Shown: positions 1-64,000, numbered from the stretch's first letter. The stretch: 64,000 bases of DNA from a virus (IMGVR_UViG_3300028584_000450:95394-159393); one strand, 5' to 3'. The notes: generated from the sequence alone by a model not told the origin. Numbers and translations are program-made.

Positions 1-2218
1 ATGTTTTCCAAGGATGAAATAATGTAACTTTTAAATTACCATCAATTAGATATATATCATTACTATCAAGTATTACATCTTTATTAATGCTGAGATTTGA
101 ATTGACGTTGGGTGTTGTTGTTGGATTAATTATTAACTCTTGACTAACACCAGAGATATTAACCTTACATACATTCGTTGGATGATAGCAACTCTTATAA
201 ATATTCTCTGCAATAAAATTAATTGTTAATTTAGTCCCAATATTGTAGTATTGTATCCCGGATAAATACCTAAATATACCTTGTTTTAAACTCACACTTG
301 GTATAGTAGAAAAAAGCATTTCAGTATTACTTGGGTCAAAATGTACTACAAATGGGTGAGATTGTTCAATTTGGTCATTATATGTATGAACTAAAATAAA
401 TTCATTTCGCCCATTCATTAATGATTGTGTATTTATTGAACAATTCATTTTTTGCCATGCATTGAAATTGTTATATCTACGAACATCAATTATTTCTAAT
501 TGGCCTGCGGTGTTTAAGAATGTAACCTTACCATTCTGGCAATCATTTCCAATTCCAGAATTATCCCAAAGATTTATATCTTGAATGACTGGATAGTTAT
601 TATCAGCATCTAATGTCGAATTGAAATTTGCATCAATATCTAATGTCGCTTGAATTGTTGGTTGTGCATTTCCAGCTTTATATATAACTTTTAATAATCC
701 AATATTACCTTTTCGAAATCTAGTAGAATTTGTAATTCCAACGGTTGGAGTCGCATTAGATGCTCCAATTCCAGATGAAATATTTAACCATGGAGTTCCA
801 GATATATTTGTTAATATATCTCCTGGAGTTGCATCTAAATACCAATCTGTAGATAATCCACTAGGAATTTTTCCGATTTTTAATATTGGATTTGAAGTTA
901 AATCGATATCAGTAAGTCTATCAGATTCTGTAGGAGCTAATGTTTTAATGATATTATTAAAATCATCAATTATTTGAGAAACATTACTATTTGTATTTAT
1001 GTCGACGATTCCAGGATTATATAATCCATCTGGAGAAGGACCCATCATCATTTGGCTGCAAGTTTGACCTTCGAGTGTAACTGAACAACCAGATTCTTTA
1101 ATTAATTCCCCAGTAATAAATGATCCACTAGATAAAATTAATTCTCCTTGAACAGTCCAATCATTATATAATAATGAGTTATAACTATACACTTTTACAT
1201 TATTTGGAATTCGACATGTTGTCGATCTAATTAAACATCCATTTCTTAAAGTTAATAGTATTTTATCATCATTATTGAAATTTAATTCATTTACTTGACA
1301 TCCAATTAATTGTATATCTGATCCAATATTAGATGACCATAAATTTGGTTTAAATTGATCTTGATAGCTATTAATTTGAATTTCATTAATTACATGTGGA
1401 CTTGAAATAATAGCGCTCGTTACATTGGATAATACTAAACACCCGCTGATTTTACTATTTTTTATAATAGGTCTGTTAATATTTTTTAAATAGACATCTG
1501 TTAAATCACAATTTATAAAGACGCATTCATTTTTTCCAAAATTAGTATCAGCATGCTCTCCAACTAATCTGATTGGTTTTTTAAATGTTAAGTTTTCAAA
1601 TACAATTGATTTTAAATTTAGATTATTATATTCACTTATAAGTGAATTTTCATCAGATGGAGTTAAAATAGTTTGGTGTTCATCTGTACCACATAATACA
1701 ATATTTTCAAGCCATTCTGAATGTAAAATAATTGTATCCGAGTACTCTCCAGGTGATATTTTAATAATATGTCCAGTTGCAATTGTATTATTTTTTATAG
1801 AGCAGATATAATTGATAGCTTCTTGTATTGTTTTAAATGGAGCAACTAATGATCCGGTTGATGTATATTGATCTGAACGTGTTTTATCAACATAAACTGA
1901 TCTATCAACTTTAATATCAATCGTTCCAGTACTTCCAGTACTTCCAGTACTTCCAGTGTCCCCAGTACCTCCAGTACTCCAAAATGTTCCTCCAAATGTA
2001 TAAGTTTGATTTCGATCTTCAATAAAGATCTCCCAACCTATTTCTGGAATTTCAAAATTCCAATTTAATCCATCGAACCATGCAACTTCACCATTATGGT
2101 TTTCCCATGGATCGCCAGGAAGCATATCGTAATTTGGAACAATATATCTATCACCAAATTCTGCATTTTCAGGAGCATCTGAAAAGTCTAAACTTTTAAC
2201 TGGAAGTTGGGTTGGCAT
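1..2218 (-). CDS. Tail fibre/spike-like virion protein, truncated at window start (missing from ORF track)
   Basis: GGAG RBS then ATG at 2218 (MPTQLPVKSLDFSDAPENAEFGDRYIV...WENHNGEVAWFDGLNWNFEIPEIGWEIF), resembling DUF2793. A GST-repeat linker follows, then a 'GSLVAPFKTIQEAIN...IKISPGEY' beta-helix-type start. Frame checked open at both ends only. Confidence 0.65.
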   Translation of the reverse strand, partial: MPTQLPVKSLDFSDAPENAEFGDRYIVPNYDMLPGDPWENHNGEVAWFDGLNWNFEIPEIGWEIFIEDRNQTYTFGGTFWSTGGTGDTGSTGSTGSTGTIDIKVDRSVYVDKTRSDQYTSTGSLVAPFKTIQEAINYICSIKNNTIATGHIIKISPGEYSDTIILHSEWLENIVLCGTDEHQTILTPSDENSLISEYNNLNLKSIVFENLTFKKPIRLVGEHADTNFGKNECVFINCDLTDVYLKNINRPIIKNSKISGCLVLSNVTSAIISSPHVINEIQINSYQDQFKPNLWSSNIGSDIQLIGCQVNELNFNNDDKILLTLRNGCLIRSTTCRIPNNVKVYSYNSLLYNDWTVQGELILSSGSFITGELIKESGCSVTLEGQTCSQMMMGPSPDGLYNPGIVDINTNSNVSQIIDDFNNIIKTLAPTESDRLTDIDLTSNPILKIGKIPSGLSTDWYLDATPGDILTNISGTPWLNISSGIGASNATPTVGITNSTRFRKGNIGLLKVIYKAGNAQPTIQATLDIDANFNSTLDADNNYPVIQDINLWDNSGIGNDCQNGKVTFLNTAGQLEIIDVRRYNNFNAWQKMNCSINTQSLMNGRNEFILVHTYNDQIEQSHPFVVHFDPSNTEMLFSTIPSVSLKQGIFRYLSGIQYYNIGTKLTINFIAENIYKSCYHPTNVCKVNISGVSQELIINPTTTPNVNSNLSINKDVILDSNDIYLIDGNLKVTLFHPWKT

Positions 2219-2236
2219 TATATTTACTCCTTAATA

Positions 2237-2782
2237 TTATAATCCAGTATTAACCGAAACTTCATATGAATCATCTTCAATAATAACTTGTAGCTGAATT
2301 TCATACTCAACATGATCTTGAAATTGTTTATTTTCGATTGAGATGTTTGATACCATAACTCCAATATCATAATCTCGTCCTAAAACTCCAGCAAGTAAGC
2401 CAACTTCATTACCAATTAATGTATTTCTTAATGATGTATCTCTGGTTTGTAATTGTTGTTTTAATTCACATCCAAACTTAACATCAAATGGATAGGATCC
2501 TGTCATGATATGTAAATAATTTTTCAAATATTGTATTATTAAATCATGTTTAGTTTTAATTGGTTCTAAATCATTATATATAGAAATTGTTGGAATTATA
2601 TCGTATATATTGCTGATGTTTGGGTCTATCGGTTCATTTTCAAGATAATTTCTTAATAAATATTGGACTGCCGGAGGGAGATCATTAATTACATGATCAT
2701 CTCCAGCAGTCCTAATACTTAGAGGAATTTGAGATAATATATCAGCTGGTAATGTTTTAAAATTAATATTACCACTTATCAT
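2237..2782 (-). CDS. Baseplate wedge protein, gp25-like
   Basis: 'YLHIMTGSYPFDVKFGCELKQQL' gp25-like motif; AGGTGAG RBS before ATG 2782. Confidence 0.65.
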   Translation of the reverse strand: MISGNINFKTLPADILSQIPLSIRTAGDDHVINDLPPAVQYLLRNYLENEPIDPNISNIYDIIPTISIYNDLEPIKTKHDLIIQYLKNYLHIMTGSYPFDVKFGCELKQQLQTRDTSLRNTLIGNEVGLLAGVLGRDYDIGVMVSNISIENKQFQDHVEYEIQLQVIIEDDSYEVSVNTGL

Positions 2783-2787
2783 AAATC

Positions 2788-3018
2788 TCACCTATTATTT
2801 TTATTGCGTTGAGCGTGTTGCTTTTGTTCATCTCGTCTTTCTTGAACTCTTGCAAGAATTAAATCTTGAAATAAACAATATGGTAATTCTAATATATCTT
2901 GCACACTTCCTTTATAATCAAATAATTTTTGAAAATTAAGTATAGTTTTGATATAGAAATCATAATGTTCTTGAGCTTCTTCTTCTTCAGTCCCGTTGAA
3001 GGAACCTCCTGAAAAGGT
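2788..3018 (-). CDS. Start-less 76-codon frame overlapping the upstream chaperone; probable frameshift extension (G-T type)
   Basis: Open from 3018 to TGA at 2790-2788, fills the intergenic gap, no in-frame ATG. Confidence 0.65.
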   Translation of the reverse strand, partial: TFSGGSFNGTEEEEAQEHYDFYIKTILNFQKLFDYKGSVQDILELPYCLFQDLILARVQERRDEQKQHAQRNKNNR

Positions 3019-3865
3019 TCAATTCAATATCTACTATAAAATCAAACGTTTTCCGGCATTTCGGGCACGTCATGATTTTCTTGAAAACTGGTAGATACTT
3101 ACTGAATTCTTTTCGATATGAATCAAGAACTTCTTCTACCATACTAAGCAGAAAATATGTGGATATTACAAGATGAATTTGATCTGTTTTATCCCAGGTA
3201 TCTGGAGTAAGATCATCTTCAGTCTTAAATACTTGAATTCTTCTAGTAATGGATGCTAATTCTTCTGGAGAAGCAAAAATAGATCCAAATTTCTCAAAAT
3301 TATGTCGGAGCTTTACTGCAGGGATTACTGAAAGTATATCAAAGTATTCAGCCGTTGTAGGTAGGCTAGTTTCAAATACAATTTTATATATATTTTCAAT
3401 ATTTACAATCTTTTCAACTGGAAATCTAAATTGATTATATGGGACATCTTTTTCCCAATTAGTCAATGTATCTTCATGAATTACATCATCTGCAAGAACT
3501 TCAACTGTGAATTCATGATTGCAATGTACACATGTTGCATGTTTATCGCCTAATGTTCCATATGAAGCTGCATAAATTCCCCATAGGAGAACCTTACGAT
3601 CAATATGGGACATCAATTTAATAAATTCTTCAAATGGGATTGTTTGTCCATCTACTGTGGGAAACAAACAATGTTTATGAATTATTCCTGAAAGTTGTTG
3701 ATCATAAGTATCTATGGCGGTTACAGTAGATCTTAATAAAAGATCATCAGATGCAACTAACGGGGTTGTGATTGCTCGAATATTTGCAATTGGACAAAAT
3801 ACTTCTCGTTGTTTAACTCTTGAAAGACTTTCGAGGTTTCGAAGAGCCTGCACATTATTTAACAT
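2987..3865 (-). CDS. Tail/baseplate assembly chaperone (gp26/gp51-like) with two CxxC pairs
   Basis: CVHC...CPKC, ends 'LNLFRRF'; lies between capsid and gp25-like genes. Confidence 0.6.
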   Translation of the reverse strand: MLNNVQALRNLESLSRVKQREVFCPIANIRAITTPLVASDDLLLRSTVTAIDTYDQQLSGIIHKHCLFPTVDGQTIPFEEFIKLMSHIDRKVLLWGIYAASYGTLGDKHATCVHCNHEFTVEVLADDVIHEDTLTNWEKDVPYNQFRFPVEKIVNIENIYKIVFETSLPTTAEYFDILSVIPAVKLRHNFEKFGSIFASPEELASITRRIQVFKTEDDLTPDTWDKTDQIHLVISTYFLLSMVEEVLDSYRKEFSKYLPVFKKIMTCPKCRKTFDFIVDIELNLFRRFLQRD

Positions 3866-3890
3866 TAGGAATTCTCCTTAATCAATTAGT

Positions 3891-3931
3891 AAAAAACTCC
3901 CAGAAATAGATAATGCTATTTCTGGGAGTTT
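3891..3931 (-). terminator. Rho-independent terminator after major capsid gene
   Basis: AAACTCCCAGAAATAG-CATTAT-CTATTTCTGGGAGTTT followed by further T residues on the minus strand. Confidence 0.85.
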
Positions 3932-3951
3932 CATCAATATACGATGACTAG

Positions 3952-5568
3952 TTATGGTAACCGAGTCTCAGGTCCAAGAAGATCATCAAGACCTTCGACA
4001 TTAACAACTCCAATAGCCTGAGGAGCACATACTTCAAGAGCAGTTCTACTCTTGACAAATGTACGGCTAACAGAGTTTGTGATTTCATCAATAATATAAA
4101 GTGGTTTGTATACAAAATCAATAATAACTGCTCTAGATAGGTTATCTCCAGGAGCTTTATATACCTGGTAAATCTTATTATCATTAATTGCAGGACTTGT
4201 TAGAATTGTTTGTTTCATCATAGATCCACTGGGCTGATTAATATAACCACCTTCACCCTGAGTATATGAGCTTGTATTTACAGACCAATGTTGCATAGAT
4301 TCAAGCATAGCTCCAGTTCTCAATCCAGTTACAAGAAACTGTGGAGTTGCTCTAAAGTTTCTATGAATGATTCTATTATTCATAGCAATTCTAGGAACAA
4401 CTGATTGGAAAATAAGAGCAATAGAAGGGGGAGAAAGGATGGCAGCCATATCCTGGAAACTTGCCATATTTATATTCTGCACTGCACCCCAATATGCCAT
4501 TTCTGCTTCATTTGCTTCAAGAAAGTATGCAAGATCGTGATCTTTATTGAGAAGCATCTGGGTTTTAATTGCTTCGGACATTGTTCTTACAAGATCGATA
4601 TTATAAATATCCCTATAATCTTGAATTGTTTCTGTCTGAAGTTCAATCTCAAAATCTTCTCGAGTATCAACATTTATATCCCAACCAGAAATATTGATAG
4701 CAACCTTTACACGACCAACATCACCAGTTTTGGGTGAGTATACACACTTACAAGTACAATACAAAGCCATAAATGTAATTGCAGGAATTGTTCCAAAACT
4801 AACGCTATACTGAACGTTACCACTATCCCAATCAACATGACCAATAAGTGTACCAACACCCTCTCTACCAACACTATCTTTAAACTGAAATTCTTTATGT
4901 AGCTGACCACGAGCATCTGGTCTAATATTGAGCGAAACTAGAGTTGTAGTATCATTTACACCACCAGTATCTCCTTTCACTTCAATTGTGGAGATCATGA
5001 AATATCTCTGGTTAACTCTAGTTTTAGTATTATTTACTTCTCCAGTTGAAAACCCAGAAGATAATTCAAATAGATTATTTGAAGTATTTGGGATAATGTC
5101 AAGAGTCTCAGCTTTAGTTCTAATAAGATATTGAGCTCTGGGCATTGGGAATTTAGAAGTAGTACCATCTGTATTTTTAACAGACGCTGTCAACTCTACT
5201 TTTGGAATTGTAATTATACTTTTTCCAGTAGGATAAGTTGTTGCAAGACGACTTATGACGGGATCAGCATAAATGTCTGTCAAAATAGGAAAGTAAGTAA
5301 CCGCATAACCAATTATTGATGCGGAAGGTCCAAGTTGGATACTTTCCTGTAGAAGATATTCACGCTCACGATCACAAACTGCCATAACTGCCGCTTTCTG
5401 ATATGGTTCAAGCCCTTCTGTAAGAGATGTCATATATGCAGAAAATGCACCATCAGATGAAAGCATATCAATTGCACCAGCGGGTGTTTCCAATTCATCA
5501 TGATCCTTTAGAAATGAATCATAATTTTCAAAAATCATATCACTCAAATTAAGATCTGTACTTTTCAT
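3952..5568 (-). CDS. Major capsid protein
   Basis: 538 aa directly after prohead protease; GGAGG RBS; own terminator; 'LLQE|S' candidate maturation site. Confidence 0.75.
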   Translation of the reverse strand: MKSTDLNLSDMIFENYDSFLKDHDELETPAGAIDMLSSDGAFSAYMTSLTEGLEPYQKAAVMAVCDREREYLLQESIQLGPSASIIGYAVTYFPILTDIYADPVISRLATTYPTGKSIITIPKVELTASVKNTDGTTSKFPMPRAQYLIRTKAETLDIIPNTSNNLFELSSGFSTGEVNNTKTRVNQRYFMISTIEVKGDTGGVNDTTTLVSLNIRPDARGQLHKEFQFKDSVGREGVGTLIGHVDWDSGNVQYSVSFGTIPAITFMALYCTCKCVYSPKTGDVGRVKVAINISGWDINVDTREDFEIELQTETIQDYRDIYNIDLVRTMSEAIKTQMLLNKDHDLAYFLEANEAEMAYWGAVQNINMASFQDMAAILSPPSIALIFQSVVPRIAMNNRIIHRNFRATPQFLVTGLRTGAMLESMQHWSVNTSSYTQGEGGYINQPSGSMMKQTILTSPAINDNKIYQVYKAPGDNLSRAVIIDFVYKPLYIIDEITNSVSRTFVKSRTALEVCAPQAIGVVNVEGLDDLLGPETRLP

Positions 5569-5608
5569 GTGTTTAATTCCTCCAAATAAGTTTACTAATC
5601 ATTAAATA

Positions 5609-6370
5609 TTAAATGTGAAATATAACCGGTTTCATATTCATAAATACGTCTTCAACAACACGATCTATATAATCGTACATAGATTCATTACTTTCTTGAA
5701 ATTGAATACGATCATATAATATTGTATTCTCTTGAAGCAGTTCATTATTCGAACATCCTTCAGTCAAAAATTCGGTTACATTTTCAGGTAAAAATTCCAT
5801 AACTCTTGCTGTTGCGTGAGATGGATTTGTAACTGTATCATATGTTATTGGCCGAATTGGTCTAACCACTCTAGCTGGTCCACCAGATCCTTCCATTTCA
5901 ACTCTACCGAACATTCGTAATGAAAAACCAATATCTGCTTTATCATGAACAATTAAATTATACATATCTGGTCCAAGAAATCCACTGAGGGTTTCAATTT
6001 CAGCAATTATCTTATTTTCCTGTATGTATAAATCTCGTATTAATGATCCGCAATTTTTCATTTCTACAGTCACCGCACGACGATTAGCCGCATCTTTATC
6101 TCCATTAATTGATGGATGATCAATTTCTTGAAATAGAGATCTAGATCTCGCTTTAGGTCGAAGAGTTTCAACTATGTCATTCCCGATAGCTTTACTATAA
6201 AATCTACCATTCTGGTTGCGTTCTTCAAGAGTTTGCATAACTGCTTTAAATGCAACTTTAGGATGACCAGAAGGAGATTTAGTAACATTTTCAAGAATTG
6301 TAATTTCTTCATTAGGTATTATATTGCAAATATCAAACATTATACCTAATGAATTCCTTGAGGATTTCAT
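5609..6370 (-). CDS. Prohead core protease (T4 gp21-like)
   Basis: 'RNQNGRFY', 'EIDHP', 'GFSLRMFG', 'ITYDTVTNPS' motifs. Confidence 0.85.
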   Translation of the reverse strand: MKSSRNSLGIMFDICNIIPNEEITILENVTKSPSGHPKVAFKAVMQTLEERNQNGRFYSKAIGNDIVETLRPKARSRSLFQEIDHPSINGDKDAANRRAVTVEMKNCGSLIRDLYIQENKIIAEIETLSGFLGPDMYNLIVHDKADIGFSLRMFGRVEMEGSGGPARVVRPIRPITYDTVTNPSHATARVMEFLPENVTEFLTEGCSNNELLQENTILYDRIQFQESNESMYDYIDRVVEDVFMNMKPVIFHI

Positions 6371-6384
6371 TGTATTTGTACTCC

Positions 6385-6837
6385 TTACATATTAGTCTCA
6401 TCATCCAAATCATCTGATCTATTTGGAAGTTTAATCTTAAATTTTTCACTAATATATTCAATCAACATATCAATAAGTTTAATTGTTTCTGGATATGTAA
6501 ATGTATTGTAGAATAATAACAATAGATCTATAAATTCAAAAATATTTATTACTTCGGGATCTAATCTATCGATTTTTATATTAGTTTCAAGATCATATCG
6601 AATTGATTTTAATCGACTATAAAGAACATATCGCTTTATATTCTCAAATTTAATTTCTGTACTTGGAATAGCTTCGGGTTGTTGCTGATCCTGTTGTTGC
6701 GGATCCTGTTGTTGTTGCTGTTGCGGATCCTGTTGTTGTTGCTGTTGTGGATCAGGTTGTTGTGGAGCCATATTAAATTCTTGAATATATTGATTGAACT
6801 TTTGATTTAAATCTAAATTATATTCACAAAAAAACAT
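6385..6837 (-). CDS. Hypothetical protein with poly-Q/DP repeats
   Basis: ORF between portal and protease; PDPQQQQQQ repeats. Confidence 0.6.
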   Translation of the reverse strand: MFFCEYNLDLNQKFNQYIQEFNMAPQQPDPQQQQQQDPQQQQQQDPQQQDQQQPEAIPSTEIKFENIKRYVLYSRLKSIRYDLETNIKIDRLDPEVINIFEFIDLLLLFYNTFTYPETIKLIDMLIEYISEKFKIKLPNRSDDLDDETNM

Positions 6838-8978
6838 TAAAATTGGCCTCCATTAGCATCTTGCGGATCCGCAGTTGCTTGAGCTGCTAAAAATAATTTA
6901 TATTCTTTAGCTTCTTTAGTAAATTCAGCCCAATCGATTGTTGGGAGATATCGTTTAAGAAAATAATAGGGATCGAAATCCATACTTGCTGTTTGAAACC
7001 CTTGTTGAATATTCATGATAGATCCCATAATTTGTTCAAGCATTTGCAATATCAATACTACTGGGGGCTTTAATGATAGTTGCGCATATTTTGATGGGAT
7101 TTTTTTAAGTCCAAGAGTACTTGCAATTTTATCGGATAATTCATTCATTCCAAGTGTAAGTGTATGTTGAATTGAAACAATTTCAGTGGCAAATACAATA
7201 TTACTATGTACTAATTGTTCTCTGAGTTCTACAACATCTGCATATCCTAAATATGGAGCTGGAACACCTGAAAGTGCGATTAATTCTCGTCTACTATCTT
7301 CAAGATCTGCAATTTTAATATTTGCATCTCCTAAAGCTTGTAATTCAACATCAACAAATTTTTGTCCTTTTTTAGAAATCATAACAATATCTCTAAAATC
7401 AGATAAAACTTTCGGTACACTTTTAAAAGATACTAAATCCTCAACAGTGGTTTTTTGATTACGAAGCTCTCTCTTTAATTTCTGAACTAAATTACTATGA
7501 TGTTCTCTGGCACCTGTCTCTACAGTCCACTTACGAACTACAGATGCTCTTGATAATTTTGTTACAACATTTGCTAATTGTGATAATAAATATAATTTTC
7601 CAGGGTACACAAGAGGATCAATTATCGAACTTCCATATGGAAAAAAATCTACAGGATTGTGTCGAATCTGAATCATCCTAGATTTTGAAATGAATCTTAC
7701 AGATAATTTATTTAATTTTGAGTTAGCTTTAGTTTTATAATTTGGATTTGACTGAATGAACAATTTCTTAGTTAAAAAAAATAAATCATCGCCTAACGTA
7801 TCATGTAATAATCTTTCATATTGAATTTCTTTACTTTGCTTTTGTTCTGGACTTAAATTATCATCATTAGCAGATACTGTAATTTTAGATTTTTTAATAA
7901 TGTCTTTAATCATACGATTAACTAATTTTTGAATGATTATTGAATTATCTTGTTTTTTAGATGATAAATTTGTTAATTGCCCAACAACTTGTGCAAATTG
8001 ATTGCCTATAGATGATGTGTTTGTTACTTTAGAATGTTCCATGATTTCAACATATCCAAGCTCAGTATTATCATCTGTTAGCAATACACTAATATTATCT
8101 GGTTTATGGTACTTAAGATATATTCGATCTAATAATTTTTTGTTAAATGCTTTAGATGTGGTTTCAGTTTCAACACCTTCATATTTTGAAGTTTCATTTA
8201 TATATGCATCTCGAATACCTTGAAGTTCTGGAGAATTTGTAATAGTCAAATTATCATCAACTTCAATCAACATAGAATATAATTGATCAACACCACCATT
8301 TAAAATTTTTTCATATTCATCTACATTTGTTTTATTTAAATTAATTTTACGTTCAATTGATGATAACGATTCAATGACCAACCTATCTTCAGTGGCTGTT
8401 GATTTATTAATCTTAGGCAATGTTACTATATCATCTTGCAAATCTACAATTTCAATAAAATAATCGCCTTTTCGTATTACATTCTGAATTATGCTATTTT
8501 TTAAATTAGCTTCAAGATTGAATTTATCAATCACATCATTCTGATATGTTTTGAAATAATTGAAATCCTGAGAATTACCTTTTCCACTATCTGTAATTTT
8601 AGAATATAAATATTTCCCAGTTAAAACATCTTGTTGTAGACTGTTATTGATATATGTCTGGACAATTCGTTTAATTAATTGTACTGAATTATATAATTCT
8701 TCATATATCTTATATCTGCTTAATCTATTAGCAGCTACTGTGATTTGATCTAATAAATTTTGATATCCGGCATCTGGACCATCGGATGTCTTATCCTTAT
8801 CATTATGGTCCATAGATTGAATGAATTCATTTAAAGCAATATCAGTTAAATCAACTTCAACTTCAGATGATGGTTGAGTTTTAATACCTCCAATTAAAGT
8901 ATCTACTCTAGACATCATATTTGATAGATCAGTATCTCCAAATAATGAACCAAGATTAAATTTCTTTCCCACTTTCAA
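6837..8978 (-). CDS. Portal protein (T4 gp20-like)
   Basis: 713 aa, TTG start with AAGGAG RBS; 'PYGSSIIDP', 'KLSRASVVR', 'ALSGVPAPYL' motifs; upstream of protease and capsid. Confidence 0.8.
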   Translation of the reverse strand: MKVGKKFNLGSLFGDTDLSNMMSRVDTLIGGIKTQPSSEVEVDLTDIALNEFIQSMDHNDKDKTSDGPDAGYQNLLDQITVAANRLSRYKIYEELYNSVQLIKRIVQTYINNSLQQDVLTGKYLYSKITDSGKGNSQDFNYFKTYQNDVIDKFNLEANLKNSIIQNVIRKGDYFIEIVDLQDDIVTLPKINKSTATEDRLVIESLSSIERKINLNKTNVDEYEKILNGGVDQLYSMLIEVDDNLTITNSPELQGIRDAYINETSKYEGVETETTSKAFNKKLLDRIYLKYHKPDNISVLLTDDNTELGYVEIMEHSKVTNTSSIGNQFAQVVGQLTNLSSKKQDNSIIIQKLVNRMIKDIIKKSKITVSANDDNLSPEQKQSKEIQYERLLHDTLGDDLFFLTKKLFIQSNPNYKTKANSKLNKLSVRFISKSRMIQIRHNPVDFFPYGSSIIDPLVYPGKLYLLSQLANVVTKLSRASVVRKWTVETGAREHHSNLVQKLKRELRNQKTTVEDLVSFKSVPKVLSDFRDIVMISKKGQKFVDVELQALGDANIKIADLEDSRRELIALSGVPAPYLGYADVVELREQLVHSNIVFATEIVSIQHTLTLGMNELSDKIASTLGLKKIPSKYAQLSLKPPVVLILQMLEQIMGSIMNIQQGFQTASMDFDPYYFLKRYLPTIDWAEFTKEAKEYKLFLAAQATADPQDANGGQF

Positions 8979-9343
8979 TTAGAACTCCTTTTTTTAGTGT
9001 GTGAATTAGATAATGTCAGTTCAATATTTTGTGTGAATAATGAATATAAAGTGCTGAAAATATAGTATACAACACCATCATTAGAATATACACATCTAAG
9101 TTTCTTTAAGTATGTTTTACTTAAATTCATTAATATAGTTTCAATATTGGATTTAACAATTTCATTAATATTATTTAAACTATTTTGGTTTTTTAAAGTG
9201 TCAAGACCATATAATTTAATTAATTTAGAAATTTGAGGTGTAATCGATTGGTGGTATATAAGATTAATCATAATATCTAATGGTTGAATAATTTGATCGA
9301 ATTCAGATAATTGTTCAGTTTCATTATTCATATTCATCTCCAA
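8975..9343 (-). CDS. Hypothetical protein
   Basis: 122-aa ORF overlapping the portal start. Confidence 0.55.
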   Translation of the reverse strand: MEMNMNNETEQLSEFDQIIQPLDIMINLIYHQSITPQISKLIKLYGLDTLKNQNSLNNINEIVKSNIETILMNLSKTYLKKLRCVYSNDGVVYYIFSTLYSLFTQNIELTLSNSHTKKRSSN

Positions 9344-9392
9344 AAAAAATTAAAAATGCACGGTTAAAATTATTTAACCGTGCTATTTTTTT
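9342..9392 (-). terminator. Rho-independent terminator
   Basis: GCACGGTTAAA / TTTAACCGTGC 11-bp stem flanked by T tracts. Confidence 0.75.
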
Positions 9393-9394
9393 CA

Positions 9395-9643
9395 TTACAT
9401 TAGGTTCAGTCTTGAGAGTTTATCTTCAATATCTCCAAGATTTTCAGCAATATCCATTCCAGATACATTATTTTCAGAATAGTTAATCATATTCTGGAGA
9501 AGAGTCTGGGCATCTCCAGATTCCTGAATAGCAACATCCTTTCTTAGATCATCTTCAAGACTGGAGATGTAGCTCTCGTTAACTCTTTTAAATCCTGAGA
9601 TAATTGCACCATCGATGATATCATTTACAGTTGTTTCACTCAT
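9395..9643 (-). CDS. Small acidic protein (possible head internal/scaffold protein)
   Basis: GGAGG RBS before ATG 9643; several xxE|S/N motifs. Confidence 0.55.
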   Translation of the reverse strand: MSETTVNDIIDGAIISGFKRVNESYISSLEDDLRKDVAIQESGDAQTLLQNMINYSENNVSGMDIAENLGDIEDKLSRLNLM

Positions 9644-9914
9644 AATAATTTCCTCCGAAAAATTTAAATTAATTAATGTCAAACGGTTAGATCATATTGA
9701 CTCAAATATCAATATGATACTATTTTTAAACGACAACTTCTTCTTATAAAAATAATCCACAATACATCACTTATATATTAATTAAGTGTAAATTATGGAA
9801 ATCTTTTGGTATCTTACGTTTACAAGGCACCTTAAATTAGTGTTAATCTGTCATATTATATCTATTTAATTTTGTATATCTAATTAAGGATATATCAAAT
9901 TAATATAGAATATA

Positions 9915-12874
9915 TTAAATTAGATTAATATCAAATGATTTAGATTGATCTAATTGATTGCCACAATTTATACCAAGTAAATCAACGCTATTTTTTAATC
10001 TACTACTAGATTGTTTAAATCCATTAAGATCTGCAAAAAAGTCAGACAAACTTGAATATATTTTTAGATTGATTCCACTAAATAGGTGGAATTGAACAAC
10101 ATTTTTCTTTCCCTCTTTAGCCTTTGTTATCTTTATTTCAAATGGAACAATATGCTGTATAAACATTCCAGACATATCTGTTAATGATAAATTTTTATCA
10201 AGTTCATCATTTCTGCAAACATCATTCCTTACTTGAGCTGACAATAAATCCAATTCAGATCTCATTCGGATCATATAAATATAATCGCTATATCGAACTT
10301 TCTTATAACTATCTCCAATGAGATCATTGGACATCGCAATAGATGCATTCTCAGAAGTTCTTGTATTTTGTGTAATTGATATTATTGGAATTGAATATAT
10401 TCTAGATGCCAACCGTAATTCTTGAATGATTACACCATGAGAATCATAATCATTATAGTTGGTATATTTAGAGTCCGATGGAACCATACGTTGTATTCAA
10501 TAAGGATCGCAAATCCTTATTCGCATATAATATCTATGCAGCTGCATATTTCTATGCAGACTAGACTATCTCTTCAACCTTTTTATCATAATACCTCCTA
10601 ATAGGTATTGAAGTTATAGGAGTTAGATAATTAATTAGGTAATTATCAAGGTGATCAACCGTGTCCTCCTAATTTACATGATAAAAATAGGTTGCCTCGC
10701 GCTTCCACTCGCTTGAGTGTACTCTACTCCCTTCCGTTATTCCTAACGTGGTTTCGATAGTCGTTGCACCTTCCCCATAGCGTTGGGGCTTGGCTCAGGA
10801 TTACCATATTCTTTCGAACTTAGGCTTCCCCTGAATTCACGAGGTATTTTCAATAATATTACTATTATTGGGCGCTTAATTACAAACGTCTATATAATCC
10901 ACCATAAGGCACTTAACATTATGCCCTTCAAGTTTGAGAATATCAATGAATTTAGTTGCATCGCTTGGTGAGAATGAGTTTTCATTACAATGTTTAATAA
11001 TGACTTTACATCTATTATTTGTTGTATGAATAATACATTCATTTATTAATTGTGATAATAACTTAGTAACTTCTGTCATCAATGATGTTGTGTTTGAATT
11101 TAATGATTCTTGAGTTCTAACCAATGTACTTACTTTAATGAACAATCGTCGTATTTCTGTAGAATCTATATTTCCAAAAATAGACATAAATCGTCTTAAT
11201 AGTTTATAAGCATCCGTAACTTCAATAAGGATCGTTACCCCTTACCCGCAGCATTATCTGCAGCTATATGTTTCCATATAGACGAGACCATATCATTACC
11301 CTAACATAATTAGATTGGATCTTTAATTAGACCTAATTCTGCTTTCAACTTTATTGAAAACCGCATAATAACCTCCGTATAAGTATATTGGGAGTGAGAT
11401 AAGTAATACGGTACTTATCGAAGCTGGCCAGCTTTTGTCCTCCCGAAATATAGACATCATTATGCTAGGGTACTTCCCGTTTCCACTTCACTTGAAGTGT
11501 ACTCCTCTGACGAGGATGGTCGTTGCACCTTCCTTATAAGAATAAGGCTTGGATCAGGATTGCCATAGGATTTCTCCCTTAGGTTTCCCTGAGTTAAAGA
11601 AGTGTTTCAATTATTATTACTAATAAAGGGGACAATATTTTATCCTCAAGAGTTATAAATACAAGTGTATCTTGTGGACCTATCATTGTCGGGTTATTGA
11701 CAATGATATTTCTTAGCATATTTATCATGAAAATGGATTTTGCATGATTTGATGGACCTGTAATTAAATGAAATGTTGAACTCTCTAATCCACCAATTGC
11801 ATTATCAATTAATGGATATCCACTTTTATAAAATGCATATCCTGAACTTAAAAATGATACTAAATTATTAACAACTTTTCCAACTGTACTTGGATCTGCT
11901 AATACCATATAATCTTCAAGTTGTTCACTTTTAGTTATCGTAGTTAAACTTGAAAGTTCATTATATGCAGTAGCAATTATATCTTTATACACTTTCACCA
12001 TATTTAATACAGAAGAATCAATAGACTCCGAAGATGACATTAGATTCTGCAATGCAATTAAAGTTGGTTTAATATTATCAACTTCATTATATGTTTGTAT
12101 TATATGGATGATTGTATCGAACTCACTTCGAAATCGATCAATGCTTGTTATTCGATCATTACTAACATTCTTCAATAATTTTTCAGTGTATAAATCTCGT
12201 TTTGGAAAATGTTGAAGTACATTATCATATGTTACTAATCGACTAGTTATATCTTCTCTTAATTCTAATATTTGATATGCAAGTCTAGTTGATGATTGAA
12301 GTGTAGTTTTCGGTACTTTTGTAAATTGACTATTAGGTGCTTTTCTAATATCTTTTTGAACATCATTTAAAAATTTACGAATGAATTTAACGACATCTGC
12401 AGATTTAGTAGAACTTGTTGAAAAATCAGCTTGATATAATGTTGTGTTAATTATAGATGATATAAATGATTCACTAACAAATCCAGAAAGGAATGTTGAT
12501 AAAAGTTTATCATCTGAAGGTTGAATTTGATTTTGTTGCGATGTTAATTGTAATTTTGTAGGATCAATTATTTTAGGTTGAGTTGGAATAGACATCACAC
12601 TAGACATCGGAGGTATTGCAGATTTATCTGGAATTTTTTTATTATCTGAAACTAAATCATGATTAATTACAATTGGTTGTTGTTCTATTATTAATGGTTC
12701 GGATGAACTTCCAATATCAGCAAGTGTATTTGGATCAATTATAGATACTTGTTGTTCTTGATTTATTGGAACGGTAGACGTGGGTGAATTAACAATTGGA
12801 GTCAAATTTGGTGGTTGAGGAACCTGTATTAATTGTACTGTATTGATACCATTAATGATATTGTTTTGTGGCAT
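9915..12874 (-). CDS. dnaB: DnaB-like replicative helicase, three exons: join(11642..12874, 10886..11214, 9915..10488), 711 aa spliced
   Basis: Walker A-like GPSNHAKS. Splicing restores FITLED|DAYKLLRRF and Walker B VDYIDV|MVPS. Motif 'ISITQNTR'. Exon sum 2136 nt is in frame. Confidence 0.88.
10489..10885 (-). mobile_element. Group I intron (IA-like) 2 of dnaB, no endonuclease
   Basis: P (GAATTCAGGGGAA), Q (AATCCTGAG), R (GTGCAACGACTA), S (AAGAGATAGTCT) elements; U-G 5' splice site; terminal G at 10489. Confidence 0.88.
11215..11641 (-). mobile_element. Group I intron (IA-like) 1 of dnaB, no endonuclease
   Basis: P1 GGAU/GUCC with U-G pair; AACTCAGGGAAA, AATCCTGAT, GTGCAACGACCA, ATGATATGGTCT core; terminal G at 11215. 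Confidence 0.88.
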
Positions 12875-12925
12875 AAATTCTCCATATAGTTAATAAAAAA
12901 TATTCATTATTTCATTCTTATAATC

Positions 12926-12939
12926 ATTAATATCTATAT
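12926..12939 (-). promoter_or_regulatory. Candidate phage promoter motif ATATAGATATTAAT
   Basis: Exact or near copies at 37075-37088(-), 54156-54169(+), 61508-61521(+), 55472-55483(-), all intergenic and facing a gene start. Confidence 0.55.
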
Positions 12940-12946
12940 CACTTTG

Positions 12947-14626
12947 TTATAATGAATAAGCAGTGAGAATTCCCTCTAAATATTTTGTAATCATAGTGGA
13001 CTTAAATATATTATCTAAAACAATTTCAGAAACCGCACCATTTACATGATTCGAAGAAACTTGTAACAGCTCATCATCCGTTACCTCAAATTTATTATCC
13101 CCCACATATAAATTAAATTGTTGGTTTAAGTCATCAATATGTACGTTGAATAATTTTCCATTTAAAATGTCTTTCATAATTATTAAGATTAAATATGATC
13201 TGATATGATCTACATGTTTAAATATGTCCGTTTTCATTAGATAATTATCATTAACGGCAAAATTCAATATGGGTAATATATCATCGATTATCCAAGCTGT
13301 AACTGCTTTATCATTGAAAAATTCTAAAAGCATTTTCTGATAATATATAAATGCCGTTAATTTTAATAAATCTTCATTATGTGTAATTGGATGATCTATT
13401 ATCCATTGTTTAATGAATTGTGGATTTGTTATTGACATTTTAGACATATACTCATCAATATTAAATCCATTTCCAAATTCATGAACTAATTCTTTAGAAT
13501 ACCACTTATGAGATAATACATATGAATTAATAAAGAATAATGGAGTTTGACTAAATTGAAATGATATTTGTTCTAATGTAGTTAATTTAGGAGATTGTTC
13601 CGTTAAATATGATATTAGATTAGATATGATTAATTCTTCTTGCTGTATATACCATCCAGTTTGATTATCAGCATAATATTCACCTAACTTTGAATACAAT
13701 CCATTATGTAATAAATCACCTGCATATATATATGAATTATGGTTAAAGTAATCAAACAATATCTGTGTATTGATATCTAATGAATTGCTTGTGGAATGAT
13801 ATGTTAATATTATATCTTTTAATTTTAGTATACTTACACGAAGACTAGATAATGTATATTCAGTTAAATGAGAAGATATATTACCACCCATTTGAAATAT
13901 ATTAACTAAACTAAATTTAATAATATCATCCGTTATTTCATTTAAATTATCACTAATATAACTTTCAAATTGAATTGCTAAACTTTCTTTATTGATAGAA
14001 TCGATTGTAGGTAATATATTATTCATAGTTGAATAATACGAAGATCCAAATATACTCAATTTAGACACAACATTTAACATATGATAAAATGGATAAACTG
14101 CAACTTCAGAAAAATTTAGAGTTGTAGGAAATGAATCTTGATTAATCATATATCCAAAACATTCAGAACTATCAGTAAAATAATCAATTGATATTAAATA
14201 TGAAGATTTCAGTTCTGTATATAAATGTTGTAGTGCTTGAAAGTATTGTAAATTCGGACCTAATAGGTTATATGTTTGGAATATTTGAATATATATCTGA
14301 TCTTGTTCTGGAGGCAAATCTGATAATAATTTAATAATATCTGAAATATCACAACATGTTATAATTTTAACTGGACTGAATCCAACTTTACATGCAATTC
14401 CATTTACAATTTCTTTTTTACTAAGAGATGTGAAAATTTTTTGATTTTTCAATGGTACATTATATAATCGTTCTTTAAAATCTAAATTTTCAGTTGGTAA
14501 TAATGTTTGGCCGTTCTGTAACGATGAATATAAATATTGAATTGATTCCGCCATTGTATTAAATTTATATGTTGGATTTTGGGTAGTATTTAAGTATTTT
14601 GAAAAATATTCTGCGAAATAAGTCAT
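12947..14626 (-). CDS. Hypothetical protein (559 aa)
   Basis: Long ORF abutting the gp48-like gene. Confidence 0.7.
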   Translation of the reverse strand: MTYFAEYFSKYLNTTQNPTYKFNTMAESIQYLYSSLQNGQTLLPTENLDFKERLYNVPLKNQKIFTSLSKKEIVNGIACKVGFSPVKIITCCDISDIIKLLSDLPPEQDQIYIQIFQTYNLLGPNLQYFQALQHLYTELKSSYLISIDYFTDSSECFGYMINQDSFPTTLNFSEVAVYPFYHMLNVVSKLSIFGSSYYSTMNNILPTIDSINKESLAIQFESYISDNLNEITDDIIKFSLVNIFQMGGNISSHLTEYTLSSLRVSILKLKDIILTYHSTSNSLDINTQILFDYFNHNSYIYAGDLLHNGLYSKLGEYYADNQTGWYIQQEELIISNLISYLTEQSPKLTTLEQISFQFSQTPLFFINSYVLSHKWYSKELVHEFGNGFNIDEYMSKMSITNPQFIKQWIIDHPITHNEDLLKLTAFIYYQKMLLEFFNDKAVTAWIIDDILPILNFAVNDNYLMKTDIFKHVDHIRSYLILIIMKDILNGKLFNVHIDDLNQQFNLYVGDNKFEVTDDELLQVSSNHVNGAVSEIVLDNIFKSTMITKYLEGILTAYSL

Positions 14627-15814
14627 TTACTTTGTCTCCCCTGAAAGATTACTAAGACCTCTAGTAACATTCTCAATTAATAATGAACTGTGAGTTGTTC
14701 CTAGAACCAACTTTTCACTAACATCATTTGCCATAACAACACTGATTGGAGCTGGTCTAAGAGATTGAATAATATTACCAATTGTAGTTATTGTAGGTGA
14801 TTCGGTTATATAGTCCTCAGAAAATGGTTTTGTTGCATCATCCATAGTGGCAATATCTTTAAATTTTGGAACACATGCGGCAAATCCAGCAGCTAATGGA
14901 CGTATTGTTATGTTTATATCTAATATTAATGGTTGTTTATAAATATTATATGCAGTTTCTCGACCTCCACGCCGAACATTAATTCCTTCAATATATCCTA
15001 AATTGATATTTGAAGTTCCATATCCATGTATACGTAATGGTCGTGGTAATCCATAAGACATACCATCATTTGTCGTTGGAGATCCTAATAATAATAAATA
15101 TATTAATTGTTCTGTAATATAATATTTTACAGATTCTGGATCACCATATGGGCTAACTAATTTAACAGCTAATGTCAATGATGGATTATATGAAGATGAT
15201 GTCCATATTTTAGGTAGACTGATTTTTTTCCCTTGAAAAATCATTTCAGCGGCAGTTCCAATAACAGCATTTCCAGCATCCTGAACTGCTTGTTTAACTG
15301 CTCCATCTCCAATAAAATTCATTGCACCATTAAATGTATCTTGAGCCACCCCTTTAGTAAAATCGGAAGTTGCTGTTATGACATTCTGTCCATTCGATCC
15401 AACACTTTTACCTAAACTAGTTGCACTTTTTATACTTCTAATGATATTACTCATGCCTTCTAAACTAGATAGCCCAGTTTCAATTACGTTTGGAGAGTAA
15501 TCATTACTAAAATTATCATTAGCTACAGAATCATCAGTCAGCCATAATCTTAATCCAAGTGCTGGAGTTGATAAGTTATATGCGGCACATAAGTTTTTAT
15601 AATCTTCAGTTGCACTTGAAAAATCATAACTTATTGCCCATCCATTCTTATTTATTTTAGATAGATCTAAATTATAATCACACGGAAGTAAATCAGTTAC
15701 AGATAAATGAGAACGGATATGTTTTGTTGTTCGGCCATCTAAATCTATCTCTGGTCTTAATTTTATAAGGTTTCCAATATCTTTTAAAGTATTAGAAGTT
15801 TTAAAGTTATCCAT
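14627..15814 (-). CDS. Tail tube initiator/baseplate protein (gp48/gp54-like)
   Basis: Follows tape measure; 'LPKIWTSSSY...SPYG...P..LRIHGYG...GYIEGINVRRGG' pattern. Confidence 0.55.
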   Translation of the reverse strand: MDNFKTSNTLKDIGNLIKLRPEIDLDGRTTKHIRSHLSVTDLLPCDYNLDLSKINKNGWAISYDFSSATEDYKNLCAAYNLSTPALGLRLWLTDDSVANDNFSNDYSPNVIETGLSSLEGMSNIIRSIKSATSLGKSVGSNGQNVITATSDFTKGVAQDTFNGAMNFIGDGAVKQAVQDAGNAVIGTAAEMIFQGKKISLPKIWTSSSYNPSLTLAVKLVSPYGDPESVKYYITEQLIYLLLLGSPTTNDGMSYGLPRPLRIHGYGTSNINLGYIEGINVRRGGRETAYNIYKQPLILDINITIRPLAAGFAACVPKFKDIATMDDATKPFSEDYITESPTITTIGNIIQSLRPAPISVVMANDVSEKLVLGTTHSSLLIENVTRGLSNLSGETK

Positions 15815-15828
15815 ATATCTCCTTATTC

Positions 15829-15865
15829 AATATTGAGGGTGTTAATAATATACACCCTCAATATT
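15829..15865. other. 14-bp perfect stem-loop between tape measure stop and next RBS
   Basis: AATATTGAGGGTGT / ACACCCTCAATATT. Confidence 0.8.
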
Positions 15866-15872
15866 AAAATAA

Positions 15873-18800
15873 TTACCTTAAAATTTGAAATGGACTCTGT
15901 CCCATTGCAAATGATGTGATTCCAGATTCAATACTAATGATTGTATTCTTAAATATACTATCTATCATATTTTCTGCAAATCCATTAATGGATCTCAAAT
16001 TATGGGTATTAACAGTACCTTGATCAACTCCAGGAGATGAAAATGCTGGTGGAGGAGCTTGTGGAGGAATATTAACTTGAGCTTGTTTCCTTAAATCCAT
16101 CTTTCCAGTAATAGTTTCCTCATACTTAGGAACATGTACAGCATTAGTCATTTCAACCGGATCAATTTTACCAACTGTTGATTGAGAATCTATATTCATA
16201 TTTACATTTCGAAGTTTTGCAATTTCATCAGAAAATGTATATATTGCAGTTGATAATCGTCCAATAACAATATTAGAATTTTCTTGAGAATATGAATTTT
16301 GTTCAATAACACGGGATTGATTATGCTCTGTAAAACTTTTCTGAAGTAAATCTCCAAAAATATTTTGGAATTGAGAACTATCTAATGGGACTATGGCTTC
16401 ATTAGGATGGATTTCTGCAGGAATACTATCATAATCTCCATCAAACATATGTCGTCTATTAATTGGATATGGTTTATAATAAGCTCCAGTTCGGGCATGT
16501 ACAATATATTTCGGATCACCAGTAAGCATTTGCTTTGCAATTGTACGGGCTCTATTTTTAGTCGGTCCACGTCCATAATCACTATTTAATATTTCAGCAG
16601 CAGCATATTTCCAATTCTTTTCCCTAATTCCTTTTCGCATTTCTTTAAATCCACGAACACCACCACCACCCATATTAAATACCATATCAATTAATGCACC
16701 CTGTCTAACACCATCCCCTTCAAGCATGTTAAATTCTTCAATTCTTCTTGCTTCATTAACTGCAGTTTGGAAATCTTTTGCAAATAATACATCTATTTGA
16801 TCTTGACTAATGGGTTCTTTAAAATGCTCTCCTTTTAAAATAAAATGCCCAACCCCGATTGATCTTCCATTTGCATCTGGATAAGACGTGGCCCAATTAC
16901 CTTCATGACTTCGAATTTGAGATTTAAATGCTTGTTCAAGATTGGGACCAAGTGGAGTTTGTATTGCATATGAAGTTTCTCCACCAAGGGATTCTTTAAT
17001 TGCATTTATTGGAGTTGAATTTGAAATTGCTTGAGCTGGCGCCGAATTAACAATTGCTTGAGCTGTGTCTGAGTTTGCAATTTTTGTTCCTATAGATTTT
17101 GCGGTATCTACTGTAGATTTAATTATTGGAGATTTATATGCTTCTTCAGCTCGGGATTTTAGTTTCTCTATAAATGGAAGGGCTTTCCATTCTTCAGAAT
17201 TTCGATCAATAGGTAATTTCTTTGGAGGCTTTCCTAATTCAGGTGGAGTTGGAGTCATTGTTTCTTCTTTAAATTCTCCAAGAACTCCTTTATAATCTGA
17301 TTTTGCTTTTTCTGAAGGAACTTTCGTCTCATTTGGAGTTACCCATAAATCTAATGTTTTATCAAGTACAATTTTATTCGCTTTTTTCAGTTCTGTAAAT
17401 TTTCCAAAATCATTTCCAATTAAAATCTGAACGTCTTTACTGCATACTTTTTTTAGTGCTTCTAAAGAATCTTTACCTTGTTGTTCAAGTTCAGGACTAA
17501 CAACTCCAGTCTTTTTTGCTAATTGAATATCATGATATATTAACCAACCTTCAATAGCAACTTGTGCTGCTATTGATGCAACTGAACCAAGCCCAAGAGT
17601 AAAGATTGGAACAAGACTCAATGCTCCAGATGCAAATTCAGCAGATGCTCCTGTATAGTCTCCATGCAATACGCGTTTAATTGCTAATCCAGTACCAACA
17701 CCAACTCCAATTCCTGGAATTAATTTAGCTCCAACTTTACCAGTACCTTTAACTGTAGCTTTAATTACATTTCCACTTCCAGGTATTATACCTCCAACGG
17801 ATTTAGCAGCATCTATTGCAAATTTACCAACTCCAGATGATTTAATAGCGGTTGTCGCTTTACCTCCATATTCAAGTGCAGTTTCTCCAATAGAAGTTGC
17901 AATTTTACCAACTTTAGTATTTTTAGCCGCAGCGACACCAGCAATAGTAGCTTTACCAACTGTGCTATTTTTTACTAATCCAGTTCCAGATTCTATAATT
18001 CCTTTTGCAAATGGAATTACTTTTTTACCAATAGCTGCCCCGAATGGAAGTGCTTTTTTAGCTATAGAACTTCCAATTCCAGCTGCTTTTTCGCTAAGAA
18101 ATTTACCAGTTCCTCCACTAAGACGTCCGAGAATTCCTGAGATTCCAGATGTTATTGGTTTTAATAATCGGCTCAATCCATTTAATATTGAAGATCCAAC
18201 TTTAAGATCAGCGCTCATTGGAGATGATTTACTTTTTATAAATGCAGCAGCGAGTGCAGCTGTAATAGATGTTGTCAGTGCTGGTACAAGAGCCCCTGTA
18301 ATAGCCGCTAATGCACCTCCACTTAATAACGATTTAAGCAATCCTCCACCTGAAAATAATCCAGCTAATCCACTAAAAACATCTTTATTTTGTAAACTGC
18401 GTTCTGCAATTAATTTTAATTGTTCATATGCATCTGATAATCGAGTATCTAAATCGCCTGTAAATGATTCAAATGATTTATGATATGTTAAAGTAGAATC
18501 AATTTCTTGAACCTCTTTATTTTCACGTTGAGTATCTTTAAGTTCACGCAATTCATTAGTTACAGATGAATGTCCGAGTCCAGTTGTTGGTTTAGATACT
18601 ACTTCACCATCATGTAAATGATATACTGCACCTTTTTTAGGAGTGATGACTTCTCGAGAATCTCCAGGTTTTAATGAATCTAATCTATTAATACCACGTT
18701 TAAATTCAGTAGAATCCCAGTCTTCTTCTTTATGTAATTTATGAAATCGAAATCGTTGTTTATTTAATTTCAATTTTCGTAATTTAAATCTTTCCAGATC

Positions 18801-21800
18801 TTCAATCTTAGATTGGTTATTTTGACCAACCATATCTGGAGCATCTTGTTTTATATTTGGGAGTTGTAATAATTTTGCTCGAGTAGGTTTTGGATCATTT
18901 GGATCATCTAACTTGGATGATGTTTGAATATTTTGTCCAATAAGATCTATAGGATCTTGATTTATCGGGATTTGTGATAGTTTTATACCATTAGATTTCG
19001 GGTCTTTCGGATCATCACTTGTTTGAGATGACAAATTTGATATAAGTTTTGGTATAATTGAAACAATATTGAGTATTGACTTAATGTCATTTTGATTGGA
19101 ATTATAATCATCTGGAGTTTTAGGCATTCGAGTTATAATGGGAGGAGGTGTATTGATAATGTCAGAAACATAATCATCTGGAGTTTTAGGCATTCGAGTT
19201 ATAATGGGAGGAGGTGTATTGATAATATCGGAATTATAATCATCTGGAGTTTTAGATTTAGATGCCAATCTTGAAATTACTGGAGATGGATTAATAATAT
19301 CGGAAGTATAATCATCTGAAACATTAACATCTTTTGGTATTGATATTTTATTTGAATTAGAAAGTTTAATTAATTCAGCTAATTGAGCTTCATTTCTAAT
19401 TTTAAATAAATCCAATGTAATGTTATTTTTCTTAACAATTCCAATTAAATCAATAATATTGTCTTGTGGTGTTGGTGGATTTAATTGATCTTCACCAAGA
19501 TCTGGAGTTGGATTTTTAATATTATCTAATTTATTAGCAATTATATCCAGTTGAGTTTCATTTTTACTTCTGAATAAATCCAATGTAGTTTGATTACTAA
19601 TATTATCTAATTTATTAGCAATTATATCCAGTTGAGTTTCATTTTTACTTCTGAATAAATCCAATGTAGTTTGATTACTAATATTATCTAATTTATTAGC
19701 AATTATATCCAGTTGAGTTTCATTTTTACTTCTGAATAAATCCAAAGTTTGAATTGTTGATTTTTTAAATTTTCTAATTTCTCGTATTAGTTTTTGTGCA
19801 ATACGATCTGGTGATAATCCAGTTGATGAAGATTGGTTTTGTTTAATATTAATTGGTGCTACTAATTTAGCTTTTTCATTTTCTCCAAAAATTTCTTCAG
19901 CAGTTTTAATATTCCCAATTTTATATGGATCATCAAACACCCCAGACTGTCGGGATGTTCTAGTAGTTCTAAAATCAACAATGCCTTTTCCAAGTCCAGA
20001 TAAAATACTTTTTCCAATATTACCTAATCGTCGTGATGGGTTCCGTTCACTATCATTTAGTGTAGCAAGCTCATCTCTAAATCCACGAAGTCCCCCAGAA
20101 ATGCCAGATATGACTTCTTTAGTTGGTGTTAATTTTTGAATTTTTGAAACTAATTTTAATCGTCTTCCATATGTGCTGTCTAGCATCTTATTTTGTTCTG
20201 CTGTATATTTTGCTTTACGAAGCTCTTGCAGTTTATCATAACTTTTCTGATTATAATATTCTCCAGATATATCATCGTAAATTTTTCTAGAAGCACTTTC
20301 AGCAGTAGATGTTACAGTTCCACCTTTAATTCGAACTAACTCTTGAATATTTTTATCAATAGATGTAAGTAAATTAACTTCTTCTAAATTAGCTGTAGAT
20401 ATTTCATCTAATTTATTAGGCAATCCAATAGTAAAGAATAAATCTTTCTTTTCATCAATAGATTTAATTAATCCAAGTTTCTTCTTTAATATATTTGGAT
20501 CTTTTTTATGTTCAGTTAATTCATCTCCAAGAACAAATCGCTTTGCTGAAGTTATTGCTTTATTAGTTAGACTCTTAATTGGATCCGTTATTGTCTTTAT
20601 AGGACTCCACATAAACTTAGCTGTGGCTTGAAGCCCCTCAAGTGCTTGTCCAAGAATTGGAATGTTTTTCCAAAATCCAAAATCTTTTGGAGAAAATATA
20701 GGTTCACTAATATCTGTATTTTCGGATTTTTCAACACCTTGCTTAAACTGGTATCTTAACAAATCAAAAATTCCAGATTGCAATGTTATCATTTTTGCTT
20801 CTGGAGATTCACTACCACCAAGTAATGTATATGATGGTGTTGTTAATAATTTCAAATGAGGTAAAGATAATCCAGTTTCTCTTGATAATTTTTGTAATCG
20901 TTGAGGTCTATTATATTCAAGTTTTCGATTAAATGCCATCTCATCTACTTCATTTATGACAGTTCCACGACCTTTGCCTTCTAATATTAAAGTCATTAAC
21001 TGTTGGATTGGAAATCTAGCGAGAAGTTGTTGCAATCCAATTACTGAACGATCAAATCCATATGATGAGACTTTTGCAGTTTTTTGAAATATACCAGGAT
21101 CTTCATTTGCTTCAATTTTATCACGATTAATTGTGTGTCGATATTCATCTGTACTAGCATTTACATCTTTAGTTCGTTGATCTTCTGTATATTTAGTAGC
21201 ACTCGCAATTATACTAATTGGGGATGTATGACTTTCAATCATCTTAAGTAATTCAATTTTAATCTGATCTGCTGCACTTAATTCATTGGCAGAAGTCAAT
21301 TGACTAATTATAGAAGATAATCCTCTAGATCTACTAGTTTTCTTTTCAAGTGAAGAAGTAGATTCTTTTCCACCTCTTATTTTTTTACGCTTATTATCAG
21401 CTTTAGCATTTAATATTGCTCCAGCTATTGATGGTAATGCCAGGGTTAGAGCTCCAGCAATTACAGGAGCAGTTACTCCTGCAGCCAATCCAGTTGCTCC
21501 AACACCATTAAGTGCAGTTGCTCCAATTTTTCCAGTGAGCCCCTTAGTAACTCCCATCAATGCTGCTGCTTTTCCACTCATGGCCATCCCAGGAAGTTGG
21601 CTCATCCCAAATCCAAGAGTACCTGTAGTGGCTAACGCCGCCATTTTAACTGAATTTAATCCATTCATTAAAGATGCCGCTTTCCCAGTTGCTCCAAGTT
21701 GCTCTTTTTGCTGAATTTGAGTTTTTGCTCGTCTAGCATTTAGAGCCATTCTATTTCCTAGAGATGCGGCAGCCATCATTGGCATTGCAGTTCCAAGAGT

Positions 21801-22514
21801 AGCTGTTACTGGTGCTGCTACATTTAATCCACTTTGAACTGCACTTCCTAAAAGACCTCCTCCGAGTCTTTCTGTTATACCAAATTCTCTAAAATGGGCC
21901 CATTGTTCAGGAGACATATGTCGTCTACCATAAAACATATCGGATGCTGTTGATTTAAATCCCGGGTCAAATGCAGTATATTTATTTTGTGGAGATGAAT
22001 GAGAAGAACTAACTCTACCCATATATCTTCTAGCCTGCTCAATATTTGAAAATTCAGAATCTAACTTCACATCAGTGGCACGGGTATTAAAATCTTTCCA
22101 TTTAGCAGCATATCGTGCTTGACGATCTAGAGTTGCTTGTGGATTATAATACGAACTGTAATATGGTATATTTGCAATTCCAGCATATGTTGTTGCTTTA
22201 CTTATTTTCCTAGATCTTGAATTTGCAGTTTCAATTTCTTTTTGACCATCTAATGAATTTTGAAGGTGAAGATCTTGTGCATTTCTATTTTCTCTATTTT
22301 GTCGAGCCTCTCTATTTTGTTGTAACCTTTCATCCTCTTTTAAAGTTTGCAAAGCTTGTGCTGTTTGTTCTCTTACTAATAATGATATTTCAGCATGTTG
22401 TTGTTTTTGATTATATTCTGGAAATTGCATTTGATTATTATATGGTTGTGGAATTGGACCATATCGTAATTGTTGTGCTGGTATATGATTTTGATTTTGA
22501 TTATTTGGTTGCAT
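15873..22514 (-). CDS. Tape measure protein with C-terminal T4-lysozyme-like (GH24) domain
   Basis: 2213 aa, Ala/Gly-rich helical segments; 'IRSHEG...YPDANGRSIGVGH...ALIDMVFNMG...NRA' lysozyme motif. Confidence 0.8.
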   Translation of the reverse strand: MQPNNQNQNHIPAQQLRYGPIPQPYNNQMQFPEYNQKQQHAEISLLVREQTAQALQTLKEDERLQQNREARQNRENRNAQDLHLQNSLDGQKEIETANSRSRKISKATTYAGIANIPYYSSYYNPQATLDRQARYAAKWKDFNTRATDVKLDSEFSNIEQARRYMGRVSSSHSSPQNKYTAFDPGFKSTASDMFYGRRHMSPEQWAHFREFGITERLGGGLLGSAVQSGLNVAAPVTATLGTAMPMMAAASLGNRMALNARRAKTQIQQKEQLGATGKAASLMNGLNSVKMAALATTGTLGFGMSQLPGMAMSGKAAALMGVTKGLTGKIGATALNGVGATGLAAGVTAPVIAGALTLALPSIAGAILNAKADNKRKKIRGGKESTSSLEKKTSRSRGLSSIISQLTSANELSAADQIKIELLKMIESHTSPISIIASATKYTEDQRTKDVNASTDEYRHTINRDKIEANEDPGIFQKTAKVSSYGFDRSVIGLQQLLARFPIQQLMTLILEGKGRGTVINEVDEMAFNRKLEYNRPQRLQKLSRETGLSLPHLKLLTTPSYTLLGGSESPEAKMITLQSGIFDLLRYQFKQGVEKSENTDISEPIFSPKDFGFWKNIPILGQALEGLQATAKFMWSPIKTITDPIKSLTNKAITSAKRFVLGDELTEHKKDPNILKKKLGLIKSIDEKKDLFFTIGLPNKLDEISTANLEEVNLLTSIDKNIQELVRIKGGTVTSTAESASRKIYDDISGEYYNQKSYDKLQELRKAKYTAEQNKMLDSTYGRRLKLVSKIQKLTPTKEVISGISGGLRGFRDELATLNDSERNPSRRLGNIGKSILSGLGKGIVDFRTTRTSRQSGVFDDPYKIGNIKTAEEIFGENEKAKLVAPINIKQNQSSSTGLSPDRIAQKLIREIRKFKKSTIQTLDLFRSKNETQLDIIANKLDNISNQTTLDLFRSKNETQLDIIANKLDNISNQTTLDLFRSKNETQLDIIANKLDNIKNPTPDLGEDQLNPPTPQDNIIDLIGIVKKNNITLDLFKIRNEAQLAELIKLSNSNKISIPKDVNVSDDYTSDIINPSPVISRLASKSKTPDDYNSDIINTPPPIITRMPKTPDDYVSDIINTPPPIITRMPKTPDDYNSNQNDIKSILNIVSIIPKLISNLSSQTSDDPKDPKSNGIKLSQIPINQDPIDLIGQNIQTSSKLDDPNDPKPTRAKLLQLPNIKQDAPDMVGQNNQSKIEDLERFKLRKLKLNKQRFRFHKLHKEEDWDSTEFKRGINRLDSLKPGDSREVITPKKGAVYHLHDGEVVSKPTTGLGHSSVTNELRELKDTQRENKEVQEIDSTLTYHKSFESFTGDLDTRLSDAYEQLKLIAERSLQNKDVFSGLAGLFSGGGLLKSLLSGGALAAITGALVPALTTSITAALAAAFIKSKSSPMSADLKVGSSILNGLSRLLKPITSGISGILGRLSGGTGKFLSEKAAGIGSSIAKKALPFGAAIGKKVIPFAKGIIESGTGLVKNSTVGKATIAGVAAAKNTKVGKIATSIGETALEYGGKATTAIKSSGVGKFAIDAAKSVGGIIPGSGNVIKATVKGTGKVGAKLIPGIGVGVGTGLAIKRVLHGDYTGASAEFASGALSLVPIFTLGLGSVASIAAQVAIEGWLIYHDIQLAKKTGVVSPELEQQGKDSLEALKKVCSKDVQILIGNDFGKFTELKKANKIVLDKTLDLWVTPNETKVPSEKAKSDYKGVLGEFKEETMTPTPPELGKPPKKLPIDRNSEEWKALPFIEKLKSRAEEAYKSPIIKSTVDTAKSIGTKIANSDTAQAIVNSAPAQAISNSTPINAIKESLGGETSYAIQTPLGPNLEQAFKSQIRSHEGNWATSYPDANGRSIGVGHFILKGEHFKEPISQDQIDVLFAKDFQTAVNEARRIEEFNMLEGDGVRQGALIDMVFNMGGGGVRGFKEMRKGIREKNWKYAAAEILNSDYGRGPTKNRARTIAKQMLTGDPKYIVHARTGAYYKPYPINRRHMFDGDYDSIPAEIHPNEAIVPLDSSQFQNIFGDLLQKSFTEHNQSRVIEQNSYSQENSNIVIGRLSTAIYTFSDEIAKLRNVNMNIDSQSTVGKIDPVEMTNAVHVPKYEETITGKMDLRKQAQVNIPPQAPPPAFSSPGVDQGTVNTHNLRSINGFAENMIDSIFKNTIISIESGITSFAMGQSPFQILR
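19105..19320 (-). repeat. In-frame 66-bp tandem repeat (TPDDYxSDIINTPPPIITRMPK)
   Basis: Units start at 19105, 19171, 19237; degenerate unit near 19309. Confidence 0.9.
19518..19745 (-). repeat. In-frame 81-bp tandem repeat x3 (LDLFRSKNETQLDIIANKLDNISNQTT)
   Basis: Near-identical DNA units at 19518, 19599, 19680. Confidence 0.9.
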
Positions 22515-22529
22515 TATTAATTCCTCATA

Positions 22530-25500
22530 TTAAAAAAATATTGGTAAATCTGAAGAATGTATTGTTTCAGAATCTTCATCTGTGATATATTCGAATCCAC
22601 CTTCATCTTCATTATACACCATATTTGATGAAATGGTTTTTAAATCTTTTATTCCTAAAATTGATGATTTTTCATTTTGTTGAAATTGGGTCTGAAATAT
22701 ACTAGAACTCAATAATGGTTGTATTTCTAATATCGATAATCGTTTTATATATGCACATAATGCACTAGCCATGAATAAATCATCATGTTTACCAGATTGT
22801 GCTGAAACAGTTCCATTATATTTCCGTTCAATTAAATGTAATTGAGCTATTAAATCATTACTTTTAATTAATTCTGGATCTTGAATTAAATTATCATATA
22901 AACAAGAAACCATAGTCCCTTTATTTTGTGCATTTGTATTAATACCAGATTGACTTTCAATTCTCTGTTTATGTACAATTCGACCTTTTTCAGACTTCAT
23001 TACACTTTTTGTTGGGGTGTATACAAAATCCATATATCCAAACCCATCATCTGCATTTTCTAAATTTTCAATAATTGCAGCTCCAATAGAATTGTTCTCA
23101 ATACAAAGTATAACTCTATCATTCATTATGCTACATAAATGTCTAGTTAAATACATTAACACTTCACTGTATTTTTTTAGTGATCCAAGTTTACCGAAAT
23201 ATTCTCCAACTTGAATAAAATTAGCATATGAAAATATTTCAATAGCATTATAATCTCCAATTAATGATTTTGCACTATCTACACCAACTAATAGAAAATC
23301 TCCAACATCAAATTGTTCGGTATAGAAATTTAATCTAGTTGCATGTGGCATTTTTAAATGACCAGTACTTTTTATTGGTTTTAATTTTGCCAAAAAATCA
23401 TCATCAAAAATACAATTTGTCGAACCTACAAATTTAAGATCTAGCTCTTGATTGATTTTACGACTATCAAAGTTTAGATCTCGACATTGAGTTCTATACC
23501 AAGCTTCATCTTTTTCTGGATCTTCACTCCAATGATATCTAATATTAGCAAATCCATTTCGTTCTGGATTATCAATTATTTCAGCACCATCATCTGTAAT
23601 TTGATCTACATCATCAAATAATTCCTCTCCTGGAACTGCAAATTGGTGCATATCATAAAACCATTCCGTTATATTCAATAAGGATCGCGACTCCCTTACC
23701 CGCAATATTCTGCTGCTATATATTTCTATATAGACTAGACTATATCTTCATCCTTTTAAATTATTTAAATATGTTTCCAAAGTTTATTGCTTCTAATGTT
23801 ACTGATTGTAGATCTACTAACACCAAACATTTTTCCAAGTTCAACATTTGTATGATATGGTAATAGTTCTCTAATTTCATAAACATCCCGATCTAATAAT
23901 TTAGAATTTCCATTACTCTCACCAGGACGAGATAAATTAAGAATTTTAATACGAATCATTTTTAATGATTGTGGATCAATATGATTCAATCTACTTCCAT
24001 TTAAGATGCTTCTTAATCTTCGCTGAGAAATATTCCAATCATTAGAAATATCTGCTAAATCTATATATTTTCCAGATTCGATATTATTAATTATTTTTAA
24101 AACATCACCATCTGAAAGAATGCAATTTGGATTTGATGATCCGGTTAATGACCGATTTTTTAATACCATATCTTTAGAATTCAGTTCAGCATCTCCAATA
24201 AAAAAATGATATGGATTTACACATATTGGATTATCACATGTATGACAAACATATTGCTCAGATGTGATAATACCATTAAAACACATATATGAAAATCTAT
24301 GCGCTCGAATATTATTTCCAAATATGTGAAATTGACCATATCCATCTGAAAATTTCCCATATAACCATTCCATGCATTCGTCAAAATTAACAGAACCATC
24401 TGGATTTCGGATAATATTAACTTTACTCCAAAATCTATCAATATCCTTTTGTGGATAATTTAGTACATTGTATTCCATAATTTTCTCCTGTTTCGAGAAA
24501 ACATATAAATGGTGGAGGTAAGAATAAATTAGAAACAGTAATTTATTCAAGATGATCAGTCCTGTCCCTCCATAATGAAACTTTAAAAGGATGTCTCGCG
24601 CTTCGGATCCGCTTAGATCCTACTCCCTTCCGGGATAGTCGTTGAACCTTCACCATATAAGATTGCGAATCTTACGTATGAGCTTGGCTGCTGATTGTCC
24701 AATTCAAGTAATTTTTGACTCTCACGCTTGCCGTTTCCAGCTACGTTGTAGTTTACTTGACTCTAAGGAGTTTCCAGCAATTCACGAGATTATTCGATAT
24801 ACATTACTGTATAAAGCGGCCATATTAAAAACCGTCACCAATACTACCGTTAGGTGTAGAGGTAATTAACGTAAAATAAGGATACATATTCTTCTCTGCT
24901 TGAACCCTTGCTCTAGACAATGTGGGTTGAGCACTCCCATAGGCTTCAGAGATATGTCGAATGAATGCCGCCTCATCAATATATAAAATTGCACTTGTTA
25001 ATGAACGCGCAAGAGTATCCGGGCTTGTTGTGGATGATGGGTAAAACACTTTCATTACAGCTCCATGTGTATATTCTAAAAATGTTTTTCTGTCACCTTT
25101 AAACTTTAATGGAGTTTGTAATTGTGGTGGTAAATGTTCATGTATAAATTTAACTTTATTCAAATTCTCGAATGCATAATCTTTAGTTGCATTTAGAATA
25201 ATAGCTCGTGCATTTGGATAGAAATTATTAGCCCACTCAAGAATACATGCAGCAATTGTTGATTTTCCCAATTGTCTACTTGCCATCAATATACATCTAT
25301 GGAATCGTATAACAGATCTTACCACTTGTTTAATTTTTCCATTCATTATACTTTTTTCATATTTAAGAATTCCTCCAATTTCTGGAATGAATACATAATT
25401 ATAAATAAAATAAAATGGATTGATTTTACATTTATACCATTCTAAAGATTGTTCTTGTGCAGTCCATTTACTGGCCACATTATGAATGTGTTTAACATCA

Positions 25501-25673
25501 AATGGTTTTTGTATATTAGATAATGATATTATTGGACTTTTAATTATTGGAGGTTGGATTATTGTGGAATTAGATGATACTATTTTATTTGGATTAGCAG
25601 AAATGATGATTTTTCCATTCTCTATAATTGGAATAGATCCACCTGGGATGTGTGTAAATGGAGTTGAGTTCAT
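22530..25673 (-). CDS. terL: Terminase large subunit, two exons: join(24831..25673, 22530..23666), 659 aa spliced
   Basis: 'ASRQLGKS' Walker A, 'LYIDEAAF' Walker B; splice gives STPNGSIGDG|EWFYDMH; nuclease 'GVDSA...HDDLFMA'. Confidence 0.9.
23667..24830 (-). mobile_element. Group I intron in terL carrying an HNH endonuclease
   Basis: P1 CGGU/GCCG; GAATTGCTGGAAA, AATCAGCAG, GTTCAACGACTA, AAGATATAGTCT; terminal G at 23667. Confidence 0.92.
23765..24478 (-). CDS. Intron-encoded HNH homing endonuclease with C-terminal HTH repeats
   Basis: 'AHRFSY...VCHTCDNPICVNPYH'; AGGAG RBS before ATG 24478 (the ORF-track start at 24550 lies in structured RNA). Confidence 0.88.
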   Translation of the reverse strand: MEYNVLNYPQKDIDRFWSKVNIIRNPDGSVNFDECMEWLYGKFSDGYGQFHIFGNNIRAHRFSYMCFNGIITSEQYVCHTCDNPICVNPYHFFIGDAELNSKDMVLKNRSLTGSSNPNCILSDGDVLKIINNIESGKYIDLADISNDWNISQRRLRSILNGSRLNHIDPQSLKMIRIKILNLSRPGESNGNSKLLDRDVYEIRELLPYHTNVELGKMFGVSRSTISNIRSNKLWKHI

Positions 25674-26152
25674 ATTTTCGCCTTTTCATAATTAATTTTT
25701 TTAATCTTATCTGAAATAGACAACCACCAAATATTCCATTTTGAATTCTGTCCAAGATTCATATATCTATACCAATTTATAGTTGCAATACAAATAAAAA
25801 ATCTATTCGAATGATACATATATGAAGACATCACCCCTGTTAATTCATTGAGCTTTTGGACTATTTGTATAATTTCAGAAGCATCTGTAGTTATAAATTC
25901 AAATATAATATTACTTACATGAGTTCTATCAAAACCAGCAGAAGTTGAAATTAATTTAAATTTAACATCAATATCAAACAATGGAGCCACCATTGATTCA
26001 GACAGTACATTATCAAATTGAATGTTATTTAATTCATATTTAGGGAAAATTATATCATCACTTAATTTTGCTTGAGATAATTTCCCATATGCTGTAAAAT
26101 ATGCGAGATTAAAGTTTGTAGTAAATTTAGTAGGATATTGCATTTCATGCAC
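25670..26152 (-). CDS. Hypothetical protein, paralog of 26527..27051
   Basis: Shared 'S.G.D......IF...IC.AT.NWY......W..WW..I...IKK'. Confidence 0.65.
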   Translation of the reverse strand: MHEMQYPTKFTTNFNLAYFTAYGKLSQAKLSDDIIFPKYELNNIQFDNVLSESMVAPLFDIDVKFKLISTSAGFDRTHVSNIIFEFITTDASEIIQIVQKLNELTGVMSSYMYHSNRFFICIATINWYRYMNLGQNSKWNIWWLSISDKIKKINYEKAKI

Positions 26153-26161
26153 CTATGGATT

Positions 26162-26197
26162 AAAAAAAAGGTCACTTACCGAAGCAAGCAACCTTTT
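26162..26197 (-). terminator. Rho-independent terminator with UUCG loop
   Basis: AAAGGTTGCTTGC-TTCG-GTAAGTGACCTTTTTTTT. Confidence 0.85.
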
Positions 26198-26200
26198 ATA

Positions 26201-26518
26201 TTATTTACGAGCTTCACGTCTTGCCCGACAACTACTGCATCCACCCTTTCCATTATTTCGGATTCTTGCTTGATCTGCTGCCGAAATAGGTCTAGAATTT
26301 ACACGTCTTGTTGGCGTAGTTGTTTTTGTAATTGTAGCAGGTTCAATTTCACCAGATGGGATTGAAGTTGCAACAGTGCTATTTTCTCTAGTAATTACAG
26401 GATGTAAGTCGGTTTGGGTTTGAGCTTTTTTTAATCTCAAAACTCCAACTGGAATTACTTTTTTAACAGTTTGCGAAGTCGGAATACTACTTGGACTTGG
26501 TTTTCGAATACGTATCAT
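26201..26518 (-). CDS. Small basic Pro/Thr-rich protein with C-terminal CxxC
   Basis: GGAG RBS; followed by terminator. Confidence 0.6.
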   Translation of the reverse strand: MIRIRKPSPSSIPTSQTVKKVIPVGVLRLKKAQTQTDLHPVITRENSTVATSIPSGEIEPATITKTTTPTRRVNSRPISAADQARIRNNGKGGCSSCRARREARK

Positions 26519-26526
26519 AAAATCTC

Positions 26527-27051
26527 CTAATTAGCAACTGCCTTTTTAATTCTAGTGGCTATATCTTGCCACCAATTTCTCCAACTATCATTATTTTGTC
26601 CATCAACATACCAATTTCTAGTAGCAACACATATTCTATAGTGGCCACCCATTCCAATATTTTTCATAGATTTAGTTTTAAACCTATTATTATTTAGAGT
26701 ATTAACAATCTGCTCTAAATAATATACATCTTGATTTATCGGTTTAAATATAACATGGGAAATTCTATCAGCATCATGGCCAGAACATACAGATGTAATT
26801 TCAACTTCATCTATATTATTTAAATCATCCAACCATTTATTATCTAACTCAGAATCAACGAACATCCCATGATATAGTTTTTCAGTATTATTAAATTGAC
26901 GTCTAATTGGATTAATTGGAAGTTTATTATATACAGTTTGATATGCCATTGTCATAGCATTCATCTTTCCAGTAGCATTTTGGTTATTATTTGGTTTAAA
27001 TCTAAACATTCCCATATCAAATTCCTCATTCAAATGAAATTGTGACTTCAA
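26527..27051 (-). CDS. Hypothetical protein, paralog of 25670..26152
   Basis: See shared motif above. Confidence 0.65.
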   Translation of the reverse strand: MKSQFHLNEEFDMGMFRFKPNNNQNATGKMNAMTMAYQTVYNKLPINPIRRQFNNTEKLYHGMFVDSELDNKWLDDLNNIDEVEITSVCSGHDADRISHVIFKPINQDVYYLEQIVNTLNNNRFKTKSMKNIGMGGHYRICVATRNWYVDGQNNDSWRNWWQDIATRIKKAVAN

Positions 27052-29422
27052 TATTATCTAAATCCCACCATATATAAAATGGACAATATGTAACTGAATC
27101 TAGTTTATTAAATTCACTAACAATTTGACGCTGATCGAAGACCTCAATATTAGCATCCATTAATTCCTGATTAAGAGAATCATAAATATGGACATCACAA
27201 TATTTAATATATGGGAAATCGTGAATAATGTCTATTATTTGTGTTTTATAAAATGATACTTGTAATCCAGTGTAAGTGTCGTATAATTTTGTTGCAAGAT
27301 TGACTTTAATATCATCTTCAACTGTTATACTATTAATTTCACTAGTTTTCGATTTATACATAACAACTAATACTTTTAATTTTAACGGCAAATGTAATTC
27401 GATATTATGAGATTGTATAGTTGTTGATTGAGTTATATTGGATCTAATTATTTCTGTATTTAAAAATCGAACTTGAACGTCATCGGAAATCATTCTATTT
27501 TCTTTAATTGAAAGTTTTCCAAAAGTATTTCTAAATTTCTCTTCATAAATCAATGGGTCTTTAATATACTGGGACATCAACATCACTGGTATATTGAGAA
27601 TATAACTTTCTGCAGCCATTCCAGTTATTGGATTAAATGGACCCTCACCATTACATAAATCCCATTCAGTTGTAGGACATTCATATTGCTTTAGAGTTAA
27701 TATATCTGTGATGTCTTCCATTAAACATACATTATCAATAGAATAATTAAATAGATGAATTCCAGAACTAAATAATTCAGCTTTAATATCCATACACACA
27801 TCAATTATAGTACATTCAGAGGTATGATAATATTCATGTATGTTATCATCATATAATGACATGCATGCATTCACATTTAAAATTGGGATTTTTAAATGAC
27901 ATACAATATTTGATACATCTTGATATGATTGTATTGTAATTCTCGTGGAATTAATATCTGCTCGATATTGAAAATGTAAACTTAATGGAACTGGGCTAGC
28001 AGAAACTCCATCTGGTAATACAACATCCGTTCCAACAATAACATCAATTATTTTAAAATATGTTGAATATGTTTCTTTATAAATATATCCTTTATAGTCT
28101 CTCATTAATGAATCTAAAATATATAAAAATGGACTGATATATTCTTTTTCTCCATCTAAAGAATCCTGAATTATAATTGGCTTATATACAGTTGATGAAT
28201 TTATTGGATTAAAATCTGAATGTAATACTGAAATTGATTTTGATGATATTGGTAATAAATATTTGTCTTTAAGTAATATAAATGCATATATTGTATTATC
28301 TATTGGATGGGTCTTTTTAAACATCAACAACATATCTGTAACATAATCTTCTAAAATATTATAAAAATCAGTTTCAGACATCATACTTTCTCTAGTCTGA
28401 ACAAATTTTATAATATCATTTCTTAAATCTTCTCCAGTTAAAATATCAGTTCCGCTATCACCATAATCAACGTTCATGGAAATAAATGATGCTGGATCTG
28501 CAGAAAAAAATGCAGTACCTTCAGTTTCGGTATCAAATATTTTAGCAAGTCCAGTAATTGGAGTTAATGTATTAGAAGATATATTACCTTCGGTTCCTTT
28601 GGTGATTTTTAATTTTAATTTGATTTGGCTCTCAGGAATATATTTTCCATGGATTCCTGATCCAAATTCAAGAAGTAATTTATTATTTGGTAAATATCGA
28701 ACAAAAATCACATCTTCAGAAGCCAATGTAAAATATTTAATATTTCGAACATCAAAAGAAACAAATTCATCTGAATTCGATAATTTAGCATCTACCTTGA
28801 TTTCATAAACAGTACCATCTTGTTCAAGATCTATTATTTTTTGAAAATATGTACCCTCTGAATAAAATGGAATTGAAAATTCAATATTTAATGAAGAATA
28901 TTGGTATATATCATTTATGGGTACAGTTTGGTCAGTCTCGCTATATGGAACATATACAACTTCACCAGATGATTTTGTTATTTGACATGATTGGTTTGTA
29001 ATTGTATATATAGATTCCATCGTATATTCAAGAGCATTAAGTTTAAATGTCAAACCACTAATAATGATTTCTCGTCCAGATGGGTTTGCCGTTGGTGGTA
29101 AATTTAATTTATTTACTTTTAAACTTCCTGTAAGAGTTGCAGCATTGGCTATCATTGGATTATATCCAAAAATCGTTCCATGTAAATTTAGATTTTCATC
29201 TTGATCTGCAACTGCTAAAAAAGCTTCCCTGAATAGAGTATCGTAATATTGTTTAACATCAAATTGGGTATTTGCAAATAGATGAATAAAGAATCCAATA
29301 AATCCAACTTTAGATATTTGCAATCCTCTAGATTGTAATCTGTCTTTAATTTGAGGATAATAATAGTTAATAAAGTCCTCTGGAGAAGTCAAATCACCTA
29401 AATTTTGTAAAGATTCACTCAT
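27026..29422 (-). CDS. Baseplate wedge protein (gp6-like)
   Basis: 'REAFLAVA...LHGTIFGY', 'LEFGSGIHGK', 'G.D..TGEDLR' baseplate J/gp6 pattern. Confidence 0.7.
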   Translation of the reverse strand: MSESLQNLGDLTSPEDFINYYYPQIKDRLQSRGLQISKVGFIGFFIHLFANTQFDVKQYYDTLFREAFLAVADQDENLNLHGTIFGYNPMIANAATLTGSLKVNKLNLPPTANPSGREIIISGLTFKLNALEYTMESIYTITNQSCQITKSSGEVVYVPYSETDQTVPINDIYQYSSLNIEFSIPFYSEGTYFQKIIDLEQDGTVYEIKVDAKLSNSDEFVSFDVRNIKYFTLASEDVIFVRYLPNNKLLLEFGSGIHGKYIPESQIKLKLKITKGTEGNISSNTLTPITGLAKIFDTETEGTAFFSADPASFISMNVDYGDSGTDILTGEDLRNDIIKFVQTRESMMSETDFYNILEDYVTDMLLMFKKTHPIDNTIYAFILLKDKYLLPISSKSISVLHSDFNPINSSTVYKPIIIQDSLDGEKEYISPFLYILDSLMRDYKGYIYKETYSTYFKIIDVIVGTDVVLPDGVSASPVPLSLHFQYRADINSTRITIQSYQDVSNIVCHLKIPILNVNACMSLYDDNIHEYYHTSECTIIDVCMDIKAELFSSGIHLFNYSIDNVCLMEDITDILTLKQYECPTTEWDLCNGEGPFNPITGMAAESYILNIPVMLMSQYIKDPLIYEEKFRNTFGKLSIKENRMISDDVQVRFLNTEIIRSNITQSTTIQSHNIELHLPLKLKVLVVMYKSKTSEINSITVEDDIKVNLATKLYDTYTGLQVSFYKTQIIDIIHDFPYIKYCDVHIYDSLNQELMDANIEVFDQRQIVSEFNKLDSVTYCPFYIWWDLDNIEVTISFE

Positions 29423-29433
29423 TCGTTATCCTC

Positions 29434-30306
29434 TTATGCATAATTAGAATATGCGTTACCATTATTAATAGTAGCTGAAAGGTTTCCAATTGGATCATCG
29501 ACTTTAACTGCATTATCTCCATATGCAGCAAAACAAAGTTGTTTTAGTTCTTCATAAATCCATGGGTTTGTTTCTCGCAATGCCCCATATACGCATTGGC
29601 GATATAATGGACATGAATATGAAATTGGCAACATTGTTATTTCATTACTATCTCGCCGCCCAATAACTTCTTTATCTGGAAGTGTAATTGGAAAAATTCC
29701 TGTCGCTTTACCTACATAGACCAAGTCGCCCCATTTATTACCCCTAGATGGTTTAAATCTTGCAACATATGCCGATGTTGCATAATCAATTTCACCAAAA
29801 CTACTCTCTTTTGGGTTTCTATATTTTTTAGCTGGAGCAACAACACCTCTTGATACATCTTCAATATAATCAATCCACATTTTATGCATACCAAAAGATT
29901 CAAGACGGGTAGTATCTATAAAGTTAATTTGAAGTTGTCCACTTGAAACCACCTCAGCACCATAACTTAAAGATCCGCTACCAGTTGGTATTGCAGATGT
30001 AGTCACACTTATTGGAGGAGGAGTAAAATCCATTGCCAGAAATGCAAACATTTTAGTGATTTGACCTAAATCAGAATCAGCAGCATATGATAATTTATAT
30101 CCAGATAAATCTGGAGGCAACATAAATATCAAAACATATCCATTAATGTCTGGAGAAAATTTTCGACCTTGATCTGCATTATATCCCATCAACATATGAT
30201 TGAAATAATTTAATACTTTATTATCAAATAAAGATGCATTTAATGTTCGGTCCATTAATGGATCATCAGCTGTAAGATCGTCAACTATAAAATCAGATTG
30301 TGCCAT
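29434..30306 (-). CDS. Putative tail tube protein
   Basis: 290 aa, beta-rich, 'WIDYI...GIFP' pattern, next to baseplate gene. Confidence 0.5.
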   Translation of the reverse strand: MAQSDFIVDDLTADDPLMDRTLNASLFDNKVLNYFNHMLMGYNADQGRKFSPDINGYVLIFMLPPDLSGYKLSYAADSDLGQITKMFAFLAMDFTPPPISVTTSAIPTGSGSLSYGAEVVSSGQLQINFIDTTRLESFGMHKMWIDYIEDVSRGVVAPAKKYRNPKESSFGEIDYATSAYVARFKPSRGNKWGDLVYVGKATGIFPITLPDKEVIGRRDSNEITMLPISYSCPLYRQCVYGALRETNPWIYEELKQLCFAAYGDNAVKVDDPIGNLSATINNGNAYSNYA

Positions 30307-30377
30307 AATACATTACCTTTACTTAATAAAAATAAAAAAAATATCAGGATCAATAGTATTGACCGAAATATAAAGTG

Positions 30378-30414
30378 ATCCTACCATTAATAACTTAATT
30401 ATTAATGGTAGGAT
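30378..30414. other. 16-bp perfect intergenic stem-loop
   Basis: ATCCTACCATTAATAA / TTATTAATGGTAGGAT. Confidence 0.8.
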
Positions 30415-30418
30415 TTAA

Positions 30419-31681
30419 TTATTTAGAACACAGAAACTTTTGAATATTATATGCAAAACCATAAAATATTATTGCTCTCCAACGACCACAAACCGGAGGT
30501 GAATAATCGCTATAAGAAACAGTTTTAATATGATCATCAAAAATCCGCTCAAGTAGTAAATCTGCAACATTCTTAACTTGAATTATTGTAGGTGAATGTT
30601 TAGATGATACAATACGTTTCTTAACTACAGAGAAAAATTTAGGTGAACATACTTCAACTTTATCTGTAATTTGAAGTTGCTTAAACATCAATTCAAGAAT
30701 ATCTCTAATATAATCAGCATATTGATTTGAATGAATTGAATTCAATAACAGTTTAATCTGTTCTGGTTTACTGCCATTTTCGTCACTAATAAACTTAATG
30801 AACTTAACATCGTATTTTGGTTGAAAATTCATTATAATATAATCTGAGATATTACTTACAAATTCATCATAATCATGAGATGTATATTGTTCAATAGATG
30901 ACATCTCATTATCATCTCCTGGATTTAATGATGTTCTAGGAGTTGCAATCTTCAACCCTTTTTCTTTTGCTGCAAAATATAATGGAGCTAGTCCAGCTTT
31001 TGCTTCAGATCTACCAGTTACAATATTTGGAGACATATTTGATACGAATAATTGTCTAAGTCGATTCCAACATTGTTCAAATAATCGCTTAGATTTATAT
31101 GAATCCTGTTTAACTGCATCGCCATATTTATCCAATAATGTATGACAATAGTGATTTAGAATTAACATGATTGGCATATCGAATTTTCTAGGAAGATATT
31201 TACCACTCATATTAGCAACTACATATCTCATAACATCTGGATCACAATATTTAATATAGTTCTGTCGTCTACCATTCCACAATCTAGTCAATATTAAAGC
31301 AATTGCAGAATTGCACATTGCTTTTTGTTGATTTCTTAAACCATATATAATAAATAGTAATAGTACATGGTAATATGGATCATTAACCATATATGCAGTA
31401 GGTGGAGTCTTCCAATGTGTTTGAAATGCATTTGACATTCTATGAATATCAATGCCCGCAATATTAGTAAGATTTAGTACTTCTATTTGTGGAATCTTAA
31501 ACGTCATGCACCAACCAGTTTGTTGCGTGATGGCATCAGAATATACTTTTCTCAATAATTTATCAATTTCTAATTTAATTGTAGACATGAGAGAAGGATT
31601 TTTCTTACAATTATTATCAAGTTCAGTTATAATTTGATCGATAGGATACTTTCCTTGATCACCCATCATTACCATATTCAT
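30419..31681 (-). CDS. Hypothetical protein (420 aa)
   Basis: Long ORF with GAGGAG RBS. Confidence 0.75.
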   Translation of the reverse strand: MNMVMMGDQGKYPIDQIITELDNNCKKNPSLMSTIKLEIDKLLRKVYSDAITQQTGWCMTFKIPQIEVLNLTNIAGIDIHRMSNAFQTHWKTPPTAYMVNDPYYHVLLLFIIYGLRNQQKAMCNSAIALILTRLWNGRRQNYIKYCDPDVMRYVVANMSGKYLPRKFDMPIMLILNHYCHTLLDKYGDAVKQDSYKSKRLFEQCWNRLRQLFVSNMSPNIVTGRSEAKAGLAPLYFAAKEKGLKIATPRTSLNPGDDNEMSSIEQYTSHDYDEFVSNISDYIIMNFQPKYDVKFIKFISDENGSKPEQIKLLLNSIHSNQYADYIRDILELMFKQLQITDKVEVCSPKFFSVVKKRIVSSKHSPTIIQVKNVADLLLERIFDDHIKTVSYSDYSPPVCGRWRAIIFYGFAYNIQKFLCSK

Positions 31682-31704
31682 ATCTCCTCATCATCTTTTA
31701 AGAA

Positions 31705-32409
31705 TTAAATAATTGAAGCAACTACCTTCGAAATAGTCTCGGACTTTGTCATGAAATCATCCCACATTTCTTGCAATTTCTCTGGATCGAAAAATTCACT
31801 ATATGATTCTGAAATCAGATATCCGTTAATCTCTTCTCGAATTATAGATGGGAAACATATATTCTCAATTAAATTTCTCATCACTGCAATTTTAATAGAA
31901 AATTCAACAGCTTCTTCAGCAGAAATTCCTTCATTGATTATGAAATCAGACGCCATACCTTTAACAACATTATGATATTGATTGCAGCGCTGTTCAGTTG
32001 TTAAATCATAATATTGCCGTTTAATGAAAGAATTAATGATAGACTTAGCAGATTCCTCAATAACCGAATCTGGCTCGGATTTACTTGCTAATTTATGGAC
32101 TGAATAGATCTTAGGCTTAATATTAATATGTTCATAAATTTTATGTACTGTATTTAACATTGATCCTAATGCCAGTTGAACATCATCTATAAATTCATCT
32201 TTCAATTCAGAAATTAAAACATTATAAAATATACTATCAGTGAGTACCTTCTCCTCAAATCCTTCTATTGTAAATTCTTCAAGTATACTTCTATTAAGTC
32301 TTTTTTGTGAAGTAGATTCAACAATTAAATCTTGCTTAGATGCAGTTAATCTCTGTAATGCCTTTTTTGTATCTGAAATCTTATTCATATGATCTCGAAG
32401 CGTAAACAT
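31705..32409 (-). CDS. Hypothetical acidic protein (possible head protein)
   Basis: AGGAG RBS; several hxE|S motifs. Confidence 0.65.
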   Translation of the reverse strand: MFTLRDHMNKISDTKKALQRLTASKQDLIVESTSQKRLNRSILEEFTIEGFEEKVLTDSIFYNVLISELKDEFIDDVQLALGSMLNTVHKIYEHINIKPKIYSVHKLASKSEPDSVIEESAKSIINSFIKRQYYDLTTEQRCNQYHNVVKGMASDFIINEGISAEEAVEFSIKIAVMRNLIENICFPSIIREEINGYLISESYSEFFDPEKLQEMWDDFMTKSETISKVVASII

Positions 32410-32421
32410 AAATTTCTCCTA

Positions 32422-34623
32422 TTAACTTCGCGGTAAAATATCCTGTTGATGCTCAATAAATTGTTTCATTGCAGAATATTTAATTTTAATCGCACTATCC
32501 ATATACATAAACTTATACCAACATGTCTGATCCGCATCATCCATTAGTATTAAATTTGGAACCTGTAATTGATTGGCCACAATTGTAATCAATCGTTTAA
32601 CATCATTAAAATTTGGTATTACAACTTCTTTATCTAATACATCCCAAAAATCAGTTGGCTTTCTAAATGTTTTAGAATGAATATTTCGTATATTTCTAGT
32701 AGATATATACGAATATAAACCCTTCATCAAATTGAGTGGAATTACTAAACAGAAGTTAGGAAATTCTAATGCATCCTGTTTTTGAACTTCTACATCTGCA
32801 TCAACTTCACTCATATATGAACATGTAAATGAAAAGAATGTCCATTTAAGTAAAAAATTGCATATAGTGAATAATGATTGTTCAATTGAATTTAAATCAC
32901 TATAAAATTCAGATATGTCTGCAGGATTTAATGTATTATTATTATGTTGAGCATACGTCCGATTATTAAATGTGGTATTATCAACACCAATATATATATT
33001 GTGCATTCTTCCAGCATAGTTTCTATATCGTTCTACAAATGTTTGTGGATCTGAAATATTGGTAAACCAAGGTGCATTATCTGGAGATCTCTCTGGATAT
33101 CTTCCCCACATTGAACTTAAAATTGTATTATTAAATTGTCCAGCAATTGATGATAATTTAGTCGTTAAGTTCGCAGTTGGGCGAGTAGGATCTAATGGAT
33201 CTCCACTTCCAGAAATGATATTAGTCAACCAGGAATCAATAGTCTTTTCATGTGGTTTGATTCGTTGAGATAGATCAATAATTGCATTAATTGCTTTTTC
33301 AATATCATTACTATTATAAGTCAAATTTCCAGTCATATTTTTATTATAATCGGATAATGATTTTTCAATACTATTTGCAATATTGACATTTTCTTTACAT
33401 ATAGATACTAAATCTTTAACTTCTCTTGAGAGTGAACCTCCATGGTTTTTGACTTTAGAAATAACAGCACTTGTAATTTGTTGTGCTAAATTTAAGAAAT
33501 CATCCATGCGATTTGTTGATATATCATCTATTACTGCTGCTACTTTTTTAGAGACATCACATCCAATCGGAGCTGGTCCACCAAGTATTGTAAGTAGTCG
33601 GTATGCTGGAACTATTATATTTTCTATATAAATATTAAATGTAGATATTGCCGCAGTGTAATGTTTATTTTGAATTGTCGTTGGAATAGACACTTCGCTA
33701 ACACTTAAAGTCCTCCCTCTAGTTTCAATTCCATTATTTTCTGCAGCCCAACGTTGCTCATTCATACATATCCCAAAAAATATTTGAGCTTTTTTATGTT
33801 CAGTAGATAAATATGAATATAACTTATGATCTATATTTGATTTATTAACATTTTGACCATATATATTAAATGTAGATGAACTTTGTTTGCGAACTAACCT
33901 TTGTTTGGAATCGATACTATCTGTAGTTATATCATGTCCAATAATTCTATTTATCTTTTTAATTGAATTCTCATCGAGTATCAATTGTCTAAGCATATGT
34001 GCTGGTACATGATCTATAATATTAAAAATATAATCTAAATTAGAAGTTCCAGTAAGTGGAGTTCCAGTCATTATAGATACGAGTAAAATTAAATACATAT
34101 ATTCACTAGATACTGAATATGATTTAGTACCAACAATTAATGGTATTGATAATAAATTTGAAATCGTTATTGAAGATATTATTGGATTTAATCCATGAAA
34201 TAATGGATTATTTTTTAATTGATCTTGAACGAATATATTAAATTGATCAATTTTATCTTGATATAACATTCGATATTCTTGGTTAGTCCAAGAGTCAATA
34301 GGAACATTATTATGGCTTATTGAATTTTGAGAATATAATGATTGTCTAATCACATCTGCTGGATTAATTGGATTTGATGTATTTTGTCCAAGAGCTCCAA
34401 TATTTCGTTGAGCATCTGAAGTAATTCGCAATCCGTTATCATATTTAATTTCTGATATTAAAGATGCTGTGAAGAATAATCTTGCGATTTGGGTTTGTCG
34501 ATTTAATGCCTCATCGCAAATAAATGGATATATAAAGATTAATCGTTGACCTCCCATACTATCATGAGCGGACATTCGTCCAGGTTGTCGTAAACTTTGA
34601 AAAGATCCGCCACCAAGTTGCAT
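32422..34623 (-). CDS. Hypothetical 733-aa protein (probably virion-associated)
   Basis: Long ORF, GGAG RBS, structural gene context. Confidence 0.7.
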   Translation of the reverse strand: MQLGGGSFQSLRQPGRMSAHDSMGGQRLIFIYPFICDEALNRQTQIARLFFTASLISEIKYDNGLRITSDAQRNIGALGQNTSNPINPADVIRQSLYSQNSISHNNVPIDSWTNQEYRMLYQDKIDQFNIFVQDQLKNNPLFHGLNPIISSITISNLLSIPLIVGTKSYSVSSEYMYLILLVSIMTGTPLTGTSNLDYIFNIIDHVPAHMLRQLILDENSIKKINRIIGHDITTDSIDSKQRLVRKQSSSTFNIYGQNVNKSNIDHKLYSYLSTEHKKAQIFFGICMNEQRWAAENNGIETRGRTLSVSEVSIPTTIQNKHYTAAISTFNIYIENIIVPAYRLLTILGGPAPIGCDVSKKVAAVIDDISTNRMDDFLNLAQQITSAVISKVKNHGGSLSREVKDLVSICKENVNIANSIEKSLSDYNKNMTGNLTYNSNDIEKAINAIIDLSQRIKPHEKTIDSWLTNIISGSGDPLDPTRPTANLTTKLSSIAGQFNNTILSSMWGRYPERSPDNAPWFTNISDPQTFVERYRNYAGRMHNIYIGVDNTTFNNRTYAQHNNNTLNPADISEFYSDLNSIEQSLFTICNFLLKWTFFSFTCSYMSEVDADVEVQKQDALEFPNFCLVIPLNLMKGLYSYISTRNIRNIHSKTFRKPTDFWDVLDKEVVIPNFNDVKRLITIVANQLQVPNLILMDDADQTCWYKFMYMDSAIKIKYSAMKQFIEHQQDILPRS

Positions 34624-34638
34624 TAGAAACTCCTTATA

Positions 34639-34938
34639 TTAACCAATTTCATTTTCTGGATCTACTCCTTGATAATTTTCAGGCATTACAGATGGTGGAG
34701 CTGGAGGAGGAGGAGGGTTTTTTAATTGTTCTAAAAGAATCTCAAATTCTTCAATTTCAAAATTAGTCATAGATTCAAAATTAAATGATCTATTACTTGC
34801 AGGATCAATTGGAGGAAATTGAAAATTATCATCCTCACATTTCCAAACAATATATCCATCGGAAGTACCAATTCCAGTTGAATATCCATCATCAGTAGCA
34901 GATTGTCCAGGTATTAATTTATATTTAATATATTGCAT
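34639..34938 (-). CDS. Hypothetical protein
   Basis: 99-aa ORF coupled to upstream stop. Confidence 0.55.
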   Translation of the reverse strand: MQYIKYKLIPGQSATDDGYSTGIGTSDGYIVWKCEDDNFQFPPIDPASNRSFNFESMTNFEIEEFEILLEQLKNPPPPPAPPSVMPENYQGVDPENEIG

Positions 34939-35744
34939 TATTTTTTCTCCAATGAGTAATATTTTAGAATCTTTGCTAAATATTTAGAATTATATTCTTT
35001 ACTATAATTTAATATGATATCATTAATCATATTAGAAATTCGATCTCTATCTGTTGGATGTGATGAAAAATTAAATAATTTGAGAGCAGATGATAATACT
35101 CGAATTAATCGATTCGTACTATTCTCTCCTAAAAAAGTATGTTTTATTCTCCAAGTATGAAAAACTTTAATTAATTCATCTCCATAACCGCAACTAGTTG
35201 CAAATTTATCGGCTCCATATTCACCATAATGAGATGTCCATGTAAGGGGTCTTCCTACAATTACATATAATGGAAGTAAAAATCCAGTTAAAAGACCAAC
35301 AATAAGTGCTGGCATTTTTAATTGTTCTAAATAATATTCAAAATTTTTAACATATAAATCAGACATATTTGCATATACTGCAATATGCCCCATTTCATGG
35401 AATATTATAGCGACTATACCAGGGGATGAAACTTCATCGAGAATCTCATATCCAATTAATAATTTAACAGATTTGATAGCACTGAAATTAAGATCATTTA
35501 TATTTATTTTTAATTGACCAACATCATTAAAAATTGGAAGAACCGATACATTATAGGATAAGTCACCCATATGAATAATTTCAATATCAAATGGACATTT
35601 AAAAATTTTAGTAAGTTGTTTTTCGAGATTAATAATCCCAGTTGATCGGTCAGTTTTATTTCTTGATTTTTTAATCTGCGTTATATGATATTCTAATTTT
35701 CGAAATTCTGGCTTTGCATGTGTCCCTACTTCTGTAATATACAT
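34938..35744 (-). CDS. Zn metallopeptidase (M48-like, HEXXH) with hydrophobic segment
   Basis: 'IIFHEMGH', 'EYGADKFA...GYGDELIK', 'SHP...DRI'. Confidence 0.7.
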   Translation of the reverse strand: MYITEVGTHAKPEFRKLEYHITQIKKSRNKTDRSTGIINLEKQLTKIFKCPFDIEIIHMGDLSYNVSVLPIFNDVGQLKININDLNFSAIKSVKLLIGYEILDEVSSPGIVAIIFHEMGHIAVYANMSDLYVKNFEYYLEQLKMPALIVGLLTGFLLPLYVIVGRPLTWTSHYGEYGADKFATSCGYGDELIKVFHTWRIKHTFLGENSTNRLIRVLSSALKLFNFSSHPTDRDRISNMINDIILNYSKEYNSKYLAKILKYYSLEKK

Positions 35745-35756
35745 ATTTAAAATATC

Positions 35757-36695
35757 CTATGTTCTTTTACAAATCTTTTTATACATACAGAAAAAGCAAT
35801 CAGATTTAACAAATTTATTATCTTTAGGTGGTATGATGTTTTGATTTATATAATAATTGATAGTTTGATATTTTTCAATTACATAATTCTCATATGGTGT
35901 AACATCAATGACATTAAGATCAATGGTTAATGCTGTGATAAAATAAAATTTATTATGTTTTGAGTCTAATAATTTTTTAATTGCAGTTGCAGTTTTAATC
36001 GCTTGTGTTACAGATTCACTATCTGCAGACAATAGATCATGGGCAACATATATTAGTTGAATTGTATTTATATTATATTTTGATAATTTAGGAGGATCTG
36101 ATCTTAAACTTTGTCTAGGTTGCTGTTGAGCTTCTTCAAGATGTTTCATCAATAAATATCGATAAAAAATTGCTTGATAAAAATCAGGAGTTCTTGGAGT
36201 TCTCGTATTAATAATTTTAGAATAATCGGAATATGTGCATGATTTGATTTCAACCAACACATTATTATTAATCAAATTATCAATTCTAGTAGATGCTCTT
36301 ATACTTGGAATTTTTAACGAACATTCAGCTTCTGTGAATACTTTTGAATTAGTTTGAATGAATTCGTGTACAGCATTTCCAAGAGCAGCTCTAAAAACGA
36401 CTGGTAACCAAACAGTATCGTATGAATCAACTGGATAATTAAGAATTTTATAAACAGTTTCACGAATACAATTACTAGCAATGTCATATCCACTAATAGT
36501 ATTTGAATTTGTTATGATTTGATTATTACGATCATGTGCATTTTTAGCAACATCAGCAATAAAATCATTAACATCAAATAATATAGGTTGGGTTGGTATT
36601 GATTGAGGTTGTTGAATTTGAGGAGTCTGCATTGGAATTCCAGGTGTTTGAAATTGTGGATTTGAATTATTCATTTGAAGTATATTCGAAAGCAT
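35757..36695 (-). CDS. Cas4-like PD-(D/E)xK exonuclease with 4-Cys cluster
   Basis: 'ASNCIRE', 'GNAVHEFIQ', 'RIDNL...VEIKS', C-terminal 'CFFCMYKKIC'. Confidence 0.75.
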   Translation of the reverse strand: MLSNILQMNNSNPQFQTPGIPMQTPQIQQPQSIPTQPILFDVNDFIADVAKNAHDRNNQIITNSNTISGYDIASNCIRETVYKILNYPVDSYDTVWLPVVFRAALGNAVHEFIQTNSKVFTEAECSLKIPSIRASTRIDNLINNNVLVEIKSCTYSDYSKIINTRTPRTPDFYQAIFYRYLLMKHLEEAQQQPRQSLRSDPPKLSKYNINTIQLIYVAHDLLSADSESVTQAIKTATAIKKLLDSKHNKFYFITALTIDLNVIDVTPYENYVIEKYQTINYYINQNIIPPKDNKFVKSDCFFCMYKKICKRT

Positions 36696-36719
36696 ATTTA
36701 TAAAATCCTTTATTAATTA

Positions 36720-37046
36720 TTATTTAGTTCCACGATTAGATGAGATATCTGTAGATGATTTACCTCCAGAAACAAGCTTATTAATATTATCTTTTCCTCC
36801 AGTAACAGTTCCTTTGCCTAATTTTTTAATGGCCGTCGCTTTAGAAGAAATTGCAGCTTCTTTGCGACCTCGTACTCGGTATTTAGTCATGATCTGTTCT
36901 TTTAATTTCATGTATCGATCTTTAGCCATCTTATATTGATGGTATGTTGGATCTGAAGTACTCTTTGCAATATTAATTGCAAACTTTCCAGCTAATGTTC
37001 TCATCTTTTGTTTCTTATTTCGTCGAATAACAGAATTAAATTCCAT
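36720..37046 (-). CDS. Small basic protein
   Basis: AGGAG RBS; Lys/Arg-rich. Confidence 0.65.
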   Translation of the reverse strand: MEFNSVIRRNKKQKMRTLAGKFAINIAKSTSDPTYHQYKMAKDRYMKLKEQIMTKYRVRGRKEAAISSKATAIKKLGKGTVTGGKDNINKLVSGGKSSTDISSNRGTK

Positions 37047-37074
37047 TGAAATTCTCCTACTTAAATTTATAAAT

Positions 37075-37088
37075 ATTAATATCTATAT
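37075..37088 (-). promoter_or_regulatory. Candidate phage promoter motif ATATAGATATTAAT
   Basis: Exact copy about 30 nt upstream of ATG 37046. Confidence 0.55.
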
Positions 37089-37109
37089 TACAGTGATTAT
37101 AATAACAAG

Positions 37110-38159
37110 TTAATATTTTGATTTATTTCCCATGGGTGAAGATTTATAAGGGGGCTTATAATTAGATTTATAATTAGATTCCGGCTTAGGGTGTATTAGA
37201 AGTTTAGGAGATGTTGGATTCTGAGATGTTGAATCTTTAATAACATTAGTATACTTATCTAACCATAATTTTTTTTCATCTGGTTTATTTTTGTAACATG
37301 CTTCAATAACTTCACTAACTAATTTAAAATGGTTCTTACATATACTAAAATATACAGAACATGAATCGGAAAGTGGTTGTTGAACTGTCAATAATGTTGT
37401 AGGTTCAGATAAAAGTTTAATATCATAAGCGTTATTTTGTTTTAAACATGTGAAATATGCATCTAAATATTGACGAGCAAATAATAATTGAGTATTTAAA
37501 TAACATGTGAATACACAATCATATTGCTCGATTTGATTTTTTCGAATTTTAGAGTTTGATTTTGGATTAACATAAGAGAAATGAGTCGTTCCCAAAACTG
37601 CAAGATCAAGTCCACATCGTTTAACACAATTCTGATCTTCATTATATATTACGTGATTTATAATTGTAAATGCTTTAGTTTTTTTATCAATCTGAACTGC
37701 AGCAGATGTCATTAATTCATTTAATTTTCCTATTATTTTAGAAATTGATTTAAATACTGGTTTAGCCACATACTTAGCCCCACTCTCAATTTCAGATTTA
37801 AGTGTAATGAGTGCAGTAAGACCTGCTATAGCGCTAACCAGCTCAAATCCAGTAAATTCCATATTTAATTCAAGATCATCGTACATATGGGTATTTATAT
37901 CCATAAAAGTTTCATTATATTCACCTTCAAGATATGAATCAATTAACCCATATGTAAGTTGATATTGTTTATATTTATCTAAATTAAACAACTCTATATA
38001 TAGTTCTGGAAAATCTAATTTAACTTCATGAATTGTATCTATGATTGATTCATACAATTCAAATATAGCATCATCTTTATTTTTCCAAATCGAATACTTT
38101 CCAAGTTCAAAATCATTATAATATCCTTCACATAAAGTTTTAATAAATTTTTGATCCAT
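37110..38159 (-). CDS. Hypothetical protein (349 aa)
   Basis: Long ORF. Confidence 0.7.
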   Translation of the reverse strand: MDQKFIKTLCEGYYNDFELGKYSIWKNKDDAIFELYESIIDTIHEVKLDFPELYIELFNLDKYKQYQLTYGLIDSYLEGEYNETFMDINTHMYDDLELNMEFTGFELVSAIAGLTALITLKSEIESGAKYVAKPVFKSISKIIGKLNELMTSAAVQIDKKTKAFTIINHVIYNEDQNCVKRCGLDLAVLGTTHFSYVNPKSNSKIRKNQIEQYDCVFTCYLNTQLLFARQYLDAYFTCLKQNNAYDIKLLSEPTTLLTVQQPLSDSCSVYFSICKNHFKLVSEVIEACYKNKPDEKKLWLDKYTNVIKDSTSQNPTSPKLLIHPKPESNYKSNYKPPYKSSPMGNKSKY

Positions 38160-38174
38160 ACATATTACCTCGTA

Positions 38175-38984
38175 TTATCTGCATGTTAATTTTAGTTGTG
38201 CTTCAATTTTAGTCCCTATACTATCTGTAGCAGATATTATTTTTTCAATATGGTTTCTTTTTTCACCTTGTAATGCTGGAAAATGATCGAGATTAATATC
38301 ACCTCCGATATTAAATCCTTTATCATTCATAAAACTTTCAATCTGTAATACTGCTGGTTTATTCGAATATCCTAAACAATGTTGACTATAACATGTAGAC
38401 AGATTAAGTAAAAGATCTAAACTTCCAAGATCAAGTTTAAGCCCAATACCAAACATCAAACTCCACAATCCAAACTCAAATGGATCAAAAATACATTCAA
38501 ATACATTCGATGCATAATCCCAAAGAAGACTTCCAGCAACTTGTGGAAATTTACTAAAATCCAGAGTTGGTATTTGAGCCAATTTTGTTAAATCAAATGC
38601 AAATAAATCAATCACACTTCCACCAAGACATGACAATAGTGCTGAAACATCATCAATATTTCCTGAGATTCCACTATCAATAGAATCTCCAAAACTAGTA
38701 ATTGCATTTATTTTTGCATCTAAACCAAACGGGTCCCATCCAACAATTCCAAAATTAATAAAATCTCCTAAATCATTCATATCAATAGATAATATTTCAA
38801 ATTGATTATAAAATGGATCTAACCAACCACCCATCATTAATCGCATTTGCTCACATAACCAATTTGCATTGATTGGCAAACTTCCAGTAACGCAATCGGA
38901 CAATCTATCGATTGCAGTTTCTCCAGCACGATGTATAGCAGTACCTACATTTTCAATAGGTGGCAAACTTGCCCAAACGTCCAT
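38175..38984 (-). CDS. Hypothetical protein (269 aa)
   Basis: Long ORF, AAGGA RBS. Confidence 0.7.
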   Translation of the reverse strand: MDVWASLPPIENVGTAIHRAGETAIDRLSDCVTGSLPINANWLCEQMRLMMGGWLDPFYNQFEILSIDMNDLGDFINFGIVGWDPFGLDAKINAITSFGDSIDSGISGNIDDVSALLSCLGGSVIDLFAFDLTKLAQIPTLDFSKFPQVAGSLLWDYASNVFECIFDPFEFGLWSLMFGIGLKLDLGSLDLLLNLSTCYSQHCLGYSNKPAVLQIESFMNDKGFNIGGDINLDHFPALQGEKRNHIEKIISATDSIGTKIEAQLKLTCR

Positions 38985-39001
38985 GATTATATTCCTTTTA
39001 A

Positions 39002-39044
39002 TTATAAGATAATATAGATAATAGATGTCTATATTATCTTATAA
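39002..39044. other. 17-bp perfect intergenic stem-loop
   Basis: TTATAAGATAATATAGA / TCTATATTATCTTATAA. Confidence 0.8.
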
Positions 39045-39052
39045 CCTAATTA

Positions 39053-39262
39053 TTATTTATTACCACGAATTCGTTCAACACCACTATTAATTTTTGGAGC
39101 CAATCCACCACCCCATACTTTATTTTTAATAAAATTGCCAATTTTTGGAAGTGATATTTTTGGAAATGATATTGCAGGTTTTGATGATCCAAATCCACTC
39201 TGAAATGATTTCCATTTACCACCATCGATACCTTCTAAAACTAATTGATTAATATCACTCAT
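39053..39262 (-). CDS. Small basic protein with MSDINQLVLE leader
   Basis: AAGGAG RBS before ATG 39262. Confidence 0.65.
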   Translation of the reverse strand: MSDINQLVLEGIDGGKWKSFQSGFGSSKPAISFPKISLPKIGNFIKNKVWGGGLAPKINSGVERIRGNK

Positions 39263-39275
39263 ATTTTTATTCTCC

Positions 39276-42026
39276 TTATAATTCAACTCTAGTTCCATCT
39301 GGTACTGCTGGTTGCGGTACATAATCTTCAGATGGAGGAAGCTCCTGTGTTTGAAATATTGGTTCTTGTTGTATAATAGTTGGTGGAAGTTCTTGTGTTT
39401 GAAATATTGGTGTAGTTGGAATTAATTGAGGTTCTACAATTGGAATAGTAGATGTTACTCCTGGTATTCCAGCTCTAACTAATTCTATTGGAACTTCAAT
39501 TTCAAGATCTGGATCGGAATCAACTTCAACATCTGAAGCATCTGAATGAACTATTGCAGGATTATTTTTAAATAATGCAACATTAATTCGTTGAGTTACC
39601 GAATATTGAACTGCAAGATCAAACCAATAGTGAAATTCTGGTTCGTCTCGATATTTTATGAAAATATTCCGTTCCATAAATTTTGGACTTTTCCAAAGAA
39701 CAGCCTTTGTTTCCGGATCATATACGGTCAATACTTTAGAATTACCAGACGTAGATACGCATAATGGATAAACTAATTTCTTTTCATCTTTCCAATACTT
39801 TTTTTCAGTTCTAGTTAATTCTCGTAGAAAATAGTATTCACTATATAATGGAATTACACCCCAGTTTTTATCAAATACTAATGGTATACTATATTGTGAT
39901 GGTGCTAATTTATTCTTTTCTGTATATACGTTAAGTACCCAACCATCTATTCCAAGGGGATCACTTGGTTTTAATTGAGTACTTTTCGATAAAAATAACC
40001 ATTGTCTTAAATTATGTTGAAGTGCAGATACTGCAGTTGCAGCTTTAAAATTACCAAAATCACCTACAGTTTTCTCATTTGTTGAAGTTTGAAACCTAGT
40101 TTCAATTTTCATATTTGCTCGAACTTGGTCGATAGTGATAAGAGTGACCCGTTGCATTGATATTATTTGTTTTAATTTTGATAAATTTAAAGTTAACTCA
40201 CGGGCTTTAACGTTATATTCAAGAAAGATCGTAACTCTTTCTTCGGGAATTATCCCTGCTATATATTTCTATATAGACTAGACTATATCTTTATCCAGAT
40301 AGGTTCCATGCGGTACAATAATATAATCACCTGCTAAATGATTATCTGTACGTAAACATCGTTGTATTATAAATTTACCAAGTCCTAATTTAGCATTTAT
40401 TAGTTTTGTAATTGTGGGAAATGTATTAATAAATTGTTTAGTTTTAGAATCATATAAATCTATTGCTCTCCATCCACGGTTATCGAGTCGACGCAATTTA
40501 ACATCATCTCCATGATATGCAAAAATATAACCTTGACATGTTAGTTGATCTTGAGTACAACACCCAACTATAGTCGCTAAACACACATTGACTGATTTTG
40601 CAGCATTTTTTACAGATTCAAAGGTTTTAATGAATGTTCCATCTAAAGAATACATATCAACCTTAACTTTATGTTCATCTATAAATGCATTAGGTTTGGT
40701 ATTATGAAGACAAAAAATATACCCACCTATGCTTTTCATTTTACCATTAACTACAGACCAAATATTTGTAGAATGGACATTTAATTCTCTGGAAGCTGAT
40801 TCCATAGATTCATATGTATTAATAAATTGTAATTCTTTATTATACACATCAATTTTAATACCATATCTACTGCATCCTTCTCCACCTAAAGTAGAATTAT
40901 ATCCTTTACAATCTGAGAAACCAACATATGTTCTATATAATCCAATATAATCAGTTTCAACTTCAAGTAATTCACTTTCAGTAATTGGATAATTTGTATA
41001 ATCATCAACATGTTCAATCACAAATGCATCAGTTCCATATTTTCGAATAGCTCTATGAAAATAAAATTCATATCCTATAGAATTTTCATTATGGCTTTCA
41101 TTAATATGATGATTTAATCGATTGTTAATAGATGTAATTGTCTTTCCAATATATCGATTATTATTAATTGTATTTCTGATAATATAAATAAACATTAATT
41201 CTCCTAATATTGCTCTGGATACTTTGCGCTTCCATTTCACTTGAAATGTACTCCCTTCCGGGATAGTCGTTGAACCTTCCCCATATAAGTTAGCAGCTTA
41301 TTTCTAGGGGGTTGGCTGCTGATTTTCCAATTCAGATAATTTTTGACTCTCACGCTTGCCGTTTCCAGCTACGTTGTAGTTTATCTGACTCTAAGGACGT
41401 TCCAGCAATTCACAAAGTTTTCGACATATATTACTATATGAAGGGCCAAAAAACTAGCCTATTATCTCATTTGGGTCAGTTGCTGCGGCATCCTTACTAC
41501 TTGGAGTGGCTGCAATGGAGTCCCATATGATCATCATCTTAAATTCTCTTCCAGTTCGATTTTGAATATCAACTTTAACTTCAATGAGTTGAGTCATCAA
41601 TTCAAAAACTTCTTTAACATTCAATTCTAATGGCTTATTAAGAAATCTCTTAGGATCAATACCAAAATTAGCAATACGAGTAGTTATATCATGATATGCA
41701 ATGCTAGTATCAATCTCAACATTTGCCATTGTTGGATCACCACCAGAAGCTTCCTCAATATTAATATATACAACAACTGCAGATTCATGTGTTCTTAAAA
41801 ATGAAGCTGCAAATTGCAATGCTATTGTACTTTTTCCAGTTTCAGGTGTACTTGAAAGTGCAATTGGAGCACTAGATGAAAATCCACCTCCAAGAAGAGC
41901 ATCTAAAGTTCTTACACCAAAAGGAGTTATATATGGTGGAGGAGGAACTGCATGACCAAACTTAACAGTAATTAGTTTATCCATTGCAGTTTTAAGAATT
42001 TCAGAATGTGACATTGGGGTGGCCAT
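39276..42026 (-). CDS. recA: RecA/UvsX-like recombinase, two exons: join(41456..42026, 39276..40210), 501 aa spliced
   Basis: 'LDALLGGG', Walker A 'PETGKST', Walker B 'IIWDSIA'; splice gives NEIIG|FKARELTLNLSKLK...TIDQVR; 1506 nt in frame. Confidence 0.88.
40211..41455 (-). mobile_element. Group I intron in recA carrying a GIY-YIG endonuclease
   Basis: P1 GGCU/GGCC; GAATTGCTGGAA, AATCAGCAG, GTTCAACGACTA, AAGATATAGTCT; terminal G at 40211. Confidence 0.92.
40278..41195 (-). CDS. Intron-encoded GIY-YIG homing endonuclease with NUMOD1-like repeats
   Basis: 'FIYIIRN...RYIGKT', 'GYN.T.GG', three 'IDxY......INTFxS' repeats; AGGAG RBS before ATG 41195; stop codon lies in the intron S element. Confidence 0.88.
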   Translation of the reverse strand: MFIYIIRNTINNNRYIGKTITSINNRLNHHINESHNENSIGYEFYFHRAIRKYGTDAFVIEHVDDYTNYPITESELLEVETDYIGLYRTYVGFSDCKGYNSTLGGEGCSRYGIKIDVYNKELQFINTYESMESASRELNVHSTNIWSVVNGKMKSIGGYIFCLHNTKPNAFIDEHKVKVDMYSLDGTFIKTFESVKNAAKSVNVCLATIVGCCTQDQLTCQGYIFAYHGDDVKLRRLDNRGWRAIDLYDSKTKQFINTFPTITKLINAKLGLGKFIIQRCLRTDNHLAGDYIIVPHGTYLDKDIV

Positions 42027-42541
42027 TATTTTAAACTCCCTGTAGATTTCTTTGAATTTGATAAATTAGATAAATTATTAAGATTTGTTGAAGCGTTTGA
42101 TAAAGAAAATTTAAGAGATATATGTAAACCATCTGTGGGTAATTTAAGTCTAAGCAAAGTTGGTCGATCTGTAACTCTTTGAAATCCAACTGATTTTAAT
42201 AATGATTCTACATTTTCATCAATAACATGTAGAGAGATATATAAATGGGTTACATCTTTTAATACTGCATTTGAAAATAATTCTTTAAATAATTCTTGAA
42301 TATAGTCTGGAGATCTATACTTTTCAACTAATCCAAAATTAACTATACCATCTTTTGAATTAGATTTAACAAAACATTCAATAAATCCAACATCTCGATT
42401 ATGTAATGTTAGAATATATCTAAATTGCGAATTATCAAATGTATTTCTCGATCCTAATAAATCTTTAAATTTTCCTACAGCTACATAAAATCTCCGGACT
42501 TGGGATAATTCATTTCCGGATATATGAGTATTTGCATCCAT
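42026..42541 (-). CDS. GNAT-fold acetyltransferase-like protein
   Basis: 'VGFI...GLVEKYRS...ELF...VESLLKSVGF' pattern; stop overlaps recA start. Confidence 0.5.
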   Translation of the reverse strand: MDANTHISGNELSQVRRFYVAVGKFKDLLGSRNTFDNSQFRYILTLHNRDVGFIECFVKSNSKDGIVNFGLVEKYRSPDYIQELFKELFSNAVLKDVTHLYISLHVIDENVESLLKSVGFQRVTDRPTLLRLKLPTDGLHISLKFSLSNASTNLNNLSNLSNSKKSTGSLK

Positions 42542-42553
42542 ATGATAATTCTC

Positions 42554-43072
42554 CTAAAGTTTAAAATCTGGATCTTCATTTAATTGCATTATTGACTCTT
42601 TAACTTTATTGGATTGAATATCATTTTTCCCAATAACTTCAGTTAATTGATGTAACATTGTTGCTAAAGTTGCCGGGGTTAAGGTTTGTTTCGACATATC
42701 ATTTGTATCGACTCTATGAATATCAATTTCAGTTAATTTAGAAAGTTTTAATTTAAGATCATCTTGTTCTTTTCGGTATCTCTGTTTAAGATCCATACAT
42801 TTAATATATAAATCTTCATACCTAGCATTAATTTCCATACATGTATTCATAAGCTGATAATACTGTCCTTTTTTTCCTGCATTAGGATCCGATTTAATCA
42901 ACTGTTTGATATTATCAATTTGACTTGTTAAATTGATAATAAATTGTTGGATATGAGACATCCGATTATCTATATGTGTGATATCCCGTTCTAAATTAGT
43001 AAAATATGTAGAAAACTCATCTCTAATTTTATCTCGATGAGTTTTTTCTTCTTCAAATTTCTTTTCAGCCAT
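42554..43072 (-). CDS. Coiled-coil hypothetical protein
   Basis: GAGGAG RBS before ATG 43072. Confidence 0.65.
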   Translation of the reverse strand: MAEKKFEEEKTHRDKIRDEFSTYFTNLERDITHIDNRMSHIQQFIINLTSQIDNIKQLIKSDPNAGKKGQYYQLMNTCMEINARYEDLYIKCMDLKQRYRKEQDDLKLKLSKLTEIDIHRVDTNDMSKQTLTPATLATMLHQLTEVIGKNDIQSNKVKESIMQLNEDPDFKL

Positions 43073-44369
43073 TAGGAATCTCCTCGGAAGATAAGCCAAT
43101 ATCATTCAATACCAAATTAAGAAATTTTTGTAATTGATCGATAAAATTATCCCCATAAATACTAATTGAGGTTAATGTTGAAATATCATAATATTCTCCA
43201 GTGACTAATGAATTTACTAAATTTTCAGTAATGCGTTTTAATACTGGAATTATGACATCTTTATTGATTATATTTTTGAATCTATTATATAAGGTATCAT
43301 ATATAGCATTATTTAACTTAGCAACATCATTATCTTTAAATGATGACGTTTCAGAAATAACATGAATCGATTTCAATAATCTATACATCATAGGTAAATG
43401 ATTTTGGAGATATTTAGTGTCATAATAATTAGTATTAAAGTGAATAAGAGATACTCTATTATGTGCAATTTGATATGATTTATTTAGGGAGAATAAATAT
43501 AATCGTTGAACTTCATTAGGTACAATTATATTTCTGATCTTATTATATTGATCTGAAATATGTTGTACAGAATTAGATTCATTACACATCATTTTTAATT
43601 GAGCTAAATATATTGCTTCGACATAAATTTGGTATCTTTGAGATGGAAAATGTGTTATATCATTAAAGTTTAATAATTTATCTAATTTATCTTGAGTTTC
43701 ATCAGATGCTTTGGATTTTAAATAAAAATAAAACATTCGATAAATAACTGTAGAATATAATTGTTCTACATCTTGCAATTCAAGGGGATCAAACTGTAAT
43801 ATTATATTTCGAATAAATAGATAAAGAATATCATTTCTAATAATACTAGGATCAATCTGTTGCATTTCCATAATATATTCCATAATATCATGGCTTTTAG
43901 ATTCAATTTTTTCATATGTATTACGAATAGACCTATGAATTAATCGACGAGCATTAATAAGATGTTTAGCACATGCTGACATTAAATTAGGAATGAAAAT
44001 GTCTATAATAAATTTCTCAGGATCAATATGCAATGTTGACTTATTATATCTAATTAATAAAATACCCAACATATGTAATAGATACATTTGTTGAATTGCA
44101 TTATTATGTTTCAATACTTTAGGGCAACTGACTGTAAATAGTTGTTTAAAGAATTCAGGAAATGAATTATTAACTACAATTTTCTCTCCAATTGTTTTAT
44201 AATTCTTTTGAATTTTCAGTAATCTGTCTAATTCAATTCTAATAGTCTGATTAAAAATCTCATCAAATATTTCTAAGGATCTATCATCATAACTCTTACT
44301 TGAGAATGCTAATGCAATTTCACAAGATTCGACTTCAGGTATATTATTTATATAATCATTCAGATACAT
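43065..44369 (-). CDS. Hypothetical protein (434 aa)
   Basis: Long ORF. Confidence 0.7.
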   Translation of the reverse strand: MYLNDYINNIPEVESCEIALAFSSKSYDDRSLEIFDEIFNQTIRIELDRLLKIQKNYKTIGEKIVVNNSFPEFFKQLFTVSCPKVLKHNNAIQQMYLLHMLGILLIRYNKSTLHIDPEKFIIDIFIPNLMSACAKHLINARRLIHRSIRNTYEKIESKSHDIMEYIMEMQQIDPSIIRNDILYLFIRNIILQFDPLELQDVEQLYSTVIYRMFYFYLKSKASDETQDKLDKLLNFNDITHFPSQRYQIYVEAIYLAQLKMMCNESNSVQHISDQYNKIRNIIVPNEVQRLYLFSLNKSYQIAHNRVSLIHFNTNYYDTKYLQNHLPMMYRLLKSIHVISETSSFKDNDVAKLNNAIYDTLYNRFKNIINKDVIIPVLKRITENLVNSLVTGEYYDISTLTSISIYGDNFIDQLQKFLNLVLNDIGLSSEEIPNG

Positions 44370-44437
44370 CCAGACCCCTTATAAATTAATGTCCCCATAT
44401 TTCAGGGGACATTATTAAAAGAACAAATATATCACAC

Positions 44438-44836
44438 TTATTTAATATATGGTTCATCACCAAGGGAATTTTTAACATTTGTGCTTTTTATTACAGAACT
44501 ATCATTGGCTCTTTTTACAGCAGTCATTGCATGATCAAACATCTTACCAGCTCCAAGTTTAACAACAGGAGGAGTACCACCATTATCTGGATTAGGGTTA
44601 GAAGGGCTTGTATTTCCGAGAGGAAGTTTTTCATTAGCAAAACTGGATTGATCCGTCCCATATGTTTTTTCAACTTTCTGAGCAGAATTATATTCTACTC
44701 CACCAAGATCACCACGATGTCCATCTGATTTATCATATCCTGGCTCGCCAAATAATTTATCATTAAGCATATCACCACCACCAACCAACCCTTTTTGTTC
44801 TAAAATTGCATTTGTTACAAGATCATTGATGTCCAT
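44438..44836 (-). CDS. Hypothetical protein with MDINDLVTNAILE leader
   Basis: AAGGAG RBS before ATG 44836. Confidence 0.65.
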   Translation of the reverse strand: MDINDLVTNAILEQKGLVGGGDMLNDKLFGEPGYDKSDGHRGDLGGVEYNSAQKVEKTYGTDQSSFANEKLPLGNTSPSNPNPDNGGTPPVVKLGAGKMFDHAMTAVKRANDSSVIKSTNVKNSLGDEPYIK

Positions 44837-44875
44837 TATATATCTCCTTATATTTAACAACTAATTAAATTTTTA

Positions 44876-45097
44876 TTATAGAATTTCTTGAACTCGACCA
44901 ACTTGACCATCTGTTAATCTAACCTTAATTCCTCTAGTATGTTTTGGTGATTTTGTTAATAATTTATCAACAATCCCAATAACTCTCCGATCAGTACCTT
45001 GATCCTTTTTGAGAACGATTGAAACTTTAGCTCCTGGATAAATGTTTTTACCTCGGGTATGAGATTCTAAAACTAATTGATTTATATCCATATTCAT
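44876..45097 (-). CDS. YwbE-family protein with added MDINQLVLE leader
   Basis: 'PGAKVSIVLKKDQ...LLTKSPKHTRGIKVRLTDGQVGRVQEI'. Confidence 0.85.
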   Translation of the reverse strand: MNMDINQLVLESHTRGKNIYPGAKVSIVLKKDQGTDRRVIGIVDKLLTKSPKHTRGIKVRLTDGQVGRVQEIL

Positions 45098-45630
45098 TTC
45101 TCTTGTTTAGACCAATCATATTTCATAATTTTATATGATTCAGGACCAGTCAATCGTTTGTTGAACTTAGATCTATCAAGTTCTCTCCAAGAAAATCCTT
45201 GATCTCTAAGTTTTTGATATTTCAATGAATATTGTGCCATATTAGAATGGACTAAATTGACAATATCGATTATATTTTTATAAGGGCCACTTATCCCCTT
45301 ATACTTTTCAAACGAATGTTCAAAATAATTCCATCCACCATCAACTTTATATATAACAAATAAATGTGTTGATATCTTATATTGTTGGATATATATGAGT
45401 TTACATTTATACCCATGAGATGTAAGATGATCATATGCAAGAAGAGCTTGTTCATAACAAGTTCCAATTTTATATTTTTTGACATCTGGTGGCAATAATA
45501 ATCTATAATCTTCCCACCATGTATCAAATGTAAAATATTTCTTATATGATTTATCCATCCATCCATATTCAATACAATCCATCCAACGAAGCAATTCATT
45601 TGGAATTGTATTGTTATTAGTTATGGTCAT
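45094..45630 (-). CDS. Transglutaminase-like (papain-fold) protein
   Basis: 'GTCYEQ', 'THLFVIY', 'YFEHSF' Cys-His-Glu pattern. Confidence 0.65.
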   Translation of the reverse strand: MTITNNNTIPNELLRWMDCIEYGWMDKSYKKYFTFDTWWEDYRLLLPPDVKKYKIGTCYEQALLAYDHLTSHGYKCKLIYIQQYKISTHLFVIYKVDGGWNYFEHSFEKYKGISGPYKNIIDIVNLVHSNMAQYSLKYQKLRDQGFSWRELDRSKFNKRLTGPESYKIMKYDWSKQEK

Positions 45631-46295
45631 TTTAGTCCCTTACATTTAATTACAAAATCAGTATGCTTTGATGAACCACCATTATAAAGATCTTCAGTAT
45701 GAATATCAACTGTTATAAAATGTGGATCTAATAAATTATGTAAACTGGTTAATGAGTGGTAATTATTATGCATATCCAGATAATTTCCATGACTATAACA
45801 TGGAGTTTCTGCAATCAATATACAATCTGGATTTAATTTACATTTAAACTTATTAAAAAATTCACACAATTCAGCATTTGATACATGTTCAAGAACGTCA
45901 ATCATATATGCAATATCAAATCCAGTTTCTATAATTTGATCAATATCAGTTACTGCTAGTTCATATAATTGAATATTTAAATTCCCAATATGTTGTTTGG
46001 CAAATTTTAATGCAGATGGACTATAATCAATACCACAACATGACTTCGCTCCATTCTCATAACAGTATTTCAATACTTCTCCACGTCCAAATCCAATATC
46101 AATAATAGATTTATTTTTAAAATCTACTAAATTTGCAGATTCAAATTTTCTATGACCAACCCCACCTTGATTGAATTCTTTAGCTCCATCAACACCACCA
46201 ATTACTTTATTTGCATATTTTGAATATCCACCTAAATAGTAAACATCATCATATTGCCAAATAATGTCTTTTGAATTAATATCAACTTTTGTCAT
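45627..46295 (-). CDS. Class I SAM-dependent methyltransferase
   Basis: 'IIDIGFGRG', 'GIDYS', 'FDIAYMIDVLEHV'. Confidence 0.85.
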   Translation of the reverse strand: MTKVDINSKDIIWQYDDVYYLGGYSKYANKVIGGVDGAKEFNQGGVGHRKFESANLVDFKNKSIIDIGFGRGEVLKYCYENGAKSCCGIDYSPSALKFAKQHIGNLNIQLYELAVTDIDQIIETGFDIAYMIDVLEHVSNAELCEFFNKFKCKLNPDCILIAETPCYSHGNYLDMHNNYHSLTSLHNLLDPHFITVDIHTEDLYNGGSSKHTDFVIKCKGLK

Positions 46296-46313
46296 TTAAT
46301 TATCCTTTTAATA

Positions 46314-47018
46314 TCATCTCGCTAAATAGAAATCCAATAATGAAGATTTAAAATTACCATACATGTTAATTGCCCAAACTTTTTGCCACATTTTATTTGG
46401 AAGTTTAAAGTACCTAAGTATTGGTCCAATACAATTTCGTCCAATCATTTCATATAATTGTCCAGTATAAAGATCAATCTTTGAATCTCCAATAATTAAA
46501 ATATGTATTGCCTGATCCATATTAAATGGTTTCGATTCAAAAAATTTTAATGTCTTTTCATTAACTTTAATATTTCGATCATTAATTATGGTTTCCCAAT
46601 CATAAGTACTAAGTGGAAATGCCATATCTATTGGTCTAGTATTAAATACATAATATCGATCTCTAATAAATTCAACTACAAAATGCCAAGGTAAATACAT
46701 TTGAGATTTCGAACCGTATAATTCAGAATAATGCGATTGTACTTGAGGTAAATCAAATTTTGCAGTATCTACAATTGGCAATGGAATTGGAAATATTGGA
46801 TGATTGATTGTATCTGAAATAATTATACCTTTTGGTCTAGATTTTAATTTATTAACATCTGATTGAGAGTCTGTACTGATTAATTTAGATTGATATTGAC
46901 TTTTTATAGAAAGACTTTCATTAATCATCTCCTTTGTAGTTTTAATATCTATAATTCTTTGTCCCTCACTAAAAATCCCAAATAGATTATCATCTGACCA
47001 ATCAGTAGATATATACAT
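46314..47018 (-). CDS. Amidase_2-fold protein, apparently degenerate
   Basis: 'PKGIIISDT', 'PWHFVV', 'AIHILIIGD' echo the T7-lysozyme family, with the first His replaced. Confidence 0.45.
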   Translation of the reverse strand: MYISTDWSDDNLFGIFSEGQRIIDIKTTKEMINESLSIKSQYQSKLISTDSQSDVNKLKSRPKGIIISDTINHPIFPIPLPIVDTAKFDLPQVQSHYSELYGSKSQMYLPWHFVVEFIRDRYYVFNTRPIDMAFPLSTYDWETIINDRNIKVNEKTLKFFESKPFNMDQAIHILIIGDSKIDLYTGQLYEMIGRNCIGPILRYFKLPNKMWQKVWAINMYGNFKSSLLDFYLAR

Positions 47019-47032
47019 TATATATTAGACCT

Positions 47033-47575
47033 TTATTGTTTATCAAATGTAAATTTCATTACACTAAATAATGTAGTAATTATAATAAATAGAATTCCAA
47101 TAATCCAATAGAATTTATGTAATGTATCAATACCACTCCGAATTATTGGTATATCCGATTGTATTACTGGATTTATTTTATCAATTGCATCTTTAATGTG
47201 TTTAATATCAGTTACTGAATTCTGTATAATTTCAAGCCGTTCAGCTATATTTGGAATTTTATCACACAATGAAATGGCATCGTGGACCTTTCCTTTAGTT
47301 CGTATTAATAGATCTTCAAATTTCTCTAATTCTTTTAAAATTAATTTAATTTCAGAATCTTGCAATCTAGCACAAATTGAGTTGTTTTTAATTTCATCGA
47401 AACTATCTAAAGATTGACTTTTTAATACATCAATAGTCTGATCTGTCGTTATAGACGCATTGACTAATTCAGATATCACATCTTTAAGATCGGTTAATCC
47501 TAAAAATAATTTATCATCAGAATCTTTAATTTGTTCAATTAACAACAAAAATAATTTTTCTGTCAAATCAGACAT
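47033..47575 (-). CDS. Coiled-coil protein with C-terminal transmembrane anchor
   Basis: Heptad-rich; ends 'FYWIIGILFIIITTLFSVMKF'. Confidence 0.7.
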   Translation of the reverse strand: MSDLTEKLFLLLIEQIKDSDDKLFLGLTDLKDVISELVNASITTDQTIDVLKSQSLDSFDEIKNNSICARLQDSEIKLILKELEKFEDLLIRTKGKVHDAISLCDKIPNIAERLEIIQNSVTDIKHIKDAIDKINPVIQSDIPIIRSGIDTLHKFYWIIGILFIIITTLFSVMKFTFDKQ

Positions 47576-47585
47576 AATAAACTCC

Positions 47586-48284
47586 TTATCTTGTCCGTAT
47601 AGTTCTCACAATATCCCTTGCTGAAGATTGTACATCTTCTAAATTAATAGAAGTTTTTCTTTTTAGAGCCGCTAATGAATTGACTATACGGTTATATTTA
47701 TCTTCAGTAATGTCAGAATTATATAATTTTTCACATTTAAGGAGTTTTTTCGATATAATGCTAATTTGAGTTTTAAGTAAATTATTTGCAGATTGTAAAT
47801 CTTCAGTCTTCAATAATAAATCATTTCGATCAAGTGCATGTTTTGCTATTTGTTTTAATAATTGTGGATTACATTCTGCATCCAAATATATAAATTTAGA
47901 ATCGAGTTCTTCAGTTAAACCTGATGAATCTTTAGCATCAACTATGACTTTTAAACTCGATGATTGTAATTTATTAATATGATTATAGATTTCAATCATT
48001 GAAAATTGCCGAATATTTTCATAATTTATAGTTTTTAAAACTGTCAATTCATTAGGATTAGATACATTAACTTGTTTAGTTAATGTTGATTTAACTTTAA
48101 ATATTTTTGGGTTCAGGAATATCGTTGTGAATTTATTATTATAGTTCAATAATAACGAAGTTGCATTATCCAATGTTTTTGAAATTGATATCTTAAATCC
48201 TAATGGTTCTAATACTTTACGAATTTTTCCACAAACTAACATATCATCATTAATAATTAACATGTTATTAGAATGAATATCCAT
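47586..48284 (-). CDS. Pseudo-receiver (CheY-like) domain plus coiled coil
   Basis: 'MLIINDD...IRKVLEPLGFKI....TLDNA..LL......TTIFLN' (phospho-Asp replaced by Asn). Confidence 0.6.
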   Translation of the reverse strand: MDIHSNNMLIINDDMLVCGKIRKVLEPLGFKISISKTLDNATSLLLNYNNKFTTIFLNPKIFKVKSTLTKQVNVSNPNELTVLKTINYENIRQFSMIEIYNHINKLQSSSLKVIVDAKDSSGLTEELDSKFIYLDAECNPQLLKQIAKHALDRNDLLLKTEDLQSANNLLKTQISIISKKLLKCEKLYNSDITEDKYNRIVNSLAALKRKTSINLEDVQSSARDIVRTIRTR

Positions 48285-48351
48285 ATTATTCTCCCTGGTT
48301 CAATTCTAATAATATATTATGAAATGTAACAACGTATACATTTATAAAATA

Positions 48352-49452
48352 TTACATTTTCATTGAACGAATTAAACATCCATCCGCAACGGCATTAAGT
48401 TGGTCTTTAGCTGTACGAACTTCAGATATTGTGAATGGAAAATCATAATTATTAAGAATTTTAACAACGGCATCTGTGAAACCATCAGCTTTAGAAGTTC
48501 CACCAGATAGAACCATTGGAAGTTCAGATGGAAATTCAGATTCGATAGTATTTAATTGTCGAATGATACTATCTGTGGTGTATGATATTAAACTATTATA
48601 ATAATGGATAATTGGTTCTTGAATTCGCCAATTCTTCTTAGGTCCAGTTTTATAATCAGTCAATGTAAAGTTCTTGGATTCTTTAATCTGAGTAATTCGA
48701 TTAGGAACCATTCCAATCGCACTACTTGCCATTTGATCTATCCAATCTCCTCCACGTGTTAATGAAAAACTTAAAATTGGAATTGATCTGAATACTAGTG
48801 CAACATTTGTCATTCCAGCACCAAAAGAAATTCCAATACCAGAAAAATCAGAATCCCCACATTCAGAATATACAACTGCTACCGCTTCATTAATTGGTTT
48901 TGCAATATATCCTAATTGTGTAATTATCCGACCAAATACTCTCTCATGATAAAGAACATCAGTTTCAGAATCAATTGGATTTGCTGGAATTGAATAATAA
49001 CAAATACTTCCAGGTGTACCTTCTCCAATCAACTCTTTAACCAATACAGTTAAAATATCAATTGAATCAATTTCAGAACTACTAATCATTCCTTTATACA
49101 TTGGACGACTTACTGGTAAATTAAACATATTTGCAATTATATATGCATCTTCAGAAAGAAAATAAACAGAATCATCAAATTTAACATGAGACATTCGAGA
49201 TAAATCTAAAGAATCAACATCACCCTTATCTGTTTTCAAAAATACATTTCTAAGACCTTTAGTTGTAATATCTCCATTAACCATTTTACTTGCAATTAAA
49301 TTCATTGTACCAACATCTAAACCACAATGAATAGTCTTAATTATAGGCTTATCATTTTTAACCCCCACATTATTCTGATTAATTTTGTCACTTTCTTTAT
49401 TAAGAGAATTCATGGAGTCCGCTGCTGTATTAATTTCGCTTTCAGTATCCAT
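48352..49452 (-). CDS. Actin-like ATPase (MreB/MamK/ParM superfamily)
   Basis: 'GLDVGTMN', 'PINEAVAVVY', 'ISFGAGMTN', 'VLSGGTS', 'NAVADG' actin-fold motifs. Confidence 0.85.
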   Translation of the reverse strand: MDTESEINTAADSMNSLNKESDKINQNNVGVKNDKPIIKTIHCGLDVGTMNLIASKMVNGDITTKGLRNVFLKTDKGDVDSLDLSRMSHVKFDDSVYFLSEDAYIIANMFNLPVSRPMYKGMISSSEIDSIDILTVLVKELIGEGTPGSICYYSIPANPIDSETDVLYHERVFGRIITQLGYIAKPINEAVAVVYSECGDSDFSGIGISFGAGMTNVALVFRSIPILSFSLTRGGDWIDQMASSAIGMVPNRITQIKESKNFTLTDYKTGPKKNWRIQEPIIHYYNSLISYTTDSIIRQLNTIESEFPSELPMVLSGGTSKADGFTDAVVKILNNYDFPFTISEVRTAKDQLNAVADGCLIRSMKM

Positions 49453-49455
49453 AAC

Positions 49456-49941
49456 CTATCCTTTATTCTTTAATTGTGTTAATTGCTTTGCTACATCTGC
49501 TAAATTCCGCATAGGAACTGATGTTTTAGTTTGTCGAATATTGCCATTAGCTTCATTGATATTGACTGATGGAATAAATGAATTATCCATTAACGGCGAT
49601 TTTGGTATTAATTGATCTGGTTTTGGAGAAGTTCCTGGTTTTGGATAATTAATTTTACTATTAATATCATCTCGTATATCTCCAGCACCTATTATTGGTT
49701 GGTTTTGAGTAATATTTAATGTTTGTATTTGTGACTCCATATTAGCCAATCCAGTAACAACTGCAGTCATGATTCCAGTAAGTTGAGATAAATTATCTGC
49801 AGTTCTTTTTTGAATATCATATTGGCCACAAAGTATACAAAATCCATCTTGCCATTGAACTTTATTACATCCAGGAGTTTTACATATTCCAGATTTATGA
49901 GCGACCATATTAAATGCCTTACGTAATAAATTAGAGATCAT
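49456..49941 (-). CDS. Cys-cluster (Zn-finger-like) and coiled-coil protein
   Basis: 'CKTPGC...GFCILC'; immediately upstream of actin. Confidence 0.65.
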   Translation of the reverse strand: MISNLLRKAFNMVAHKSGICKTPGCNKVQWQDGFCILCGQYDIQKRTADNLSQLTGIMTAVVTGLANMESQIQTLNITQNQPIIGAGDIRDDINSKINYPKPGTSPKPDQLIPKSPLMDNSFIPSVNINEANGNIRQTKTSVPMRNLADVAKQLTQLKNKG

Positions 49942-50311
49942 TTCTTATTTTTGGATGAAAGATGTCTATAAAATCAGATCTACCTAAACTTAACTGCATT
50001 TTAGTTAATTTGGTATTATCTACACTGTCATATATAAATACAAACTCATAAACATTCCCATCAGAATCAATAGTTGAAGATTTGAATTTACCATATGGCA
50101 TTACACCAACATATGGTCCAATATTAATTGTAGGTGTATTCTCTTCATTATTTGGAATATCAATAAAGCTAAACCAAGAACATAACCAATTATACATTTG
50201 GGATTTATCTGAAATAAGAACATATGCTTCACTATTTGGTTTCCAGCATTGAAGGACATAATTCTCAAGTTCTTTAAATTCTTCAGTTTCAAATATAGGA
50301 TTTTTAGACAT
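49931..50311 (-). CDS. Hypothetical protein
   Basis: 126-aa ORF, AAGGA RBS. Confidence 0.6.
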   Translation of the reverse strand: MSKNPIFETEEFKELENYVLQCWKPNSEAYVLISDKSQMYNWLCSWFSFIDIPNNEENTPTINIGPYVGVMPYGKFKSSTIDSDGNVYEFVFIYDSVDNTKLTKMQLSLGRSDFIDIFHPKIRNDL

Positions 50312-50323
50312 TATGATTCCTTA

Positions 50324-50518
50324 TTATTTAGGGATGACATCATTAGCTAGACGATTACTTGCATCTTCTCCACTTCTCAAATCAGAAATATCGAGAACTT
50401 TTCTAACCTCGGCGGTAACATTCAATCTTTGTTGACCATTTTCATAATTACTAATACATATTGGATTTATACTATCCAATTCAACAACTGCAGATTCAAC
50501 CATTTCATTTATATTCAT
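50324..50518 (-). CDS. Small protein with MNINEMVESAVVE leader
   Basis: GAGG RBS before ATG 50518. Confidence 0.5.
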   Translation of the reverse strand: MNINEMVESAVVELDSINPICISNYENGQQRLNVTAEVRKVLDISDLRSGEDASNRLANDVIPK

Positions 50519-50532
50519 AATAACCCTCATAT

Positions 50533-50865
50533 TCATATCATTAAAATTTCTCCACAATATTCAGCACCAAATACTGTAAAAAAATTAGCTAAAATTACAC
50601 GATGACAAAATTCATTTGCTGGACAAAAACATACAAAAACAACAGTCTTTAAATTAAGAATTCGGTTCCACTCAGCCTGATTATTAGTATATGATTTTTC
50701 CATTAAAGATTTATATTGATTGAAATATGATTCTTGAGATAACCCATGATATTTAAATCCATATACCAATTCTTTTGTAGGGGCAAATACACTATTGCTT
50801 TTATATGTAATATCTAATCGATCTTCTCCACGATATTTAAATTGAGATGTTGAGATGCGAACCAT
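50533..50865 (-). CDS. DUF488-family protein
   Basis: 'RLDIT...FAPTKEL...YF..Y...VFVCFC...FCHR..LA'. Confidence 0.7.
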   Translation of the reverse strand: MVRISTSQFKYRGEDRLDITYKSNSVFAPTKELVYGFKYHGLSQESYFNQYKSLMEKSYTNNQAEWNRILNLKTVVFVCFCPANEFCHRVILANFFTVFGAEYCGEILMI

Positions 50866-50881
50866 ATAAATAACCTCCTTG

Positions 50882-50916
50882 AAAAATACCGATGTAGTGT
50901 GGACTACATCGGTATT
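50882..50916 (-). terminator. Rho-independent terminator
   Basis: 14-bp stem AATACCGATGTAGT / ACTACATCGGTATT running into a T tract. Confidence 0.8.
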
Positions 50917-50924
50917 ATGAATAA

Positions 50925-51377
50925 TTAGTTATTTCGAAGCTCTAATCGAACTTGCATTAATATATTACCTAAAACATTTTCACCTACAATTAATGCACAT
51001 TTAGGGCATTTGCAATTACCAAAATGATTATCGTGCCAATAATTTCCTTCTTCAATAAATTCATCATTGGTATTTATTAATTTGAATTTAAGAGGTTGAT
51101 ACATAAATTTTTTTCGAACTAATTCTATCATGATGTTGTTTTTTATCTTATCCCAATCTCGTCTTATTTGGATTTTATGTCCTAAATATTTACTTTCTTT
51201 GGGAGTTTTTGCATTTCTAATTAATTCACGATCCAATAATGAACATGCTTTAGTTGCTTGGAATGCATGCTCAACACTAGAATATTCATAACCATCTTGT
51301 AATATTATACATGGGAAGAAATTACTTAAGAATGAGTATTCATATTTAAATTGATTTATCATTAGCAACACCATCAT
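50925..51377 (-). CDS. NADAR-family protein
   Basis: 'FLSNF', 'SVEHAFQA.K', 'RRDWDKIK', 'EGNYWHD', 'GENVLG..LM.VR'. Confidence 0.88.
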   Translation of the reverse strand: MMVLLMINQFKYEYSFLSNFFPCIILQDGYEYSSVEHAFQATKACSLLDRELIRNAKTPKESKYLGHKIQIRRDWDKIKNNIMIELVRKKFMYQPLKFKLINTNDEFIEEGNYWHDNHFGNCKCPKCALIVGENVLGNILMQVRLELRNN

Positions 51378-52407
51378 TATCTTGATATAATTTTCTATTT
51401 AATTGATTTCTCTGAGTAAATTCTTTACATAAATCTTCGTGGAATTCTTTAATTCGAGATAGATATGTTTTTGATGGAACTGAAGTTGATATTTTAGTTT
51501 TTTCATTTTCAAGAAATGTTACAGTATCATATGAATATCGTATTCCATATTCAGATAACATCTTTCGTTTAACATCATCGATCGCCAAATCATAAATACA
51601 TTGTGGCATCGATCCATATTTAGTTTTAATTAATCCAGTAAGCGAACCATCCTGTTTTGAATTATCTTCACTTCTAAACCAATATATATTTTTATCAGAT
51701 ATACTAGTATGAATTCTATTTTCTGATTGATCTTCAGCTATATCTTCTGCATTGTTCCATGGATTTGCTAAATTAAAACCATCATAATCACCATCATATT
51801 TAATTGTAACATTTCCATTACTAAATGATTCGATTATTGCTGGTTGTTTATGAAACCAAATCAATCTTCCAATCTCTTCATCGATATTTGCAAAATTAAA
51901 TGGATGTTCTGGCATTGTTATTGTCAATTGTTGAATCTTAGATATAATATAATTAAGGTCATTAAAGGAAGATTCAAAAACACATTTTTTATTACATAAT
52001 AATCTAGCAAATCCAAACGATCGAATGGTTGATTTATGGAGTTTATTATCTTGAGATATATTAATATCCCAACATATTCGATTTATTCCTAAGTCAATCC
52101 AAGGAATCCATTCAAATGAAGGAATTCTCACCTCGACATCTGAATTACTCACCTCATCAACAGCATCATATTTCAACCACAGATGATTATCACAATTATT
52201 AAGCCTTCCGTAATCATGAGTTTCATTAGGTCGTCTATATACAGACATTAATTTCTTATGCACAAGTACAGAATAGACTTTTTGAATTCCCTGAGCTTTA
52301 AATTGGGTTTCCATAAAAGAATCATATTCTTTAATAAAGGATTCATAGGAATGACAATCATCTTCATCAGTAAAATCAATTTTTTCAATATCAAAATCAG
52401 GAAACAT
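51346..52407 (-). CDS. Hypothetical protein (353 aa)
   Basis: Long ORF. Confidence 0.7.
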   Translation of the reverse strand: MFPDFDIEKIDFTDEDDCHSYESFIKEYDSFMETQFKAQGIQKVYSVLVHKKLMSVYRRPNETHDYGRLNNCDNHLWLKYDAVDEVSNSDVEVRIPSFEWIPWIDLGINRICWDINISQDNKLHKSTIRSFGFARLLCNKKCVFESSFNDLNYIISKIQQLTITMPEHPFNFANIDEEIGRLIWFHKQPAIIESFSNGNVTIKYDGDYDGFNLANPWNNAEDIAEDQSENRIHTSISDKNIYWFRSEDNSKQDGSLTGLIKTKYGSMPQCIYDLAIDDVKRKMLSEYGIRYSYDTVTFLENEKTKISTSVPSKTYLSRIKEFHEDLCKEFTQRNQLNRKLYQDNDGVANDKSI

Positions 52408-52434
52408 AATATATCCTATTTAGTTAAGTATAAA

Positions 52435-52740
52435 TTATTCTTCATAATCAGTCAGAGTGATCGAACTTAATTCAGATACTGGAGTAACTCCAATCGTACA
52501 TGTTTTTGCTTCAGAATCTATGCCTGGACCAGATGTGCATCTGAACATAGATGGATTCCACCCAAATTCTTCATATGCACTACCATCATTATTAAATGGA
52601 ACAAATATATCTCCAGTTGTTAGTTTAGATGCTTTTACTGGAACCCATTTAAACCAAGGAGAGCGACCTTCAACTCCAGGAGGATCTGCTGGTTTATCAG
52701 GATCGATTATCACTAACTTAATTAAACGATGACTTTCCAT
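52435..52740 (-). CDS. Hypothetical protein
   Basis: 101-aa ORF coupled to upstream stop. Confidence 0.55.
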   Translation of the reverse strand: MESHRLIKLVIIDPDKPADPPGVEGRSPWFKWVPVKASKLTTGDIFVPFNNDGSAYEEFGWNPSMFRCTSGPGIDSEAKTCTIGVTPVSELSSITLTDYEE

Positions 52741-53699
52741 TATTTATATTTCTCCATAAACATTTGAGTTCTAGCTTTGGCGAGTGTATTATTTTGAAGC
52801 TTCTGTTGCATTTGTGAAGCATATCGTTCACTCATAGATCCAATCTCACGAAAAATAAAACTATTAACTTGTGGATCAGCAATATATTTTATTAGATCAA
52901 ATAAAAAGAACATTGGAGGTGCAGCTCTCCCTTGTAATTTAAGTTTAGAAATTCCACATTCAGTAATTAATTTTTCAACCTCAAGAACTGATAATAAACA
53001 TGAACTAGATACACATCTATCATATGTATTTGTTCTGCGTGGGCATAATGATTCTCTATAATTGTCATTATTATCTAAATGATTTAATGCTAAATTACTT
53101 AATGAATCATAATGGGCTTTTCTTAAAGTACAGTCAGATAAGCAATATTCATTTACTAAAATTTCAAGAGTATCACAATTCAATCTTTTAATTAAATTAT
53201 ATTTTCGATTAGCCTTTGGTGGTAAAACAACAATATCATATTGATCTTGTTTAGCGCTAAGATAATCATAATTATCATTATCTGGAATACAAGAATGGAT
53301 TGTCTTAAATCTAGGAAAATTGGTTTTAATATAATCAAACATACAATCTTGAGAAATGATTATAGATACATTTTCAACTATCGAATCTAATGCTTTTAAA
53401 ATTTGATTGCCATAATCATCTTGCAAATGGGAAGGATTCAATAAATGATTACTACATACTAAACTAAATCCAACATTAAGAGAATTGTATAATTTTAAAA
53501 TTCGCTCAATCTCAGATAACTTAACATTATCTCCACCAGAAACTCGTCCACTATTCCAAATTAGATTATTGAATGAATCATATACCCATTCAATTTTTCC
53601 TCTCATAGAATTGTGAGTTTTATAATGATTAAGAGTTTGGGAAATAATACTTTCATGTCGGATGGCACCTGCAATTCTCCAAGTTACATTTGTATACAT
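52740..53699 (-). CDS. Peptidase U32-like (UbiU/UbiV/RlhA-type Fe-S) protein
   Basis: 'EILVNEYCLSDC..R..HY', 'KLQGR', Cys-rich. Confidence 0.7.
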   Translation of the reverse strand: MYTNVTWRIAGAIRHESIISQTLNHYKTHNSMRGKIEWVYDSFNNLIWNSGRVSGGDNVKLSEIERILKLYNSLNVGFSLVCSNHLLNPSHLQDDYGNQILKALDSIVENVSIIISQDCMFDYIKTNFPRFKTIHSCIPDNDNYDYLSAKQDQYDIVVLPPKANRKYNLIKRLNCDTLEILVNEYCLSDCTLRKAHYDSLSNLALNHLDNNDNYRESLCPRRTNTYDRCVSSSCLLSVLEVEKLITECGISKLKLQGRAAPPMFFLFDLIKYIADPQVNSFIFREIGSMSERYASQMQQKLQNNTLAKARTQMFMEKYK

Positions 53700-53720
53700 A
53701 GAATGTCCTTTTATTGAATA

Positions 53721-54119
53721 TCAATTATCTAATAATATTGATGTTAGAATTTCCTCAAGTTGATCGAAATGTGTATATGGTATTATAACTAATTTCGTCG
53801 AATATGTAGACATATATTCGCGTTTAATTCGGTCATGATGTAATGTTTGGTAATGAACTTTTTTTGCATTGAATCCTTTATTAACAGGAGAATAATGGTG
53901 TTCTCCTTGATATTCAATACATAAGTTAATTTCAGGTAAATAAAAATCAAATCTTAATAATCCACCTTTTAATCCAATGCATCCTGAAAACTGTTGTTCT
54001 TGTATATATTTAATATTTTTTGAATCTAGAATTTCGGCAATTCTTTTTTCACCTTTAGATACCCGTTTACCATTATGATATCTTCGTTTTCGCCGTATCC
54101 GTTGAGAAGTTTGAGTCAT
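53721..54119 (-). CDS. Vsr/DUF559-like PD-(D/E)xK endonuclease
   Basis: 'SKGEKRI...RFDFYLP...IEYQGEHHY...D..K'. Confidence 0.8.
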   Translation of the reverse strand: MTQTSQRIRRKRRYHNGKRVSKGEKRIAEILDSKNIKYIQEQQFSGCIGLKGGLLRFDFYLPEINLCIEYQGEHHYSPVNKGFNAKKVHYQTLHHDRIKREYMSTYSTKLVIIPYTHFDQLEEILTSILLDN

Positions 54120-54155
54120 TGTGATTGACCTATAATTAAATTTATGAAATATTTG

Positions 54156-54169
54156 ATATAGATATTAAA
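54156..54169 (+). promoter_or_regulatory. Candidate promoter motif ATATAGATATTAAA
   Basis: About 30 nt upstream of an isolated + strand gene. Confidence 0.5.
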
Positions 54170-54195
54170 ATTCTAACAATAACAAAAAGGAGATA

Positions 54196-54471
54196 TTGTT
54201 TATGAAATCAATAAAGAAATTAAGATGTGGGAATGATATTAAACTATTCCTTCCAACGGTTAGTGATGATTTTATTCTAAACAAGGAGACAATCATGGAA
54301 TATATTACACAGGATGAAACAAAGGTATTTATAAATAAGTATGAATTTTCAGATAATTTTCAGATTCATTGGAATTTAATTCCTAATTATTATCTATTTA
54401 AAGAAATGATTGAAGATGAAGATTTTCTAGGAATAGTATCTGGGGTTTTTGATATTGAAGTGACAATATGA
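54196..54471 (+). CDS. Hypothetical protein (isolated + strand gene)
   Basis: AAGGAG RBS, own promoter-like motif and terminator. Confidence 0.7.
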   Translation: MFMKSIKKLRCGNDIKLFLPTVSDDFILNKETIMEYITQDETKVFINKYEFSDNFQIHWNLIPNYYLFKEMIEDEDFLGIVSGVFDIEVTI

Positions 54472-54479
54472 GGTTGGGT

Positions 54480-54512
54480 AACAGGACATATTATTGTCCT
54501 GTTACTTTTTTT
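54480..54512 (+). terminator. Rho-independent terminator
   Basis: AACAGGACA / TGTCCTGTT plus T tract. Confidence 0.75.
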
Positions 54513-54735
54513 AACTAACATATTGAAATCCATCTGGAGGTGGAACTATTTTAGTAGGAGATACTTCATATCCAGATATAAAAAAATAAACATCTCCATT
54601 TGGTTTAATAATTGCAGCTCCATATGGATTATGTAATATATTATCAACATGAAATGCTACAGTTCCATCTGGATGGGTTTCTTTTTTTATTGGTTTCAAT
54701 ACACCATTATCATCGGTAAGTTTTAAATTAGACAT
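54511..54735 (-). CDS. Hypothetical protein
   Basis: 74-aa ORF. Confidence 0.55.
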   Translation of the reverse strand: MSNLKLTDDNGVLKPIKKETHPDGTVAFHVDNILHNPYGAAIIKPNGDVYFFISGYEVSPTKIVPPPDGFQYVS

Positions 54736-54740
54736 GATAT

Positions 54741-55139
54741 TTATTTTTCCAGTATGCTATCTACAATTTGTATTGAAGGGCGAACACCAAATTGGTGCAT
54801 ATATTGTTTAACAAAGATTTCTTTTCGTTCTTGATTATTTGAATTTTTAAAATTCGGATCATTCTTCATTGCCTGAATAACCATATCATTAATTTGCTGC
54901 TGTTGCTGTTCTTGTTGTTGTTGCTGCTGCTCTGGAGTTTGTGGTTGCTGTTGATTCGGATCTTGTTGCTGTTGATTCGGATCTTGTTGCTGTTGATTCG
55001 GATCTTGTTTTGGTTTTGGTTTTGGTTTTGGTTTTTTTCCAGAAGATACTCCACCATTTGATCCAACATGAATATGAATATCTTGTTCAATAAATAGGGA
55101 ATTGTTAACTAGATCATTAATTGATTTGATAATAGTCAC
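54741..55139 (-). CDS. Hypothetical protein with KP and DPNQQQQ repeats
   Basis: 21-bp unit x3 plus poly-Q. Confidence 0.55.
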   Translation of the reverse strand: MTIIKSINDLVNNSLFIEQDIHIHVGSNGGVSSGKKPKPKPKPKQDPNQQQQDPNQQQQDPNQQQPQTPEQQQQQQEQQQQQINDMVIQAMKNDPNFKNSNNQERKEIFVKQYMHQFGVRPSIQIVDSILEK

Positions 55140-55146
55140 CTATATT

Positions 55147-55425
55147 TTAATTTACAATCACATCTGGAGATCCTTGAGCTTGTGTGGATCCACAACTAAC
55201 ATCATCTCCAATAGTTTGTATATATTTACTATTAGAATAAACATCATGAACCCCAACATTAGATCCACTATGACATGAAGATCCACATCGATGAACTGGT
55301 CTTGTGTCTGAATATCTCACAACATGAATCTTATTAGCAAATACATCTTTACTCCAGGATGAACTCGCTCTTGGAGAAAAACAATGGCCACTACAAACAT
55401 CTGAACGTCGAACTACTCCTGGCAT
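55147..55425 (-). CDS. PAAR-type spike tip protein (T4 gp5.4-like)
   Basis: 'D.CSGH', 'VH.C...CH', 'IGD.VSCG....QGSPDV.VN'. Confidence 0.85.
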   Translation of the reverse strand: MPGVVRRSDVCSGHCFSPRASSSWSKDVFANKIHVVRYSDTRPVHRCGSSCHSGSNVGVHDVYSNSKYIQTIGDDVSCGSTQAQGSPDVIVN

Positions 55426-55524
55426 ATATCCTCCTTATATATAAAATATAATAACTGTTTATTTATACTTGTTATATCTATATTTTTTTTATCATGATAA
55501 AGGACTATTATTTAAATAAAAAAA

Positions 55525-55929
55525 TTAATTAGGCGCCCCAAATGATAAAGTTGCCCAAAAATGATTAAGTGTAAGCTCGCATGGATATTTATTAAATTTT
55601 CTAATAATTAAAATGCAATCTGGTCCATGCATTGAACATAACTTACACTTATTAGACATATCACCATTAATTGTAGATTGAATTTTAGATGCAACAGATT
55701 TAGTTGATATGTAATAATTAGCATTAATCATGCCTACAATCAATTCAAAATCATTTTTTGCACCGCCAATATTACTCAATATTAATCCAATAGTCCTAAA
55801 AGCCAATTTAATAGCATGAATGGTGATGTGGAATATATTTATAATTAATTTCAATATATATTTTTTAATATCATATATACATTCTATAATCTGATCTTTA
55901 ATATCAATTTTATTCAACAATCTATGCAT
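55525..55929 (-). CDS. Hypothetical protein
   Basis: AAGGAG RBS before ATG 55929. Confidence 0.55.
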   Translation of the reverse strand: MHRLLNKIDIKDQIIECIYDIKKYILKLIINIFHITIHAIKLAFRTIGLILSNIGGAKNDFELIVGMINANYYISTKSVASKIQSTINGDMSNKCKLCSMHGPDCILIIRKFNKYPCELTLNHFWATLSFGAPN

Positions 55930-55946
55930 TATAAATTCTCCTTTAA

Positions 55947-55994
55947 TAAAAAAAAGGGTATGAGTCTCAGACATATATCATGTCTGAGACTCAT
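55947..55994 (-). terminator. Terminator-like 15-bp stem-loop
   Basis: ATGAGTCTCAGACAT / ATGTCTGAGACTCAT then T tract on minus strand. Confidence 0.7.
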
Positions 55995-56070
55995 CTCTAA
56001 ACTTCGTTGGAGGCAAAGGTATAGAGATTACCTACATATATCTGTATGAAATTTAAGAAAATGCCTATAA

Positions 56071-56502
56071 TTATGATAATTTAGACTCGAGCTCTCCAAT
56101 TCGTTTATTCATATTATTGATGATATTTTCTAAGACTTGAAGTTTAGTAAGTGCATGATTATCTCTATTGCGAGAATTTTCAATTGCAGCTTTAGATGCA
56201 GCTCTTAAATCCTCAAGTTGGATATTATCTGTCTTTCTTAATTTTTTTGATTTTCCAGAATTTAACCAAATATTATTCTCATATGAATCAATAGTAACTG
56301 GCTTATTAAGTGTAGTTAGATTGAATTCACCTTTAGTTTCAATAATCAAATCGGAAGTTAGATTAAAATTTATACCACCATCAAAATTAATAGTGAGTGG
56401 AAACTCTGAAGAATTTTTAACTAAGATAGTGTTAGTATCTTTATCAAATGTAAGTGTAATAGCACCACCATCTAAATTAAATGCAAGAACATCAGTTGTC
56501 AT
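56071..56502 (-). CDS. Beta-strand-rich / coiled-coil protein (paralog group)
   Basis: Alternating hydrophobic strands, C-terminal heptads. Confidence 0.6.
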   Translation of the reverse strand: MTTDVLAFNLDGGAITLTFDKDTNTILVKNSSEFPLTINFDGGINFNLTSDLIIETKGEFNLTTLNKPVTIDSYENNIWLNSGKSKKLRKTDNIQLEDLRAASKAAIENSRNRDNHALTKLQVLENIINNMNKRIGELESKLS

Positions 56503-56519
56503 AAAAAATACCTATATAC

Positions 56520-56936
56520 TTAGAATAAATTAATAAATCCATAAACATGAGCCCGACTATCCCATGGGCGAATTTTAATATATGCATTTTGTTTAGCAGC
56601 ATCACTAGCTGTAATTGTCTTACTACCACCACCAGATGCACCAATAGTTAATTTATCAGTAAGTGCAAATTCAATATGTATAATCGTTTCAGATGTTGCA
56701 CTTTTCCAAAAAACTAAACATCCTGGAGTAACTTTGGAAACCTTTTTATCTTTGAATTTATCCCAAATACTTTGGGCATTCCAATCTCCAGTCCTTGGTA
56801 GCATACCAACTGAACGCAAAATTTCAATACAAAACCCGCTACAATCAAATCCACTAGGATCATCACCACCCCAAATATAAGGTAGTCCAAGATATGATTC
56901 AGCAACCATAGTAGCAATCTCAAAATTAGTTTTCAT
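56520..56936 (-). CDS. NlpC/P60 cell-wall peptidase
   Basis: 'YLGLPYIWGG...GFDCSG', His in 'IIHIEF'. Confidence 0.88.
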   Translation of the reverse strand: MKTNFEIATMVAESYLGLPYIWGGDDPSGFDCSGFCIEILRSVGMLPRTGDWNAQSIWDKFKDKKVSKVTPGCLVFWKSATSETIIHIEFALTDKLTIGASGGGSKTITASDAAKQNAYIKIRPWDSRAHVYGFINLF

Positions 56937-56956
56937 TTTTAGTTCTCCTTAATAGT

Positions 56957-57289
56957 TTATTTTTGTAATAACTTGGCATCAATGATGTCGAGTTGGGCTT
57001 CATATTCATCAATTTTAATTTGGTTATCAGTAATTAATCCAAATAAAATATCGGATTTATCACTCGATAGGGTTGTTGATTGATTAAGAGTTGATAAATC
57101 TAAATTTGCATCTGAAATAATATCACATGTAGAATCAAATAATACATTAATACTACCACCTAAAATTCTAACAATAATTCCAGACCCACTTAAATTCATA
57201 ACTGATAACTTATTTAATGCTTCATCAAAATTAACAGAAATTGTAGAATCGATTTGTCTTTTAGATAATAAATAATTGTCTTTAAACAT
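56957..57289 (-). CDS. Beta-rich/coiled-coil paralog 1 (MFKD...)
   Basis: Same length and pattern as the two neighbours. Confidence 0.65.
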   Translation of the reverse strand: MFKDNYLLSKRQIDSTISVNFDEALNKLSVMNLSGSGIIVRILGGSINVLFDSTCDIISDANLDLSTLNQSTTLSSDKSDILFGLITDNQIKIDEYEAQLDIIDAKLLQK

Positions 57290-57297
57290 AATATGTC

Positions 57298-57618
57298 CTA
57301 AATTTGAGTTAAAATAATATTTATTCGATTTTGAAGTTCTATAATCTTAGCATTTTGTTCATTAATTAAACTTATTAATAATGAAAATAAGTCTCCAGTA
57401 ATCAAAGTTGTTGTAGATGATGTGTTGATAGTTAATTGTTTATTATCATCAACATAACATGGAAATTCTAAAAATATATTAAATTCTCCAGATAATTCAA
57501 TAGTTATCGTCTTTTTATGATTATTTACTATCGAAAAAACTCTAGTATTTGGATCGAAATATCCATCTATATTTTTAGATAATGGAGTTTTAGAAATAAC
57601 ATATCCATCTTTAAACAT
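57298..57618 (-). CDS. Beta-rich/coiled-coil paralog 2 (MFKD...)
   Basis: As above. Confidence 0.65.
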   Translation of the reverse strand: MFKDGYVISKTPLSKNIDGYFDPNTRVFSIVNNHKKTITIELSGEFNIFLEFPCYVDDNKQLTINTSSTTTLITGDLFSLLISLINEQNAKIIELQNRINIILTQI

Positions 57619-57638
57619 ATCATAATATATCCTTTATA

Positions 57639-57968
57639 TTATTTAATCTTAAGTTTCTTTTTTATTAAAGCAATATTGGTATCGATATTTTTCAATGGTG
57701 TAGTTTGATTAGATATTCGATCAGATATATCAGTATATCCATCTCCAGAAATTTCAGTTCTTTCAGAAATGGTATTTAAATTAAGTAATGATTCTGCAGT
57801 AATTACACAATTATGTTTTAATTTAAAATGAATTTCTCCAATAACAGAAACTACAATTGGTTCACCATCTATATTTATAGCAGTAACTGTTTGAGATTCT
57901 GGATCATAATCAAAATCTAAATATTTCATAAAACTAGGTTTATTAACAATCACTCCAGATTTAAACAT
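57639..57968 (-). CDS. Beta-rich/coiled-coil paralog 3 (MFKS...)
   Basis: Start at 57968 matches paralog N-termini. Confidence 0.65.
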   Translation of the reverse strand: MFKSGVIVNKPSFMKYLDFDYDPESQTVTAINIDGEPIVVSVIGEIHFKLKHNCVITAESLLNLNTISERTEISGDGYTDISDRISNQTTPLKNIDTNIALIKKKLKIK

Positions 57969-57984
57969 AGTCCATATCCTAATT

Positions 57985-59835
57985 TTAATATGGTAATTTA
58001 ATTCCGCATTTAATAGTACTGAGATAATCATTCCAAGTTACTATAAATGTGAATTTTGGAAAAGTAAAATCTTTCTTTTGTTTTTCTACTGGAACACAAC
58101 ATGATGTGATTTGTGGTTTAGGTTCATTCCAAAATTCTTCATATTCTTCATCATTACAATTAAATGAAAGTCCAGCTGGAAGAGTAAATGCATTGCGTAA
58201 TCGAGAAAATAATTCTGGATCTTTATCTAAAACAAAGTTTCCAAGAGATTCGACTTGAAATAAACAATCAACTTTATCAACATCAAAATCACTAATTAGA
58301 AAATCTCGTCCATAAATTAGATCATTACAATCTAAATCCTCAGGTGGTAAATTCTTAATAAAATAATTATGAAATTCAGTAGTCAATTTAACTGTATATT
58401 CTTCTAATCCAATTCCAAAATAATCAACATTTGGAGATGCCCCTAATGATTTAACATAATCGATCCAATTTAAATATATTAATTTAGAATCATTTTGAGG
58501 ATGGATTTTTAATTCAGGTGGAACCTCAGGATCATTATTATTAAATGCATATACTTTTCCAAAATTAGGATCAGACAATATTATAGCTGCATAATCAAAT
58601 TTAGTTCTTGGAGGAAATGTATAATCTGCATATGAAATATATGAATTCCAAGTCATAATAATATCTGGTGTACATGGAATGATAATATTCTTTAACTGAA
58701 TCGGAGTATTATCCCCGATAATTAGGAAATCCTTTCCATAAACCATCCCATCCCCATCCATATCCAAATTATTTGAAAATTCGTCAACTAGTATTGAAAT
58801 AAGTTCATTTGCACTTCTAGCTGGAACATATTCATCACTTACTCTCACAGCATAATCTCCTAATCCAACAGTTGATAAGTAATGATTCCAAGAAATATTA
58901 TGTATATTTTTTAACGGCAATTTTGAAGTATATACAATTTTCTGAATTATCAATGGATGTTTAAATTGATCTTCATTTGGTTTTATTGTATTATTACTTA
59001 AATCAAAATCACCATCAAAAACAAAATCCTTTCCATATACCTGATTATTACCATCTGCATCTGTTTTACTTGCCAATTCTTTAATTAATAATTTTGTCAT
59101 TTCTTGAGGGGTTCTAACAGCATTAATATAATCAGAGGCTGCAATTTTTACAGGATCGTCTTCATCAGTAGATCCAGTAATATCGTCGAGATCCCCAGGT
59201 CTAGCATTATCTCCATATTTAGGAAATTTAATTCTATTTGGATATAATATGCTAATTCCATCTTTTTCATGCTGTTCCCAATCAACCCAATGGATTCCAT
59301 CTAAATCAATATTCTCTCTATATGGATCATCTGCGTATAATGAAGGTACATTTCCAGTAAAAAGAAATGTTTTTGCATATACATTTCCAGTTCCATCTAA
59401 ATCTTGTCCAGATAAAAGTTCTCTATTTAAACTTTCTACAGATGCTCTCGGTTTTCGATTAAAATATACACCATCTGAAATGTTTAATGATAAATTATCT
59501 GAACGATGTCTATAATTTCCATGAAAATGACAATTGTGTTTATGTTTAAGTAATATATTTAAGGAATTCATAGAAGTTGTAATCTGTTGCAATAGATCTA
59601 ATATTCGTCGTAATACTGGAATTGATCTTAAAATTGAATTATTGAAATTTGTATATTGTTTATGAATTTCAGAACTATTACAAGTAATGTATGGGCCCTC
59701 TGATGTATTCTGACTAAGTATAATTTGATCCGCCATTAACTCAGCATCTGTAAAATTAGGTAGATCAAAATTAAGAGATGAATCGAAATCAGATAATAAT
59801 TGAGTTAAAGTAGATAGATCTAAAAAATCAGACAT
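57985..59835 (-). CDS. 616-aa protein with His-rich motif and four DxD-x-YGxDF modules
   Basis: HKHNCHFHG; DLDGTGNVYAKTF, DADGNNQVYGKDF, DMDGDGMVYGKDF, DLDCNDLIYGRDF. Confidence 0.75.
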   Translation of the reverse strand: MSDFLDLSTLTQLLSDFDSSLNFDLPNFTDAELMADQIILSQNTSEGPYITCNSSEIHKQYTNFNNSILRSIPVLRRILDLLQQITTSMNSLNILLKHKHNCHFHGNYRHRSDNLSLNISDGVYFNRKPRASVESLNRELLSGQDLDGTGNVYAKTFLFTGNVPSLYADDPYRENIDLDGIHWVDWEQHEKDGISILYPNRIKFPKYGDNARPGDLDDITGSTDEDDPVKIAASDYINAVRTPQEMTKLLIKELASKTDADGNNQVYGKDFVFDGDFDLSNNTIKPNEDQFKHPLIIQKIVYTSKLPLKNIHNISWNHYLSTVGLGDYAVRVSDEYVPARSANELISILVDEFSNNLDMDGDGMVYGKDFLIIGDNTPIQLKNIIIPCTPDIIMTWNSYISYADYTFPPRTKFDYAAIILSDPNFGKVYAFNNNDPEVPPELKIHPQNDSKLIYLNWIDYVKSLGASPNVDYFGIGLEEYTVKLTTEFHNYFIKNLPPEDLDCNDLIYGRDFLISDFDVDKVDCLFQVESLGNFVLDKDPELFSRLRNAFTLPAGLSFNCNDEEYEEFWNEPKPQITSCCVPVEKQKKDFTFPKFTFIVTWNDYLSTIKCGIKLPY

Positions 59836-59843
59836 ATATTCTC

Positions 59844-60461
59844 CTAAAGTATAGATTTTAACCTATCATCAATACCATTAACATATTCCTTCCAAGTCAT
59901 ATACACTACTGGTTTATCCCGAACATGTTCAATTCGTCTTACAGCTGTAGGAGTTATCATTTCAAATCCAATAATAAGGGTATTTAGTGGATTTACGATT
60001 GGCTGTCCTTTTAAATTTTTATTTGGATGTCTTAGCGCTCCAGGCATAAAAAAATAATTCTGTTTACTGCGAATTCCCATTGGAACTTCTTTATCTGATT
60101 TTTTAAAAATGAAATCCCAAAAGTATATTTGACCATTTCCATCATAATCTTCTTTATTCTTCATTTCAGTTTCTAATATTTTCCATAATTCTGGACATCC
60201 ATCAGAATTACTCGAATATGATATTCCATTATTTCCCTGTATATTAAATTCAGAAGATATAGGATGTCCTTGCCACGTTGCATGTTTATGAAAATTATGC
60301 TGATGCATATTAATAGTATAATTATTATTGGTATCTTCATATTCCAGTTCAAGTTCATCTAATATTGAATTAGATAAATCTCTAAAATATGTTAAATATC
60401 GAAATGAATCTTCACAAACTCTATGCATGGTTCCAATAGTACCATCAACAGTAACTGGCAT
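59844..60461 (-). CDS. Single-module paralog of the 616-aa protein
   Basis: HQHNFHKH; DYDGNGQIYFWDF; VYMTWKEY. Confidence 0.7.
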   Translation of the reverse strand: MPVTVDGTIGTMHRVCEDSFRYLTYFRDLSNSILDELELEYEDTNNNYTINMHQHNFHKHATWQGHPISSEFNIQGNNGISYSSNSDGCPELWKILETEMKNKEDYDGNGQIYFWDFIFKKSDKEVPMGIRSKQNYFFMPGALRHPNKNLKGQPIVNPLNTLIIGFEMITPTAVRRIEHVRDKPVVYMTWKEYVNGIDDRLKSIL

Positions 60462-60483
60462 AATAACACCTTATATTATTTAA

Positions 60484-61458
60484 TTATAGATTATTAATAT
60501 ACCAAAAAATAGTATCTTTAATTGCAGTGTTAAATTTAAATCTAGAACTCCAATATAAAGTATTATTAATCTTATTACAATCAATTGAATATCGGTAATC
60601 ATGCCCTAATCGATCATCGACGAATTTAATATTGAGCTTGAGATCTGGATATATACCATATATAATATCATAAATAACATTAATGATTTCAATATTCGAT
60701 AGTTCAACTCCACCTCCAATATTATAATTTTCTCCTGGAATACCATTATCATATATAGACAATAAAGCTTCGCAATGATCAATTACATATAGCCAATCTC
60801 TAATATTTTTTCCATTCCCATATACTGGAATTTCTTTTTTATTAAGAATTGAATTAATGACCATTGGTATTAATTTTTCTGAATATTGATTAGGTCCATA
60901 ATTATTTGAACAATTAGTAATGATTATTGGTAATCCATAGGTATGAAAAAATGATCTGACAAGAGCTTCGGATGAAGATTTAGATGCTGAATATGGGCTC
61001 GATGGATTATGTTGAGAAGTTTCAGTAAATTTACCAGTATCTCCTAAACTACCATATACTTCATCTGTAGATATATGAATAAATCGAAATGGATTCGACT
61101 TATTATAATATAATCTACATGCTTCAAGCAACCAATATGTGCCTACAATATTAGTATTTATAAATGGTAGTGAATTATCAATTGACCGATCTACATGAGT
61201 TTCTGCAGCAAAATTAAATATTGCTGAAATTTGATATTTTCTAAATATAGATTCTAATAATTCAATATCTCCAATATCTCCATAAATGAAAGTATACCTA
61301 GATATATCTGAAATATTGTCTAAATTTCTAGGAGTTCCACAATATGTTAAAAGATCTAAATTTAGTATATGCCAACTTGGGTTTAATTCTAAGGCAATCT
61401 TTATAAAATTAGATCCAATAAAACCAGCGCCTCCAGTTACTAATATGTATTTTTTCAA
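60484..61458 (-). CDS. rfbB: dTDP-glucose 4,6-dehydratase
   Basis: 'VTGGAGFIGSNF', 'NFAAETHVDRSI', 'HISTDEVYG', 'YSASK', 'DRLGHDYRY'. Confidence 0.93.
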   Translation of the reverse strand: MKKYILVTGGAGFIGSNFIKIALELNPSWHILNLDLLTYCGTPRNLDNISDISRYTFIYGDIGDIELLESIFRKYQISAIFNFAAETHVDRSIDNSLPFINTNIVGTYWLLEACRLYYNKSNPFRFIHISTDEVYGSLGDTGKFTETSQHNPSSPYSASKSSSEALVRSFFHTYGLPIIITNCSNNYGPNQYSEKLIPMVINSILNKKEIPVYGNGKNIRDWLYVIDHCEALLSIYDNGIPGENYNIGGGVELSNIEIINVIYDIIYGIYPDLKLNIKFVDDRLGHDYRYSIDCNKINNTLYWSSRFKFNTAIKDTIFWYINNL

Positions 61459-61507
61459 AGTGGGTTCATCCGATTCAATATAATTGTCAGTTAATTTAAT
61501 AAATATT

Positions 61508-61521
61508 ATATAGATATTAAT
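61508..61521 (+). promoter_or_regulatory. Candidate promoter motif ATATAGATATTAAT
   Basis: Exact copy upstream of + strand gene 61594. Confidence 0.5.
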
Positions 61522-61593
61522 TAAAAAATAGAAATGATGTTTACCAAAAAAGTATTATTATTAGAAAAATAACCATAACCATAATTAAAAGGA

Positions 61594-61860
61594 ATGAAAA
61601 TGGCTAAGTGTTTCCGCAAGAAAGTACTAGTCCCAACACTCAAAATAACAATGAGTAAATTTGGACCAACATTAATCACATCAGATATTGATGTTATTTC
61701 AAATACAATATCTGATGATTGGTCTAGAATCCAAGATTGTGAAAATCTAAATCACGAAATTGCCACGATGGCAATTAGGCAGAGTCCACTAGCTATAAGA
61801 CTAATAAATGAGGACGATTGCCCGAATGCAAGAGAATATCACAATTTAATATATAGTTGA
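61594..61860 (+). CDS. Hypothetical protein (one DUF4116-like unit)
   Basis: AAGGA RBS; 'AIRQSPLAIRLI'. Confidence 0.6.
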   Translation: MKMAKCFRKKVLVPTLKITMSKFGPTLITSDIDVISNTISDDWSRIQDCENLNHEIATMAIRQSPLAIRLINEDDCPNAREYHNLIYS

Positions 61861-61865
61861 ATTAA

Positions 61866-61917
61866 GAGAGTAGTAATATGAAAATCATCATATTACTACT
61901 CTCCATTCTATTTTTTT
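61866..61917 (+). terminator. Terminator between convergent genes
   Basis: 16-bp stem GAGAGTAGTAATATGA / TCATATTACTACTCTC, T tract downstream. Confidence 0.75.
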
Positions 61918-62164
61918 ATTCTGGAATACTTTCAATAATACTAAATATTCCATCAGAAATTTCTTTATCTGTTATGTTATATTGAACATAAGATTTGATA
62001 TCATCTATACTAATCCCAGCTTTATTATAGTTATTAATTATAGTGCGAGTGCGACGAAGATGTGCATTAAAAGCATTTTGCTGGTCATTTTTAAATTTAT
62101 TATAGCTATTAATACACACTGTAACTGCAGATTCCGCAACATAACTATTACTATTTTCCATCAA
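61916..62164 (-). CDS. Hypothetical protein
   Basis: GGAGG RBS. Confidence 0.6.
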   Translation of the reverse strand: MMENSNSYVAESAVTVCINSYNKFKNDQQNAFNAHLRRTRTIINNYNKAGISIDDIKSYVQYNITDKEISDGIFSIIESIPE

Positions 62165-62180
62165 TAACCTCCTTACTAAT

Positions 62181-62795
62181 TTAATATGGAAGACTATCTA
62201 AATACTCTTGCCAAGTCATTCTGACTATTGGAAATGGTCGACAATTATCAGATAGTATAATATCAACACATGTTAATGTAAATGGTTTATTAATATCTTC
62301 ATCAGTAATTATAAAATCAGTACCATAAATTAAAGAATTATCATCATTATCAGTATGATTCATAAATTCAGATAACAATACTTGATCATGATTGGCTGGC
62401 GGTTCAATAAACACATTTCCAGGCTCAACATTAACTCCATCTTCAGCATAATGAGTTTTACCATGTAAATGAGATAAGTGTACATGTGTTTGTAAATCTA
62501 ACATATCATCAACACCATCTTTAATTAACGTACATAATGACTCTATTCTAAGTAGAGTATCATAAATCCCACCAACTCGTCCATTAATATTTAATAATGG
62601 ATCTTTTAATTCATGAGCTCTACAATGTACGTTATAAAAATTCAATCCACTTGGACCCCGAGCTCCTGGGATTCCTGGAGGTCCCGGTATTCCAGCAGGT
62701 CCCGGTATTCCTTGTGGTCCGGGGATAGATTCAATAACAGGTTCTGTAGTTTCTGTAGGTTCTGTAGGTTCTGTAGGTTCTGTAGTTTCAGCCAT
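62181..62795 (-). CDS. Collagen-repeat protein with His-rich motif and DxD-x-YGxDF module
   Basis: (TEP)n, eight Gly-X-Y triplets, HVHLSHLHG, DNDDNSLIYGTDF, RMTWQEYL. Confidence 0.75.
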   Translation of the reverse strand: MAETTEPTEPTEPTETTEPVIESIPGPQGIPGPAGIPGPPGIPGARGPSGLNFYNVHCRAHELKDPLLNINGRVGGIYDTLLRIESLCTLIKDGVDDMLDLQTHVHLSHLHGKTHYAEDGVNVEPGNVFIEPPANHDQVLLSEFMNHTDNDDNSLIYGTDFIITDEDINKPFTLTCVDIILSDNCRPFPIVRMTWQEYLDSLPY

Positions 62796-62890
62796 TAAAT
62801 GCTCCTATATTTACATTTTTTTCATTATCAATATACTGTATATCTATAATATTTTTACTATCAAAATAACAAAACTTAAAGGTAAAATAA

Positions 62891-63172
62891 ATGAATTTTT
62901 TAACTGCAATGACAACAACAATAGATAAAATTAATGAAACTGTTAATAAATATAATATTCCAGCGGATAAAGATATTGATGTTTCGTTAAATACAAAAAT
63001 TATAGATCCTGAAAATGGAGATCTTCATTACCATTGTATAAATATATCTATACATAAAATTGAAGATGATTTTAAAATAAATACAGTTGGCCATAGATAT
63101 TCTCATAGAATATATACATCGAGTGGAGAATATAAAGAATCAATAATAGAAGAAGATATTATATTTGAATAA
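62891..63172 (+). CDS. Hypothetical protein
   Basis: First gene of a + strand operon. Confidence 0.6.
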   Translation: MNFLTAMTTTIDKINETVNKYNIPADKDIDVSLNTKIIDPENGDLHYHCINISIHKIEDDFKINTVGHRYSHRIYTSSGEYKESIIEEDIIFE

Positions 63173-63188
63173 TATCGAAGGATGAATT

Positions 63189-63542
63189 ATGAATAAAGTA
63201 ATGATTGAAGCAATTAAGTTCATTATAATAACATTTCTTGCAGAATTTAAAAACCAATGTCTTACATTTATTACGGAGTTAGATATGAAAAAATTTAAAG
63301 TACAAATGGTCGATTTTATAAAAGCTCCATTTACAAATAAAACAAAAAAAATTGCAGCCCAACAATTGAAAGATCAGGTGTCTGAAATTAATACCAAATT
63401 AGATAGTACAATCATGATGTATGAAAATATCATTAAACAACACCAAGAGTTAATGAATGAAATGTCGAAAATAAAACAAGTCCAAGATAATATAGTTATT
63501 TCGGATCAAGTTAAACTTCCAGCTCCAGCAATTACAGAATGA
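63189..63542 (+). CDS. Hypothetical coiled-coil protein
   Basis: AAGGA RBS. Confidence 0.6.
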   Translation: MNKVMIEAIKFIIITFLAEFKNQCLTFITELDMKKFKVQMVDFIKAPFTNKTKKIAAQQLKDQVSEINTKLDSTIMMYENIIKQHQELMNEMSKIKQVQDNIVISDQVKLPAPAITE

Positions 63543-63543
63543 T

Positions 63544-63921
63544 ATGGAAAGGCTATTTCAAAAGCTAATAATTAAAATATGCCCAAATAACATAGAACAT
63601 ATATTAAATTTAACTGAAGATGAAAAAAAGTTAGCAATATCAATAGATGGAACTGTAATAAGATATATCAATAATCCAAGTAAAGATATTCAAAGAATTG
63701 CAATTAATAATAAAAGTGCATCTATAGAGTATATAATGTCTCCTGAAGATGATATATGTAATTTAGCAATATCTATCGATGGTATGAATATTAGATATAT
63801 CAAAAATCCAAGTATTGAATTAGCTAAACAGGCAATTAAATTAAATCAAAAAGCATATACAGTTCTATCTCCACTAATGCAGAAAGAATTGTATGATATT
63901 TGGAAATTATTATATGAATAA
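63544..63921 (+). CDS. DUF4116-like repeat protein
   Basis: Repeated 'LAISIDG..IRYI.NPS'. Confidence 0.6.
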   Translation: MERLFQKLIIKICPNNIEHILNLTEDEKKLAISIDGTVIRYINNPSKDIQRIAINNKSASIEYIMSPEDDICNLAISIDGMNIRYIKNPSIELAKQAIKLNQKAYTVLSPLMQKELYDIWKLLYE

Positions 63922-63941
63922 TGAACATACGGTGATTTATT

Positions 63942-64000
63942 ATGGATAGTATAAAAATTTTAAAGACACAAATATATAATGATTCGCGAGGATTCTTTTT
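63942..64000 (+). CDS. Start of probable dTDP-4-dehydrorhamnose 3,5-epimerase (RmlC-like), truncated
   Basis: GGTGA RBS; MDSIKILKTQIYNDSRGFF fits the 'D.RGFF' RmlC motif; only 19 codons visible. Confidence 0.55.
   Translation, partial: MDSIKILKTQIYNDSRGFF

Follow-up and report, generated by a model that had tools for sequence, protein, structure and literature searches.

An RNA element noticed in three group I introns of a viral DNA stretch of 64,000 nucleotides (hereafter the window) appears to be the 5' part of a leader of about 85-100 nt, which would belong to phage homing-endonuclease cassettes and not to the intron. In this leader, as loop complementarity and the predicted folds indicate, the ribosome site is locked by a kiss between two loops, L3 and L4, rather than by the closing-stem strand CUCC. 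We consider it probable that the leader is a cis-acting mRNA cassette, which through this kiss holds the translation of the homing endonuclease at a very low level or delays it. Few selfish genes are commoner in phages than those of homing endonucleases, and to our knowledge the way in which their expression is restrained has been worked out only in a handful of T4 cases, each relying on an ad hoc hairpin of its own. The leader is a conserved modular RNA that accompanies nuclease genes belonging to four or more unrelated catalytic families, and it enters both introns and intergenic sites, in many uncultured phages and in at least one that has been cultured. It offers a regulatory cassette of a general kind for selfish nucleases, a clean natural case of a loop-loop kiss with a sequence "re-programmed" gene by gene, and a candidate natural RNA dimerisation element.

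All three copies in the window lie on the minus strand (Table 1), with sequences identical to those given in the first-pass annotation. The Rfam group I intron alignment places each of them in the P8 loop, directly preceding the ribosome-binding site of the intron ORF, and the three-way junction, comprising the closing stem (P1) and hairpins 2 and 3 (P2 and P3), is the minimum-free-energy fold of every copy. The linkers GACA and UNA had been described as conserved, and they are indeed near-invariant junction nucleotides, but the final A of GACA is not free: it pairs with the U of CUU, and hairpins 2 and 3 therefore abut. The recA intron lacks the element, as had been noticed before, and the reported survival after endonuclease loss is borne out by both dnaB introns, where the ORF is reduced to 7- and 18-codon remnants.

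Table 1. Leader elements, introns and reading frames in the window (positions counted from its first nucleotide)
Feature	Position	Strand	Details
dnaB intron 2 leader, three-way junction	10617..10671	-	read from sequence, fold and covariance model
dnaB intron 2 leader, P1	10671-10666/10622-10617	-	
dnaB intron 2 leader, linkers	10665-10662; 10625-10623	-	GACA; UAA
dnaB intron 2 leader, hairpin 2	10660-10650	-	loop UGAUC
dnaB intron 2 leader, hairpin 3	10647-10626	-	loop L3 CCUAAU at 10639-10634
dnaB intron 2, SD hairpin P4	10587..10609	-	stem AAUACCU 10609-10603 / AGGUAUU 10596-10590
dnaB intron 2, loop L4	10602-10597	-	AUUAGG, exact complement of L3
dnaB intron 2, remnant ORF	10589-10587 (AUG)	-	7 codons
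dnaB intron 1 leader, three-way junction	11390..11444	-	hairpin 2 AAGCU-GGCC-AGCUU; L3 CCGUAU 11411-11406
dnaB intron 1, SD hairpin	11364..11384	-	stem ACUU 11384-11381 / AGGU 11374-11371
dnaB intron 1, loop L4	11380-11375	-	AUACGG, exact complement of L3
dnaB intron 1, remnant ORF	11366-11364 (AUG)	-	18 codons
terL intron leader, three-way junction	24513..24572	-	hairpin 2 loop CUGAUCA
terL intron leader, hairpin 3	24548-24522	-	L3 CUGUUUC at 24538-24532
terL intron, SD hairpin	24476..24501	-	stem UUUUCUC 24501-24495 / GAGAAAA 24487-24481
terL intron, loop L4	24494-24488	-	GAAACAG, exact complement of L3; AUG 24478-24476
HNH-type homing endonuclease ORF	23765..24478	-	237 aa, downstream of the terL-intron leader
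Group I intron dnaB-I2	10542..10895	-	Rfam RF00028, 123 bits; leader in P8 loop
Group I intron dnaB-I1	11264..11651	-	RF00028, 101.6 bits; leader in P8 loop
terL group I intron, 5' part	24538..24840	-	RF00028, 68.3 bits; leader and ORF follow in P8

The loop of hairpin 3 (L3, 6-7 nt) is complementary to the loop (L4) of a small hairpin (P4) that starts a few A-rich bases downstream of the junction and carries the Shine-Dalgarno (SD) sequence, with the first GG of the SD ending L4 and the remainder (AGG or AGGU) forming the 3' strand of P4. Because L3 is the Watson-Crick complement of L4, the two loops are predicted to kiss, leaving every SD base paired. The two sides covary already within the window (CCGUAU/AUACGG in dnaB-I1 versus CCUAAU/AUUAGG in dnaB-I2). 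Among 46 distinct copies, the full L3 (6-8 nt) has a perfect complement just upstream of the SD in 42, and the mean match is 6.5 nt within a copy's own leader versus 3.9 nt in mismatched pairs, while a complement of at least 5 nt is present in 105 of 105 aligned copies. In an ordinary MAFFT alignment, made without fitting to the structure, six of the seven kissing pairs change on both sides, and L3-L4 pairing amounts to 91% overall versus 45-57% with the partners slid by 1-3 columns.

The junction itself behaves as a structured, covarying RNA, in agreement with the initial proposal, with compensatory changes in every helix across homologs. It is the minimum-free-energy fold in 46/46 distinct copies; in their model-fitted alignment pairing is retained in 95.7% of cells, hairpin 3 exhibits both-sided changes at all eight pairs, and the covariation score was reached by none of 500 shuffles. 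The larger homolog samples were gathered with sequence patterns that fixed parts of P1 and of the junction and left hairpin 2, L3 and L4 free, so the conservation of P1 and the junction is overstated in them; when the search leaves its sequence unfixed, P1 covaries freely (AAGACCA/UGGUCUU, UGCGG/CCGCA, UAUAGAAG/CUUCUAUA), and in Enterocloster phage CB457P1 it is a 14-bp AU-rich stem.

Judged from the sequences, translational control is the most likely function of the leader: since one of its loops pairs with the site where the ribosome lands, the endonucleases are most likely barely translated. In the proposed mechanism, the junction formed by P1, GAC(A), P2, P3 and UNA would let P3 present L3 for the kiss with L4 of the SD hairpin, binding of the 30S subunit would be blocked, and the potentially harmful endonuclease would be scarcely translated or translated late. 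Intron-borne leaders may also keep ribosomes off the ribozyme core, an effect demonstrated by experiment for the simpler I-TevI hairpin of T4, and, more tentatively, the self-complementary apex of P2 might allow two leaders to pair by kissing or as an extended duplex, which may gate or tune the repression. Some observations count against the leader model: with the SD wholly sequestered, the question arises how the endonuclease ever gets made, and the leaders are intact in the ORF-less dnaB introns, which may mean a second, ORF-independent role or a recent deletion.

Covariance-model searches, which had been suggested together with the element, revealed that it is not confined to the window. 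A model built from dnaB-I1 alone retrieves dnaB-I2 from the 64-kb window at E=2.5e-8 and the terL copy only at E=0.13, which is marginal taken alone. With the three-copy model a fourth copy is detected elsewhere in the phage genome of 257 kb (G000:240545-240606, E=7.7e-6), likewise in an intron P8 upstream of an HNH gene, along with homologs in unrelated contigs with E down to 1e-12. In total, more than 100 distinct homologs have been found in uncultured phages and one in a cultured phage, Enterocloster phage CB457P1; they lie 22-36 nt upstream of the start codon of homing endonucleases of the HNH, GIY-YIG, NUMOD3 and other families. Among 71 ORFs of 100 aa or longer that follow a leader, NUMOD3 is matched by 28, HNH by 21 and GIY-YIG by 7, and fewer match HNH_3, zf-His_Me_endon, DUF559 and further nuclease families. 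The majority of these genes are free-standing, with the leader in an intergenic position between complete genes, and the coupling of expression to splicing that had been put forward can therefore not be the general function. In 185,579 bacterial species genomes there were 29 pattern matches, all of which fail the model except one in a short MAG contig. The nearest HNH homolog (55% identity, locus L127) has no leader, which is therefore dispensable for at least some members of the family.

The same distribution bears on the idea that the element is a peripheral domain of group I introns, a P8 extension aiding folding or splicing of the ribozyme. All four copies of this genome reside in an intron P8, two of them without an ORF, and the copies of loci L128 and L129 are also intronic; however, a search of 17 viral contigs (134 kb, about 25 leader copies) detected no group I intron, leaders occur between complete genes, and intron-like upstream sequence accompanies only 9 of 97 metagenome copies. 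Conversely, the recA intron, whose core was called near-identical in the first-pass annotation, has no leader, and 841 kb of viral loci sharing the intron core motif yielded none either. This reading is highly improbable, being already largely refuted by the distribution. The original proposal that the CUCC strand acts as an anti-SD, alternating between the upstream GGAG (on) and the real SD (off), is also very unlikely. GGAG is indeed present in both the 5' strand (GGAGG) and the SD of the window copies, and CUCCUA of dnaB-I2 could pair with either UAGGAG or the SD, but the alternative pairing comprises just 4 bp in dnaB-I1 and the terL copy, and in the minimum-free-energy fold of the complete leader P1 is closed, with CUCC retained in it and the SD in its own hairpin. 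Besides, the L3-L4 pairing and P4 together already sequester the whole SD, and the CUCC strand is itself variable across the family, where AAGAG/CUCUU and many unrelated closing stems are encountered. Riboswitches commonly have an SD-sequestering pseudoknot as expression platform, and near-invariant junction nucleotides (GACA, UNA) amid covarying helices would suit a sensor or protein operator, in which binding of a small molecule or of a protein of phage or host to the junction stabilises or releases the kiss. We regard this as improbable: there is no metabolic logic for a sensor, because the leader associates only with selfish nucleases of unrelated families, which share no protein domain common to all; the minimum-free-energy analysis yielded no alternative "on" fold, and no Rfam riboswitch was matched even with permissive settings. 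Still less credible, to an extreme degree, is a signal acting at the level of DNA (a promoter, an operator or a palindrome bound by a protein), although hairpin 2 comes close to a perfect DNA palindrome, many copies have a T4-type late-promoter-like motif immediately upstream, and I-TevI binds to an operator that precedes its own ORF (PMC2988022). Compensatory changes in every helix and in a long-range loop-loop pairing, on one strand, are what RNA and not protein-binding DNA should show, the palindrome core varies among copies of one genome, and the downstream endonuclease families differ.

The loop of hairpin 2 deserves separate consideration. It had been described as always UGRYCA, which fails outside the three window copies, since the fourth copy has CUGCAG and relatives have AGCU, GUAC, CCGG, CGCG, GACG or UUGC. 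Self-complementarity is strongly enriched but not universal: a self-complementary tetranucleotide is present in 16 of 24 distinct P2 loops, versus 6.3 expected and a maximum of 14 in 2000 shuffles, and in only 4 of 64 L3 loops used as a control, while about one third of the P2 loops (UUGC, CUCAUUA and others) are not self-complementary. There are at least seven palindromic cores (including GAUC, GGCC, AGCU, GUAC, UGCA, CCGG and CGCG), and GACG, a frequent exception, is a documented self-kissing loop (PMC7357161). These counts support P2-apex self-complementarity as a real, selected feature, and because of the enrichment dimerisation stays plausible. In a dimerisation-gated switch, pairing of P2 apices would remodel the junction and alter the L3-L4 kiss, so that translation follows leader concentration, e.g. 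late in infection. The fourth genomic copy, in which all four central bases have changed and the core is still palindromic, agrees with this, as does RNAcofold, which prefers a P2 duplex over two hairpins by 9-21 kcal/mol for five of six hairpins with a palindromic or UUGC apex, versus 2.8 for hairpin 3 and 3.5 for a GACG example, any hairpin being favoured as a duplex, and P2 more so. On the other hand, loops of 4-5 nt are short for stable kissing, about a third of all the P2 loops are non-palindromic, no structural reason is known for P2 pairing to open the L3-L4 kiss, and the cores differ among copies of one phage, which fits self-pairing but has no obvious logic. We consider such a switch possible but rather unlikely, and more doubtful still its specific concentration-sensing form, in which the dimer reorganises the junction, releases the kiss and frees the SD. 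If true, homing endonucleases would be translated only when transcripts are abundant late in infection, and a natural dimerisation-controlled translational switch would be common to many unrelated selfish nuclease genes.

In line with the earlier suspicion, the leader corresponds to no family of Rfam 15. In the window Rfam 15 matched only RF00028 (the host introns), at the gathering score nothing was matched in 134 kb of leader-bearing viral contigs, and permissive scans of the leaders returned only noise (at best LasI_thermometer, 18.5 bits versus a cut-off of 76). The int-alpA motif (RF02996) was found neither in the window nor in five leader-bearing loci at gathering or permissive thresholds. 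As no Rfam 15 family or searchable paper matched, the leader merits description as a family; it would be useful as a marker in annotating homing-endonuclease cassettes, also where these have decayed to remnants, as in the ORF-less dnaB introns. In translational riboswitches and pseudoknots (preQ1-II/III, SAM-II) an upstream structured domain likewise pairs over a long range with the SD region, but the leader has no ligand logic or Rfam match, and its SD partner, unlike theirs, is a hypervariable loop matched to the SD flank of each gene.

The closest known counterparts are the ribosome-site-sequestering hairpins of T4 homing-endonuclease genes. SD-sequestering structures control expression of T4 I-TevI, I-TevII, I-TevIII and segB and of mobE of phage Aeh1 (Edgell, Gibb & Belfort 2010, PMC2988022), and in T4 loss of the I-TevI hairpin impairs splicing (PMC2988022). 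Both kinds of leader are cis RNAs directly upstream of intron-borne or free-standing endonuclease genes, in which upstream leader sequence pairs with the SD (here GG in the L3-L4 helix and AGG(U) in P4, both covarying), and they appear to share a late-promoter association and the rationale of limiting a risky nuclease and shielding intron folding from ribosomes. However, the T-even structures are simple local hairpins without mutual sequence similarity, whereas the phage leader is a conserved three-way junction with a loop-loop kiss, which a covariance model can recognise in unrelated phages. In T-even phages the late promoter is located within the structure, and late transcripts are thus missing its 5' half, whereas the late-promoter-like TATAAATA, at the copies that have it, precedes the entire leader by 5-6 nt, and a dedicated transcript would therefore contain the full inhibitory fold. 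Of 96 copies, 29 (versus 1.2 expected) have the motif [TCA]ATAAATA in the 30 nt preceding P1, mostly 5-6 nt away from it; the window's own copies are without it.

The self-complementary apex of hairpin 2 has no T4 counterpart and resembles palindromic kissing-loop dimerisation elements, such as the HIV-1 DIS (GUGCAC/GCGCGC), the GACG loops of MoMuLV and ACGU of the hatchet ribozyme (PMC7357161). The leader loops are shorter (4-7 nt), usually have a 5' pyrimidine in place of the conserved flanking purines of DIS, and reside in an mRNA leader rather than in a packaged genome, and here the dimer is only predicted. In both cases a hairpin loop carries a self-complementary 4-6-mer whose sequence changes among relatives while its self-complementarity is kept, and GACG and GUGCAC loops are both found among the leaders.

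All three leader sequences quoted in the first-pass annotation are read exactly as claimed on the minus strand of the window, in which four introns are matched by the Rfam group I intron model. Alignment to that model places the dnaB-I1 and dnaB-I2 elements inside the P8 loop, and each of the three elements, when folded alone, forms a closing stem (P1), a short hairpin 2 (P2) and an 8-10-bp hairpin 3 (P3), with fold z-scores of -2.3, -3.3 and -1.6. The reported absence of the element from the recA intron was also confirmed, as P8 runs there directly into the SD and AUG of a GIY-YIG ORF, and so was its persistence after loss of the endonuclease: dnaB-I2 and dnaB-I1 keep a strong SD and AUG, followed by remnants of just 7 and 18 codons, respectively. 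In the terL intron, an HNH-type ORF of 237 aa is still present. MAFFT misplaced hairpin 2 when applied to the three copies, and the covariance model was instead seeded from one copy, with the others re-aligned. A model made of dnaB-I1 only found dnaB-I2 at E=2.5e-8 and the terL copy at E=0.13, which is no better than a random match and leaves the case from three copies alone moderate. The model made of all three window copies (R2) detected a fourth copy in the source phage (36.7 bits, E=7.7e-6), located in P8 of a group I intron, immediately 5' of an HNH ORF. A relaxed regular expression, run over the whole genome and 116 viral loci with an intron core, returned known copies only. In the phage record (256,898 bp, about 30% G+C), at least eight group I introns exceed the Rfam threshold and four further matches are weaker; the leader is present in four only.

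Leader copies of the source phage and other features with coordinates (G000, the whole phage record; L-numbers, viral and metagenome loci)
Feature	Coordinates	Strand	Loop L3 with its complement; remarks
Leader, dnaB-I2	window 10617-10671	minus	CCUAAU with AUUAGG
Leader, dnaB-I1	window 11390-11444	minus	CCGUAU with AUACGG
Leader, terL intron	window 24513-24572	minus	CUGUUUC with GAAACAG
Leader, fourth copy	G000:240545-240606		CUUAUAU with AUAUAAG
GAUCACCU in hairpin 2 of dnaB-I2	window 10650-10657	minus
Open frame in the terL leader	window 24476-24550	minus	UUG 24550 (inside hairpin 3), in frame with AUG 24478
Three or four introns within 2 kb	G000:30746-32794
Two group I intron matches	L127:259-552 and 614-883		nearly back to back
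Group I intron match and leader, phage CB457P1	L310:1139-1613 (OP172753.1 ~8285-8759)		RF00028, 93.6 bits; leader at OP172753.1 ~8649-8759; L3 CUGCAA with UUGCAG
Leader-associated ORF split in two frames	L132:12020-12875	plus

Close relatives of the source phage were absent from GenBank phages in megablast and tblastn searches, searches for related loci with HNH and with TerL gave no match among IMG/VR viral contigs, and a covariance-model search of 841 kb of viral loci with the intron core motif gave no credible copy. Distant homologs of the terL-intron HNH protein led to metagenome contigs with leader copies, namely a terL intron (L128, 40.5 bits) and a DnaB-like ATPase with two introns, each containing an HNH gene and a leader (L129/L130, 59.3 and 55.5 bits). 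The leader is absent from L127, the locus of the closest HNH homolog (55% identity); the HNH ORF begins there right after P8 (locus 259-883). Pattern scans that placed no constraint on hairpin 2 yielded 29 viral and more than 120 metagenome loci, the contigs often holding two or three copies each, and R2 gave 51 matches at E<0.01 on the viral set, 46 of them distinct. The same pattern had 29 matches in 185,579 prokaryotic species genomes, of which just one, on a short MAG contig, passes R2, so that the pattern alone is insufficient to yield true matches; the other 28 are chance matches, and the leader is in essence limited to phages. A 'type B' pattern (GGAGGGACA...) matched nothing among viral contigs, and tblastn with one leader-associated endonuclease found no homolog among cultured phages. 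The covariation proposed for the three copies is seen in further homologs, in a family with double changes in its helices. No Rfam 15 family matches the element at curated or permissive thresholds, full-text literature searches gave no account of such a motif, and the main text of a survey of 10,006 candidate viral structured RNAs (PMC10690425) contains no endonuclease-associated motif.

A divergent copy, confirmed by reading and folding, is present in the cultured Enterocloster phage CB457P1 (OP172753.1), with a 14-bp AU-rich P1, L3 CUGCAA and L4 UUGCAG; it escapes the R2 search, as the sequence of its P1 is unrelated. The copy follows a complete group I intron match, which ends about 30 nt 5' of it, and precedes an annotated 'intron-associated endonuclease 1'. 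With about 20 nt, the distance from the kissing site to the downstream AUG is larger than usual, so that the start may not be the annotated one or another SD may be in use.

A segment of 6-7 nt whose last two bases are the first GG of the SD is exactly complementary to loop L3 of hairpin 3, which usually reads CCUNNNN; this pairing was missed in the first-pass annotation. The complementary segment forms loop L4 of a short downstream hairpin (P4), whose 3' strand holds the rest of the SD (e.g. ACCU/AGGU, AAUACCU/AGGUAUU, UUUUCUC/GAGAAAA). The match covers the full loop in 42 of 46 distinct copies, its mean perfect length is 6.5 nt for a leader's own L3-L4 pair vs 3.9 nt for non-cognate pairs, and a complement of at least 5 nt is found in all 105 aligned leaders (these statistics leave out L312, L315-L318 and L320, mis-folded by the minimum-free-energy parser). 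In a MAFFT alignment of the leaders fitted to no structure, 91% of the cells in the five helices are paired, compared to 45-57% with the partners slid, and double-sided changes occur in 24 of 29 pairs (6 of 7 for the kissing pairs), values reached by none of 500 shuffles; in the model-fitted alignment all eight hairpin-3 pairs exhibit double changes. With both the L3-L4 kiss and the P4 stem formed, the whole SD is predicted to be base-paired. The loci left out constitute a sub-family with an identical hairpin 2 (GAGGGUAGCUCCC) and a far shorter hairpin 3 (about 5 bp, UCCUG/CAGGA), in which the loop-SD complementarity persists by eye, e.g. CCUAUA with UAUAGG in L316.

The link to introns, as drawn in the first-pass annotation, turned out to be wrong, because most copies lie outside introns: intron-like upstream sequence accompanies only 9 of 97 metagenome copies, and viral contigs of 134 kb in total, with about 25 leader copies, contain no group I intron match to Rfam. 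The copies in L132 are located between complete genes, 4-11 nt past the upstream stop codon. Every copy is followed, 22-36 nt downstream, by a strong SD and start codon. Among the downstream ORFs, 71 distinct ones have at least 100 aa, and these include matches to NUMOD3 (28), HNH (21), GIY-YIG (7), zf-His_Me_endon (3) and HNH_3 (2), with a few to DUF559, MTES_1575, NucS_C or UPF0102 nuclease folds; on the strength of these family matches the element is a leader that belongs to homing-endonuclease cassettes, whose catalytic families are unrelated. Thirteen of 83 complete downstream ORFs have fewer than 60 codons and resemble the dnaB remnants. In L132, a common type of leader-associated ORF ('MKICWDNLE...') is represented by two overlapping frames of 145 aa, of which the second matches the TnsA-like endonuclease N-terminal domain (PF08722, 2e-20); a frameshift in the nuclease gene, possibly a programmed one, may be the cause.

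The most likely function of the leader is cis repression of homing-endonuclease translation; in the intron copies, such repression would have the added advantage that ribosomes are kept away from the ribozyme. What stands of the original interpretation is a translational control RNA with a self-complementary loop and no Rfam 15 match, but neither its SD mechanism nor its intron link. Among known systems, the RBS-sequestering hairpins found at T-even endonuclease genes come closest; they have the function predicted for the leader but a different architecture, and do not form a sequence family, whereas the leader is a conserved one. The earlier mechanism, a switch with the CUCC strand of P1 as anti-SD, was prompted by the P1 sequence in the window, GGAG(G)/C(C)UCC. 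The SD is predicted to be held by the loop-loop kiss instead, and both the fold and the variation of P1 speak against the switch. In the minimum-free-energy fold of the complete leader P1 stays closed and P4 forms separately. P1 is AAGAG/CUCUU in L128 and L135, and a P1-independent scan, anchored on the junction and hairpin 2, revealed unrelated P1s (AAGACCA/UGGUCUU, UGCGG/CCGCA, UAUAGAAG/CUUCUAUA, GGAAG/CUUCC, UUGGG/CCCAA). By this comparison P1 is a generic helix and its SD-like sequence in the window is a lineage trait; in the larger sample the search pattern accounts in part for the SD-like P1. Junctions of the hammerhead and of other small ribozymes were also considered and rejected, since the lengths of the junction strands are incompatible and Rfam gives no match.

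Another possibility is a translational switch gated by dimerisation through the apex of hairpin 2, which we regard as rather unlikely compared with cis repression by the kiss. The middle loop had been described as always UGRYCA, which is too narrow, as the fourth copy has GGUC-CUGCA-GACC with the self-complementary CUGCAG and other cores occur, but the inference of self-complementarity holds. Among 100 distinct leaders with a confirmed kiss, in which hairpin 2 was free in the scans, there are 41 distinct hairpins 2 and 24 distinct loops; a self-complementary tetranucleotide is present in 28 of the hairpins and in 16 of the loops, vs 6.3 expected from shuffled loops (maximum 14 in 2000 shuffles), although these are not independent events, because the copies are related. 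The control loop L3 gives 4 of 64 vs 8.1 expected. The cores include GAUC, GGCC, AGCU, GUAC, UGCA/GUGCAC, CCGG and CGCG (the four copies of the source phage have GAUC, GAUC, GGCC and UGCA), and the commonest non-palindromic apexes are GACG and UUGC. Selection thus appears to target self-complementarity and no particular apex sequence. The closest known relatives of the apex are palindromic kissing-loop dimerisation elements: GUGCAC is the palindrome of the HIV-1 DIS, and GACG loops self-kiss in MoMuLV/MoMuSV (PMC7357161). For most P2 types, the duplex is 9-21 kcal/mol more favourable than two hairpins according to RNAcofold, compared to 2.8 kcal/mol in the case of hairpin 3 and 3.5 in that of a GACG example, energies that speak for the feasibility of a P2 dimer only. 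An intramolecular partner of the P2 loop elsewhere in the intron was looked for in dnaB-I2 and none was seen.

The segment GAUCACCU in hairpin 2 of dnaB-I2 shares an 8-nt identity with the 3' end of 16S rRNA (GGAUCACCUCCUUA); this is probably a coincidence, since leaders with other apexes do not conserve it. Two leaders contain open frames, namely the one in the terL intron and, in the fourth copy (L008), a 26-codon frame that is opened by an AUG 3 nt past GGAGGGAC and ends at the SD. Both are probably by-products of sequence similarity, because the dnaB copies do not conserve them, and an upstream micro-ORF was dropped as a candidate, the frames differing between copies.

A sigma-70 promoter reading of TTGAT...TCTNAC was rejected, as the spacing varies between 16 and 21 nt and hairpin 3 covaries. 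The motif [TCA]ATAAATA, which resembles a T4-type late promoter, is found in the 30 nt that precede P1 in 29 of 96 copies (L190-L309, L131-L160), vs 1.2 expected at the rate at which these loci contain it. In most cases its end lies 5-6 nt before the element begins; the intron-borne copies of the window lack it. The T4 late-promoter consensus is TATAAATA. The motif suggests that many host phages have gp55-like late transcription and that in such phages a dedicated late mRNA may begin right at the leader: if used, a motif at this distance would start the dedicated transcript at P1, with the whole inhibitory fold included. In the case of T4 I-TevI the late promoter is located inside the inhibitory hairpin, which allows late transcripts to escape (PMC2988022), whereas the candidate promoter of the leader lies upstream of the whole fold.
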